A DNA stretch of 63,819 nt, the filler included, from Folioceros fuciformis (taxonomy: Eukaryota), in the NCBI GenBank assembly GCA_049999805.1. It is 8 parts of 8 records of this genome, joined end to end, with 100 filler letters (N's around TTAATTAATTAA, not from the genome) between each part and the next. Parts side by side here need not be neighbours in the genome. Positions count along the whole stretch, not along the records: positions 44,641 to 53,998 come from JBNGIO010003998.1; 7 more parts are not named here. One strand, 5' to 3'. The position numbers and the translations under genes are program-made. The notes under the pieces were generated by a model that saw only the letters and a program-made list of their open reading frames with translations, searched no databases and was not told the origin of the DNA. Below are positions 1 to 63,819 of the stretch, piece after piece. Numbering within the stretch: the stretch's first letter is position 1; every line of letters starts with the position of its first letter.

Positions 1-354
1 TTATTGAGTTTGTACTAATTAGTGGTAAGAGTGATTAAGGTTATGATATATATATATATATATAGCTTATTAGACTTTGCTATGTTAGGCAAAAGAAGTA
101 TTGCAGGGTTTGGTTGGGGTCATTTATCCCATATTGGGCACAAAATGAGAGTGCCACCCATAGGTCCATAAAAGAAGGGATGAACCCACTTAGTATATGC
201 AGTCTAACTCCCTCTTCACTTGTATTGTGTTGTTTTTGTAATTCTCCTTTTTATTTTAGTTTAAGAGCCTTGTTATAGTGCTCTTAGTTTTGGGATTCTG
301 CATCTTGCTTCAACTAACTTGTTTTAACCTCCTTTGAGCATGGCGGGGGTGACA

Positions 355-1474
355 TCTCAACAGGGAAGGAGGTGCTCCTTCCACTCCAGCAACGGTGGAT
401 TCGTCCCCCTCACTTTCTGCTGTAGAGCAAAAATCCTCAACTACCCCTAGGAGCGTCTCGCACTCACTGCCTCACCTAGGCCTCTCTAGTCTCGCCATGG
501 ACAGCGCAGGGAATCTTGTTCGGGAGGAGTCTCAAACATTTGCTAATCATTTACCAACAGGCCCCCTTTGTACAGAGTTTCCAAGAGCGGGAGCCACAAC
601 CCGTCATAAAGTCTAGCTTTAAAATAGTCAACTTTAAAAAAAGGTGCTCTTAATGGCAGGGGACACCAGGTCAGAATAGCATCTTACCAAATCTTATGTA
701 AATACTATTTTCAGATGCACCCACTCCTGGCTTACCTCAGCGCCACTCTCTCTCCTCCTATTTATTCTTTTGGCCCACCTTCCCTTGCCACACAAAATCT
801 TCACGCTCTCCCTCCTTGCTGCTGATTGGTTACAGGCTTTCCTTCCATGCTGTTGATTGGACAAATCCTTCTAAAAATATCCACCTCACTCCTCCTGCTG
901 GCTGACCCATCCTAGCTGTCCACTCTTTGCCCTCCAAGGATGCTGGTTGCCTCTTGTCACTCTAGCTGCAATTATTGCTATTCCAGGCCTCTTGGTGCAG
1001 ATAGGGTTTCAGCAACCGTCGTCTTCCTTAGGCAACCAACGTTGTTCCTCCGACTACCTCCGTTGTCGCTCGACTACCAGTAGCCCCTTCGGCTATCGGC
1101 GTTGTCCTTCGGTGATCGTCGTCGAACTTTGGCTACCTGCTGTTGGCGAGTCACAGCATCCATGTTTTCCAGCCTAAGTCCACAACTACCTACTCCCAGG
1201 CCCCTTTCTTATTTCTTATTTTTAGGGGGGGGTGCATATATAGACCTCCTGGTACCCCCCCTCTCTGCCAAAGGCCAAGGACGTCTAGCCACCCCCAGAC
1301 ACTTGGTCTGGCCACCGATTCGCCCAAAGTACCATGGTCCAAGGAAACTTTGGGTATAAATACCCAAGTCTTATTCACAGGCTACGCCGTTTCACTTGCA
1401 CTTCCACAAAAAAAATCAAAATCCACCAAATCTGTCACTCAAAAAGGGGATCGCGAATATTTTTTTCCTCTACA
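355..1474 (-). mobile_element. ORF-less derivative of the B family terminus
   Basis: Ends TTTTTTCCTCTACA at 1474, the reverse complement of TGTAGAGGAAAAAA. About 985-1474 is homologous to 46457-46880. The conserved hairpin motif is at 362-417. The left boundary is unknown. Confidence 0.65.
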
Positions 1475-1639
1475 CATGGTAAGTCATGCAACATCGAACA
1501 GGTGGCCACAAGTGTTCTTAACACAAGACATGAGAAACCCTAAGTTCGTATTCGTTTACAACAGTAGTTGTTATCCGTTTACACTGGTAGTTGTTATCTG
1601 TTTACACGATACTAATAATATTTGTTTAAGGGTACAAGT

Positions 1640-1719
1640 GCAACCTTAGGTGATGCAATTCACAAGGGAAGTGGTGCGCTTGCACCACTTCCCTTGTGAA
1701 TTACATCACCTAAGGTTGC
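1640..1719. repeat. 80-bp near-perfect inverted repeat (38-bp arms, 4-nt loop)
   Basis: GCAACCTTAGGTGATGCAATTCACAAGGGAAGTGGTGC-GCTT-GCACCACTTCCCTTGTGAATTACATCACCTAAGGTTGC, with a single mismatch at 1656/1703. Confidence 0.9.
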
Positions 1720-2419
1720 CCATCTCCACAGCTGCTTAGGCGTCTGCCCACGTGCGCACGCTTTCATGCCTGTCTCCATAGCTGCTTAGGTGTCCGCTCG
1801 TGTGCGCACCCAAACGTAAGCTGAAACTAGAGTTTGAAAGCGAGGGTTTAGAAACCTTGTCTACCGGGTATGAAAAGTTGGGTATGGAATTGGAAAGCCA
1901 GGTATGGAATTGCTATGGCGACGGTAACACAAACTAATGTTGCTATGTCAAGTATGTACATATGAAGTAGTGCACATCAAGTTATCTGTCCACATGGGTC
2001 TGACCGTATTTGCCTTAATGGCCATCGGGCATCGATAGGAAAGCACCACTGACGTCATGAAAGACTCTTCTCTATGAAATTTGGGTATTTTCTCTTGATT
2101 TACCTTAGCAATCTAAGTATATCTTATCTCTAATTATTGAACTCATTACGCTACTTACCTCTAAATTATCAAACTCAATAAGCGGCATCCTTAAGAATAC
2201 TCTTACTTTCCTGAGAATAACGCTATACTATTGTGACTCTTGCTTGCTTGCTTGCTTATGCTTTATCTTAGTGTTCCTCTTGTTTGCTTGCTTGCATATG
2301 CTCTATCTCATGTTATTTGTTTACTCTTGCTTGTGTGCTCTATCTTGATTTTACTCGCGTCTATTCTTACTTGCATGCTTGTCTTGATGTTATTCTTGTT
2401 TACTCTCAATTGCATGCAC

Positions 2420-3180
2420 TACACTAAATATTACTCTCAATTGCATCAACTACACTGAATATTACCCTCAATTGCATGCACTACACTAAATTGCATGCAA
2501 TGCAATAGAGATTTCTCCCATTTGTATGCACACATTGTTATTCTTACTTGCATGCACTGCACTAAAGGTTTGTCCCATTTATTATTTTTCTTACCTTTTC
2601 TTACCTGCGTGCACTGCACTAAAGGTCTCTATCGATTGTTGTTTTTCTTACGAGTATGCACTGCAGTGCACTAAAGGTCTCTATCGATTATTGTTTTTCT
2701 TATTCTTACGTGTATGCACTGCAGTGCTCTAAAGGTACGTGTATGCACAGCAGTGCACTAAAGGTAAAGGTCTCTACCGATTGTTGTTTTGGTCTTGGTC
2801 TCTACCGATTGTTGTNNNNNNNNNNCCGATTGTTGTTTTGGTCTTGGTCTCTACCGATTGTTGTTTTGGTCTCTACCGGTTGTTGTTTTGGTCTCTACTG
2901 ATTGTTGTTTTTCTTACATGTATGCACTGCAGTGCACTAAAGGTCTCTACCGATTGTTGATTTTCTTACTTGTATGCACTGTACTAAAGGTCTCTGCCGA
3001 TTTTCTTGTATGCACTGCACTAAAGGTCTCTACCTATTGTTGTTTCTCTTACTTGCATGCATTGAAATGAAGGTTTCTCTGGGTTGTTATTTTTCTTACC
3101 TACACACATTTTTCTTACCTACATGCACTGCACTAAAGGTCTCTCCCGTTTGCATGCACCCATTATTATTCTTGCTTATC
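2420..3180. repeat. Degenerate minisatellite (about 45-50 bp unit, with about 21-bp subunits) downstream of ARIA
   Basis: Repeats of TGCACTGCACTAAAGGTCTCTACCGATTGTTGTTTTTCTTAC. Confidence 0.85.
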
Positions 3181-3704
3181 ACTATCTATGTTACTCCAGC
3201 TGCATACACTACGTCTTACTTCCCCTTGCATACACTTTGAAATTACTCATGCTTGCATACATTCTCTATTACTCAAAGCTAAACACTAGTAACATTAATT
3301 TTCAGATGACTTAAATCCCCCCCAACCCAAATGGGATAGCTATTACGGTCTTGTGAGGACACATAGTTTTTTCTCTCGCGACTCCAAACATTTTGAGATT
3401 GCATTAGCTCTTACTTGTAAAAGGCGTCGTCCACCAGTTGAACTTGATCAAGACCAAGTGCGAAAACACAAGGAGATCCCGCTTCACAAGAAAAGTTCAG
3501 CACCTTCTCCATTATCCAAACCGAAGTGCCCAGGAACACCCTCACAGAATCTGTTGATTTCATCCTACTGTTTCTAGAACAATCGATATTAAAAAGCCAA
3601 GCCACAACAACAGGCTACTACTGCGTGAAAAAAGCTGTTACAGTCTCATGACACCCGCAGATGCTGCTTGAAGCAAGTCTGGAGTGGAGGAGGAAAACTG
3701 AGGA

Positions 3705-6700
3705 TCAAGAAGAAGGTTGCGGCCTCAGAACCCGCAGAAAGTAGTCATGGATCTCAGGAATGATGCGCTGGACCAGGGACGCATACCTTCAACCAAGCAT
3801 GAAACCATGTCAGTTCCAAGCTCACACTTTTGACACGGTCAAGCTTTGCAAGTTGCGTTGCCAGAAAACGCAGCTAACCACAACGTAATTTACCCTGTCA
3901 CGGTACACATTTGATCGTGATGCTCCAAAATAAACAGAACACATATTTGCCTTAATGACGCAGCGTGATACGCTTCAGCTAAATCGAAGATAACGGATAC
4001 ATTCTCAACAGTAAGATCCTGCACCGATGAGGATAGCTAAGCGTAGTCGCTTGTACAAAGAAGCAACCATACAAGACATACAACAGCTCAACACAGACAT
4101 CATACCTGAGCTATCGCATACTCACAGAGTCGCTTCAAGCCCTCAAGAAGGTACTGATCTGCAGCCCGAAGTAGATCTTGGGCAATGTCTGCAGTTACTT
4201 CTACCGTGCCGGTATAGATGCACCTGCAGGGAAACGCTGAGTATACCTGGCAGCAGAGAATGTGGCAGAGAGGCACATTTGAATTGCTGCTGCTGCTCTT
4301 CCCTTCAAACTGCTGTACCTCATCATCAACTCAAACACCTTCCAGCTGATGTTTGGAATTTCAATATCTTGAGCTTCCTTCTCCTGTAGAAAAGGAAACT
4401 TGAGTTAGCGCAGAAACTCAGTTAATTTGCTGAGGTGTCACACCGTCGCCCTTTCGGGTGATATCTAGAATGAATGATGTTTCTAATCAGCATTGTACCA
4501 AACACAATGTCTGCACCATTCTTGATTCACGGACACAGAAGTTGAATGGTGACTGCTTTTAGCCAAAGCAATCCTTCTGTCACATCTCATCTTGACCTCT
4601 GCCTAGTTTGCAGCAAGTAATATAGCAGTGGTAGTGTGTACTCTGTATCCTCCATCAAACATAGCACGAAAAGCATCAGAAGATGCAAGCAGGGCAATCC
4701 GATGTGCATAGAACCGATTCCCTGCGGATAGTTCACATGTGAGACAATAATTAGGAAGAGAAAATTAAGGAGAGAGCGCAAAACGACAGGACAGCACACC
4801 TTCGACAAGAAATGTGACATCCGACAGAGTGCTGTTGTTCACGTACTGCTCCCCAAGGTATACCTGATCTCACGGAAAGCAAGAAGACCTTTTAGACTGT
4901 GTCTACACTTCATGACTTCCTTATTGGATGGATGGATAGCTATACAAAGTAGATAAAAACCACCTGAGGTGTAGGTGGTGGAGGAGCCGCGTCGATAGGA
5001 GACAAAGCTGCAGCCTTGGTGGCCAAGGTGTGCAGTGCAACAGCTCCATCACGTTGTTGTTTGGAGCTCCCAAAAGCATTCAGCATCTCCAACAGCACTT
5101 CCATGCCTGCAGAGACCATGACTCTGAACAATCATTTCGAGGGATTGTGCACTGCCTAAGAGGTGGGATGGTCCAACAGAAACACCTGGACATAGCAGCA
5201 AATCGGGCCCAAGACACTTATGTGGGCCCACCAGGATTTTCAATAAATATAGTCCGTTGATCTTCTGGTGCACAAAGATGTGCCAGTGTCGTGGCAACCC
5301 GTCGCTGAACTATCTTGTCTGACTGGCGCATAAGGTACAATAAATGCTTCAGGACCTGCACAACTGAGTCAGCCTCTTTAGAGGACGGACTGATAGCTCT
5401 AGATTCGTTAGCACACAATGTACCAAGAGCAAGTGCATACTCTCCCATGTATCTTCTCCTCCAACCTCTTCAATGTCTTCTGAACACAGTCCTTTGAAGC
5501 CTGTCATGCACGGAGCCAGAAACATCCTAGTTGACCCACAAAGTGCTTGAGAGCGCAATCGGATATACACGCATGTTAACACTCCCCAGTAATATTTGAT
5601 TTTGTCACCAATGTGGTTGATTCGCCTAATTTCCAGTCAGTAAAATAGCAAATACCTGAACAATCAGATCACCATCTTGTAATCTCTGTACACCACCTTC
5701 TCTAACGATGTCTGACACATTATCCTGATAGTAAACACATTTTCAACCGCTGAACCAAATTTGCAGGTCTTCTGAACAAAATGCTTTAGACAACTGCTGG
5801 CGCCTTACGGACTCAACACCTTTACTTAAAGCATACAGAACACTAGAGAAGACGTCAGTCTCATGACATAGTTCAAATGACTAACACATGAAGAAGTCAA
5901 ACTCCACCTCATTATCTGCAAGACCATAGAGTGCAAAAGCAGCATTGTGCTGTAGAGAACCGTTCTTTGCATCCAGAAGTTCCAGCAAGGGTCTGAGGCC
6001 GCCGTCATGTACGATCCCCGCCTGATTGTGGGTGTTCTGCTGAGGCTAGAATGAGAATTAGACCACCAATAGCAGTAAACTTAAAAAACTCTACATACTG
6101 AATCCACAAAGGCCAACCTGAGCCAACCGACCAAGCGCAAATGCTGCCATCTCACGAAGCTGGGGATCTGACGCCTCCAGCATCCGAATGAGTGGCCTCA
6201 CAGCACCCCGCTGAACTATATGAACCTTTAGCAGACACCAATTGGCAACATCAACACATCGAGAAAAACTGTGTTATGCAACGACGCTAAAGCTCGTCAG
6301 ATAAGCATATAGCATGTGACAATGAGCCAAGTTAACAGGACCCAACCATGAATTCTTACAGAAAATTGAATGTTCACAGTAAGTCAAAACAGCCAACAAA
6401 GACCTGACTTGGGCTAACTGGTGAAGACTAGAGAGACGCCAAAAGCTTGCAATCACTCTGCAACAATATATCAATTGACACAGAACAGGTAGTTGAGAGA
6501 TACCAACCAATACCTTGCATTCTGCATCTGTTGTTGCAAACTGACCCAGCAAAAGAGCAGCCTCTCTTTGACTTTCTTGGCACCTAGAGCTGCAGAGGCA
6601 ACCTTCCATGATCAACACTGTGGGCTGGAAATATAGTCCAGAAGGAGGTGAACTGAGGCAGAAGGCCCTTGTAGCTAAACCAACACATCAAGGCACTATA

Positions 6701-9033
6701 CTACAAAGAAAGACCGTCCAGTCACAACGCACTCTACGAAATTTAGCTTAAATGTATGGACAGATGAACCTAAGAAGCCCAATGACTGGCTGGAGAGCTC
6801 CTGCAAGAAGAACCTCTTTCTTGATGTTCCCTGAAGAATGCACGAGGTTCCCGATAACCCCAACCTGGCAGAACAAACCAAAACAGTGCATTAACCAGTG
6901 AAATTGATATACAACTGGCATGTTTCCAGGGTAAGTAAACTCCCATGGAAATCCTGCTTCAAGTGTGCTAAAATCTTACCAATGTGATAAACTCCGCCCT
7001 TTGGGACATTGACAAAAGCAACTACATACTACTCATTTCCACCTAGAGAACGGGGCAACTTACTGCCTCATAGTGAATCCCAGTGTCCTCAGACCGTAAC
7101 ATGAAGATTAGTGTCGGCAGAGCATTTTGTTCAACAATCTGCCAAAACTTTACAGATATAACATCATCCTAGACTTAGCACTAGACTCCATGTGTCTTGC
7201 GCAAGATAAAATAAATACCTCGAAACAGTGCATCAATCCTGACCTGATTTTTATTTGCCTCGTTTTTGAATGCCAATGTGCGTAATGCACCTGCAGCTGC
7301 CCGTTGTACTTTGCTATCTGCAGATTCCAACAGCTCAACGAGCGGGGGAATCCCTCCCTCAGTTCTGAGCTCAACCCAGGCAAGTATTCTTAGTCAGGGA
7401 GCAAATACTGCACCAAGCCATTGGCCTGAAGAAACGATGCAAAACAGCAATACTAATTTGCACGACGTATACACATCACATCACAATACATTGATGCATG
7501 TCAGAAACATCTTGTAGGCAACCTAGCTTTAATATAAACAGGCAAAACTGACACAAAGTCCGACCTGAGAAAAACACTGCAAAATGAGATACCTCACTCG
7601 ACTTTTAATACTGAAGTTCTCATGGGCTAGATTTGTCAAAGCATCTGCTGCTCGACGGACAACACCATTAATCAAACGGACAGCAGTGCCACTTCCACGC
7701 CTCTGTAACAGAGCGACCAGAGATGGCAGTGCACCCGCATCTGCAATCTGTCGTTGATGCTCAGGCTGTCCATCCACAAACTTGCTTCAGATATGTGGAT
7801 CAACAAGTATGTCGCTAAAGATCGGCCAGTCAATAAATGGAATGAAGCCACTGACCGTGACCAGAACTTCATGCAAGGCACATCCTCTACGCACAACCTC
7901 ATGTTGAACTCACCTTCACAGCAAGAAGCCCAAGTGCAAATGCAGCATCTTTCTCAACCTCGTGCTCACATGCAACTGGCCCTTCCCCGTCACATAAAGT
8001 CGGGGCACAAAGATGTGGTACCAGAGCACCCACTGCGCCTTGGTTCACAATCGTATCCACATGTTCTTCTGCAAGATCCCAACAACAAGAAAATTCTGGT
8101 TTTCCAATCATGCCCCTTTCTATATCCGGTGAAACCAGGTTAAATACATCGGACAGCCCCAGTTTAGCACCGCATGTTCTCATAAAACAAAAGCGACGAA
8201 CACGCCTGACAAACTACATACTTTGACATCAGGAGTAGAAGCTGTGTCTACAGCCATAGAACATCGAAGAAAGTTATATCTGACGATCTAGGTGAACCAG
8301 CAACACCGTTATCCGACACCAGGACTTGGCCTGACACCCATGGACGAACAGGTACACCTGCTCGGGTCTATATTGCACTGTGCACACCTTGTAGCCTGAG
8401 GGGGGTTGCACCGATAAATATAACTTTAGCCTCGAGAAGAGGATCAGGTACAAAGAAATTCAGCAAAGGTGTAGTGTATAATTCGGGGGAAGGGAGGGGG
8501 GTAATTGTGCAACTCGCGTCTGCGGGTCTGATTGTGTGTAGCTCACACAGGCTCTATGCTTACCTGAGCCATACAGTCGGGCCTGATGCTGTTCCTTTGC
8601 ATTGAGATTATCGTTTCGGACAACTGAGTAACATCTAGGGGCTCTACGTTACACTCAACAAGGATTACACCCGCTAACATTAGGCGTCTAGGTTAAAAAC
8701 AGCAACAAGAGAGTCCAGCTTGGAGTCAACAGGAAAATCTCCACAAAGGAAGGTCCACCATCGAAACACATAAGAAAACTCACCATGCTTCGCTAGCTCA
8801 GCAAGCGTATGGGCAGCTCGCCTTGACGCAATACGGTCACTTTCACACCAGGAATTGCACGATCGTAGAATCTCAACTTGCGTACGCACATTTTCAATCA
8901 GCGGGTCAGACTGTCCATCAAGAGTGGCTAGAAGACCTAGAGAAGTTTCCGCCAGCTTCCTCTTGTGCCCCTTCCTTTCGCTGCCAGCCAAAGACTTGGT
9001 ATCCATACGCTCAGCGAGGGGTCTTGCCTCCAT
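3705..9033 (-). CDS. ARIA: ARIA/ABAP1-family protein (armadillo repeats plus C-terminal BTB/POZ domain), 19 exons, 703 aa
   Basis: Spliced by hand; all introns are GT-AG and the frame stays open. Exons on minus strand: 9033-8784, 8068-7914, 7765-7593, 7364-7244, 7138-7064, 6864-6770, 6589-6514, 6225-6118, 6036-5908, 5724-5656, 5500-5441, 5355-5232, 5106-4964, 4863-4800, 4721-4642, 4383-4319, 4223-4106, 4018-3894, 3786-3705 (2112 nt including TGA). Diagnostic peptides: ERKGHKRKL, EHEVEKDAAFALGLLAVKPEHQ, GGIPPLVELL..KVQRAAAGALRTLAFKN, VYLGEQYVNNSTLSDVTFLVEG.RFYAHRIALLASSDAFRAMFDGGYREK, and the end LVQRIIPEIHDYF. The start could instead be the second Met at 9006. Confidence 0.95.
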
Positions 9034-9477
9034 ACATGCAACAACTGAACTGCAGACTGAGTCAACAAACAAAACTTCTAATCGAGAGCTGCCGTCTGCT
9101 CCTTAACACGGGAAAGCCCGAACTCCAAACCCGCCACCAGTTCGGCATCACATTTCCGTATCAGCAGAAATATGTAAGCACATACAAAAACCTCGAAAGT
9201 CAAAAGCATCCAATTCAGGGCACAGAGTTAGCAGCCAAAAAACGATCTAGGCAGAGTTAAACTGGACAGTCTCTCGTTGCCGGTTACTCGGGTCCTCAAC
9301 TTTCATTTTACCCAGTTATTATAATTAATTTATAATATTTATATTTAATATTATGAGCAAAAGAACCATTGAAATAAAATTACGAAAATAAAGTGAATGT
9401 ACTATGAATGAGTGGAGTTGTTGAAACCACTTACAATCTTAAAAGAACTATTAGAGATAAGTGGTATGCTCTACTTT

Positions 9478-9615
9478 AGCTTGGCATGTCGTCATAATGG
9501 GGTATGATGGACTTTAGTTGTGCAATTTGTAACAACTCCCTATTAGTTTTTAAGATCCGGCTATGGAGGTGAACCCTTCCTCTTTGGGTCCTCAAGGGGT
9601 TCCTCCATAGACCTC
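9478..9615 (-). mobile_element. Small relic of the C-family ORF upstream of ARIA
   Basis: RVHLHSRILKTNRELLQIAQLKSIIPHYDD matches RVHLHSKILKTNQELLKIAKRKAIEPHEDD at about 16590-16680. Confidence 0.65.
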
Positions 9616-11769
9616 CCTCTCCATCACCAGCTTTCCAATTTGGAGGTTGAGATTTATGTTTATTGGCTTTGTAATCTTGAGGTTGAGATTTATGTTTTCC
9701 CATGAAGGAGCCGCAACTTGAGTGAGCAGTAGGAATTGAAACAATGCTTCTTCATCACTAGAATGCTATGAACTCAAATGGCATCCTACAATTCTAAAGA
9801 CTTCCTCTAACTTAGCATCTCTAACATTTTCTATTGAGAGAGTAGGGTCCTCTCTTTGAAGTAGGCACTAGAATTTTGCGTCCTTTCCTCTCCCTTTCTT
9901 TCACGAAGTTGTGCAAGACACTTCCGCAACACAACGCTTTTCATAAACTAGAACATATGGATATGAATGTGGTTACCATTACTTTAGGTCACATCTAGTT
10001 ATGGAAGCCGATAGTAAGAGATAGTCAAACAAAAGGGTATGATTGTTCATTAAGGTTGCAACCTTAGGTGAATAGGTGTGTCATTTAGTTTTAGTTATAA
10101 ACAGTATAGGTGTTTTGAAAACTATCTTTAATTTAATTATATTATTCTTTAGATATAAATGTTTTTTTATTTTCTAATGATTAATTAATTTTCATAACAC
10201 CTAAATTTTAGATAGGATGAGAGCAGGTTATGCATATTGCATCTAGATAGATGTGCATTACTTTTGTGCACGAGAAGATACGCATAATTTGTTTTTGTGT
10301 TTCTTGGTTTTTATAAAAGTCAAGAGAATAAAAATGAAAATATATATATATATCTTGTGTTGTTTTAACAATTTTTTATCTTATGTAGAATCAAACAAGA
10401 GTTCAAGTGTATTTTAGTCCAAGTGCTTCCCTCGCAATTCAATTGACATATATTGGGAAACATAGAAAACACAAAACATAGCCAAAGGAGTGAGGAGTCT
10501 TTGCTTACGCAAGAAAATCCAAGCCAACTAGCCAATGTTTTTTCAGGCTTGGACAATTATGATTCTTGGCAATTTGAGGCTGAGGGGAAGGAGTTGGTTC
10601 ATCTAAGCTTTGTCAGCACGAAGCGCTCGCACCACACGAAGCACAAACTCTCGATTCCATCTCTGAACGTTCAGCACTAATAGTAACAAGTGTACATGTG
10701 GATCCTAGTGAAATGGTCAGCTGTGATGTGTCTGCTCCAAGCGGTTATTCCCTGTTGACGAATTTGCCATTGGAGCGACATGTGGCTCAAAGTACCTTTG
10801 TTTCTCGGACATGTGAGTTGGAAGCTCAGACACCAGGGACTACCCATGAGGATGATTTAGGAAGCATACCTAGGAATGGTACCACACCCAGCAATGAGGC
10901 AGTTTTTTGATTTGTGGTATGTGAAGAATCTCTTCTAGCAGGCATGGAGCTCTTACGAGAATGAAGTTTCCAAGCTATAGGGGAACAAACAACTCCCTGG
11001 CAAGCTAGAAAGGTGGGGGGCGACGAGGTTCCTCACCTAGTGATGTGGCTGAAGATTGCTAAACAATTGACTCTAAGCAAAGAGCCATAGGCAGTAACCT
11101 CGACGAGCCTTACTTCGGTCCAAAAAGTTCGACATCACCCCGTATCCTTAGCTACCAAGCCCAAGGCAAGCTTCAAGTGAGAAACTCAGTTAGCTCACGC
11201 TCTCATACCAAACGAGAGTGTGCGGACTTAGCATTAGAGGGCGGTAAGTGCTAGATGCCCTGATTCCGGATGGAATGCAAGCGTGATGTGGAGCTCAAGA
11301 CCCCAAAACCCTAAGAACCCTTACTGAGTAGCCACACCCACTGTCGTTGTAGGCTTCCTCGGTCCATCCCTGTGAGCGAGCTGCTGCTTAAGGTGGCAGA
11401 AACTACTAGCACCACTGATGAGATACCTGGAGTGAAGGACAAGACTAACAATCTCCTCAAGATGAAGGATTGAATCCTTCAAAAATCAGCACAGGAATGG
11501 CTCCTCAACCAAGTCTAGAAACACCACTCTAGGCTCCTTCACAACACCAGAAATCCACACAAAGATGAGCAATCTCAGCTCATCTTATACTCTTATCCTG
11601 TCATCTATTCTAGGCTAGGTACCTAAGCCCTGATGGCATAATTAAAGCAAACCAAGAAGCGATCTGGTAAGTATCTCATCTAACTACAAAGCAATAAGCT
11701 ATTTTCTATCTTTAGATATTTAATTGTCACTCACAGCCGAGCTATCCTCCTCATCTATCTGGTGCACAG

Positions 11770-13377
11770 ACAAACCCTAGCCTTTCATGGCTGCCCTCCA
11801 ACTAATCTCCTTGTTGTTGTCTCTTGGGGTTTTGCAAAGGTGAGGGGCTAATTTCTTCAGAAAAAAGGGCGCCTCACCCCCTTGGATACCATTGTAGGAG
11901 GCTTGGATTGGCCTGAATCACTTTGCAGAGGAAGGTCCTTCGCCCCTTGAGCCTCCAAGACAATCGGAAGCACTAGTTGGCTATCTTTCTTCAAGTCCTG
12001 ATCCTCTCCTACCAAACACGTAGGGTCACTATTGGTGCATGTAGGCTTGCTCTTTGTCTGCACAATTTTGCCCTCTTCTGCCTCTTGCACCTCTTCTCAC
12101 TCTTTTTTCTCCTCTACGATAGGTTGTCCTTCCTCCATCTGTCCCCCTCTATCATTCATAAGCTTACTCCCCTCTTTATCTGTAGGTGGTTCAACAACAA
12201 GTCCCTCCCACAGCTGCAAGCCTGCCAGATCATAAGATGTTTCTATGGCTTCTCTTCTTCTTCTTCTTGCTCAGGTACTTCCTCCCACTCAAAATCTTCA
12301 CCATCCATGTCAATGTCTTCTTTCCATTTTGACAAGGGAGGGATGGCTTTCTTTAGTTCAGCTTGGTCATCATCATGAGGCTCAATGGCCTTCCTCTTGG
12401 AAATCCTCAACTCTTCTGATTGGTTTTCAACACTTTGCTGTGTAGGTGAACCCTCTCTTCCTCTAAGGTCCTCTCCAACTCTTCCAAGTCCACGGGGTCC
12501 CTTGCCACTTCTCCTTTAAGTCTTGTCATTTTGTCCAACGTGGGTTGTCTTGATAGCTAGCATTGGCCATCTTATACAGGTAGTAGCCAATTTCCCAAAA
12601 CATCGAAGCCTAAGGACTCAACCTCTCCTGCACAAACCAAGAAATTAGTCCTCTTGCACTCCTTGGCCTTCGACATCTTCATTGCATATGTAAAGAGCTC
12701 GCCCCTCCAGCAACAAGACACCTTGCCTTTCAGTCAATCTCCAAAAGAATTAAGGTAAGCAAATAGTAGTCCTATGCTGAACAACCTACATAAGAGAAGA
12801 GTTCGTTGGTGATGGCACCCACCGCAAAAGGTACTGGCCACACATGCATACTCCCCAACGTTTTACTCCCGCTATGCATGCTCACACGTGTTCAAAATCT
12901 TCTATGATCTCCTTAAGTCCGTGATAACCTTTCGTTGTCTGACCTACCTGCCGCATAGGCTTATTATCCACGAATACTTCACAGATAGCTAATGCTTATT
13001 ATCCTGTTAGATCTAGGATTTTATTTTCCTACTAACACACAAGACTGACACACACACTACTCACAAAAAGACACTCTGAATAGGTAGTCGTAGGTCAACC
13101 TACCAAAATCAGACCAATTGTCTTAACAATTTCATTCCTTCATACATGAATACTAAAATAATCGATCAAAAACTGGTTAGACATTGACTCCTCAAACCTA
13201 TGAGACGTGTGGGTATGATTGACATGTAAGTTGACCACCAAAGAACACAAAACACAAAACAAGACTCAAATAGACAGAAAGGAGAAAAGAAGGAACAAAC
13301 CAAACCACTCTTTGGACAAAACACTCAAAACAACAAAATAGGAGCCCATCCCGTATCCCAAAATTTCGCATTCCACA
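11770..13377 (-). mobile_element. Inverted, internally deleted copy of element C (C')
   Basis: Ends ...CGCATTCCACA at 13377, the reverse complement of the C left terminus. 12560-13377 matches 14107-14840 and 11770-12520 matches 16540-17270, so about 1.7 kb of the ORF is missing. The left boundary is uncertain. Confidence 0.7.
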
Positions 13378-14106
13378 CATGACCAAAGGGAAAAGACACT
13401 TACCCTTAGAGACAATCAACAAAAAGCCTCTATGCCAAGACCAAGCTACAGTAGTGGCTGTGAGGAGAGCCTTAAAGAAGGTGGTGCAACAAATTTCCTT
13501 TGTGGTCACCTCTCCAGAAGGGAGAAAGCTTAAAGGGGTTGCTTCGATAGGCGTTCGTTGTGTCCAGGTTGCGATAAGACGTGTGATGAAACCCAAGACG
13601 CTAGAAATGGACAACATGCACTAACTCCTTACAAACTGGGGCCTTGGAGGTAGGCAGCATGCGCAAATTGATCAGTGAAGAATGCCCAAGCATTGCCACA
13701 AGGTCTAATGTGCTTTCCAGCCAGTTGAGGAGGTATTCTCCACACCCTATGCTGATGAAGAAAGTGAAACAGATTGGAATGAAGTAATGGTGGATCTCCA
13801 CAATGACGAGGATTTGGAGGATTTTGCATTAAGGGTCGGCCTCACTCACTCGTAGTTCAGCGAGACTATGCCAAAAGGTAGTTGAGCGTCAGATAGTTAA
13901 TAGCTCATGCTCCTCCATAGGACTACCTAGTCCTCGTTCTTCTAAGTCATACAACTAGAAATCATGCTAGAAGATCTAGATAGATGGGTCTAGACTACAC
14001 TCAAACACTTTGAGAGGGGTAACCACCTATGTCTCATCTCCTAGAATGTTCAAGGGCTGGGAGGCTGGTCTAAGGCAGCGTCCAAGTGCAGAAGACTAAA
14101 GCATCT

Positions 14107-17100
14107 TGTGGAACGTGAGATTTTGGGATATGGAACGGGCTCCTATCCTACCGTGTTGAGTGTTTTGCCCAAAGTTTGGTTTGATTTGTGTCTTCTTTTC
14201 TTGTTTGTGTCTATTTGACTCTCGTTTGGTGTTCCTTGGTCTTTGGTAGTTAACTTACGCGTCAAACATACCTGCACCTTTGGTAGGTCTGAGAAGTTTA
14301 GTAGAAGATTAGTAGGTTGACTTACGGCCATTCAAGGTGAGTTTGGAAGTTTGTCAATAGGAGAATAAACTCCTAAGTCTAAATAGGGTAATAAGGGTTA
14401 GCCATTAGTTAGTGTTAATTAAGTATCCATGAATAACAAGCTTGTACGGCCGGTAGGTCAAACAACGGGAGGACGTCTTGTACTTAGGGAGATCATAGCA
14501 AATTTGGGACGTGTGAGAATGCATAGCAAGAGTAAAACGGTGGGGAGTATGCACATGTGGCCAGTATCTTCCATGGCGGCCACCATCACCAAACTGACCT
14601 GCCTCTTATGCCCACTCTTCAACTCCCTACGACAAATCGCCTACCCAAGCTCTTGTGAAGAATCAGAAGGAAGGGACAAGACTGACTGGAGGATGAAGTG
14701 TTTTTTGCTATAGGAGCGTACGCCTTAAATAGGCAGAAACGCAAGTCGAAGGCCAAGGAGTGTTGAACGTTTCTCAGTGTGTGTAGGAGTCCTTGGCCCT
14801 CAGTGTTTTCAGAATCAGTAGTTGCCTATATAAGATGGCTAGGACGACCAAGACCACTCATGTTGGGCAAAATGACAGAAATCGAAGGAGGGGAGGAGAA
14901 GGAAGCGGCTCCGCGATCCCTATCCCGACTTTGACTTGTTTTGGAGGACAACCGAACCCTCACGACCACTTGGAGTTTCGACCTTGGGCTAGTGAAGGCA
15001 ACATCCAGTTGTAGTGGATTTATGGGCGTCATTGGGCCTTTTCTTACCAAGGTCTAGTGGCGGAGTGTTACAAGAACTTGCAGCAAACGATTGAGCAGCT
15101 GGCAGCCCTGCCTGAACGGAATGCTAGGACAAACCCTCAGTGTTGGACAATCAACAGTATTTGCCAAATCTACAGTAGGCATGAGTCAGAGAGTGATGGT
15201 ATTAGCTTGCCAGACAAAATCACATATGGCAGAAGGTGTTCGACACCTTCCTTACCAGATGGAGTAGTGGACATGTTGGTTGGAGGATTACAGGCCAAGA
15301 CCAAGAATGGTTGGAGGATTACAAGCCAAGACCAAGAATGGTTGGAGGACAGACCAGATCAAGGACCACAAGTAGAAATTGATTACCAAAATTGTCTTAG
15401 GTCTTGTCAATTGTCATCGTACTTCTTATTTCAGCAATAGTTTTTTGCATTTTCTGTGGAGAGTGACTCAAGGGGAGAAACCAGATTGGGGACTAATCAT
15501 GTATGAAGCCTACACCTACCATAGGGAGAAGCTGCTACGACCCAATTCTGCAGATGAAGGAGGAGGAGCTCGACCCTGCTATTTGAACCCTTATCTGGTG
15601 CATCTCTGGCCTACTGAAGGGTTGTTGATAGATGATGAATCTGCAGATGCAAAGAGACCCTTTGCAGTCATTACCCTGAGAGATGTGGAGCCTACGAGTC
15701 AAGAGGGACAAGGAACCCACCCTACTATGCTAGTGCCAGACTCAACCTACGACATGGGTAGGGAAGAAGAAGGAGGAGCAGTGCATCTCATGAGCAGAAG
15801 GAGGGAGAAGTCCCCAATGTCAGGAAGGGAGCGAGTCATGGAGATTCTTCATGTCACACTAGCAAGTAAGGAAGCAATCCCTCCGGAAGAGAGTCCAACA
15901 GAGATGGAGCCACCTACCCAAGATAACCCAACCCTTGAAGAGTGTCTACCACAAGAGGAGGAGGACAAGGAGCAAGAGAAGAGAGATCTCTTATATGAGA
16001 TGCTAGAGTCCTGTGTGAAAATCATTAAGATTGATTGGCAAGGAGACCTGCTAATTCAGTTGCTTGCCCAAATCACTAAGTTGAAGCACTCACTAGACAC
16101 TACTTAATCTGAATTATTGGAAGCGCGTCAGCAAGTTGTGGGTTTGGAAGAGAAGAGACAGCAAGATGAGGCTACATTGAGAGAGGGTGTCACAACTACA
16201 AAATCTGGAGGCTCAGCTAGAAGAGCGCAAGAATGAAGTAAAGAACAAGGACGCATAAATTCAACGACTGACTGAAGAACAGTCTTGCCTACAGCAGGAG
16301 AGGAAGAAGGATCAGTTGTGATTTGAGAAGTTGAAGCAGTAGAAGGGGAACTTGGAACTTCAACATGCCTCCCAGATTCACAGGATGTTGGTTATCAGGA
16401 ACCGTAGATTTCGAGTGGACTACACCATCTAGTTTGGTTTGCTAACCCAACTTCATCTCTTATAGGAAGAGAATGTGGCTCTACAGTTCAAAGTAGGAAG
16501 ACTAACCTTTGAGAGAGATGCCTACCTGCAATGTGTGCAAGCTGACCCTCTGGATTTGGAAGGACTTGAACTGACTTTGGAGGAGGAAAGGGTTCACCTA
16601 CATAGCAAGATTTTGAAGACCAACCAAGAGCTGCTGAAGATTGCTAAGAGGAAGGCTATTGAGCCTCATGAAGACGACCGAGCTGAGCTGAAGAAGTCCA
16701 TACTTCCCATGACAGGATGGACTGAAGATAGTGACATGGATAGAGAAGATTCTAAGTGGGATGAGGTACTTGAGTAGAAGGAAGAAGAATGGGCGAGAGA
16801 AGCCACTGAAACACTGACTATTATAGCGGACCTACCACCATAAGGGGGACTTGTTGTCGAACCACCTACAAAGATAGAAGAGAGTAAACCTACGAACAGT
16901 GGAGGGGGACAATTGGAGGAAGGAGAACCTACTGTGGAGGAGGGAAGAGAGCGAGAAGAGGTGCAAGAGGCAACAAAGGACAAAACTATGCAGGCAGAAA
17001 GAAGCCTACATGCGCCGATGGGGACCCTACGCATTTGGGAGGAAAAGATCAGGACCTGAAGAAAGACAGCCAACTAGTGCTGCCAACTATCTAAGAGTCT

Positions 17101-17968
17101 CAAGTAGCAGAGAATCTTTCTTTGCAGAGTGATCCAGCCTCACTTCAACCTTCTATAGTGGTATCCAAGGGAGCGAAGCGCCCTTTTGTTGAAGATATTA
17201 ATACTTCACCCTTGTAGGATTCCAAGAGGCAGCAACGAGGAGATTAGGTGGAGAGTTGCAATGAGAGGACAAGAGCTGATTGCGGGGTGGCTAGGGGAGC
17301 AAAATCAAGAAAGACATCATGAGCTCCCTCTTACATCGAAGCTAGCTAGGTTATAGCGACAAGGTGAATCTAGGGAGTTGGATGCGGTGGAAGAGAGGCA
17401 ACCGTCTAAAACTCGATGCTTGATTGCCAAAATTAAAGAAGACATTCTGCTAGAGGTTGGTTTATACAAGTGAAGGTCAAATGGGTGAATGAGGGAGACT
17501 ACCCTTCTAAGTTTTTCTTTAATAGGCTCACAACCAACCAGCATAGATACATGATTTTGGCAATGGATGAAGATGGGGAAATTGGCAAGTACATGTGTCT
17601 TCAATTTATACGAAAAGCAATAGGTCTTCGGCTATTGGAGCTAAACTTGGTTGCCAAGAATCATGGTGATCAACCATATTCTAACTACCTCCCTTTGGTA
17701 TTATTTATTCATGTGGGCTGTGTCAAAGCAAGATCTGAAATGGTTGTCATGATTGCAACATATATGACTTCTAGAACCTTGGTATAGCAAGTCTGGGAAC
17801 AGGTTTTTATCACAACAAAAGAGTTGAGGGTAGCATCCCCTCATAGAATCAAGAGGAAAGACTAGAGGATGGTCAGTTTCCTTGTGAATGGAAAAGAAAC
17901 CCATTAGAATCACGTATGCCCGTAGAGGGGGCAGCACAATGGTGAGGGTTAACACGTCCTCGTTCACA
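14107..17968 (+). mobile_element. 3.86-kb TG..CA unit of a related, more diverged subfamily (copy C) with a homologous ORF1
   Basis: Ends TGTGGAACG and CGTTCACA form an inverted repeat; no TSD is visible. Decayed ORF at about 14835-17130 contains LVAECY, RTNPQCWTINSICQIYS, KTKNGW, GEKPDWGLIMY and YLNPYLVHLW, then a coiled coil. Confidence 0.65.
17450..17585 (+). mobile_element. LINE ORF2 fragment inside element C
   Basis: VKWVNEGDYPSKFFFNRL..ILAMDEDG resembles the L1 ORF2 pre-RT motif W..EGD..(T/S)(K/.)FF. Confidence 0.55.
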
Positions 17969-19699
17969 TACGCATAAAGCGTTGACTATTCTCCTATTAG
18001 CCGGTGATTGATAGATAGGTGGTTGTTAGTTTTGGAAATTCATGGGTGGCAAGATGTCCTCAATGTCTTGTCTTCTATTTGTAATTTGGTGTTAGCCTAA
18101 GGTTGTGTTAATATGATTTTTCCCACAAAAAAAAGGCCAAATGAAATGGCTATCAAGACTGACGAATAGTGGCAACCCTGCCTTGCTAAGCTAATACAAA
18201 CCATGTAGAATAGAGACAAATTTTTTATAAGACCTACCCTAGCACATAATTTGTACAATATAGTGCAATGTTGGCCATTTAGAAACCCTAACCTTCATTG
18301 TCATATTGATGAGTTGCTGGAATCATTGACTACCTATACCCAAACAAGCACCCACAACTCTCCTTTATATCCCTCCTAGAAATCCTCATTATTTTCTAAA
18401 AATTAGGGTCACACATGCATTTGATGGCAACGGAAACATGAAAGGATTTGATAACATTGCACAAGTAACACCAATAGAAAGTGGCTTTCATTTACTTTGG
18501 AAAAACAAGATGGAAAAACACATCTACCTCCAAAGAGGGGATAAATCAGATTGGGACACTAGAAGCTACCCCCTAAAGCCTAATGACTACCAATACCACC
18601 TAAAATATCATGGTTTGGAAGGAGAAAGGGTTTACCTACCACTGGATTTGCTGATGCAGCCTCTCTTGCTAATGTCATTTTCATGTATATGGCATTAGCG
18701 AACACTTTTTGTAGAGCAATGAAAACCCTTTGCCGAAAGAACGCAACAATACACGAAAAAGGAAGACCAAGCATTTTTCTTGTTATGAACCATATTGGCC
18801 CAAGACTTCAAAACTTGGAAAATGCTTTGCACATGGCCGTGGGTCTTAATGGTAAGGGGGATAAAGTGTGTAAGCTTGTAGAGGAGTATACTTCTGAATA
18901 TTGGTCAATGCACTCTCCTTTGCCGCCCAACCCAAGGTGAAACCTCATCGTAGTAGAGAATGTGTTTGGAGCGATTCAAAAAGCTTAGATGCTACTCAAG
19001 CCAAGAGCCAAGAATGTGCGCCCTTTCCTAAGCGCAAACGGAGCTGCACCCGAACAAGCCTAGGGATAGAAGAATCTCGAAGAAGACTAAGCCTAGTTGT
19101 ATTCTTTCTTGAGAAGAGAAGCTTGTTGTCGTGCTTTAACAGATCCAAAAGCCTTCAACATCGAATCTCTTCAATACCTAAGACTATATGAACTTAATAT
19201 GTGTACATATACTTACTTATATTCATATGTGTATCGGGTGGCTAGCCCCGATATTGATATAAGCGTATATTTTTGCAATAGTGCACACACAATTCCTCCC
19301 CTTGGGTGCTTCCTCCCTATCATGCACACCAAGGCTACTAGTCATCTTTCCACTCTTTGGTGGCTCACTTCACTCGAGATTGGTGAAGGGAATGGCTTGC
19401 CTATACCCTCTCTCTCAATATGAGTGGGTGATCACAACTCATAACACACAATGCCTCCCCTTGGGTCCTTCCTCCTCATTGTACACACCAAGTGTAAGCA
19501 CGACTTTGAACAACAAGATGTAGAGAGAATGGGACAGTAAATTATGGAAGTTCAAACGGGACACAAGAGTCGTGAGGACTAGAAGCAAGGGCAAGGTGGA
19601 AAGCAAGGATGGTGGTAGGGATAGGTAGCGGAGGACGTGACGAACAATGGTGAGAAATAGGGCAGAGCGTGGTGGAAGATTGGAGTCTGAACGGAAGTT

Positions 19700-21314
19700 C
19701 GTCCAACTGTCTAGTGACTGTTAGGCCTTACCACGACGACACGACGGAGGTGGTAGGAGTGGAATGGGCCGGTGGTGGGGTAGCAGTCATTGGTGAGGTG
19801 GGTCCATGAGGAGATTCTTCTCCTCCTATTTTGATGGGCACAGCAACGGATCCTGCCCGGAGCGAGATGGTCAGGAGCCGGGTCTTGGCTGTGGGGGAAG
19901 AACCTGGTCACGGGTTCTTCCCCTGTAGTCGAGAGGGTCCGAGTCTGCTAGGTTAGCAGGGGCAGTCCGTGGACATGGAGAGGGCATTGGAGCCTCCTTA
20001 GCCGTCACCTCCTCTGCGTTTTCTCGGAGAACCAGGAGTACTTTGCTGTGGAAGAAGGCCTGTAGTTGTCGTCCAACTACTGGATGGCATCACCCACCAT
20101 CCTCTGGAGCATTCAATACTTTGGTCACGACTGAACCTCAGGTAGGTCGGCATGTTGGGTTGCAGCCACCTCAACGTACCTCCAGAGTTCCTTAGGGCTG
20201 ACAGGGTTGTTGTTTCTTCTTGGAGGTGTAGGTTGGTAACTGCTTCCACCTGCATCCGGATAAGGCCAACCTCGGTGTCGACATTCCAAGCCTTAAACTC
20301 CGTCAGCTCGGCCTAAAGTTCCCCGTTCTCAGTGCGAAGCTTCTGCATTTGGTCCATCCGTCCCTTTCGCTCCTCGTCCCACAGCTGGCCATGGCTCAAT
20401 ATGTTCTCCCACATGAGCGCGAGCTCCGCTTGCAAGGTCTGGACCTCATGTTGGGCCATCTTCTCCTCAGCCTATACACTCCAGAGCTTACCTTGTAAAT
20501 CCTCCACTTAGCGGACCGCCTCTACTCCTTTTCGTGTGAGCTCCTTCTCTGCGTCAAGAGCCCGATTTCTCTCTCCAATAATAGTGGTCCCGGTTCGCGG
20601 TTTGCTGTTTATAGACCTCCTAGAGGTCCGTCTCCCACTTTAGCTAGACCCTTCGCTCCTCGACATGTGTAGCCTCCATTGCGAGGCTTTCATGTTCTCA
20701 CAGCTAGATATACTCGGACTATGCTTCCTCGAGCTGCCAATTCAAGGCTCCCACCTATTTTGGGCCCTTGCTCCTGAGCTCCTTTGTGCTGTAGTCACGC
20801 TCCTCTTGGAGTTTACCAAACTCCTCTTAAAGTTTAGTGGTGAGTTTGCCACACGCTCATTAAGAGCAATGAATTGCGCTGCCAGCTCAATCATCTACCT
20901 TCAAAGGGCTATGTTCTTGCCCTCCCTGGCAGCTACCTGCCCGAATAACCAGGCTAAACCCTTGGCTACGGCTGTCACAATACCTTGTGCAACCTGTATT
21001 GCCCCTTTTGCAGTGGGTCCAAAAGTACAATCGGTAGTTGGGAGGCAATCGGGCCCTCCCAAAGGATGTCTAGATAGCCCATCGCATGTCCTCAGGATTA
21101 GTAATCCCAACCTCGATCAAGTCCTTCAGGACGACGGACCAAGGGAGTAGTCTTCTCAAGTCCCGCTCCTCTTCTGCAGGCCTTGGCGCTAGAGGAGGGA
21201 TGATCCCGGTTGGTGGTGAATTGGGAGAACAGAGTCCCCTCCCCTTTTTCCTACATGCAATGATGGAGGCCGCTTTACTCCGAATGGCCCTATGTCGTGC
21301 TACTCGTTGTAGTC
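19700..21314 (-). mobile_element. Decayed coiled-coil ORF of a further related subfamily, cut by the contig end
   Basis: AIQVAQGIVTAVAKGLAWLFGQVA aligns with MVQAQADVLDQVARALIWLSRQA of the B-family ORF1. It is followed by E/K/R/Q-rich heptads with many stops. Confidence 0.5.
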
Positions 21315-21414
21315 NNNNNNNNNNNNNNNNNNNNNNNNNNNNNNNNNNNNNNNNNNNNTTAATTAATTAANNNNNNNNNNNNNNNNNNNNNNNNNNNNNN
21401 NNNNNNNNNNNNNN
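21315..21414. other. Artificial contig-joining spacer
   Basis: N44-TTAATTAATTAA-N44, with stops in all six frames. Confidence 0.97.
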
Positions 21415-22072
21415 GCTGCGCCCTAGCCCGGCGGCTATGCCCTAGCTGCCAGCTGCGCCCTAGCCCGGCGGCTATGCCCTAGCTGCCAGCTGCGCCCTAG
21501 CCCGGCGGCTGTGCCCTAGTTGCCGGCTGCAGCGGCGCCCTAGCTCCTCCTAGATGTCCATCTTCTTGCCTTGTGCCTCCGCTCATAGTACCTACAATAG
21601 GTACAACCATCTTGCTCCACAACCGGGCTCTAATACCACTTGAAAAGGGTCGATAGAGGAGCATGGTGAAGGAGAGGAGAGAAGAAGAGAGAAGGAGAGG
21701 AGAAAGAGAGGTCTCACAGTGTCTCTAACATCTCTATTGCAAAGGGAGCTCAAGAGGGTATTTATACCCTCTAGAAAAGCTCCCAAGGAAGCTTCACAAG
21801 AAGCTCACAGGAAGCTATGCAGGAAGCTTCCTAAAGATTAGCTTAAGCTAATGATACTTAATTAGACACTAATCTTAGACTAATTACATTAGTCTAATTA
21901 AACTAATCACATTGGTTTAATTAGACTAATCACATTAGTCTAATTAAACTAATCACATTGGTTTAATTAGACTAATCACATTAGTCTAANNNNNNNNNNA
22001 TTAAACTAATCACATTGGTTTAATTAGACTAATCACATTAGTCTAAGCACATTGGGCTTTAATAACCCTACA
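21415..22072 (-). mobile_element. 5' LTR (21641-22072), tRNA-iMet PBS (21626-21638) and start of the internal region of an LTR retrotransposon
   Basis: On the minus strand: TGTAGGG...TTTTCA, then AG, then TGGTATTAGAGCC (1 mismatch to the iMet PBS TGGTATCAGAGCC). A 37-bp tandem repeat occupies 21415-21545. It is inserted into the element at 22073-22914. Confidence 0.85.
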
Positions 22073-22914
22073 GAAAGAGACTGCTTCTGGCTAGAGTTTT
22101 ACTCACAAGACCTTAAGTCTCTTCTTCCTAAGAGCAATCTGGTGTGGAATCACGCTGCCTTGCGTGAACCAGATTGTCTCATGCTCTATGTCCTCATAGA
22201 CTCTTGACGATCTGCCCACAAAGCTCCCGTGAGATTTCGTGTCAATTCCTTCTGTGCTGCCAAGCTAGGGTTAGCACACTTTCTTGTAGCTACTGAGGCA
22301 ACTTCAGTTGTTGCCTCCACTTGTCAGCCCTTCCATAGAGCAATGGGGATCAACAGCCCGTCCAGTAAGCTGACAGGGCCTTGTCGCCCTTCTCCTCACT
22401 TCCTGCACACACTGATATGAGAGTTAGCTGCCGGGACGCTTGCTACCAAACTCCCTTCAAGCTGCTCCAGCTCCTGGTGTGCACTCTTGCTGCCTCTTGC
22501 AGCACCTCCTACGCCAATCTTGCTCCCCCCTCAGGTGTAGCCGCCTCCCTTAGGTGTAGCCACTTGGCTCTCAGGCTCTGGGCTACGCTTGGCAATCTGG
22601 CTCTCAAGCTCTGATACCATGTCAATAGGATCGACTCTAGTCTATGTGCAAGTGTAGGAGAGGAGAGGAGAGAAGAGAGGGTGGTATTGGTTGGTGGTCA
22701 CAACCAAAAACAATACACATCACCACTATCTTACTATGGAGGTCCGAGGTCTCCATTTAAGTAGTACATTTAGGGCTACACAACTTCCAAGTTCAATATG
22801 GGATAATCTACACTATCCTAAGTTCATTAATAACTAGAGCTAGTTTAGTATGAACCCAACCAGGATAACTAACACCACATGAGTTTAGCTTATATAGAGC
22901 TCGATAACTCAACA
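22073..22914 (-). mobile_element. 5' LTR (22620-22914), perfect iMet PBS (22608-22619) and leader of a second LTR retrotransposon
   Basis: On the minus strand TGTTGAG...TTGACA is followed immediately by TGGTATCAGAGC. It sits at the 3' end of the LINE ORF1. Confidence 0.8.
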
Positions 22915-25900
22915 AGAGGGGGGTGGAGTGTGACTCAGTGTGTGGCTGGGTAGGTTAGGAGGAGACGGGAGTGCAGACAATCCCTAATGTTGGAGTCTGC
23001 CAGGCACCCCGACCACCTACATCCTGCCTGCCCGTCTCCTCAAAGCCCAACATTAACAAATCTGTCGGGATTTCCACGTGACAATCCTCGACCGCCTCCC
23101 CAGAGGCTACCCCCATAGGGACCTTCTGGCAGGTAGCGGGCCCCCGAGTAGCCGAACTCCCTTCACCTTCTTGGACAAACTCAGCCTGGGGACTGCCAAC
23201 ACCGAGAGCCGACAACACACTCAACTCACCCCGACCTGACTGTCGATGTTCGGTCACATCACTCAGATGCCTCACAACAGCAACTTTGTCTTTGCCAGTG
23301 ACCCCAGCGTGTTCGTGATCACCCGTCATAAGGTAGCTGCCAACCCTCAGGACACCCTCCATCCACTCCCATCCTGCACCTGTGGCCAAGTCGGCACCAT
23401 TCTTCTGAGCCATGAGGGAAGGCATCGACGAGTCTGCTTGCGCCGACACCAGGCTCCCCTCGATAGGCTGGATCACCGCCTCGACAGCACTTCTCACATC
23501 CGAAGCCTCCTCCTCCCCAAGCTTGTCGATGGGAGAGTCTTGCGTCATTTCCCCACAACCCCCAATCCCCATTTCTAGAGAAGTCTCGCTGAATCGTGCT
23601 TGCCAAGGGCAGTCATCTAAAGCCCCAAGAGGGGCTCGTTGAGGTCTCCTGCTGGGTAAGCTTTCCGGACCGTCCACACCTGCTGCCCAGATGTATCCAC
23701 CCTCCGTCTGCTCCTGCGGTGATCTTCCCTTGCCTCCCCTTGTCGGTACGAGGGGAAGCCCAGATCCCACAGCCGGAGCCAACTCCAAGGACCCCTTCAG
23801 GGCCAAGATACCTGCTGATCTCTCATTGTTACTGTCCTACATCGCTCTAACCCTTGCAGGCTTTTCTACCAACACCCTTGTCTCCTCTCCTTTCCGGGGC
23901 AGACAGGCACCACCAGCCTCCATCCCTTGACAGTGAACAAGATCACTGCATAGCCCTGGATCCTGCAACCGCAACGAGTTGTTTTGGCCTTCCTTAACCT
24001 CTCCGTGGTGTGTCACTGACTCCCCCGACTCCCTCCTACTCGCATGCTCAGTGAGTGCATTCACCACAAGATTTTGCACCTCCCGTGCAGACATCTCCTG
24101 AGAGCCTGACCCAGAAGTCTTCGTCGGACTCAGAGCTTCCAATTTGTGCACCTATCTCCAGACTCGCTGACATGCACCCTTACAAGCTGCCAAAAAATTC
24201 CCATTGCCCACAGGCTCGCCAGAGGCCACCACCCATTCCTCCACCCCCTCAAGAACAGTATCCAGGGTTACTCCAGAAAAACCCAGCGGAGTGGGGATCT
24301 TACTGTGAACGGTCAGTAACACTTCTGAGGTACTATGAGGCTTAGCAGCATCAAACACTGCCTTCAAGTCTTTCTTGGCCGGTGCACTCTCGAGGCATGC
24401 AACTTGGCTCTCTTTGAAAGGGTCGCAGAATGGGTTTGCTGAAACCGATCCTGCTCTCTGGGTGCACTCGTCAATGTCAAGGTCTACCTCCATAAGTACA
24501 ACATCCTCTGTTGCCATGTCTTCTGCCCATCTGAGCTCCCAAGGGCCTGGCAGTTTAATTGAGATCGGGGCCGTGAGTAAGCCCGAAAACCCAAGGTGAG
24601 CCTTGAAAACCACCCTAGATGCTAGTGTAACCCTACCTTTGCCAAACTTCGCGTCTTTAATGTAAGCCAACACCTGCGGTTCCCCCATCCAGTGAGACAC
24701 ACTGTTGTCCCGAATTTTGCACTCCTCTCCCAACTCAATCAGGGTGATCACAAACAGAATGGAAGAGGATTCTTCCAATCGGTGGCACGCCATACTATGC
24801 CTAGCCCCTTGAAGGAACTTTCTCCCTGTTAGGTCGTCTAACCCCAGCCCCGCCTGCAGCATGACCCGAGACCTCAACTTAACAGTATCCCAAAACACGG
24901 GGAGCTGATGCCATGTCGCTGCCCCTATCTGGAGGGAGCACGTAGGCAAAGCTCTGAAATCTCCGACCTTCAGCATCCATTAGTAAAAAACTTTGTCCAC
25001 CTTCTTCCTCATGAGCACACAAACTTGGATGTGTGTGTTACCTGCATCCGCACTACCTGAGAAAAAAACTTTCTGGATTCGACTTGCCCACTACTGCATT
25101 CCGGGGTTGGACCTCCAAGATTTCTTGAGCACACCTTGAAAGCCCGGTAGTGGACCTGAATGGGCCTTCTCCGATTGGCCCCCTCCATTACCCACTCTAA
25201 CTTGAAGAGGGCAAGTCTGCTTGAGGTGACTTTTCAAGCCACAAACGCCACACCTGACGAGCAGATCTGGGTAGTCAAAAAGCTGCATAAAATATCTAGC
25301 TGGGTCCTCCGGATCACGAACAATGACACCTTCAGGCAGGTCCAGGAGGCTGTCAACCCTAACGCCAAAAGGCAGGGGCTTGCAACTGTAAAAAAAAAGC
25401 GAATCCACCTTGGGAACCTCCACCACTCGGCCTATAGTCCCCAAGATCTTGCGTATCATTGGAATGAGCTGCACAGGAAGAGCAGGAAGCCCCACCCAGA
25501 GGAACTGCCTCTTGATTTTCGACTGCATAATTGTGTTCCCCGGGGACTAGGCCTCCACCAGCACCGGGGTGGAGTCTTGAAATGGCAGCGTTGTGTGTAG
25601 GATTGCCTGCGCTCCCGCTACCTCATCACACTTGATCTGAAAGGAACCGTCGGCCTTCAAGAACACATATGCTAGCGGGCACCCCGAAACTTGCGTCACC
25701 CAATTCTCCAACTCCTCCACGGAAGGAGGGCCACCGGATAACAACCGCCCCACAACCGAGCTGGCAGCGAGTTTGTCTTCCTGCTGAAAGTACCTCGCTT
25801 CAGTAAGAACATCTGCCAGAGGGCCCAGCTGGATGCCTAGCCCCTCTTTTGTCAAAACCGAGGCAGTGGCTTGAGAGGTGTCCGCCTGTGCCGGCTCATG

Positions 25901-26110
25901 AGCATAATCCTCCTCAGTCGACCGTACCTGAGCGACTGTCTCAGCTTCAACTTTTGTCCGGCTAGCGTCAGATGGATTAGGGTCCTTCCCCCCGTGTTTA
26001 GCCCCCTCGCACTCTGTTTACTAGAACACATGCCGACCACGGCTATCCATGTGCCAACTTTTGAGCTCCCCTTAGGGGGCTCATCGCTTCCATTGGGGCC
26101 TCAAGCTAGG
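22915..26110 (-). mobile_element. L1-like LINE ORF1 (DUF4283/RRM-like region plus CX2CX4HX4C knuckle), decayed, with a long C-terminal extension
   Basis: SSVVGRLL..PPSVEELENW, GSFQIKC, VLVEA*SP, FLWVGLPALP..IRKILGTIGRVV, CGVCGLKSHLKQTC. The region is one reading frame from about 25950 to 22955, broken by scattered stops. No ORF2 is present. Confidence 0.8.
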
Positions 26111-26369
26111 CCGTTAGTAGCACCACCTTCATCGCCCGTCACTGAAGTTTCATCTTGATCAGGCCAGACCTACCCCGTGTCAAAGTTGTTCGTGGAAAAC
26201 GAAACTTGCATGCCGCTACATACAGAAGTTATCATACCAGTTTGTACTTAATATTTTTATCTAAATGTCTAACAAGTTTTCGTTATTTTCAGGCGGTAGT
26301 GCATCCTGGTCGCGATTGAGGACGTATAGGTTTCTGCGAATCAAAGTCCTCGTTTGGGAGGGAAGTTGT

Positions 26370-26945
26370 CTTTGGCGGGTCAGAGAAGCGATTGTTGCCG
26401 ATTAGCAGCATGGTGCAATTCGGGGAGGCGCCTGCTTCCAGCGGGATGCTGCCGTTCAAGAGATGGTTGGACAGGTTGATGTAGTCCAGTCTGGGGCTAC
26501 CCCAGAGCTCCTTGGGGAAGCTGCCGCTTATGTAGTTGCTATCGATGCGAAGGCCGTGGAGGGAGCTGCAGTTGGCGTAGGAGGCTGAGAAGGGCCCAGA
26601 GAAGGAGTTGAACTGGATGGCGAAGGTGCTTAGCTGGCCACCATTGCATGCGGCCCAGGGCTCGGGCCCGGAGAAGTTGTTGGACGCTATCTGAAAGTCC
26701 TATAACGGGCTGCTGGCGCTGAAGGTCAGTGGGAAGGGCCTGGTCAGCAGGTTGTTGAAGATGGTGAAGTTGGTGAGCTTCGTCAAGCTGGCCATGGCTT
26801 CCGCCACACTACTTGTGAGCGAATTGTTCCTCGAGGAGAACAACATCAAGTTCTTCCACTCTCCCAAGTCCTGCGGGCATTCCCCACTCAACTAGTTCCC
26901 GACCCCAAAAAAATCCTCCATGTTCACTAGCTTCCCCATCCCAGA
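26370..26945 (-). pseudogene. Fragment of an LRR receptor-like kinase ectodomain (resembles subfamily XI, HAESA/CLV1-like)
   Basis: Successive 24-aa plant LRRs: N*LSGECPQDLGEWKNL, NNLLTRPFP, FQIASNNFSGPEPWAACNGGQLSTFAIQFNSFSGPFSASYANCSSLHGLRIDSNYISGSFPKELWGSPRLDYINLSNHLLNGSIP. There are two in-frame TAG stops and no transmembrane or kinase part. Confidence 0.85.
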
Positions 26946-27288
26946 CAGATTGTGGGTCACATATTGACGGAATCCATCCTTCTTGGGCTCCAGTGCGTTG
27001 GTCACAAGGGTCCCAGCCGGCAGAAGTGCGCCGATCTACCGGCGCACTGGTGCCCTAGCCGGCGGGAGTGCACTGGTAGACCAAATATACAAAATCTGGT
27101 ATATTGTATATACCGGTATATTGTACAACCAAATATACAAAATCCCGACCCCAGTGACCGGCGCACCGGTATATTGTATATAGTTCCGAGGCCAACCAGG
27201 ATGACCCAGTTTTTGTGTGAGACTTAACTTGAACTCGTCCTTTACTAGAACATGAAGTATTTTGAATAGCTTATGCGCCGGTTGACCG

Positions 27289-27388
27289 NNNNNNNNNNNN
27301 NNNNNNNNNNNNNNNNNNNNNNNNNNNNNNNNTTAATTAATTAANNNNNNNNNNNNNNNNNNNNNNNNNNNNNNNNNNNNNNNNNNNN
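27289..27388. other. Artificial contig-joining spacer
   Basis: N44-TTAATTAATTAA-N44. Confidence 0.97.
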
Positions 27389-27620
27389 GCCTTGTACCCT
27401 CTTGCTCTTTTTTCTTCCACCTTCGCTTAGGCCTCCTTGCTCCCTTGCTCCCCCTTGCTCCTTGTTCCCTCTTGCTCTCTCCTTCCACCTTTGCTTGGGC
27501 CTCCTTGTTTCCTCTTGCTCCTTACTCCCATGCTCCTTGCTCCCTTGCTGCCTCTTGCTCTCTCCTTCCACCTTTGCTTAGGCTTCCTTGCTCCCTCCTT
27601 CTCTCTTGCTTTGGGCCCAT
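27389..27620. repeat. Pyrimidine-rich low-complexity repeat (CTTGCTC)
   Basis: Repeated CCTTGCTC and CCTTCCACCTTTGCTT units. Confidence 0.6.
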
Positions 27621-27867
27621 CCAAGTCCTTTGTGATTGGCCTTCTCTTGCTTTGGGCCGATCCAAGCATCGCATTGTGATTGGATAAATTAGATATTAAT
27701 ATTATCCATACTATTTTAAACATATTATATATTATATATTAAAATAAAAATAAAAATAAAAATAACATTTATAGAATTGGATTATAGTGATTGGGAGTGC
27801 CTATTTTCCTAAAACAAGTAACATCTAACATTTACAGAAAAATAATATTTAACCTTTCTCCCCAACT

Positions 27868-28172
27868 ACGGAGTACCCAAACCTCTAACATTTTATAGAG
27901 GTATAACATTTAGGGAGGTCACATTTACGGAGTATCCAAACCTCTAACATTTTATAGAGGTATAACATTTAGGGACCTCTAACATTTTATAGAGGTATAA
28001 CATTTAGGGAGGTCACATTTACAGACGCACTGTGGGAGGTCACATTTACAGACGCACTGTGGGAGGTCAGACGCACTGTGGGAGGTCACATTTACAGACG
28101 CACTGTGGGAGGTCNNNNNNNNNNCACATTTACAGACGCACTGTGGGAGGTCACATTTACAGACGCACTGTA
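27868..28172. repeat. Compound tandem repeat (about 59-bp and 27-bp units)
   Basis: CCTCTAACATTTTATAGAGGTATAACATTTAGGGA x3, followed by (CACATTTACAGACGCACTGTGGGAGGT)n. Confidence 0.85.
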
Positions 28173-30689
28173 GGCATGGTTTTAGCCCTGGCACGGATTG
28201 CCCATTGTATTCCCATGCATTCTGACTGTCTAAAGAGACTATTTCTCGCATAGAGGGCTACCGCACTCATACCAATTTATGTGAAATGCTATTGAGTTAT
28301 GTAATCTATGTATAATAATTTACGTATGCGTGCCTTTCAATTCTTTAATCGCTGTACAATTGGAAAGGCAAGCCCTAACACGGCTTGCCCACTTCATTCC
28401 CATGCATTCTGAACGTCGAAAGAGTCGAAGAATCATTCTAAACTTGAATTCCTCAACCAGTAAAGTTTGGTCTGTAAAAGACCAACTATATTGCCATGGA
28501 TAGTTCTCACAACACATAAATAGTTCGGCCCAGAGAGAAGAGGTTTGGCAATTATTGTAAGCATGAAAGAAAAACAAACTTGAAGAGCTGGAGACAGGTG
28601 AAATATTTAGTTGACAGTTTCACGCTACCCTTTCGGCAGAGAGCCTTCGCCGCGGAAACCAGTTGCAGTCAATCGTTCCAAATCAGTTTTCTTTCATGCT
28701 GACAAGAATTGCGAAACATTTCTTCCCTTCTGGCCTGCCTGCTGCAAATTGTGGTTAGAATAATTTTCGACAATAGGTGTAGCTCTTCTGCCGCACAGTT
28801 CACAGGATAGCTGCTTACCATATCTACACAACCGTGGAGCGATTGTTTAGTGTCCGTTCAGCCAAACATGTAACGTCTAACGTGCAGGATGCTGGAAAAA
28901 AGACGGGGAGCTTATTACACAACCTACGCACTACATGATTTGGAACGCACAAATCATTTGAAACTAAGTCTCACCTCGTGCCAGATCATCTTCTTACCCC
29001 TCGATGACATTAAAGCTGACAATAGTTGCGATTTCTTTGCTGATCCATCAAAAACAGGTTACTAGCCTTGCGTGCTGTGAGTGATGCCTTCCCAAGACTG
29101 GTTAGCGTGCACAACCTTACATTTCCTCAACAATCACCTCTTTGAGAGCTCATCCGTGATAACACCCTGGTGGTGGCATTTCTGAGGAGGACGCGGAAGT
29201 GATACTGGGGTTCGTAGTCTGAGTGACAGATGCACACAACGCAGTATGTAGGCGTGGCACACATCTTACCCTGCCATCCAACGCTACAGGGTACTCTGCG
29301 TCTGTTTTCGCTGACAGCTTTCTGGATCTTTCCTCATGTTTTGACATAATTTTCCCAACCATAAATGTCCCATAATATCTCATACAGGGAAGCGTGGTTG
29401 GAGTCCGTTCCCAGGGATCCCATCAAAAGTCATCCAGCACCAACGTCCTGATGCAGCGGCTTTTGAGCAACCCTTCGAGAAAAAGCCTCGGTGAACGTGG
29501 AAGGACCTACGAACCTGTCAAACTCCACGATCAACTCTAGAACAGCATTGCACTCCAAAAATCGTGATCACCATGGCATCCATGTCATCGTCGCGAGCAT
29601 GCCGCGTATGATGACTATAGAGTTCAGTGATGCTGCTCTTTTCACACACTGCTTCCTACCCTCGTGTAACAAAGAATCTGTCAATTCAGAGCTTACAGAG
29701 AAGACGTTTGGAGAGCACTACCCAAGCCAGGGCTTCTCCAGGTACGGCCTCCACATCACGCTGCACACTCGTACAAAAAAGTGTCGGATGTGCAATGACG
29801 GAGAGATTGAAAAAAGAAGCAGGAGGATCTTGAGCGTCATTACCGTCAGTTCCTGATGAAGGCGATGTAGGAGTACTTCGTTCTCAACGGTTTCCACACA
29901 TAAATTATAGCTGTCATCCTCACAATAATCTTCCTCTGTGGAGCCCGAGGAAACGCCGGTGTTTCGCATACAGGTAAGTTGTGGGCTGCGAGGACTCAAC
30001 AAGCCACACCAAAACTTCCCGCGTGGAGTCACAACATGGACTGGCTAGAATTCCAGGACACACAATCTTCGACCCTGGGGCAGGTGACCGCGGTAGTGTG
30101 CATGGCCAGGACCCGTGCGATCACCGCATCACCTTCCGTATCCTTCAATGTAACCCTCATTCCGAGAATGTGGAGCCAGCAATGCCCAGAATGTCGGCCA
30201 ATAAAGGGGCTGGTAGGATGAAAAACCCAGTTCCTATGGCACTCCATCCCAAACTCTGCAAATTTAGGTAGTGCGCTGAACCATAAGATATGTCCGCCGG
30301 CTGATGTCTCCACATGGTCAATACCCACACAAGCTAAACCAGCTCCTGCAGCAAAATTTTGTCTTACAAGCCTGGTCATCTCTAGCTTTTATCTCACGCT
30401 TCTGCAACCATCTTGCTGCACATAGGGCACTCAGACCAATCTCCTTCGGCATGCAGTATTTGCGGACGGCTGCGGGCAGACCACGCTTCTACATACTCTA
30501 AGCTAGGGGATAAGAGGGCTAGGACGGATGTCTGGGATGGGGTGGGGAGCGGAACCAGTGTTGCCTCATACTCCAACCATCAAGTCGGCCTCGGCATCTG
30601 CAGACCACAACCTTGGGCGGCAGGAAGCACTCTCACCTACATCCCGAGACACCAAAAATGTCTCTAATACCCTACTTCTTCCTCTACCG

Positions 30690-31520
30690 CCTCAGCCGCA
30701 GGTGCAGCGGGCAGGAGCAGCAGCAGGGGCAGGGGTTGGCGTTGACTTGGATGGCCCCGAACATGCTGATACCTTCACTATAGCAGGTCGCATAAGTTTG
30801 GATCAGGTTCGGAAACCTCTCCTGAGCTCTTGTATGATAATGCCGTCCGGATATTCAGAAGTGTCTTCACGCATGATAGCCTCGTGCATCTGCACCAAAC
30901 AGAGGATCGCACATGCTCTGAGACCCGACAGCAACGCTTCCATACGAGATACGAAGTGGAGTGGAGTGGCCAATGAAAGACACCATACCTCTGGGTTGAA
31001 CTCTTTTACCACAACTTCCACCACTCACACTCCCAAGGATCTCATCACCTCCACAAACTACTTGTAGACGCTTTGATACCTGCTGCTTATCTTCTACTCT
31101 GCTTCCGTCTCCGTTTTAATGGCTCCCTTCTCCCTTTCGGAGTTGTCGCTCATAGGCAGCAAGGTTTCGATCACATCCCACTCATCAGAATGCGACAAGG
31201 ACACCTTCTCCCGCTCTAACCTTTTCCTGCAGAGGTCAAAGTCGGCATTCAGTCGGACGAACCGTTGATTCGCTAGGGAGCCGTCCTCCGCGAGAGACGC
31301 AACTTGCATCAACACAACAAGATTTCCTCACTTACTCCAAAAGCCGCAGTCGGCCCTCTAGGGTTGCCACAGCCTCGTCGCCCTCAGCCGCTAAAACCTC
31401 TCTAAATTCCTTCACCATAGAGTAGATCAGAGCAGCACCAAAACAGTAGCTTCAACTGAGGTCGAACATTCAAGAACCTGGTAACCTTCGGATTCCGTTT
31501 CGTCATCCTCCTCATCTTAC
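30690..31520 (-). pseudogene. Chloroplast-type GrpE (CGE) nucleotide-exchange factor pseudogene retaining an intron
   Basis: Translation reads RFVRLNADFDLCRKRLEREK..VIETLLPMSDNSEREKGAIKTETEAE*KISSRYQSVYK*FVEVMRSLGV*VVEVVVKEFNPE, then a GT-AG intron at 30988-30890, then MHEAIMREDTSEYPDGIIIQELRRGFRT*SKLMRPAIVKVSACSGP. These are typical GrpE motifs, with at least 4 in-frame stops. A transit-peptide-like region may extend to about 32000. Confidence 0.88.
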
Positions 31521-33245
31521 TGTTGCCGATCCACAAGAACTAGTCAGCAACAGCGAGCATCACGGAACTCCTCACCGTTCAAGAGACACACCAAAACTTA
31601 TCACACAACTCCATCACGCTCCGCCATGGACGAGACAACCGACACCCACTCCCGCACTCTAGGTCACAACACAGCAGCCATGCACGTCACTTAAGACCTA
31701 ACCGTACCAGGCAGTCCCACGCGACATCTGACCTTGGCTTCCCCCGGAGGAGCGCGCTGAGCCACCAGGGAGGGCTTGAGCCTGCGGGCGGCACGAGACG
31801 AGATCCTGCCCCCGCCCAGGCGCAGCGACAGGCACCGCAACCACGCGGCTCTGGCGCAGCTGGAGAGTCCACCGCTCACGCATGAGCGCACAAACCCGGA
31901 GGCTCTGGAGCGTGAAACATCTCAGGCAGCGGCTACATGAGTTGTTAAGGCCGCCAAGGCCGGCATGGCCCCTTCCACGACGCAAACTCCGTGCCGCTCC
32001 CGGCACCAAAATGCATGAAACCGGAGATTCCTTCAACCCCACACTCCAACAGGACCACCTGCGAGACACACTCTACAGTGCGATCGATGTGCGCTATGCT
32101 CCACCAGCCTCGAACTCTGCGCAACAATGACGAGTGAAGTCGATGTTCTTGACCGGATTCTACAAGTTTCGACAAACTCTCCCAAATTCCAAGGTCTATG
32201 GCGGGACCAGTCCTGAGTAGGGCCCTACGTATCCCGTTTGTTGCTTGTTAAACGGGACTACGGAGCCGGATTCCGCCCGAGCTCTGAGCAGGAAGCTTCT
32301 AGGCTCTTTCTTTTCGAGCCTTTTATCTTATCTCGTGCCTACCGTTCGTAGCATAGCATGGGAGACCTAGTCGTGAATGCAAAAAGAGAGCATATTTCAT
32401 CTCTTATGTATTGTAGTTTGAAACGATGGGAACGGTATGAATGTGTGTGAAATTGTCATGAGGCGGCCCGCACACCAATGCGTGCTTACACGTGGGGGAT
32501 GAAGAAGTGGCCGACAGACGTTGGCCATGGATCCCAGGCTTCCTTGGAGAGCTACACACAGCACAAGCCCAAGCCCGAGCCCGAGCCCGAGCCCAGGCCA
32601 CCACATGAGGCGAAGGTACACACCAGAAGGAAAGGAGAGGAGAGGAGAGGAGAAGAGAAGAGAAGAGAAGAGAAGATAAAGGACGAGAAGGGAAGGATGA
32701 AAGGAATCACGCAGGCTGATATCAGAAGGAGGACGCAAGGAAGGAATCCGGGTGGCCTGGTCCAAAGCTTGCCGGTCCCGCAGGACGAGTAAGACAGTGG
32801 CGCACTGATCCGGGGGGTAGTCACGTCACATGGCCTGGCAAGCGTGGTCCCGGCCCGCAGGTGGCGGTCGGAGGCATCCAAAACAGTACCTGTACCAGCA
32901 GAAGCAGATAAGTCTTGAAGCAGCTGGGAAGGCCAGAAAATTGGTGGAGGGTGCGTGAATGTGGCGTGGCCGGTGGCCTGACAGTGTCGGATCCCGGCTG
33001 GCCTGCGGTCCTTGCACCACTCCCAGCCTGGCCGAGTCCATGGCCGGTGCGGAACATGCGAATCTGGAGGCATTCAAATTCCAGCTCGGGGGCCCGACTC
33101 CCTCCGTCCCGCACTCGATCCGCGCTCCTGTTGCTGCATCGCAGCCTTCTTTCCTTGCCTCCGCCTCCAGCAGCAGCAGCAGCAGCTCAGGCTCCGGGTC
33201 CGGCGAAGAGGGAGAGGAAGAGGGAGGGGAAGAAGAGGAGGAAGC

Positions 33246-33974
33246 ATGGGTATCCCGGAAGTAGGCGACGTGAGCGAGGTGACGGGCGCCAGCGCGCTCA
33301 AGGCAGCCTTGGCGGAGTTCTTGGCCGTCTTCCTCTTCGTGTTCCTGGGAGTGGGCAGCGTGGTGGCGTACAACGGGATCCACGAGGGGGAGCTGGACGC
33401 GGCGGGGCTGACGGTCATCGCGCTGGCGCACGGGATCGGGATCTTCGTGACGGTGGCGGCCACGGCTGGGATCAGCGGTGGGCATGTCAATCCCGCCGTC
33501 ACCTTCGCGTTCGCGGTGGTGGGGAAGATCACCATCCTGCGGGGGCTGCTGTACTGGGTCGGGCAGTTGGCCGGGGCCGCCGCCGGGGCTGCGCTGCTCA
33601 AGCTCGCGGTTCCCAGCTACAGCCCGCTCCCGGTGCACCACCCCGGCGTCGGGGAGGGCACCTCGGCCGCCATCTTCCTGGAGATCGTGCTCACTTTCGC
33701 CCTCGTCTTCGTCATCTTCGCCACCGCCGTGGACGCCAAGAGCGTGATCGCGCCTCTGTCCATCGGCTTCACCGTCCTGGGTGCTCATTTCGTGGGCGTG
33801 CCCTTCACCGGAGCCTCCCTCAACCCGGCCAGGTCGTTCGGGCCTGCTCTCCTGGAGGGAGATTTCAAGGACCACTGGATCTACTGGGTCGGGCCTCTCG
33901 TGGGAGGTACCGTCGCCTCGCTGCTCTACGAGGGGCTCTTCCTCTCCCCGCCGCCGCCTGCCGGCTACGAGTGA
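33246..33974 (+). CDS. HIP1: Aquaporin (MIP family), intronless, 242 aa; the H/H/A/R selectivity filter indicates the Hybrid Intrinsic Protein (HIP) subfamily
   Basis: ATG at 33246 (MGIPEVGD...). AEF motif, SGGHVNPAVTF, GASLNPARSFGPA and HWIYWVGP are present. H2=His (LAHG), H5=His (LGAHF, where TIPs typically have I), LE1=Ala, LE2=Arg. Third codon positions are strongly G/C. Aquaporin identity is essentially certain; the HIP assignment rests on the filter residues. Confidence 0.88.
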   Translation: MGIPEVGDVSEVTGASALKAALAEFLAVFLFVFLGVGSVVAYNGIHEGELDAAGLTVIALAHGIGIFVTVAATAGISGGHVNPAVTFAFAVVGKITILRGLLYWVGQLAGAAAGAALLKLAVPSYSPLPVHHPGVGEGTSAAIFLEIVLTFALVFVIFATAVDAKSVIAPLSIGFTVLGAHFVGVPFTGASLNPARSFGPALLEGDFKDHWIYWVGPLVGGTVASLLYEGLFLSPPPPAGYE

Positions 33975-34741
33975 CCCGGCATCCCTGCGTCCATGCAGAT
34001 CGCTAGGAGGAGAGGGAGGCCTCGGTTGAGGCGGGTTTCGCGTCTTGGTACACACATCGTCCGTCGTCCATCGTCCTTGTCTGTATGTACATTTTGCAAT
34101 TCTTTGTACCACTCCACCCAGGAGGTCATGTCTTTGTTTGCCTCCTTTCCCTCGCAAAGGCTCTTTGTATAAGTGTGTGCATTCTAGACAAGGCGGTTGC
34201 TGCTTCACACCTTGCGACAGATGCAAGCAAAGTGGTGGATAAACGTGAGGGGATTTTCAGTTCCAGTTCCAGTTCCGGCCCACATTTGCGGACCATATGT
34301 AGCTGTTCCAGCTTTGCAACTGTCTTAGTGGTCGGTATCAGATGCAGCTGCGCTGCGGGTGTGTGTAGCTAGTAGTCAAGGAAAGTCTGATCGTGCACAT
34401 TTGTTATCTGCAATAATTGTTGAGGGAAAGGAGGGCCCGCACCTTGGCCTTCCCCTTTCTTCCCCTTCACGTAACCACCTTCTGTGTCTTCGCATGAGGA
34501 TTCCAATGGAGGCCGGCTTCGACAGCTCCTGCCAAATCAAGAAGGGAACGAGTCGGCACCGTCTCACACCATTTCCAAAATGAAAAGATTCCAGAAGTTA
34601 CGTGCGTGTCCAACAGCCTGACACGGCACTCGGATTTTTTGTGGATGTGATGATGGTTGGATGCTTGCTTACCTAGCCTGGAAGGTGATGGGCGGGCCAC
34701 AATCCAAAACAAGCCCCAAAAGCTGGACGACTTCCCCTGCT

Positions 34742-36386
34742 TCACACGAATATATCATGTTCCAAAAGTGTTGTACCACGCTGATTCTGCCTTTGCGCTC
34801 GGTGGTGAGACTGAATCCCTGTTTCGGATAGAGGTTTGGCAGTTTTGCTACAGCATAGATCCAGGATACTTGAGATGCTGCTGACTCTTCCAACAGGAGG
34901 AAGTTTGTCGTTGCAGGGGGGCACCACGCCCTCTGAAATGGACTCCAGCCTCCGGAAACGCTGAAACAGCTCGTCAACCGGGGTGTGCTCGGAGTTGAGC
35001 TCCACTACCAGCGACAGCCCTTCTGCTTGCTCCACATAGAATTCCATAATGGGTGGTTGACAGGGCGCCTCCCACGCTTCCGCAACATCTCCTTCTCTGT
35101 TGTCGAGGCCTGAGACATGGACAGACTTCTCCACCTCCTTTGCATTTATGAGAACATCAGTGTCACCGTCTTGTCCAGTGCCATCAGGATGGAACCTGTG
35201 GATACAACTCTGCCAAACACATACGGGAATACCAACAGTCAAGAAAGGGCGCACGTTCATGCACATCTGAAGACAACTTATCCCACGTGAGTGCGAATCA
35301 ATTACCAGTAGACACAAGGAAGACAAAGGTTGTATTTACTAGCCGATACGTGACGACACCGCATGAAATCTTAGGAGCAAAGCTGGGCAAAATACATACA
35401 TCATTGGGCTCTGCATCACCAACACCGGTACTACGCGGAACAGACGAGATGTTGGCAGCACCATCCAGCTCCACGGAGTCAATGACTGTCTCCCACACTT
35501 GAGGCTCCTCCTCTGGGGCCGTCACCCTCTCCGAACACGACGTCTTTACATGCTCTAAATGCTCCAAACTACTCGGAATGTCGACTGCCTCCACCCTGTT
35601 CCCTGGTCGTGCCTCGACCTGACATTCAGGTTTATTGACTTCAGGACCGTCGTCTTCCTCCCATACGAAGAGTTCCTCCACGGATGCCGTGAACCTCTCC
35701 AGCCTCTCGTACTTGTCACAAGGCTCATCATCCAAAAGACAACAATCTTCTGTGATAGCTGCTGCTCCGCACTGCTCTTCCTGCTCCTGCCCCTCGTTAG
35801 TCAGGCCACGCCACTCGGTCGGGGCATGTGCGAAGTGGTGCTGAACTGAATCCGAATGCAGTTGTGGTGAGCAACCCTCCTCATCTTTCAGCTCCTGCTT
35901 CACCTCCAGTACGTCGAAAAATTCGGGTCCGTTGTTCAGGATAGTTTGCAAGTCCTCGAATGCTGCAGTGCCACTGCCATCTGCACAGACTTCTGATTCG
36001 CAGGGTGCCCACGGTCCACCACCGGCGTGGTCGGCCAGAGGAACACAATCTTGGGGCTCCACCTTCGACACTGGAATCAGCTGCCCTGGAAGTCTCTCTC
36101 GTACAAGAAACTCGCTCTGCAACAGCAGTTCCCGTCGGTCAAACACCCTCCACCACACCTCAAAGATTCCACGGATTGCAAGAACCCAATGCAGGCACCA
36201 CATTCGCGTGCAAGAAATGACAAGAAATGCACCACTCACGTTGAACAAAGTGCAAAGAGCCTCCACCATTGCAGCAGAAGCTTTATTGGCAGGAATGCCG
36301 TGCTTCTTGCAAAGCCGCTGCAGCTGGCGCCGTGTCATCCCCCGGAAATAAATCATGTTCGTCTTCGGCCACCTTCCCATCATCAC
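34742..36386 (-). CDS. Multi-exon gene of unknown function with an N-terminal SAP/HeH-like motif and a long acidic low-complexity region; 3' structure unresolved
   Basis: The peptide FRGMTRRQLQRLCKKHGIPANKASAAMVEAL fits the plant SAP-like pattern R+ELQ.LCKK..IPAN..N..M..AL. Probable GT-AG intron at 36239-36117 (AAC|GTGAGT ... TTGCAG|AGC), then a long acidic exon to about 35400. Further splice-like sites extend towards about 34340, but I could not phase them. Confidence 0.6.
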
Positions 36387-36483
36387 ACCACCACCTCCTC
36401 CTCTTCCTCCCGCCCTTCAAGAACCTTCAGGACCCGTCCGGAGACAGACCTGGCTGCCTCATCTTCTCAGCCACGCCCTCCGC

Positions 36484-36583
36484 NNNNNNNNNNNNNNNNN
36501 NNNNNNNNNNNNNNNNNNNNNNNNNNNTTAATTAATTAANNNNNNNNNNNNNNNNNNNNNNNNNNNNNNNNNNNNNNNNNNNN
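36484..36583. other. Artificial contig-joining spacer
   Basis: N44-TTAATTAATTAA-N44. Confidence 0.97.
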
Positions 36584-36896
36584 GGGGGGTAGCATATATA
36601 GAGACCTAAGGGGTCCCGGACCACCAAAGGCCAAGGACATACCCCACTCACCTAGCTACAGACCTCGTCCATAATGTTCTCAATGACACGAGGGCCAAGG
36701 AGGCACTCGCTCATTCCCCCTCCTTGTCCCTGTCTCCAGTACACCCTAAACCCCGAAGCCCAAGAGGGACTTTGGGCATAAACACCCTAGTCTTATTTAC
36801 CTACTAAGCCGATTCGCCTGTCCCTTCACAAAAAACATCACAACCTGCTCACTCCGTCGCTCAAAATGGGGGTTCCGAATTTTTTTTTCGTTCACA
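36584..36896 (-). mobile_element. Terminal fragment of a B-related subfamily
   Basis: Homologous to 1225-1474; ends TTTTTTTCGTTCACA (the same terminal octamer as copy C). Confidence 0.6.
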
Positions 36897-38103
36897 CTTA
36901 CACATGCAAGGGCTGATCCTTGGGGAACAAAGCCTTGCGGATCAGCCACACCTCCCCACACACTCATGCACACTCCACTCACACACAAAACACACATGAG
37001 AGCTCTGGACCACAGTTATTCTTACAGGGTTGTCCCCGAGGGTCTCAATCTCCAACACTGTCCACCAATCTTCAGCAATTCTTTAGCAATCTCCCACAAT
37101 CCCTCATGAGCTTCAGCAAGCTCCCATAGCCATTAACAAATGTCTCAGAATCTCGTAGAAACTCTCCAGATTTTGCATCCAATCTTCAGCATTCTTCCTC
37201 CATTCTCCAGCAATCTTCTCAGTCGTTTTCTCTTCAGTTCTTCAGCAAGGTTCCAGCTCTTCCAACAACTTCAGCAACCTCTCACAGTCCTCCACAAACA
37301 TCCAGGGGTTCCTAAGAAAGAAATTCCCCAGCAATCTTGTCCAAACCTCAGCAAACAATCACCAAGAAATTTCTCAACGATTTCTCAGCAAATCTCCTCT
37401 AGCAATCTTCCACGGTTCTCTTCATTCTTCCAGCTCTCTCCCCTCACCAAATTTAGCACGCAGCTGATGGTTCAGGGAATAAGGGAAGGAGGAAATCTCC
37501 CTCCACTCCAACAGCGGTGGGTTCGTCCCCCTCTCCTCAGCTACGGACAAAAATCAGTCCTTACTCTCTTCTTCTCAACTCACTCCAGCTCCTCAGCCTC
37601 CTTCTCCTCCTCCTCTCAATCACTCTCAGCCTTCTCCTTCTCCTCAACTCAACACACTCTCTTCTCTCACTCTCTCCTTCTCCTCCTCAACTCACACTCT
37701 CTTCAACTCCAGATTAAAAATGCAGTCAACCAGCTCAGGGAATAAGGGAAGGAGTAGCTCTCCCTCCACTCTAGCAACGGTGGATTTGTCCCCCTCACTT
37801 TCCACTGCAAAACACAATTGGCTGTTCAGGGAATAAGGGAAGGAGGTGCTCCTTCCACTCCAGCAACGGTGGATTTGTCCCCCTCACTTTCAGCATATAT
37901 AGACCTCCTGGTACCCCCCCTCTCCTCCAAAGGCCAAGGACGTCTAGCCACCCCCAGACACTTGGTCTGGCCACTGATTCGTCCAAAGTACCCAAGTCTT
38001 ATTCACAAGCTAAGCCGTTTCACTCGCACTTCCACAAAAAAAAATCACAACCTACGTCTTCTGTTTCTCAAAATGGGAGTTCCAAAAGTTTTTTTCCTCT
38101 ACA
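36897..38103 (-). mobile_element. ORF-less B-family derivative with three copies of the conserved hairpin motif
   Basis: Ends TTTTTCCTCTACA at 38103. 37893-38103 is near-identical to 1234-1474 apart from an internal deletion. Motif copies at 37473, 37735 and 37826. Confidence 0.65.
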
Positions 38104-38126
38104 ATACCCTAGATAATCGAGCATAG

Positions 38127-39339
38127 TGTGGAGTGATTTCTTACACCCAAGAACCACCAAAGGGCCACACTTCCCCTTATTTTCGTTGTAGTCTTATGAT
38201 TCGCTCCCAAGGGAGTGAACTAGTGTCAAGGGTACCTACAATTTCCTACTCTCACCCTATTTATTAGCCGGTTCCTAACCCTGACCGTACTCCAACAAAA
38301 AGGTCAGAATCCTTAGCCTATCCTCAGCTCAGCCCACTAATTCCACACTCCAACACTTCAGTCCTTCAGCCCTTCATGTCTCCACTTCAGCCCATCACTT
38401 CACTTAAGTCACTCACCTTTTCACTTCACCTCACACTTCTGCACCCTAGCAGCTCACACTTCACTCTACCTCACTCCAACACCTCCACACTTCTCTTCAA
38501 CTCAACCCTAGAATTTGGGATACAACAGCCTTGCCTCTCGCAGTCTTCAAGCAAGGAGATGGGGACTAGGACTGGATAGCCCTCTTGGCTCACGGCCCTA
38601 TTACTTCACCTCAGCCGGCGTGCAAAATGATCAGCCGTTACGGATCCGGCCACACGGATCTCGGCAGTCTTGGGATCCACCACGTCCCCCTAGTGGCAAG
38701 GGGAATCAAGTCCTTGGTTCAATCTCAACCGGCTCATCACTCTAAGCCGGGAGTCTGCACACAAGGCCAGGGAAATCACACCGTAGACCACCCCTCCTCA
38801 ATGGCAGGTCTACCCTCTTATACTGCCTTCACCCAACCCTCCATCTTTGTCTACTAGGGTTAACCTCAATCAACCACCTAACAGTCTCTCTCTGACCTAA
38901 GCCGCACCAAATTCTAACCTACACCCAGTTCTGACCTAAACCTAATCTAAGTCTGACCTAAACCTAATCAGGTCTAAACCTAGTCCTAAGTTTGACCTAA
39001 ACCTAATCAGACCTAAACATAGTCAGACCTAGTTCTGACCCCAACCTAAACCAAGCCTAACTCTAACCTACCCCTATGCGTAATTGCCCGTTACCCCCTT
39101 AGACATCGCTGGTTGTCCTCTATCTAAAATTATCAGCCTCTCACAACTAGCAAAAATTAGGAGTGCTTCTCAACACCCTCCCCTCCTCTCTCGGATCAGA
39201 TCATCCCTTCCCCTCAGATCATCTTGCACCCTTCAGAGACCTCCATCTTCAGGTCCCTTCCCCCATTCTGCTGGCCAAGACCCATGACCCAGCAAAGCTA
39301 CCCATCTAGCGCCCCTGAATGAGCACCTTGCAAGCTTGG
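38127..39339. mobile_element. Terminal part of related element D, interrupted by the 39340 copy
   Basis: Starts TGTGGAGTG. It shares the subterminal motif TCGTT..AG..GATTCG.TCCCAAGGGARTGA..GTGTCAA with copy A (45735-45783). It is similar to 53120-53998 and contains CCTAAACCTAATC-type repeats at 38890-39070. Confidence 0.7.
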
Positions 39340-41794
39340 TGTAGAGGAAAAAAACTTTCGGGACTCCCATTTTGAAGAATAGAATGAATAGGTTGTGTTT
39401 TTTTTCGTGAAGATACGAATGGATCGGCTTAGTATGGAAATAATACTTGGGTATTTATACCCAAAAGGCTCCTTGGCCCTTGGTGATTTGATAGGATTGA
39501 GTGACAGGACCAAGGAGAAGTATGGGTGAGAGGGTGTCCTTGGCCCTTGGTAGTGCGGGGGCACTCAGTTGTCTATATATGTATCCACCCCCCCTGGAAA
39601 ATAAGAAACAGGAAATGGGGTAGGGGCTTAGGTAGTTGTGGACTTAGGCGAAAAACCGGAGTGTGATGACTGGGAGACGGTAGCCGATTGCGCGACCATC
39701 GTGGAAAGGAAACCGGCAGTAGCCCAACTGGCGGTAGTGGAACGAGAACGGCAGCATAAAACCCTAGGGTGAATCAGGGGAGGACCTGGGCANNNNNNNN
39801 NNNNNNNNNNNNNNNNNNNNNNNNNNNNNNNNNNNNNNNNNNNNNNNNNNNNNNNNNNNNNNNNNNNNNNNNNNNNNNNNNNNNNNNNNNNNGGGAGGAC
39901 CTGGGCAGTAATCGAGGCAGAAACTTTCGCGAGTTGGAGCAGGAGCGGGAGTAGCCGCGAAGTGCGACGATGGCCGGAGGGGAGCGGAAGCTTAGGCAGT
40001 ACAGCAGAGCGGGCGGAGAGCGCCGGCAACCACAGGCGCAGGAGGGCAGTAGGGTTCGGATTATGGGGAAGAATTAGGCAGGATGAGGTCACGGCCAGAG
40101 TTGCTACCGGGAGTAGCGGTACTTGAGCAGGAGGAGGGAGACTCCCCTATACCGAGGATTGACGTGCTCCTGTGGCCCAACATGGAGCACTGGAGGGTCA
40201 GAGCCGAAGGACTGGTCGGAGAACTAGGCCTCGGGTTCATGACCCAGAGCTGCAATCATGCGGCACCGCAGCTGGTTAGGGAGTGCGCCCTGAAAATGAG
40301 AGAGCCTGTCTGAGAAGAGGGAATCCACGGGAGACCCCAGGCATGGAACTTGGAGCTAGTAAGGCAAGTGTATGGCGGCGACCAGCAGGAGGAGGGGGGA
40401 CTGGTGCTGGAGTCCCTAAAGAAACGAGGTGGCACGGCAGAGGCCGAAGGGCTACTCAAACCAGGCACCAAGAAGGAAGCCAACGGGTGGCTGGTCCGCG
40501 ACATGGCCAACCCTCAACTGATGGGTCTGGCCAGGTGGTTCCTATGTTTCCTGCAGGTTTGCAAGCCGGATTATCTGTCCGACCAGATGCTCTTGTTTGT
40601 GTACGAGGTGGTCAAGGGGAGCAAGGTGGACTGGGGGAAAATCCTGTATGCCAGGATGGACGAGGAAAGGCAGAATCTAACCCTGTCCTCTCCCCGACCT
40701 TCAATGATTTCTCCCTTTCTAATTCATATCTACTGCTATGCTAATCTCGTGTCTGAGCTGGAAGTGCTCGCCTCACTGCACATGTGCAGACCAATAAGGG
40801 ATGTAAAGTAGAAGCCCGCCGAGCCAGCGGGAGCCACCTCTAGCAGCTAGGAGTCAGGCGATGCGGATAGCTCGGAGGAGGGGACCCCCGCTAGGCAGAA
40901 GAGAAAGGGTCAGGGAAAAAGGCTCCCTCTAAGAGGAGACGGGCCAGTGGTCAGATTGTCAGAAAAGGAAGCGGGTTGGTGTCATAGGAGGTAGGCCTGG
41001 AACGGGTTGAGGGGGAGGAGGGAGCTGTTCAAGAACCAGCAGACCAAGAGTCGGCAGAGCGGGAACCAAACGAAGAGGAACTAGAAGCAGATGCCAGCGA
41101 TGGAAGCGGCCCCTCCTGAGGAAAGGAGTGAATTAGGGCACGCTCCGGAGCAGGAAGCCCTCCTAGAATAGGAGGATGTTTTTAGGAAAATTCCTCAAGT
41201 GGATAGGTTGCAGGCAAGGGAGCTAGAGAAGATATGAGCGCTGCTGGGGAGGCAAATAACCAAGAGGGGAATGGCTCCTATGTGGTCGCAGGAGATGGAT
41301 CTGCCAGAACTAACCTCAGCCATGGTGCAGGCACAAGCGGACGTGTTGGACCAGGTGGCTAGGGCATTGACCTGGCTGAGCAAGCAGGCGGAGAAGGAGG
41401 CCGAGGCCCGAAGTGGGAAGGTAGAGGCAAGAGGAAAGGAGTCCAAAGCCTGGAGACAACTGGCGGAATCTGAAACGGCACGATGGCTCTTGGAAGAAGA
41501 GTGGCGGGTCCTGAGCGAGGGTAAGGCACAAGCAGAAGAAGAGGCACGCCAGGCCAAGGCAGAGATCCAAGCGCTAATGTAGCAACAGGAGTTGCTCCTA
41601 GCTCAAGTGAGGGTAGCCCATGAGACTAATTTAGAAATACAGCAGGAGGTGGCCAAGGCTCAGGAGCAGGAGATGGCTGCGATGGAACAAGCCCAGAAGC
41701 TGGAGGACAGGTACAAACGGGAGCGGGACGTGGCCAGAGAGCGAGTAAAAGGGAAGGGTAAGGCTGGGCGCAGTGGTCGGACGACGATGTCGGT
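39340..41794 (+). mobile_element. Another copy of the B family, cut by the contig end, with ORF1 (40083 onward, several stops)
   Basis: Begins TGTAGAGGAAAAAAACTTTCG and is collinear and highly similar to 46457-48700. ORF1 peptides: LVRECALKM, GRPQAWNLELVRQVYG, KKEANGW, GSKVDWGKILY, MISPFLIHIY, followed by an acidic region and a coiled coil. Confidence 0.85.
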
Positions 41795-41894
41795 NNNNNN
41801 NNNNNNNNNNNNNNNNNNNNNNNNNNNNNNNNNNNNNNTTAATTAATTAANNNNNNNNNNNNNNNNNNNNNNNNNNNNNNNNNNNNNNNNNNNN
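41795..41894. other. Artificial contig-joining spacer
   Basis: N44-TTAATTAATTAA-N44. Confidence 0.97.
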
Positions 41895-44540
41895 CGAGTG
41901 TGGCTGGATCCGTGAGCCAGCCACTGGCTTGGCTGCAGGTGACAAGCCGCCAGCTGGCTTCTGGGCAAGGAGTTCGGTAGGCAACCAGCCGGGCAGGCCG
42001 GGCAGGCTGGTTGCCTGGCTGGTTCTGGATCGGTTGGCGGCTCCAGGCCAATAGGCCCAGGGCAGGCAGAAGACAGCTAGGGTCCCGGCCAACCAAGCCA
42101 GGGGGAACGGGACGGACGGATGTGGAGGAGCTTGGCCGACAGCCACCCGACGGATGGCGTGGAGCAAGACTGGGGCCAGGATGGGCACCGGCTGCATGGA
42201 GCGAGTTCGACCGGGCAACTTGGTGGATCAGCTGGCTAGGGTTGGCGTCGGGCTGGCTGGCCAGGATCAGATCGGTAGGCCAGGCAAGGGGCTGGCGAGG
42301 ATGCTGGATCCAGTTGGGTCGTGGCCAGGCAGCTGGCAGTACGGAGTCTGGGCAGGTGGCTGGTGAAAGGATCGATAGAGAAGCATGGTGAAGGAGAGGA
42401 GAGAAGAAGAGAGGAGGAAGAGAGGTCTCACAGTGTCTCTCACAGCTCTATTGCAAAGGGAGCTCAAGAGGGTATTTATTCCCTCTAGAAAAGCTCCGAA
42501 GGAAGCTTCACAAGAAGCTCACAGGAAGGAAGCTTCACAAAACGCTCATAGGAAGCTTCACAAGAAGCTCACAAGAAGCTTCACAAGAAGCTCACAGGAA
42601 GGAAGCTTCACACGAAGCTCACAGGAAGCTATGCAGGAAGCTTCCTAAAGATTAGCTTAAGCTAATCTAAACTAATGATACTTAATTAGACACTAATCCT
42701 AGACTAATTACATTAGTCTAATTAAACTAATCACATTAGTTTAATTAGACTAATGTAATTAGTCTAATTAGACTAATCAAATTAGACTAATCACATTAGT
42801 CTAATTCGACTAATCACATTAGTTTAATTCGACTAATCATATTAGTCTAATTAGACTAATCATATTAGTCTAATTAGACTAATCATATTAGTCTAAGCAC
42901 ATTGGGCTTTAATAAACCTACAGCTGGGATAGTGTGAGAGTTGGCTAGACAGTGTGAGAGTTGGCTAGACAGTGTGANNNNNNNNNNTAGACAGTGTGAG
43001 AGTTGGCTAGACAGTGTGAGAGTTGGCTAGACAGGGGCTGGCTAGAGTTGGCTAGACAGGGGCTGGCTAGTGGGGGGTGTCGGCTGGAGGCCGGGTCGCC
43101 AAGGTGTTGTAGGTGGTCCAGCAGTGTGGACTACTGTAGCAGGCCGACCGGCTGAGGCGGATCCGAAGGCTAGGCAGGGCTACTGGGTCCTAGAAGGCGG
43201 GGGAGGTCCGAGCCGAGAACGCAGACAGGGCTGCCTAGCTGCTGAGGAACTTGGCCAGCAAATTGGGTAGGCCCAACTACAGGCAGGCAGCAAGCGGACC
43301 GTGGTCTGGCTGCCTGGCCTGACCCAGAAGGGAAATGGCAGACTGCTAGTCGCAGCTGGCTGGCAGGCAGCCAACACCGGATCCAGGCGAGCGTGCGGGC
43401 AGGTTGGCTGGATCCAGTCCCGATCAGTCGGAGGCCGGGTAGTTGGGGACAGTCGCGGATGATGGTTGTCCAGCCAGGACAGGGGAACAGGTCGATCGAA
43501 CGAGGAGGGAGCTTCAAGTGCCATTGCACCAAGCTAGCTGCAGCGGTGGGGGGCCGGATCAGTTGGACGACCGATGGCTCGGCGACAGCTGGGTCTGGAA
43601 GCCAACAGGAAGTTCATTCAAGTCCTGGCCGATCAGCCAACAGCGAACCGCTAGCAAATTGCGCTACGGGCGGGTAGCTCGGCAGCCCTGCATAGCAAGA
43701 AGCCAGTAAGGTGCATGGCAAACGGATCGAGATGTGTCGAAGTGGGTCGGTGGCGGGGCGCTCCGGCGGCCTGTGGTCAGCCGAGGTGGACCCAGCCGGC
43801 AACAGGTCGAGAGCAGGCTGTGGCTTACCGGCCGATGGTGGGCTGCGGGCTGGATCCAGCAGACCGACTGGCTGGGGGGATCCGGGGAGGAGACCCGGCT
43901 TGTCGATGGCGGCTGGGTCCAAGCAATCACCGGGCGATCTGATTGGGTTGCACAGGCCGCCGAGATGGATTAGGGCAGGTCGGCTACAGGCAAAGGGGAG
44001 GCTACAGGTCGTGGCGTGCCAGGCCGAAGCGGGCCGGGTTCAGCAGGAAGGCGGGCTAGAAGTATTCGGCGCTGGGCTGAGGTCCCGACGGGACCCAGGG
44101 TGAGCCAGCCTGGGGCTGGGCAAGGCGGGGAGCCGGGAGCAAGCCAGGGGTTCCTGGCTACTGAGGAGCTGGGCCGGCCCAGCTACAAGCATACCGTTTG
44201 GGGCTCAAAGGAGTAGCCAACCGGTAGGCTAGCCAGCCGATTTGGGGGAAACAATCGGGCTGTAGGCAGGCGGGCCAGTGGGCCGGCTATCTAAGCGGAC
44301 CAGGCATGGCGGCTGGCTAGGTCAGGCTGCTAGTAGGAAGGACCCTGGTTTGCCAGGGGAACTGGCGGAATGCATGGCAAGCTTTATCGGCGGTGAAGCG
44401 CCTGGCTTGCAGGAACTAGCCAGGGTGGACCCACGGTGGGACGCAGGGCGGTGTGGTCGGATCAGCAGACCCAGCTGCAGGCAACCAATAGCGATCGGAT
44501 GGCAGCTGGCCGAGCTGGATCCAGCTAGCCAGTCTGTGGG
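41895..44540. repeat. GC-rich, G-skewed degenerate repeat region hosting the solo LTR and a 20-bp tandem repeat
   Basis: Same motif vocabulary as 58400-60300. (AGTGTGAGAGTTGGCTAGAC)n lies at 42931-43060. Confidence 0.55.
42364..42922 (-). mobile_element. Solo LTR (559 bp) with a perfect 5-bp TSD
   Basis: TGAAAGG...CCTACA flanked by GCTGG at 42359-42363 and 42923-42927. Highly similar to the LTR at 21641-22072, whose adjacent PBS gives the orientation. Confidence 0.92.
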
Positions 44541-44640
44541 NNNNNNNNNNNNNNNNNNNNNNNNNNNNNNNNNNNNNNNNNNNNTTAATTAATTAANNNN
44601 NNNNNNNNNNNNNNNNNNNNNNNNNNNNNNNNNNNNNNNN
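44541..44640. other. Artificial contig-joining spacer
   Basis: N44-TTAATTAATTAA-N44. Confidence 0.97.
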
Positions 44641-45681
44641 ATTATACGCCTTAGAGCCATACATCTATTCCTATCCTTCCAGTACGTAGACTTATATTTT
44701 ATTCCGTTCAACGCAGCCTATTCTAGTAGGAGCAATAATTATTCAATATATGATGAAAGCAAATCCGTAAAGTATGCAAGGGCAGAAAACTCAAAAGAGT
44801 AGACTAGCCCCGCCATTGTTGAACTTGAAACATGAAGAGTACTATGAACATTAACTCTCAACGCATTTATCTTACAATCATTACTTAAGAAGAATAAAGA
44901 CTGTAAACTCATCTACCCTCAAAGAGGTGAGACGAACCACCAAAAGGTAACCCGGATAGTGAACTAGCCTCTAAAGTAATTGAACCACAAATAGCACCTA
45001 AGATATCATGGTCCTAAAGTCATTGAACCACAAAATAGCACCTAAGATATCATGGTCCAAAAGGAAGTAAAGATCTACCTACCTCTATGGTTGCTAACAC
45101 AAACTAGCCTCTCTTGCCATTGTCATCGTCCTGTACATAGCATAAGCCAACGCCATCCACACGGCAATAGGAATCCTTTGCCAAAAGAATGCTAAAATAC
45201 ACCAAAGAGGAAGACCCACCTCATTCTACCTATTGTGAATTGTCTTGCTATAAGTCTCCAAGTCTTGCTTAAAGTCCATTCACGTCTCTCACTCTCGCTA
45301 CAAAGGCCCTGTCCCTATTTGCGCTTGAGAGCACACAGGCCCCGCTTCCCTCCTCAACAAAGTCCCTTCCTCCTCCGACTCCTCCATCAAATCTTCAGGC
45401 ATGTAATTTGTATCCAGGATGTCATCCAGGTGGTCATCCTCGTCTTGCATACCAAGCGGGTCCTCCCCTTCCCTACCGCCGTCCCCGCCAAGCATGTCAT
45501 CCATGTTGTTCTCTATCTCCATTTCGCCGAGCATTTCGTCCTCCCACGCGACCATTCCTTATGCGTTCTCAGTCCACCCGCAAGGCATCTTTGTTCCAAT
45601 CGTTTTTGCGACCTCCTCATCCTCGCTGATCGTGATTGGGTCACAACACTGAAATCGTAAGCGAGTTACAGGGAATGTCCT

Positions 45682-46456
45682 TGTGGGAGAAAATATTGCA
45701 CCCGGGGGTGCTGCGAGGTCCACACAAACCCTCTTTGTCGTTATAGCATTGGGATTCGATCCAAAGGGAATGATTTGTGTCAAATAACACAAGTTTCTTC
45801 TAAAAGTCAGTTACTGCCTAAGTCAAGCCTTCCACTCACCTACCACCTATTCGGCTACCTCAACCTCACCACGACTCGACTACTACCGTCGCCCCCTCAA
45901 CTACCTTAACGCTGGGCTACTCGACGGCCTACTCAGTCACCGAGGTACGTACCTACGTCCCTCAACTACTTCGTCGTCCCTACGGCTACCGCGGCACTCG
46001 GCTACTTCCGTTGCCCCTTCCACGACGGTCGCCCAATCGGCTACCCTGGTGGGGTTTTCTCTCTCTCCCTTCACCCCCTCTCTCTTTACTCTCTCTCTCT
46101 CTCTCATTCACCCCATGACTTACTTTTCCGACTTATGCCTTCTGACAGGTGGGACCCGCTTCAGTCCTCCCTCTCCCTTTCGCGATCACTCCTCTAACAC
46201 AACTCACACCTTCACTCTCATTCACGATTGCTCACTGCTTTTCTCAGGACTCGAGGACGCTTGGTTTATACACACCTACAGTTACTAACGCTCAGCCTGC
46301 GTCCAGCCCTAGCTCCTTTCGTTTCCTCTAGAAATCCCTTATGCTTACTGCGCACAACGGTGCCCCCACACACGTGCACACATACACGGCTTCTCCATCA
46401 GCCAACGCACTCTCGTTCGCTATCACACCCTGCTCGCAACCTCAGGCCAGACTCTT
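45682..46456 (-). mobile_element. Left part of an inverted sister copy (copy A), interrupted by copy B
   Basis: Starts TGTGGGAGAAAATATTG and is the diverged reverse complement of about 50350-50997. Confidence 0.75.
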
Positions 46457-49400
46457 TATAGAGGAAAAAAACTTTCGAGACTCCTATTTTGAAGAGCAGA
46501 ATGAACAGGTAGTGCTTTTTTTTTTGTAAAGATGCGAGTGAAACGGCTTAGTATGGAAATAATACTTGGGTATTTATACCCAAAAGGCTCCTTGGCCCTT
46601 GGTGATTTGATAGGATTGAGTGATAGGACAAAGGAGAAGTGTGGGCGAGGTTGTCCTTGGCCCTTGGTATTGCGGGGGCACTTAGGTGTCTATATATGTA
46701 CACCCCCCCCCTAGAAAATAAGAAATAGGAAATTGGGTAGGGGCTTAGGAGGTTGTGGACTTAGGCGAAAAACCGGAGTGTGATGACTGGGCGACGGTAG
46801 CCGGTTGGGCGATCGTCATGGAAGGGAACCGGCGGTACTGGAACTCAAACGGCAGCATAAAACCCTAGAGTGAATCAAGGGAGGACCTGGGCAGTAATTG
46901 AGGCAGAAACGTCCACGGGTTGGAGCAGGAGCGGGAGTAGCCGCAAAGCGCGACGACGGCCGGAGGGGAGCGGAAGCTTAGGCAGTATAGTAGAGCGGGC
47001 GGAGAGCGCCGGCGACCACAGGCGCAGGAGGACAGCAGGGTTTGGAGTACGGGGAAGAATCAGGCAGGATGAGGTCACGGCCAAAGTTGCTACCATGAGT
47101 AATGGTACCTGAGCAGAAGGGAGACTCCCTTGTACCGAGGATTGATGTGCTCTTGTAAAAAACATGGAGCACAAGAGGGTCAAAGCCGGAGGACTGGTCG
47201 GAGAACTAGGCCTCAGGTTCATGACCCAGAGGTGGAATCATGGGGGCCGCAGCTGGTTAGGGAGTGCGCCCTGAAAATGAGAGAGCCCGTCCAAGAAGAG
47301 GGAATCCACGGCAAACCCCAGGCATGGAACTTGGAGCTGGTAAGGCAAGTGTATGGCTGCGACTAGCAGGAGGAGGTGCATGGCGGAGGCCGAAGGGCTA
47401 CTCAAACCAGGCACCAAGAAGGAAGCCAACGGGTGGCTGCCTATGTTTCCTGCAAGTTTGCAAGCAAGATTATCTATCTGACTAGATGCTCCTGTTTGTG
47501 CACGAGGTGGTTAAGGGGAGCAAGGTGGACTGAGGGAAAATCCTGTACGCCAGGATGGACGAGAAAAGGCAGAATCTAACCCTCTCCTCTCCCCGACCTT
47601 CAATGATTTCTCCCTTTCTAATTCATATCTACTGCTATGTTAATCTCGTGTCTGAGCTGGAGGTGCTCGCCTCACTGCACATGTGGAGGCCAATAAGAGA
47701 TGTAAAGTGGAAGCCCGATCAGCCAGCGGAAGCCGACTCCAGCAGCTAGGAGTCAGGCGGTGCGGATAGTTCGGAGGAGGAGACCCCCGCCAGGTAGAAG
47801 AGAAAGGCAGGGTCAAGGGAAAAGGCTCCCGCCAAGAAGAGACGGGCCAGTGCTCAGATTGTTAGAAAAGAAAGCGGGTCGGAGTCATAGGAGGTAGTCC
47901 TGGAACGGGCTGAGGGGGAGCAGGGAGCTGTTCCAGAACCAGCAGACCAAGAACCGGTAGAGCAGGAACCGAACGAAGAGGAACTAGAAGCACCCTAGGA
48001 GAAGATGCCAGCGATGGAAGTGGCCCCTCCTGAGGAGAGGAGTGAATTAGGGCACGTTCCGGAGCAAGAAGTCTTCCCAGAATGGGAAGATGTTTTTAGA
48101 AAAATTCCTCAGGTGGATAGGTTGCACGTAGAGGAGCTGGAGAAGTTACGAACGCTACTAGGGAGGCAGATAACCAAGAGGGGAATGGCTCCTATGGGGG
48201 CGCAGGAGGTGGATCTGCTAGGACTAACCTCAGCCATGGTGCAGGCACAAGCGGACGTGTTGGACCAGGTGGCTAGGGCATTGATTTGGCTGAGTAGGCA
48301 GGCGGAGAAGGAGGCCGAGGCCCGAAGTAGGGAGGCAGAGGCAAGAGGAAAGGAGTCCAAAGCCTAGAGACAGCTGGCGGAGTCTGAAACGGCACGACGG
48401 CTCCTGGAAGAAGAGCAACGGGTCCTAAGCGAGGGCAAGGCACAAGCAGAAGAAGAGGCGCTAATGGAGCAATAGGAGTCGCTCCTAGCTCAGGTGAGGG
48501 TAGACCTTGAGACTAATTTGGAAATACAGCAAGAGATGGCTAAGGCTCAGGAGCACGAGATGGCTAAGGCTCAGGAGCAGGAGATAGCTGCGATGGAACA
48601 AGCCCAGAAGCTGGCGGACAGGTACAAACGGGAGTGGGACAAGGCCAGAGAGCGAGTAAAAGGGAAGGGCAAGGCTAGGCGCAGTGGTCGGACGACGACG
48701 CTGGTGGCTGAAAGGGCTACCGGTGGTCCAGCTCCAAAACCGATAGACGATGGGGCTACTGGTAGTCGAGTTCTAGAACCGGTAGCCCCGGAGGAGCTAC
48801 CGGTAGTCTCGCGACGCCCAAGGTAGTTGAAGGGGCTACCGGTGGGGGAGGAACGACGCCGGTAGCTGAAGCCATGACCCCGGTAGCCGAAGCACTAAGG
48901 GCAGAGGCGCCCGAGGTAGCCCAAGGAAGGAAGGGGTAAGCACCTCCCTTATGACAGAGGGTCAGGTTATGCTGCAATATGAGGAGGAGGCCTGTTATGT
49001 GCCAGGCCTTTATGTGGAGGGAGCCCAAGTTCTGAAGCTGTTTTTGTATGTACGTATGGGCATAGGAGGGACGCAGGCCTACGGCCTACAACTGAAGACC
49101 CGCACGTGCAGCTACTACTACCGATGGCGGGTATGGGGGCTGCCTCATTGCTATTCCGAGGTAGTCTTGGAGGAACTGACGGAGGAGGAGGCATAGCAAT
49201 GGGTTGAACGGGAGCCTGTCCTCATCCTCAGTAATCGGCGATGGAAAGAGGAGAGGGACTTCTTGCAACGGGACCCACCTGCGCCGCCGCTAGCGAGGGC
49301 CAACAGCAGCATCAGTGAGGTGGAGGTCCTGTGGGAGGACCTGCCTAACCAGTGGCGGGATAGGAGGGCTAGAGGCAGACCAGTAGGGGGAGGAGCGCGA

Positions 49401-50997
49401 CGACCAGGAAGAAGGCGCCAGCAGCAAAGAGGGAGGCGATAGTAATTACAATCTAGACTAGTTTTGTTTTTAGATTGTTTTTGCTTGGACCTAAGCCGCT
49501 CAAAATTTAAGAGCGCTGACTGACCCCTGACAGACTTTATGGTAGAAAGACCGCCACTACCGTGTACAAGAGGCCAGTTTGAGGCCTTGGAAAAATCAAC
49601 AAGAAACCAGCCCGACATTCCGACCTTGTGGAAGCCTAGCGATGGCCATTGCTGAACAGGAGGTCTAGGCAAGTGAGCGCACACAGTGTTTTGAGGGTGT
49701 GGGTGCAGGTGGTGGATGCTCTGTAATCGGAAACCGGGAACGAATCGGGAGCACAGACCTCACCGAGTGGGAGACGAACTCCCCAGCTATTCCTATGACG
49801 GTTGCGTGGAGTGGTAAAGGTGCTGGTTGCCGAATCCGCGAGTCCGGAGTGGAGGTGGATACCCCTTCGCTTAGCCTCCAGTGACCCACCATTCCTTCAA
49901 TTTCAGAGGGAAGAGAGGCCCTGGACAGGCGAGGTGGAGGAGAATGTCGAGAGTCATGAGTGGGTTGAAAAATGAGAGGGTGTGTGTAAGAGCGTTGATG
50001 AATGTATGTTGGTGGAGAAGTAATACGGGTCAGAGTGATTGATGTTGCGAAAGTGGTGAGTGGCTGTGGGTCACGAGGGTGGCGGTGTTAGAAGGAAGAG
50101 GTTGTGTGATTGAATAACTGTGGTGACTGTGTGTGTGTAAGCTTGGGGTGTGGCGAAGGTTGAGCTGAGGAGTTGATCAGCAGGTATGTGGCGCTGTGAC
50201 GAGGTGGTCGTGGTTGACAAGAAAGTGCACGGAGTAAAAGGGTGTGACGAAAGTGAGATGTGCTTATGCGCTAAGACAGAATATCGTGAGGTAAAGAGAT
50301 GACTGTATTTGTGTGAGATTGAGGCGAGAGGACGCGCGAGTAGGTGTGTGAGATCGGTTGAGGATGGGAGTAGAGTATGGCAGTGGACGAGAGTGCGCTG
50401 ACTGATTAGGAGCCGTATATGAACGTGAACGAGTATATGAACTAAACGCCTTCGATTTCAGAGAGACAATGCGTAGACGTGAGTGGTCGGAAGGGCGTGT
50501 GTTGTGAGGGGAGGACATTCACCACCAAGGGAGGTAGAACGTGATTGTCAGGAGGCATAAGTCAAAAAAGTAAGCCGTGGGGTAAATTAGAGCGGGAGCA
50601 AGAGGAGAGAGAGAGAGAGACGGGGTGTGAGTTAGAGAGAGTGTGTGGACCCCACTGAGGTAGCCGGTTGGGCGACCATTGCCAAGAGGGAAACGGAAGT
50701 AGCTGAGCGCAGTAGTAGCTGTAGGGGCGACAGAGTAGCTGGGCCGGTCGCAAGGTAGCCCGATAATAAGGTAGTTGAGGAGGCGACGGTGGTAGCTTCG
50801 TCGCGGTCAGGTCGAGGCAGCTAGGTAATTGATAGCCGTAACTATACGAGACGGATCTGGAGTAGTAATTGACTTTGTGAGACAACCTGTGTTATTTAAC
50901 ACAAATCATTCCCTTGGGATCGAATCCCACTGCTATAACGACAAAGAGGGTTTGTGTAAACCTCGCAGCACCCCAGAGTACAATATTTTCCCCCACA
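46457..50997 (+). mobile_element. 4.54-kb TG..CA unit (giant solo-LTR-like) carrying two decayed non-gag/pol ORFs (copy B)
   Basis: Left end TATAGAGGAAAAAAAC (TGTAGAGG in the sister copy at 39340); right end TATTTTCCCCCACA. The two ends form an imperfect inverted repeat. Flanks are CTCTT (46452-46456) and CTCTC (50998-51002), a 5-bp TSD with 1 mismatch. The sequences on either side join into one inverted copy of the same family. ORF1 lies at about 47069-48950 and ORF2 at 48951-49442. Confidence 0.8.
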
Positions 50998-52331
50998 CTC
51001 TCACAACTACTCACGCACCCTTGTCCCTCTGGCTCACGCACATACAGTCATCTCTCCCTTCACGGCATTTCGTCTCCGAACATAGTCACATCCAGCTTTC
51101 GCCACACTCGTCACTCCGATTACTCTCTGGTCAGCCACGATCACCTCACCACAGCACCACACACCCACCATTCGAGCTCCACCACCCCTCAGCTTAGCTT
51201 CCTACACACCCCAAGCTCACACACAGTTGCCACAGTCATTCAGTCACACAACTTCTTCCTTCTACCATCGCCACTCTCGCGACCCACGTCCACTCACGGT
51301 CTTCACAACGTCAGTCACTCAGCACCGCATTCTTTCTTCACCAACACGCATTCATCAGCGCTCTTACTCACATACTCTTATTTCTCAGTCCAGCCACAAC
51401 TCTCAACACTCTTCTCCAACTCACCCGTCTAGGGCCCCTCTCTCTTCTGAAATGGTAAGGATGGTGGGTCACTAGAGGCTAAGGGAAGGGGTATCCACTT
51501 CCACTCTAGACTCACGGATTCGGCCTCCGGCACCTTTACCACCCCACGCAACCGACACGGGAATAGCTGGGGAGCGCGTCTCCCACTCGGCGAGGTCTCT
51601 TCTCCCGATTCGTCCTCGGGTCCTAGTTACGGAGCATCCACCACTTGCACCCGCACCCTTAGAGCACTACGTGCGCTCGCTTGCCTGAACCTCCTGTCCA
51701 GCAACGGCCATCACTAGGCTTCCACAAGGTCGGAGTGTCTGGCTGGTTTCTTGTAGATTTTTCCGAGGCGTCAAACTGGCCTCTTCTACANNNNNNNNNN
51801 NNNNNNNNNNNNNNNNNNNNNNNNNNNNNNNNNNNNNNNNNNNNNNNNNNNNNNNNNNNNNNNNNNNNNNNNNNNNNNNNNNNNNNNNNNGGCCTCTTCT
51901 ACATGGTAGTGGCGATCTTTCCGCCATAAAGTCTGTTAGGGGTCAGTTAGCGCTCTTAAATTCTGAGCGGCTTAGGTCCAAGCAAAAACAATCTAAAAAA
52001 GCTAGTCTAGACTGTAATTACTATTGCCTTCCTCTTTGCCGCTGGCGCCTTCCTCCTGGCCGTCGCGCTCCTCCCCCTACGGGTCCGCCGCTGGTCAGGC
52101 AGGTCCTCCCACAGGACCTCCACCTCACTGCTGCTAGTGCTGGCCCTCGCTGGCGGCGGTGCAGGTGGGTCTCGTTGCAGGAAATCCCTTTCCTCTCTCC
52201 GTCGCCGATTCCTGAGAATGAGGACAGGCTCCCGTTCAACCCACCGTTGCGCCTCCTTCTCCGTTAGTTCCTCCAGGATTGCCTAAGAATAGCAATGAGG
52301 CAGCCCCCATACCTGCCAGCGGTAGAAGTAG
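50998..52331 (-). mobile_element. Continuation of copy A, including most of ORF2 on the minus strand; truncated
   Basis: Reverse-complement homolog of about 49110-50350, picking up where 45682-46456 stops. Encodes WGLPHCYS*AILEELTEKEAQRWVEREPVLIL..RDFLQRDPPAP..EVEVLWEDLPDQ. Confidence 0.78.
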
Positions 52332-53119
52332 ATGCCCCTGCGGATCTTCAGTTGTGTGGATGGAGTGTTGAACATGCCCCGTAAGCGTTTTGTTGGCAAC
52401 TCTTGTCCTTCCTTGGAATACGTGTTGGGCGCTGCGGCACATCTCATATTCTATGTGCAAGGAGTACAATGTTCAGTTAAACTGGGCAAATGCAATGCAG
52501 CAGAGCATTGCAAAGGGGAGCGAAGGGCCATTACTAGTCCCCTATACAAGTTGTCCTATCTTTCCACATGATGTAGAGTGATGACCGCTTGAAGAGGCCT
52601 GGGCGCATGCTCGCAATCAGAACAAGGGCACCATATTTTTGGGATGCACGCATTCCAAGTAGGAGCATCCATGGCTGGATTGAAGCAAAACTATTGAAAT
52701 CCCAACGCATTTGGAGGATTCCCATATGCTCAGGAGCATTCCCGCTAACGCTGGGCAGGTACGCTTGGAAGTAGAGCGTTCGGCTTCAGGTGGAGGTTAC
52801 ACTCCAACGGGGTGACGCCCCACAATGGGGATAAATGCTTGCATTCCTGCAAGATGTCACTTACAATGGGCGAACACACATGCAAGGTCGAGCGAGGCGA
52901 ATTTCAGTGGGTGCCTCTGCATTGTGGTGTTCGGACGAGCGGGAGGATGGATGCACCAGCGTCCTCAAAGTACGATTCATGCTCGAACTACAGTGGCCAT
53001 TTTGGTGGGGGAGAAAGTGGTAGTGCAGAAGATGGAGCGCAAACAATGCCAAATGCAATTGAAGGCGAGTCCTCGGAGCAGGCCAGGTTGCACAGGCTCA
53101 TTGAGAATAAGAAAGACCT

Positions 53120-53998
53120 TGTGGAGTGGTTTCATGCACCCAAGAACCACCAAAGGGCCTCACTTCCCCTTATTGTCGTTGCAGTCTTCTGATTCGCTCC
53201 CAAGGGAGTGAACTAGTGTCAAAGAACACTTACAGCTATCTACTCACACTTCTACCTATCAGCCGGTCTATAGGACTGACCACACACACACAACAAAGAG
53301 GCCAGAAGCTTAGCCTATCTTCAAATCAGCTCACACAACTCACACTCCAGATCTTCAGTCCTTCAGCTCTTCATGATTCTCACTTCAGTCTTTCCTTCTT
53401 CACTTCATCCCTTCACCCTTCACTTCAGCACACACTCTTCACTTCTATGCACTTCACTCCAACTCTTCCTCTCTTTGCTTCAGCTATCCACTAGAAATTG
53501 GAACACGACGACTTCACTCCTTGCAGCCTTCAAGCGTAGTGTGGATACTATGACTAGATAGCCCTCCTGGCTCACGGTGCTGTCACTTCACTTCAGCCAG
53601 CCTGCGAATCATTCAGCCCTTGCGGATCCGACCACACGGATCTTGGCAATCTTGGGATCCTCCACTTTCCCCTAGTGGCAAGGGAAACAGGACCTTGGTT
53701 CAGTCTCAACCGGCTCAGCGCTCTAAACTAGGAGTTTTGCCCATAAGGTCCAGGACAATCGCACCGTAGACAGCCCTCTCAATGGCAGGTTTTCCCCTTC
53801 TTGTACTACCTAGCCCTCCACCTCTGTCTACTAGGGTTAACCTCAGTTACCTACCTAACCATCTCTCTCTGACGTAAACCATTCTACACCCAGTTCTGAT
53901 CTAAACCTGACCTAAGTCTGACCTAAACCTAATCTAACGTAGGTCTAACCTAGACCTAACCCGACCTAGGTCTGGCCTAGACCTAACCCGACCTAGGT
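53120..53998. mobile_element. Second copy of the element D terminus, cut by the contig end
   Basis: Starts TGTGGAGTG and is collinear with 38127-39050. Confidence 0.72.
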
Positions 53999-54098
53999 NN
54001 NNNNNNNNNNNNNNNNNNNNNNNNNNNNNNNNNNNNNNNNNNTTAATTAATTAANNNNNNNNNNNNNNNNNNNNNNNNNNNNNNNNNNNNNNNNNNNN
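53999..54098. other. Artificial contig-joining spacer
   Basis: N44-TTAATTAATTAA-N44. Confidence 0.97.
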
Positions 54099-54963
54099 AG
54101 CCAAGGTTGCTCCTCCTGCACACAATTGTCAAAAATAATAATAAAAAAATGTTGAGGAAATTATGACAACAATTCCTAAATTCCTAATTCCTGGAAAATG
54201 CCTTCTTAAGGGCGATCTGACAGGGTGAATAGATCTGCAAATGACAGAGACAGGCGTTAGTCTACTCCCAGAGATCTCGAGGAAGATGGCGGCCCTATCT
54301 ACACCCCCACAGATCTAGGACGAGAAGAGCATCAAGAAATTGCAACATTATTTCCAAACAATTCTCCAAGATTACCTGAGATTCTTAGAGCATACATAGT
54401 ACTAAGTGACAGACTTGCTAGCATAGAAGAAATCCTGCTGAGACTCCTTGCTAGACAAGACAGGGTTTGAATGCGGCACAATTGTACATACAAGTCACCG
54501 ACAGGATAGATTCTTTTTCAACAAAAACCAACGGACGACTAGAAATGCTCACCCAAGAGCTCTCTCATTAGTTGGAAGTTGTATGCAGTTTGAATCGTCG
54601 AGCCACAATAATCTCTGCCGTGCAACCTGCTGTCGCATTGTATTTGCCTACTCTGCTTCCTAATCCTGCGAGGCAGGACGCAGAAAAGTGATCAATTTTT
54701 TGCAGCAGGAGCCAATGGCGGCCCAAATGCCAAGCATCGTGGTCAGTGGCTGTTTGCAAGAAGAGGTGCCTCCAGGCAATGCACCTTTCCTGCTCCCGTG
54801 ACACTTCGCCAACATCAACCGTCACATGGTTGGTTAGTTAGGCTTTCTTTCAAAACTCATGAATAGAAAACTAACAACTAGAGCAACGTTTCATACTTAC
54901 CGTTTTGTTTTGACTTGAACAGTATCATCTAGAATGCCTGTAAGCTAGTTCCGTTGTTGGCTC

Positions 54964-56148
54964 TTGTCCACACGCATGACAGACAGTTCTTCTACGTCTC
55001 ACGAGGATGGTTATACCTTGTCCCTCAATAGCTCTAGCTCAGAAACAAATCTTCAGGATCCTCTTGTTGATCTCCTTGCGCAGCAATTTAACACACTTAG
55101 TATAGTGCCCATTCCTTTTCAAACGATGGGAACTATTCCACCACTTAACACACTCAGTATAGTGCCCATTCCTTTTCAAACGATGGGAACTATCCCACCT
55201 CCTCCTCCTCCTCCTCCTCCTTCTGGCTACAATAGCCCAACCTTCACATCTGAATTGAAAGAAAAAGACAGGTTCAATGGGCATAAGTATGAAGTCTGGA
55301 GAGTTAGAATGAAATCTACATTGCTAGCCAGAGGTGTTTGGGGCATAGTGGATGGCTCTATCCTTGAACCTGATCCCTCTAAGACTAAGGGAGAGAAGGA
55401 TAGATGGGCTCATGCCAATGGTATATCCATTGCGCTCCTAGTAGGTGGTCTTATAGAAAACATGATTCCTGCAATTGAGTATCTCACAAAAGCAAGTGAG
55501 ATATGGAAACAACTGTCCAACCAATACGAAGTAAGAAATGTTCTTACCTTATGCGCACTAATACAGGAATTCTATGGACTGAAAATGAGGGAAGGAGATA
55601 AGGTACTTGCTCACACCAGCAAGCTCCGACATCTCCATGCACAGCTAGTTGCTGTTGGAACTGTAATGGACGAAGTTGACGACATTGCACAGCTCCTGAC
55701 AAGTCTTCCTCCTAGTTATCAGAATTTTGTCTCTGCGCATAATGTCCCCATCCGGCAAGCTCAGGCTGCTGGTAAAACTTCAACTCTCACCTTAGACGAG
55801 GTGATTGGTGCCCTGTTCCAGGAAGAGCAGTGCGGACTCATGTCAGGGTCTGGGTCCAAGTCCAAAGCTGACAAAGTACTTATTGCTTTCCATGGTAGAC
55901 CAGGGCAGAGGGGCAAGCCAAGGACAACACCTCACAATCAAAGCTCTTGAAATGATGCAGGATCCTCTAATTCCAATTCAACCAAGTGTACAGGTACGTG
56001 TAATTGGTGTGGCATCCCTGGCCATTGGGCTCATGATTGTCGAAAGAAGAAAGCTGTCGAGCCTCAAAGACCTCCCAGATATGCAGCCAGAGCAACTGTT
56101 AAAGACAAAATTGGTGATACGAGTAAGCCAGTAGTCAAGATTCTTACA
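54964..56148 (+). mobile_element. Ty1/copia gag remnant
   Basis: FNGHKYEVWRVRMKSTLLARGVWGIVDGSILEP, ASEIWKQLSNQYE, LKMREGD, LLTSLPPSY and the zinc knuckle CNWCGIPGHWAHDC after an in-frame TGA at 55948. A 57-bp tandem duplication lies at 55088-55201. Confidence 0.9.
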
Positions 56149-56259
56149 GTAAAGTGCAATGTAATTTGTGGTCCACTTGAGGATGGCATCCCACATTTGC
56201 AGTGCATACTTAGCAAATGGGTAGTCCTCGATCACGAGCTTGAGGCGGCTAGCCGCGGC
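56149..56259 (-). pseudogene. Short lipoxygenase gene fragment
   Basis: SRLKLVIEDYPFAKYALQMWDAILKWTTNYIALY matches the conserved plant LOX segment GL(R/K)L.IEDYP(Y/F)A.DGL.IW.AI..WV..Y...YY. It lies isolated between a copia gag remnant and a LINE. Confidence 0.75.
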
Positions 56260-56369
56260 CCACTTATCCATCCTACATGCAAAGAGGTTGTCTAGCGTAG
56301 CCAACTTGTTGAATTATCAGCGCGTGGCACCTTTTCCTCAGGATCCGGTCATGGGGGTGAAGGCTTGAC

Positions 56370-57734
56370 AAGGCCTCTATGGAGGCGTTGAGCTCCCCAC
56401 GGGGGGGCTCCACAGTTGGCACATGGGCGGCTGTGGTCGGTTTGTGTGCAAGTAAACAGAACGCGAGGGGATTTAACGCGGTGGGGAAGGTTTCTAATTC
56501 ATCTGATGCTAGCCGAACAAAAGCCATGGCAGAGAATGAAGCTCAGGTACAGACGGTTGAGGTGGATTATACTTGTGAACAGGCACAGGCAAGCGCTTCC
56601 CAAGAATATGCCTCGGTTTCAGCAAAAGAGGGTCCAGGTCTTCAGTTGGGCCCTTTGGCGGATGTTCTTATAGAAGCGCGGTACTTTCAGCAGGAGGAAT
56701 ACAAGCTCATTGCCAGCTCTGTTGTGGGGCGGCTNNNNNNNNNNNNNNNNNNNNNNNNNNNNNNNNNNNNNNNNNNNNNNNNNNNNNNNNNNNNNNNNNN
56801 NNNNNNNNNNNNNNNNNNNNNNNNNNNNNNNNNNGCCCCCCCATAGTGGAGGAGTTGGAGATTTGGGCAACTCAAGTATCCAGGTGCCCTCCAGCTTATG
56901 TTTTCCTGACGGCTGACGGTTCTTTTCAGATCAAATGTGACAAGGCAGCCGGCGCGCAGGCAATCTTACACACAACCCTGCCATTTCAAGGCTCCATCCC
57001 GGTGCTGGTGGAAGCTTGGTCTCCAGGGAACACAATTATGCAGTCGAAAATCAAAAGGCAGTTTCTTTGGGTGGGGCTTCCTGCTCTGCCCGTGTAACTC
57101 ATCCCGATGATACGAAAGATCTTGGGGACTATAGGCCGAGTGGTGGAGGTTCCCAAGGTGGATTCGCATTTCTTTGACAGCCACAAGCCCCCTCGCTTTG
57201 GCGTTAGGGTTGATAGCCTCCTCGCCTTGCTTGAAGGAGTCATCATTCGTGATCCGGAAGACCCATCTGGATGCTTTACCCAGCTTTTCGACTACCCGGA
57301 TTTGCCTGTTAGGTGCGGAGTCTGTGGGCTGAAAAGCCACCTTAAGCAGGCTTGTCCTCTTCGTGCTTGTGTTGGCAGTGGAGGAGACAAAGCTGAGAAG
57401 GCCCATCTAGGTCCACTGCTTGGCTTTAAAGGAGTGCTTAGGAAAACGTGGAGGTCCAACCCAAAAACGCAGCAGTGGGCCAACCAGATTCAGAAACTCT
57501 TCTTCTCGGGTACTGAGGCTGCAACCAACACGCACATCAAAATTTGCATGCTCATGAGGAGGAAGGTGGGCAAAGATTTCTTTTATTGGCTACCAAAGGT
57601 GGGCGATCTTAGAGCCCTGCCTATGCGCTCCCTCCAGTCTGGGACCGCAATGGGGCATCGGCTTCCTGCATTCTGGGATAATGTTAAGCTTAGAACTCGG
57701 GATATGCTACAGGTGGGTTTGGGTTTAGACAAAC
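56370..57734 (+). mobile_element. Second copy of the same LINE ORF1, truncated by a TGTGGAG insertion at 57735
   Basis: Collinear with the reverse complement of 24833-26105; contains CGVCGLKSHLKQAC and has TGG where copy 1 has TAG. Confidence 0.82.
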
Positions 57735-60300
57735 TGTGGAGTCCATATGGCGAACAGACCCCCGGGAAATGGCAGAGTTTGTTTTTTTGGGTTTCTGATT
57801 GAATTTCGTAGAGGATTGGTTAGAAGATTAGGTTAGATTAGAGGTTAGATTAACGGTGAGTCGATAGGGGTTTGGTGGGATGTGTGGTAGGTAGGCCACG
57901 GGTCTAGGTCCCCTTGGCGAGGGTGTTCAGATGTGTGTGTGAAGTCCTAGATATGTGAGTAGGAGGCGAGTGGGGTTTCATGGAGCAGGCAGTCAGTGCA
58001 CGAGGATGGCTAGTCGGAACACAGCGGACTGATGAGCAGCATGGCAGAACAGTAGCGCTGCTATATCCGTATGGGTGGGGGGATCCGAGTTACGATCCTC
58101 TATAGCCGGCCATCTGAAAGGTAGTAGCCCTCAACTGTGGCTTCTACGTCAACTCAACTCGTGCCTGCTGGAGGCCGGAAGTCACATTGTGGGCATGTGC
58201 AGAGAGACTGTGTCGCTCCCCCAACGGGAAGCCGTGGTGAAGGGAGGGTAGAACTCTAGAGACGAAAGGACGTTGGAGCGATCCCAGGCAGAGACCGAGC
58301 TGGCATCCCTGGATGAGAGGCCGCCAATGTGGGGGCAGTTGGTGCTCCAGGTGTGCAGGGCTCCTGGCCTGTTACCAGAGTTGAGCGGGGCGGGGCATGC
58401 TCGCGGATCCGGGGAGGCCTGGCTGATCGGTTGGCCGGGCCGGTGGTAGCGAATCAGGGTTGAATCCAGGCTAGGCGTGGATCCAGGCTGGGAAGGCTGG
58501 CAGACTAGCTGCAATGGGATCCAGCTGGACAGTTAGCTTGGCCACCTGGCTGTTAGGCAGATCCGACCAGTCAGCCAGGCAGCACCGCCTGGCCGAGGGA
58601 AAGATTGTTGGCGACGGGAAGGCCGGCCAGTCAGCATGTAGGCAGCGGCCCAGGGCCGGTCGGGCTGGCAAGCGGATCCGGCTAGCAGCAGACAAGCAGC
58701 CTAGCCGTGGCGGAAGCCAGGCTGGACGAGACCTAGCTGATCCGGAGGAGGGCCGGGTTAGCAGCGTCCCAGCTGCTGAGGGCGGGTAGGCACCTAGCAG
58801 CCCGGACACTCGGTGGTGGGTGCCTGGCTGGATCGCTAGACAGCCGCCTAGCGGGTGGCGGGATCCGGCAGGGCTAGGCTGAAGCAGGTCGGCGGAGCAG
58901 TTTGGCCTGGCAGCTCGACCAGCCGGGCTGGCCGGCCGGTCATGGCTGGAGGTGGCAGCTGAGAAGCTTGGACCAGCAGGCGGCTAGCCAGAGCGAGATC
59001 CAGGCCAGGCCCGGCTGCTGGAGATCAGGTAGGCTAGCTGGCGATGGCAGCTGCAGGCAGGCATTAAGCAGCCAGCGTGCCTGCTGATGGCAGGTGACCC
59101 TGTAGGTAGACAGCCGGCAGTGGCTAGTGAGGTTGGTGGCTGGAGGATTCAACGGGCTAACGAGCCGGATTTGGAGGCCAGCAGCGGCCTAGCTGCTTGT
59201 GGCTGGTCGGGGTGGATCCGGGTAGCAAGGTCGACTGGTTGGACCCTGGCCAGTCAGCGACCTGGCTGAATCGGGGCATGGCAGGCCAAGAAGGCTGGCG
59301 GCTGGTAGGCAGGGGGGTGGCCGACATGCGGGCAAGAGCATGGAAGGTAGGTAGGCCAGGGCGGATACAAGTAGCCGGGAGGGATCTGAGGCAGGCGGGC
59401 GGGTGCCAGGATCAGGGCCCGGGCGAATCAGGTGGACTAGATCCAAGTGGTTGGTTGGCTGCCAGGCGAGTAGGCAAGCGGCCTAGCCTAATCGCCAAGG
59501 TAGGCGAACCCAGGCAGGCAGGTGGCCTGGTCGGATCGCCTAGGCAAGCGGGCTGGCCGGATCGTCATGGCAGGGCTGGATCCCGAAGTCAGGCAGCCAC
59601 CTGGTGGCTGGCTGGGGAGAGTCCGGGCCAGGGGGGAAGGAAGGATGGTTGGCAGGGGGTGCTCATGGATGGCCGACCCAAGTAGGTAGCTCGGTTGGCG
59701 GCTTGGCGGGCTGGCAGGCCGGATCGAAACCGTTGCAGGGGATGCGCAACCTGGTAGCTGGCTGGATCACGACCAGGCCAATCCGGCAGGGAGCATGGCG
59801 CTACCTGGCGACACGGATAGGCTGACGAAACCCGGCAGGCAGGAGGTCGGCTAGCAGGCGAGTTGCCCGCAAAATCCAGGCAAGTAGGTGGAGCCAAGAC
59901 GTGCAGAATCGTGCTTAACGGGATTGAGGTAGGCAAGAGGCAAGTTGGGGCGGTCGAGTCCTCCAAGCAGATCAGAGGTGGGCACTAGCGTCTAGGCGCC
60001 TGGCGCTCCAAGCAAGCAAGTGCCAGGGTCAGTCTAGCAGGTCGGCGGGTGGTAGAGACTCTAAGTCTTGCCTGGATTGCATTCGGCAGGTTGGACCATG
60101 GTGGTTGGTTGGCCGGATCTGGCCATGCCCCTAGCAAGCGAGGCACAAGCGGGCCTCGGGCTGATCCAAGCGATGATGGCTGGCAGGTGAGTCTATGGTG
60201 GATCAAGGAAGGTGGACTGGCCAGATGAGTAAGGGCCAGGCACGAGATCCAAGCAAGTGGCCCTTTCTCAAGGGGCTAAGCCAAGCGGGGCAGTTCGGAG
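57735..60300. repeat. GC-rich, G-skewed degenerate repeat region starting with a TGTGGAG terminus; probable mobile element
   Basis: LINE homology stops exactly at TGTGGAGTCC. The region is dense in GGCTGG, GGCAGG, GGATCC and GCTAG motifs and has no credible ORF. Confidence 0.5.
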
Positions 60301-60539
60301 GAGGTTCGTGGCTCCAGAGAAAGAGGCATCAATGTTGCTATGGGCCTTTGGAGCAGTCAACCTGGGTAGCACCGAATGCCTTGTGAACCATGCATTGCTA
60401 CTTTTACAACTACATTGGGACCAGAGCAACGCACCTCCCCTACGGGCAGCTAGAGGACATGACTAACATTTGGTTGTCCGTCGACGAGCAGCACGTCGGG
60501 CTGCTCGCAAGCGGAAGGTCTGAATACAAACTTTCTACT

Positions 60540-61505
60540 CTCTGGAGAAGTACTCTCCCCCTCCATCAGATCTTAGGCATTTGATGTGCCTACCTGTCTG
60601 CTTCTCAACCATCGCCTTGAAAGTATGAAAATGAGTGATCACTTCACTCTTTTCTTTCATGTAATAGACCCACACCTTCCTTGTGTGGTCGTCAATGAAG
60701 GTCACATAGAACTTGCATCCTCCGATTGATGCAGTCTGTGTAGGACCCCATACATCTGAATGCACAACGTCCAACACATGTCTGCTCACATGTTTGTCAT
60801 GGGGGAACGCATTCTTGGGCTGTTTCCCAAGTTGACATGCTTCATATACACCTTGCAGTCCATTTTCTATAAGCTTGGGTATGCCTGTGACAACCTTCTA
60901 ATGCTGCATGGACTTCAACTTCTGCACGTTCACATGTCCAATGAGTTTGTGCCACATCTCTAGGTCTATCACTACCCTTGTACCCTTTGCGAACATGGCT
61001 GACTTCAGCTTAGGAACCTCCACATTCAAGGGGAACATCCGTCCAACCTTCTGTCCTTGAGCAATCAGGCGACTGCCTTTCTTGCACTCTTCAACGAAGA
61101 GTCCTGCAGGTGTAAATCTAACCTACAGTCCTTGCTCAACCATCTGCCCAAGTGACACCAAGTTCTTTGTGATGTTGGGTACGTGAAGAACATCTACCAA
61201 GCACTTCACTTTGACATCCTGCATCTTCAGAGGTACAGTTCCTGTATGCACAATTGCATGTGTTGTGTCATCTCCAGTTTCCACATATCCAGGTTTATCA
61301 AGCACCTGCATTTCTTTGAACCACTCCCCATGGCATGTCATGTGGTTTGAAGCTCCTGAGTCCACATACCACACAATCTTACCATTGGTGGATCCATTAG
61401 CAGACACAGAGTTAAGCATATGCTGCATGACAAACAAGTTGTCCGAGTCATTCTGACTGCTACTAGAGGCATAATTGTTCTGTTGCCTCCTGCTTGTTGA
61501 GATGT
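60540..61505 (-). mobile_element. Ty1/copia pol remnant (protease, GAG-pre-integrase region, integrase N-terminal core)
   Basis: WYVDSGASNHMT, VLHVPNITKNLVSLGQ, WHKLIGHVN, HSDVWGP, FYVTFIDDHTRKVWVY and IKCLRSDGGGEY, with stops and frameshifts. Confidence 0.93.
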
Positions 61506-61605
61506 NNNNNNNNNNNNNNNNNNNNNNNNNNNNNNNNNNNNNNNNNNNNTTAATTAATTAANNNNNNNNNNNNNNNNNNNNNNNNNNNNNNNNNNNNNNN
61601 NNNNN
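61506..61605. other. Artificial contig-joining spacer
   Basis: N44-TTAATTAATTAA-N44. Confidence 0.97.
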
Positions 61606-61944
61606 TCTGAAGATCGCACGCTGGTGCTCGTCCTGCTGCCATCGCGAGGGCCATGTATGTGTTTGGCTTGTGTGCGAGGAGTTATTGTGCCGCGTGTGCC
61701 CGTGGTTGGTGGTTTTTCGCGTGTATACGGGCGTGTACGATGTTGTGTGTGTATTTATGGCTTATACCTCTTTTAACCTCGTTAGGTTAAGTGGGGGTGT
61801 TAAGGTGGAATTGTTTTAACCTAACTCGGTAGGTTAGTCTAATTTTTATTTAGGGTTAGACTTGACCTAGTATATAAACACATACACAAATGTTTTATTT
61901 TATTCAATATACAACTTTTGATATAAGCTTCCGCTATTACAAAC

Positions 61945-62880
61945 ACCAGGCCTGTATGTAGAAGGGGCTAGGGTTCTGAAGCTGTTTCTGTATGTACGTA
62001 TGGGCACAGGAGGGACGCGGGGCTACGGCCTACAATTGAGGACGCGCCTGGGACTCTACCACTACAGCTGGTGGGTGACAAGACTGCCCCACTGCTATGC
62101 GGAGGCAGTTCTGGAGGAACTGACGGAAGAGGANNNNNNNNNNNNNNNNNNNNNNNNNNNNNNNNNNNNNNNNNNNNNNNNNNNNNNNNNNNNNNNNNNN
62201 NNNNNNNNNNNNNNNNNNNNNNNNNNNNNNNNNAGAGAAGGAGGAGGAGTGGTGGACCACAGCGGCGGGACCCACCTGCGTCGCCAGCCAGGTCTAGCAG
62301 CAGCAGCGATGTGGAGATCCTCTGGGAGGATCTGCCGGACCAACGGAGGGGCAGAAGAGCGAGAGGAGGGACAGCAAGGGGTGACACGTGAAGGCTAGGA
62401 GGAAGCTGCCAGCGGCGTGGGAAAGGGCGATAGTAAATGCAGGCTAGAATAGGATTTTTTAGCATGCTTTATTTGGACCTAAGTCGCTCAGAATTTAAGA
62501 GCTCCCCTGCCTGACAAACTTTATGGCGGAAAAAACCGCCATCACCGTGTACAAGAGGCCGGTTTGAAGGCCTAAGGAATCAGCAAGAACCAGCCGAATA
62601 GTCGACCTTGCAGGGACCTAGCGATGGCCGTTGCTGGACAGGAGGTCCAAGCAAGCGAGCGCACGTAGCAACCTAACCTAGGGTGCGGGTGTAGGTGGTG
62701 GGCGCTCCGTGATCAAGTCCGGGGACGAATCGGGAGGAGGAGCCTCGCCGAGTGGGAGAGAAGCTCCCCAGCTATCCTCGAGGTGGTCACGTGGGGTGGT
62801 GCGGGTGTCGGAGCCGAATCCGTGAGTTCGGAGTGGAAGGGACTACTCTTCCCTTAGCCCCGGTACTTCACCATTCCTCA
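61945..62880 (+). mobile_element. Fragment of the B family: ORF2 and downstream non-coding region
   Basis: PGLYVEGARVLKLFLYVRMGTGGTRGYGLQLRTR..LPHCYAEAVLEELTEE is collinear with 49000-49890. Confidence 0.8.
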
Positions 62881-63819
62881 ACGTTAATAGGAGCCCAGAA
62901 GGGGGCACCGCTGAAAAGAAGACTGAAGAACAGGAGAAAGGAGAGCGTTGCTGGATGATGAGGTCGACATACACAATCTAGCAAAAGACGGGTAGGCTAC
63001 CTCTAGAGAAGACTTAAAAAAAAAAACTATTCTAAAGTCCTTTTTCTAAGAAACTCAAATTGAAGTTAATTAAAAAGGAGCTTCTAATTTTTATTTTTAT
63101 TTTTTTAAGGAAAAGGCCCAACTCAACGAACCGCCAACTTAAACACGACGAGGCGAACCGCCAACTTAAAAGGAAGGCCGAAACGCTAAGTTGCCGCAAC
63201 TCGATGCACGCCGCGACATGGGGAAAACGGGCACAAACTCTAAGCACATGTGGAAGAAGAATCCTCACGGGCAACCTTCCAGGCGCCGATCCAGATCTGT
63301 AAACCACACAAGAGCAGGGGAGCGCCCAGCGGCGAACAGCAAAAAACTAGGGATTGTGTCGTCCCGCCAGTGCCTACACCCCTTCAGATCTCAAACTGCT
63401 TCAGAGGAGAGGAACATCCCGCCGCGGGCGAGATGGCTTCGACGATGGCAAATACATGGCCACCAACGGGTCTCTGGTAGAAAGATCAGGCGCCCACCCT
63501 AGCCGTGAGGAGTGTGCTGCAAAATTTTTATCCACAAGATCTTCAACTGCTGAGAATCGCCTGCACACCTCTGCGTTTAAGTGAAGAAGAGACTCCACAA
63601 TTCCATTCACCACAGTCTTCAAATCTATGAGAGAAGCAAGGGATGCATGAATCACAGCAGAAACCTTCCGGCAAAGCGCTGAATCATCTGAATTGTGGAC
63701 ACGTGAGTCCCTAGCAAAAATTTTCGTTGTATCCCTTGTGTAATTCCTACACGAGTTCCGAAGAAAAGGTTGCCTCTGACTCTTGTGCACAATCCTATTA
63801 TGATCCCTAGAGCAAGGTA

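Follow-up and report, generated by a model that had tools for sequence, protein, structure and literature searches.

At positions 46457-50997 of the window, which is the whole 63,819-nucleotide stretch of Folioceros fuciformis DNA that was analysed, there is a discrete insertion of 4541 bp (copy B), nested in an older, inverted, and related copy (copy C). The 5' terminus of copy B is TATAGAGGAAAAAA at 46457, and TGTAGAGGAAAAAA is found exactly at the 5' end of three further copies, at 1461-1474 and 38090-38103 on the minus strand and at 39340-39353 on the plus strand. The first two nucleotides are TA in copy B, with TG at the equivalent position in copies A, E, and G. The 3' terminus is ATATTTTCCCCCACA (50983-50997). 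The terminal inverted repeat is imperfect, in that 11 of 14 bases match between the 5' end and the reverse complement of the 3' end (50984-50997). The TG..CA-type ends, the imperfect inverted repeat, and the flanks CTCTT and CTCTC named in the original prediction are thus all present in the sequence. The positions of these and the other features are given in Table 1.

Table 1. Copy B, its component parts, its target site duplication (TSD), and the related copies found in the window.
Feature	Position	Strand	Remarks
Copy B (unit)	46457-50997	+	4541 bp; ends TA (from TG) and CA
Left TSD copy	46452-46456		CTCTT, 5 bp
Right TSD copy	50998-51002		CTCTC, 5 bp
5' module	46457-46773	+	common to copies A, E, F, and G at 70-86% identity; includes the terminal 14 nt of the inverted repeat
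TATA box TCTATATATG	46689-46698	+	same in 5/5 aligned 5' modules
ORF1, N-terminal part, decayed	46994-47746	+	holds domain homologous to P0001 family
ORF1, linker	47747-47998	+	acidic and basic, KKRR-type stretch
ORF1, C-terminal part, decayed	47999-48826	+	coiled-coil-rich; stops at 48365 and 48473
GCTACC/GGTAGC (GCTACCGGTAGC-like) motif array	48716-48920	+	
ORF2	48951-49445	+	164 codons; one in-frame stop at 49194
Non-coding 3' region	49446-50883	+	common to copies C and D
3' terminal module	50884-50997	+	common to copies C, X, and X'
Copy C, 3' part	45682-46456	-	matches unit 3897-4541
Copy C, 5' part	50998-52355	-	matches unit 2632-3896; N gap at 51791-51890
Copy A	39340-41794	+	unit 1-2242; 90.7% identical in aligned columns
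Copy D	61946-62878	+	unit 2546-3440; 73-79% identity
Copy E	36897-38103	-	same 5' module, body differs
Copy F	36584-36896	-	same 5' module, body differs
Copy G	1-1474	-	only 5' module (unit 3-317) and GGTAGC-motif stretch; without ORF1 segment
Copy X	38127-39339	-	related unit; 3' end (..CTCCACA) at 38127
Copy X'	53121-53998		sister of copy X

The boundaries of the insertion had been set by means of an inverted sister copy, placed at 45682-46456 and 50998-52331. The split copy is real, although its right end is at 52355 and not at 52331, and it aligns to unit positions 2632-4541 with 71-85% identity. It provides a paralogous empty site, where the rejoined copy C reads GAGAG/AAGAG and GAGA is single in the unit's own paralogous stretch. 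Contigs from public sequencing runs of the same organism (X1-X4) were aligned to the window, and one contig in each of runs X1 and X2 joins 46450 to 50997. The 4546 bases skipped are the 4541 of the insertion plus 5, and the five letters fit on either side of the joint in both runs. A second joint, from 46455 to 51039, is seen in one contig each from runs X1, X2, and X3. Both boundaries are fixed independently by copy C and by the empty-site contigs, which bears out the earlier placement.

Within copy B, the TATA-like box anticipated at about 46689 is present and invariant, being the sole TATA[AT]A[AT] on the plus strand, at unit position 235. There is no AATAAA on either strand of copy B. The hexamers GCTACC and GGTAGC occur 12 times in copy B against 2.5 expected, with smaller clusters at unit positions 340-633 and 4203-4335 in addition to the main array. 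Matches of 25 contigs in run X1 and 19 in run X2 begin at 50884, at the start of the 3' terminal module. The 5' module bears no relation to the 3' module. When the 700 bp at either end were compared sensitively against the remainder of copy B, no terminal direct repeats were found inside it, the sole match being one of 62 nt and 69% identity (E 4e-4) within a motif array. No RT, IN, or PR motif is found anywhere in the window; the end comparison and the motif search agree with the prediction that the unit has neither internal direct repeats nor RT or integrase. There are no Rfam families in 36500-54000 and no tRNA was found. Of ten large ORFs in the window that were compared with Pfam, the only match is a copia gag at 54949-55950.

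ORF1 had been described as a decayed frame of about 600 codons, and indeed it can only be read through by passing frameshifts and stops. The N-terminal part is broken by two 1-nt indels, by stops, and by deletions of 35 and 47 nt relative to copy A. In the linker there are two in-frame stops (47747 and 47888) common to copies A and B, which would mean that the family kept spreading after ORF1 was interrupted. The 151 differences between copies A and B in ORF1 are spread 49/46/56 over the codon positions, which looks neutral, and dN/dS is 0.45 in the ORF1 frame and 0.57 and 0.74 in two wrong frames. Over 580 codons of copy A, 8 stops interrupt the ORF1 frame, whereas the two alternative frames contain 31 and 19. 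To judge from its sequence, ORF1 is a dead gene in the copies seen. ORF2 finds no support as a gene; copies C and D do not have its start, its differences are distributed 11/15/16 over the codon positions, and pieces of it match no Pfam family.

A phmmer search with ORF1 against 1.84 billion proteins gave one true match, P0001 (E 6e-4), the second match, P0002, being a TIG-repeat protein that was discarded as spurious. Compared by hhalign with the 14-member P0001 family, ORF1 has a significant match in the N-terminal part (probability 97.2%, E 2.8e-11, 134 columns) and the same order of domains. The layout common to ORF1 and its relatives is a domain, an acidic stretch, KKRK, and a coiled coil, and the full ORF in the relative L001 is of about 628 codons. 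These matches indicate that ORF1 derives from a real protein. The suggestion that the unit carries its own ORFs therefore holds for ORF1 as protein-derived sequence, but not for working genes, given the common stops and the neutral-looking differences. The P0001 family is small, uncharacterised, and unnamed, and is made up of metagenome-derived plant sequences.

ORF1 does not reach the Pfam gathering score for either PF20167 (Transposase_32) or PF03078 (ATHILA ORF-1), and pieces of ORF1 have no Pfam match above cut-off. The similarity of PF20167 to ORF1 is weak (12.3 bits with a cut-off of 45, E 0.16), and in the P0001 family it gives E 0.023 in one of the 14 members. Atlas leads, which are leads only, point to PF20167, PF03078, and PMD with scores of 0.78-0.80, and to a restriction of ORF1-type proteins to the Streptophyta. 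No longer homologous protein, and no fused gag-pol form, was found with either the window ORF or the L001 ORF as query, although this is weak evidence, and a profile search of PDB sequences gave 0 matches. The AlphaFold2 model of the L001 ORF, from a 20-row alignment, has a mean pLDDT of 47.8, too poor for a fold search, and allows it to be described as no more than all-helical plus long coiled coil.

In L001, L006, and L007, which come from a distant plant source, the start of a gene of the ORF1 family is 233 bp inside a sharp TG boundary, and the flanking sequences are unrelated. This would suggest that the layout may be ancestral and not accidental cargo. The gag and aspartyl protease on the opposite strand of the metagenome locus L005 were considered as linked to ORF1 and rejected as a nested insertion, because the ORF1 homology stops at position 407.

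Copy B belongs to a high-copy family. Run X1 has 2507 contigs on the window, with 206 of at least 99% identity, 409 at 95-99%, 971 at 90-95%, and 921 below 90%. The 5' module with its invariant TATA is present in five out of five copies in the window and the 3' module in four out of four, which is the pattern expected of LTR ends retained for promoter and integrase functions. The ends are shared by copy G, of which 1474 bp are seen, and by copy E, of 1207 bp, neither of which has an ORF1 segment; positions 369-470 of copy G resemble the motif array 3' of ORF1 in copy B. Copy A has one N gap at 39793-39892 and runs into another at 41795. Copies A and B were considered as the LTR pair of one element and rejected, since the halves of copy C flank copy B directly in one N-free contig and the identity of A and B is only 90.7%. 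Likewise, 20399-20413 was rejected as a further 3' end, there being no 3' module there. None of the five 5' ends and none of the four 3' ends in the window adjoins shared internal sequence, a TGG-type PBS, or a PPT. In run X2, 16 contigs extend beyond 50997, with an agreement of only 0.39 and no common continuation.

A solo LTR would be expected to end in TG..CA, with a short inverted repeat at the termini, and to be flanked by a TSD of 4-6 bp. Copy B has both, the duplication being apparent from CTCTT/CTCTC, the empty site, and the contig joints. The original prediction offered either a solo LTR or a distinct integrase-mobilised class of element; the first fits best, while for the second there is no positive evidence. 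Copy B is therefore most likely a solo LTR, an unusual one, and not a new element class. We lean towards it being the solo LTR of a long-LTR family into whose LTR an accessory-ORF cassette has been taken. A full-length LTR retrotransposon of this high-copy family, with LTRs of about 4.5 kb, would have been integrated by its own integrase into the older related LTR copy C, creating the 5-bp duplication. The internal region would then have been lost by unequal recombination of the two LTRs, leaving a single LTR with the duplication intact. The LTR would consist of a conserved 5' promoter module, with the TATA about 235 bp in, a subfamily-specific cassette, and a conserved 3' module of about 115 bp. 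The cassette would hold an accessory-ORF-type gene (ORF1), in which an N-terminal domain of transposable-element type is followed by a basic linker and then by a long coiled coil. The cassette may have joined the LTR as cargo; its interruption would predate the split of copies A and B, with neutral decay thereafter.

Several observations weigh against the solo LTR. No full-length element with two such LTRs is among the copies in the window, none of the nine termini has the internal neighbours described above, and the contigs beyond 50997 do not converge. With the TATA at only 235 bp, R-U5 would have to span about 4.3 kb, an atypical length, and AATAAA is missing. The TG terminus ahead of the ORF1-family gene in the distant plant source also speaks against accidental cargo. 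The TG and CA ends are symmetric and so do not fix the LTR orientation of copy B. Run X4, guessed to be RNA, has five matching contigs, all below 90% identity, and these have no bearing on expression.

It is also conceivable, if somewhat unlikely, that the ORF1 of such a solo LTR works in active master copies. Its transcription would start at the predicted TATA promoter of the LTR itself, and any LTR, even a solo one, could then potentially express the accessory protein. The invariant TATA is upstream of ORF1 and on the same strand, and the low number of stops in the ORF1 frame of copy A, the protein layout kept in distant relatives, and the position of the gene behind a TG terminus in another plant source are all consistent with this. 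However, the two stops common to copies A and B suggest that spread continued after the interruption, third-position changes are not in excess, the sister families E and G have no cassette, and there is no intact copy among those in the window.

That copy B is instead a complete, stand-alone, non-autonomous element without LTRs, moved in trans by a retroviral-type integrase, and the representative of a new class, is improbable. The gene-like order of promoter, ORF, and tail would suit such an element, as would the match of 11 out of 14 bases in the terminal inverted repeat and the ORF1-family unit elsewhere in plants with its TG start near the ORF. There is, though, no known copying route for such a unit, and RNA begun after the TATA would miss the first 260 bp or so, which could not be restored by reverse transcription because the unit is without terminal repeats. 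Nor is there a Ginger/TDD-type DDE gene in the window. The lack of an internal region next to any of the termini in the window, and the diversity of the sequences beyond 50997, would also favour this reading, but solo LTRs commonly outnumber intact elements, so that nine termini without internal neighbours are weak evidence, and unitig assemblies break at repeat ends.

Highly improbable is an ordinary element, internally deleted or chimeric, in which short LTRs surround an internal remnant and ORF1 is a gag-like or aORF relic. Proteins of the ORF1 type are known from internal regions (PMC7264820, PMC11728184, and PMC11963269), but the end comparison gave only the single match in a motif array, and the 5' and 3' modules do not resemble one another. 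Resolution of the unit into short LTRs around a deleted element, which the original prediction had set as a test, is not what the end comparison finds. That repeats were wrongly joined during assembly of a scaffold rich in gaps is scarcely credible, for while the window has 22 N runs, some as 44N-TTAATTAATTAA-44N linkers, both junctions are contained in 44641-51790, which is N-free, and neither a TSD nor exact 4546-base empty-site joints are expected from a misjoin.

A wider proposal, which we regard as unlikely, is that the ORF1 family may mark a lineage of plant mobile units with retroviral-integrase ends (TG..CA, 5-bp TSD), a TATA promoter of their own, and an accessory-type gene that begins a few hundred bases from the 5' terminus, without RT or integrase. 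Its members would be either LTRs that are genes, in which case any solo LTR could be expressed, or LTR-less parasites of integrase, and the arrangement of TG followed by ORF1, found also in L001, L006, and L007, would be ancestral and no accident of a single LTR.

Accessory ORFs occur widely in plant LTR retrotransposons, have no known function, and are always drawn as internal. If an LTR carries an accessory ORF, then LTR boundaries can engulf genes, the gene dose would be doubled per element, and thousands of promoter-plus-ORF relics would be left behind as solo LTRs. Such LTRs are liable to be annotated as genes or as separate TE families, and they are relevant also to the gain and loss of accessory genes. 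Since the gene is dead in the copies seen, the immediate value is descriptive, in that it adds a TE protein family that had no name before and a case on which ideas about the evolution of LTR boundaries can be tested.

Among known systems, the Ginger2/TDD DNA transposons, which have integrase-like DDE transposases, resemble copy B in their TG-type termini and in short TSDs of the kind generated by an integrase-related enzyme, although they are not known to occur in plants. They have longer terminal inverted repeats and an encoded or ancestral DDE transposase; copy B has neither a DDE gene nor long inverted repeats, with only the 11 of 14 terminal bases. LARDs, TRIMs, and retrozymes, the last of which have hammerhead ribozymes in their LTRs, are recognised by a non-coding core enclosed in a pair of terminal direct repeats, and this arrangement is not found in copy B. 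The long-LTR plant Ty3/gypsy families include Ogre, with LTRs of about 5 kb, and LARD/Sukkula, with LTRs of about 4.5 kb. Like the solo LTRs of these families, copy B has TG..CA ends and a 5-bp TSD, is several kb long, stands alone, is of high copy number, and is nested in an LTR copy. The Ogre and LARD/Sukkula LTRs are described as non-coding, whereas copy B holds the relic of an accessory gene of about 600 codons, and unlike them it has a conserved TATA near the 5' end and no full-length partner among the copies seen.

In animals, the sag of MMTV is an ORF in a retroviral LTR, located in U3 upstream of the promoter, and encodes a functional protein. As in MMTV, the coding sequence of ORF1 would be inside the LTR, and a provirus would thus carry it twice, once at each end, but ORF1 lies 3' of the only TATA and has decayed. 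No description of ORFs within a plant LTR was found in full-text searches of the main text of openly available papers. In PMC7264820, PMC11963269, and PMC11728184, the aORFs of plant Ty3/gypsy elements are placed in the internal region. The 3' aORF of sunflower Athila has similarity to PF20167 and an NLS (PMC11728184), and the antisense aORF of Retand has Transposase_28 and coiled-coil matches (PMC11963269). ORF1 is like the plant Ty3/gypsy aORFs in its TE-specific N-terminal domain, its basic NLS-like stretch, its long coiled coil, its weak PF20167 signal, and, to go by the Atlas leads, its restriction to the Streptophyta. It differs from them in a Pfam score far short of the cut-off and in position, the known aORFs being internal, with an LTR on one side and either gag or pol on the other, while ORF1 is inside a unit bounded by integration ends.

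The 4541 bp unit (copy B) is a real, sharply bounded insertion with exact ends and a 5 bp target site duplication (TSD), as confirmed by the splitting of an older, inverted host copy (copy C), by a paralogous empty site, the target being present once in the unit's own homologous stretch, by independent contig joins, and by an N-free stretch (44641–51790) containing both junctions. Two sources supply all the DNA evidence, the window itself and contigs of public sequencing runs of the same organism (X1, X2, and X3). Identity between copy C and unit positions 2632–4541 is 85%, 78%, and 71% in successive blocks, and the flanks at the interruption are CTCTT and CTCTC. One contig in each of X1 and X2 joins 46450 to 50997, skipping 4546 bases, which is the unit plus one 5 bp duplication, and 5 letters can be placed on either side of the joint; one contig in each of the three runs joins 46455 to 51039. 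The empty site and the skipping contigs bear out the original prediction of a unit with a 5 bp TSD that splits an inverted sister copy.

The unit begins with TATAGAGGAAAAAA, one transition away from TGTAGAGGAAAAAA, which is present exactly at 1474 (-), 38103 (-), and 39340 (+), with different flanks at each, and a fifth, more diverged 5' end is at 36896 (-). The 3' end, ..ATATTTTCCCCCACA, is found again at 45682 (-). That 11 of 14 bases of the two ends are complementary agrees with their earlier description as a short imperfect inverted repeat.

The unit is a member of a large family of graded age, with 2507 aligned X1 contigs, 206 at 99% identity or above, 409 at 95–99%, 971 at 90–95%, and 921 below 90%. 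Transitions dominate the differences among copies, as expected for methylated repeats. Differences in X3 are C>T in 347 cases and G>A in 161, about a twofold excess unlike X1 and X2, and the X3 library may have been converted or damaged. The ends of the family are conserved modules, with a middle that varies between subfamilies, because TCTATATATG, the one canonical TATA found on the unit's + strand, is invariant in 5 of 5 aligned 5' modules and copies E, F, G, X, and X' match the ends only (Table). The segment carrying ORF1, a decayed frame of about 600 codons, is absent from copies G (1474 bp visible) and E (1207 bp visible). Beyond its 5' module, G has a GGTAGC-motif stretch similar to the array directly after ORF1 in B (unit 2238–2417), which is suggestive of correspondence between the two through short motif-rich matches only.

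Features of the window and their relationship to the unit
Feature	Window position (strand)	Description
Unit (copy B)	46457–50997 (+)	
Copy A	39340–41794	unit 1–2242, 90.7% identity, up to assembly gap
Copy C	45682–46456 plus 50998–52355	inverted, related, split by unit
Copy D	61946–62878	unit 2546–3440
Copies E, F, G		first 120–317 bp of unit only
Copies X, X'		last ~100 bp of unit only
ORF1 frame in A	~40053–41792	580 codons
ORF2	48951–49445	
GCTACC/GGTAGC clusters	48716–48920, 46796, 50659–50791	often as palindrome GCTACCGGTAGC
Copia-type gag	54949–55950 within 54949–56040 (+)	PF14223, E 7e-28; CCHC zinc knuckle then at 55999
Intronless ORF	32982–33974 (+)	two NPA motifs (HVNPAVT, SLNPARS), 61% GC island
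Direct copies	21644–22073, 42366–42923	20.7 kb apart, 80–91% identity
Inverted pair	24831–25731, 56835–57735	901 bp, 80% identity; zinc-knuckle ORF (CGVCGLKSHLKQxC) on each arm
Inverted repeat arms	11781–12499, 16544–17268	~720 bp, ~76% identity, 4 kb between

The unit has 12 of the clustered hexamers, whereas shuffling gives an expected 2.5 and never more than 8, and a similar motif style is seen in copies C and G; the three clusters may serve for binding or form hairpins. The 3' end of X (..CTCCACA) and the 5' end of E (TGTAGAGG..) are on the same strand, 23 bp apart (38104–38126), in units that are otherwise unrelated, an arrangement that tandem insertion, or a preference for LTR ends as targets, could explain.

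Retroviral-type integration has TG..CA ends with a 5 bp TSD as its signature, recombination between two LTRs leaves a stand-alone unit with an intact TSD and without internal repeats, and related LTR families typically have conserved end modules flanking a variable middle. Sensitive self-comparison found no terminal direct repeats in the unit, the sole match being 62 nt at 69% identity within a motif array, and six-frame motif scans of the whole window found no RT, RNase H, protease, or integrase signatures, the only motifs being zinc knuckles of other elements; the original prediction had likewise seen neither internal direct repeats nor an RT or integrase motif. No tRNA is present in the window, nor any Rfam family, including hammerhead ribozymes, in 36500–54000. 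The integration-type ends and TSD, the lack of internal repeats, and the conserved ends with a variable middle are most economically explained if the unit is a solo LTR whose family has long LTRs, with an accessory ORF (aORF) cassette within the LTR.

The window has nine termini, and none adjoins a common internal sequence, a PBS, or a PPT; the 16 X2 contigs that run past 50997 have an agreement of only 0.39. Such lone termini and diverse continuations could arise if solo LTRs made up a large share of the copies and if unitigs ended at repeat boundaries; they also fit the bolder option of the original prediction, a distinct class of integrase-mobilized element, which a TG terminus near an ORF1-type gene in a distant plant source favours. 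However, RNA begun after the TATA would miss the first ~260 bp of a stand-alone element, which no mechanism is known to restore without terminal repeats, and no DDE gene is present.

In that distant source, three independent copies of ORF1-family genes share a sharp boundary, starting TGTCGCGG.., 233 bp before the start codon; their flanks are unrelated and include a jacalin-lectin gene in one case. The same arrangement there suggests that the layout of TG terminus, short leader, and ORF1-type gene may be old. In the metagenome locus L001 the AT-rich leader of 230 bp from TG boundary to start codon (523–752) lies between the arms of an inverted repeat, TGTCGCGGCCCGCT .. AGCGGGCCGCAACC.

When the 165-residue open piece of ORF1 in copy A (40314–40808) was searched against 1.84 billion representatives, one true relative was found, P0001 (E 6e-4, 33% identity over 150 residues); a second match was a TIG-repeat artefact. 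P0001 has 13 relatives, all unnamed and from short metagenome contigs, and the 14-member profile matches the window ORF with a probability of 97.2% (E 2.8e-11). The relatives, the most complete of which (L001) has ~628 codons and one stop, have an N-terminal domain, acidic stretch, KKRK, and long coiled coil, in the same order as ORF1. Pfam PF20167 is sub-threshold for the window ORF (E 0.16) and for 1 of the 14 relatives (E 0.023), and passages on a sunflower Athila 3' aORF describe PF20167 similarity and an NLS (PMC11728184). Atlas matches to PF20167, PF03078 (Athila ORF1), and PMD clusters, at 0.78–0.80, are too low for more than a lead, and the Atlas neighbours of ORF1 are Streptophyta without exception. 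A PDB profile search was empty, and the predicted structure of the L001 ORF has a pLDDT of 47.8, too low to be usable. It is concluded from these similarities that ORF1 is the relic of an accessory-ORF-type retrotransposon protein, of a family without a name.

The ORF1 frame of copy A has 8 stops where its two alternatives have 31 and 19, and B keeps this path apart from two 1 nt indels and the loss of 35 nt at one point and 47 nt at another. Two in-frame linker stops (47747 and 47888, equivalent to 40848 and 40985 in A) are common to A and B, so the master from which both insertions derive already had its long ORF broken. Most copy-specific stops are one transition from the other copy's sense codon, which fits post-insertion decay. 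The 151 differences between A and B in aligned codons are near-evenly placed (49, 46, and 56 at positions 1, 2, and 3) and the dN/dS of 0.45 compares with 0.57 and 0.74 for the wrong frames, so there is no clear constraint on ORF1, which is not a working gene in either copy. The start of ORF2 (164 codons) is not common to C or D, its differences from C are 11, 15, and 16 by codon position, it has no family match, and as a putative gene it is without support. The original prediction that the unit has its own ORFs thus holds in that ORF1 is protein-derived, as its profile match indicates, but not in the sense of working genes, since ORF1 is dead, given the common stops, and ORF2 lacks support.

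Elsewhere in the window, no pol motifs follow the copia-type gag. The intronless ORF reads, by translation alone, as a putative aquaporin (MIP/TIP-like), a host gene beside the TE nest. This ORF, the copia-type gag, and the Atlas neighbours of ORF1 mark the window as plant DNA. The direct copies each end with an array of a 23 bp near-palindromic unit (ATTAGACTAATCACATTAGTCTA-like) and may be two LTRs of a large nest-enclosing element or a dispersed minisatellite. The inverted pair, for the long ORFs of which Pfam gave no match, is inverted copies of another gag-bearing element, and the inverted repeat arms are those of a foldback-like structure or else two oppositely oriented copies of a repeat. 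There are 22 N runs (for example 36484–36583, 41795–41894, and 53999–54098), many of them linkers of 44 N, TTAATTAATTAA, and 44 N, across which adjacency is untrustworthy, as for the sequence after copy A beyond 41794.

In a search of the main text of openly available papers, ORFs within LTRs were described for MMTV and other retroviruses but in no plant, a soft absence. Plant aORFs are placed in the internal region in the relevant passages of three papers (PMC7264820, PMC11963269, PMC11728184), one of which describes Retand aORFs with a domain and a coiled coil (PMC11963269). The Retand aORFs are antisense, as ORF1 would also be if the unit is an LTR in the reverse orientation, which it may be.
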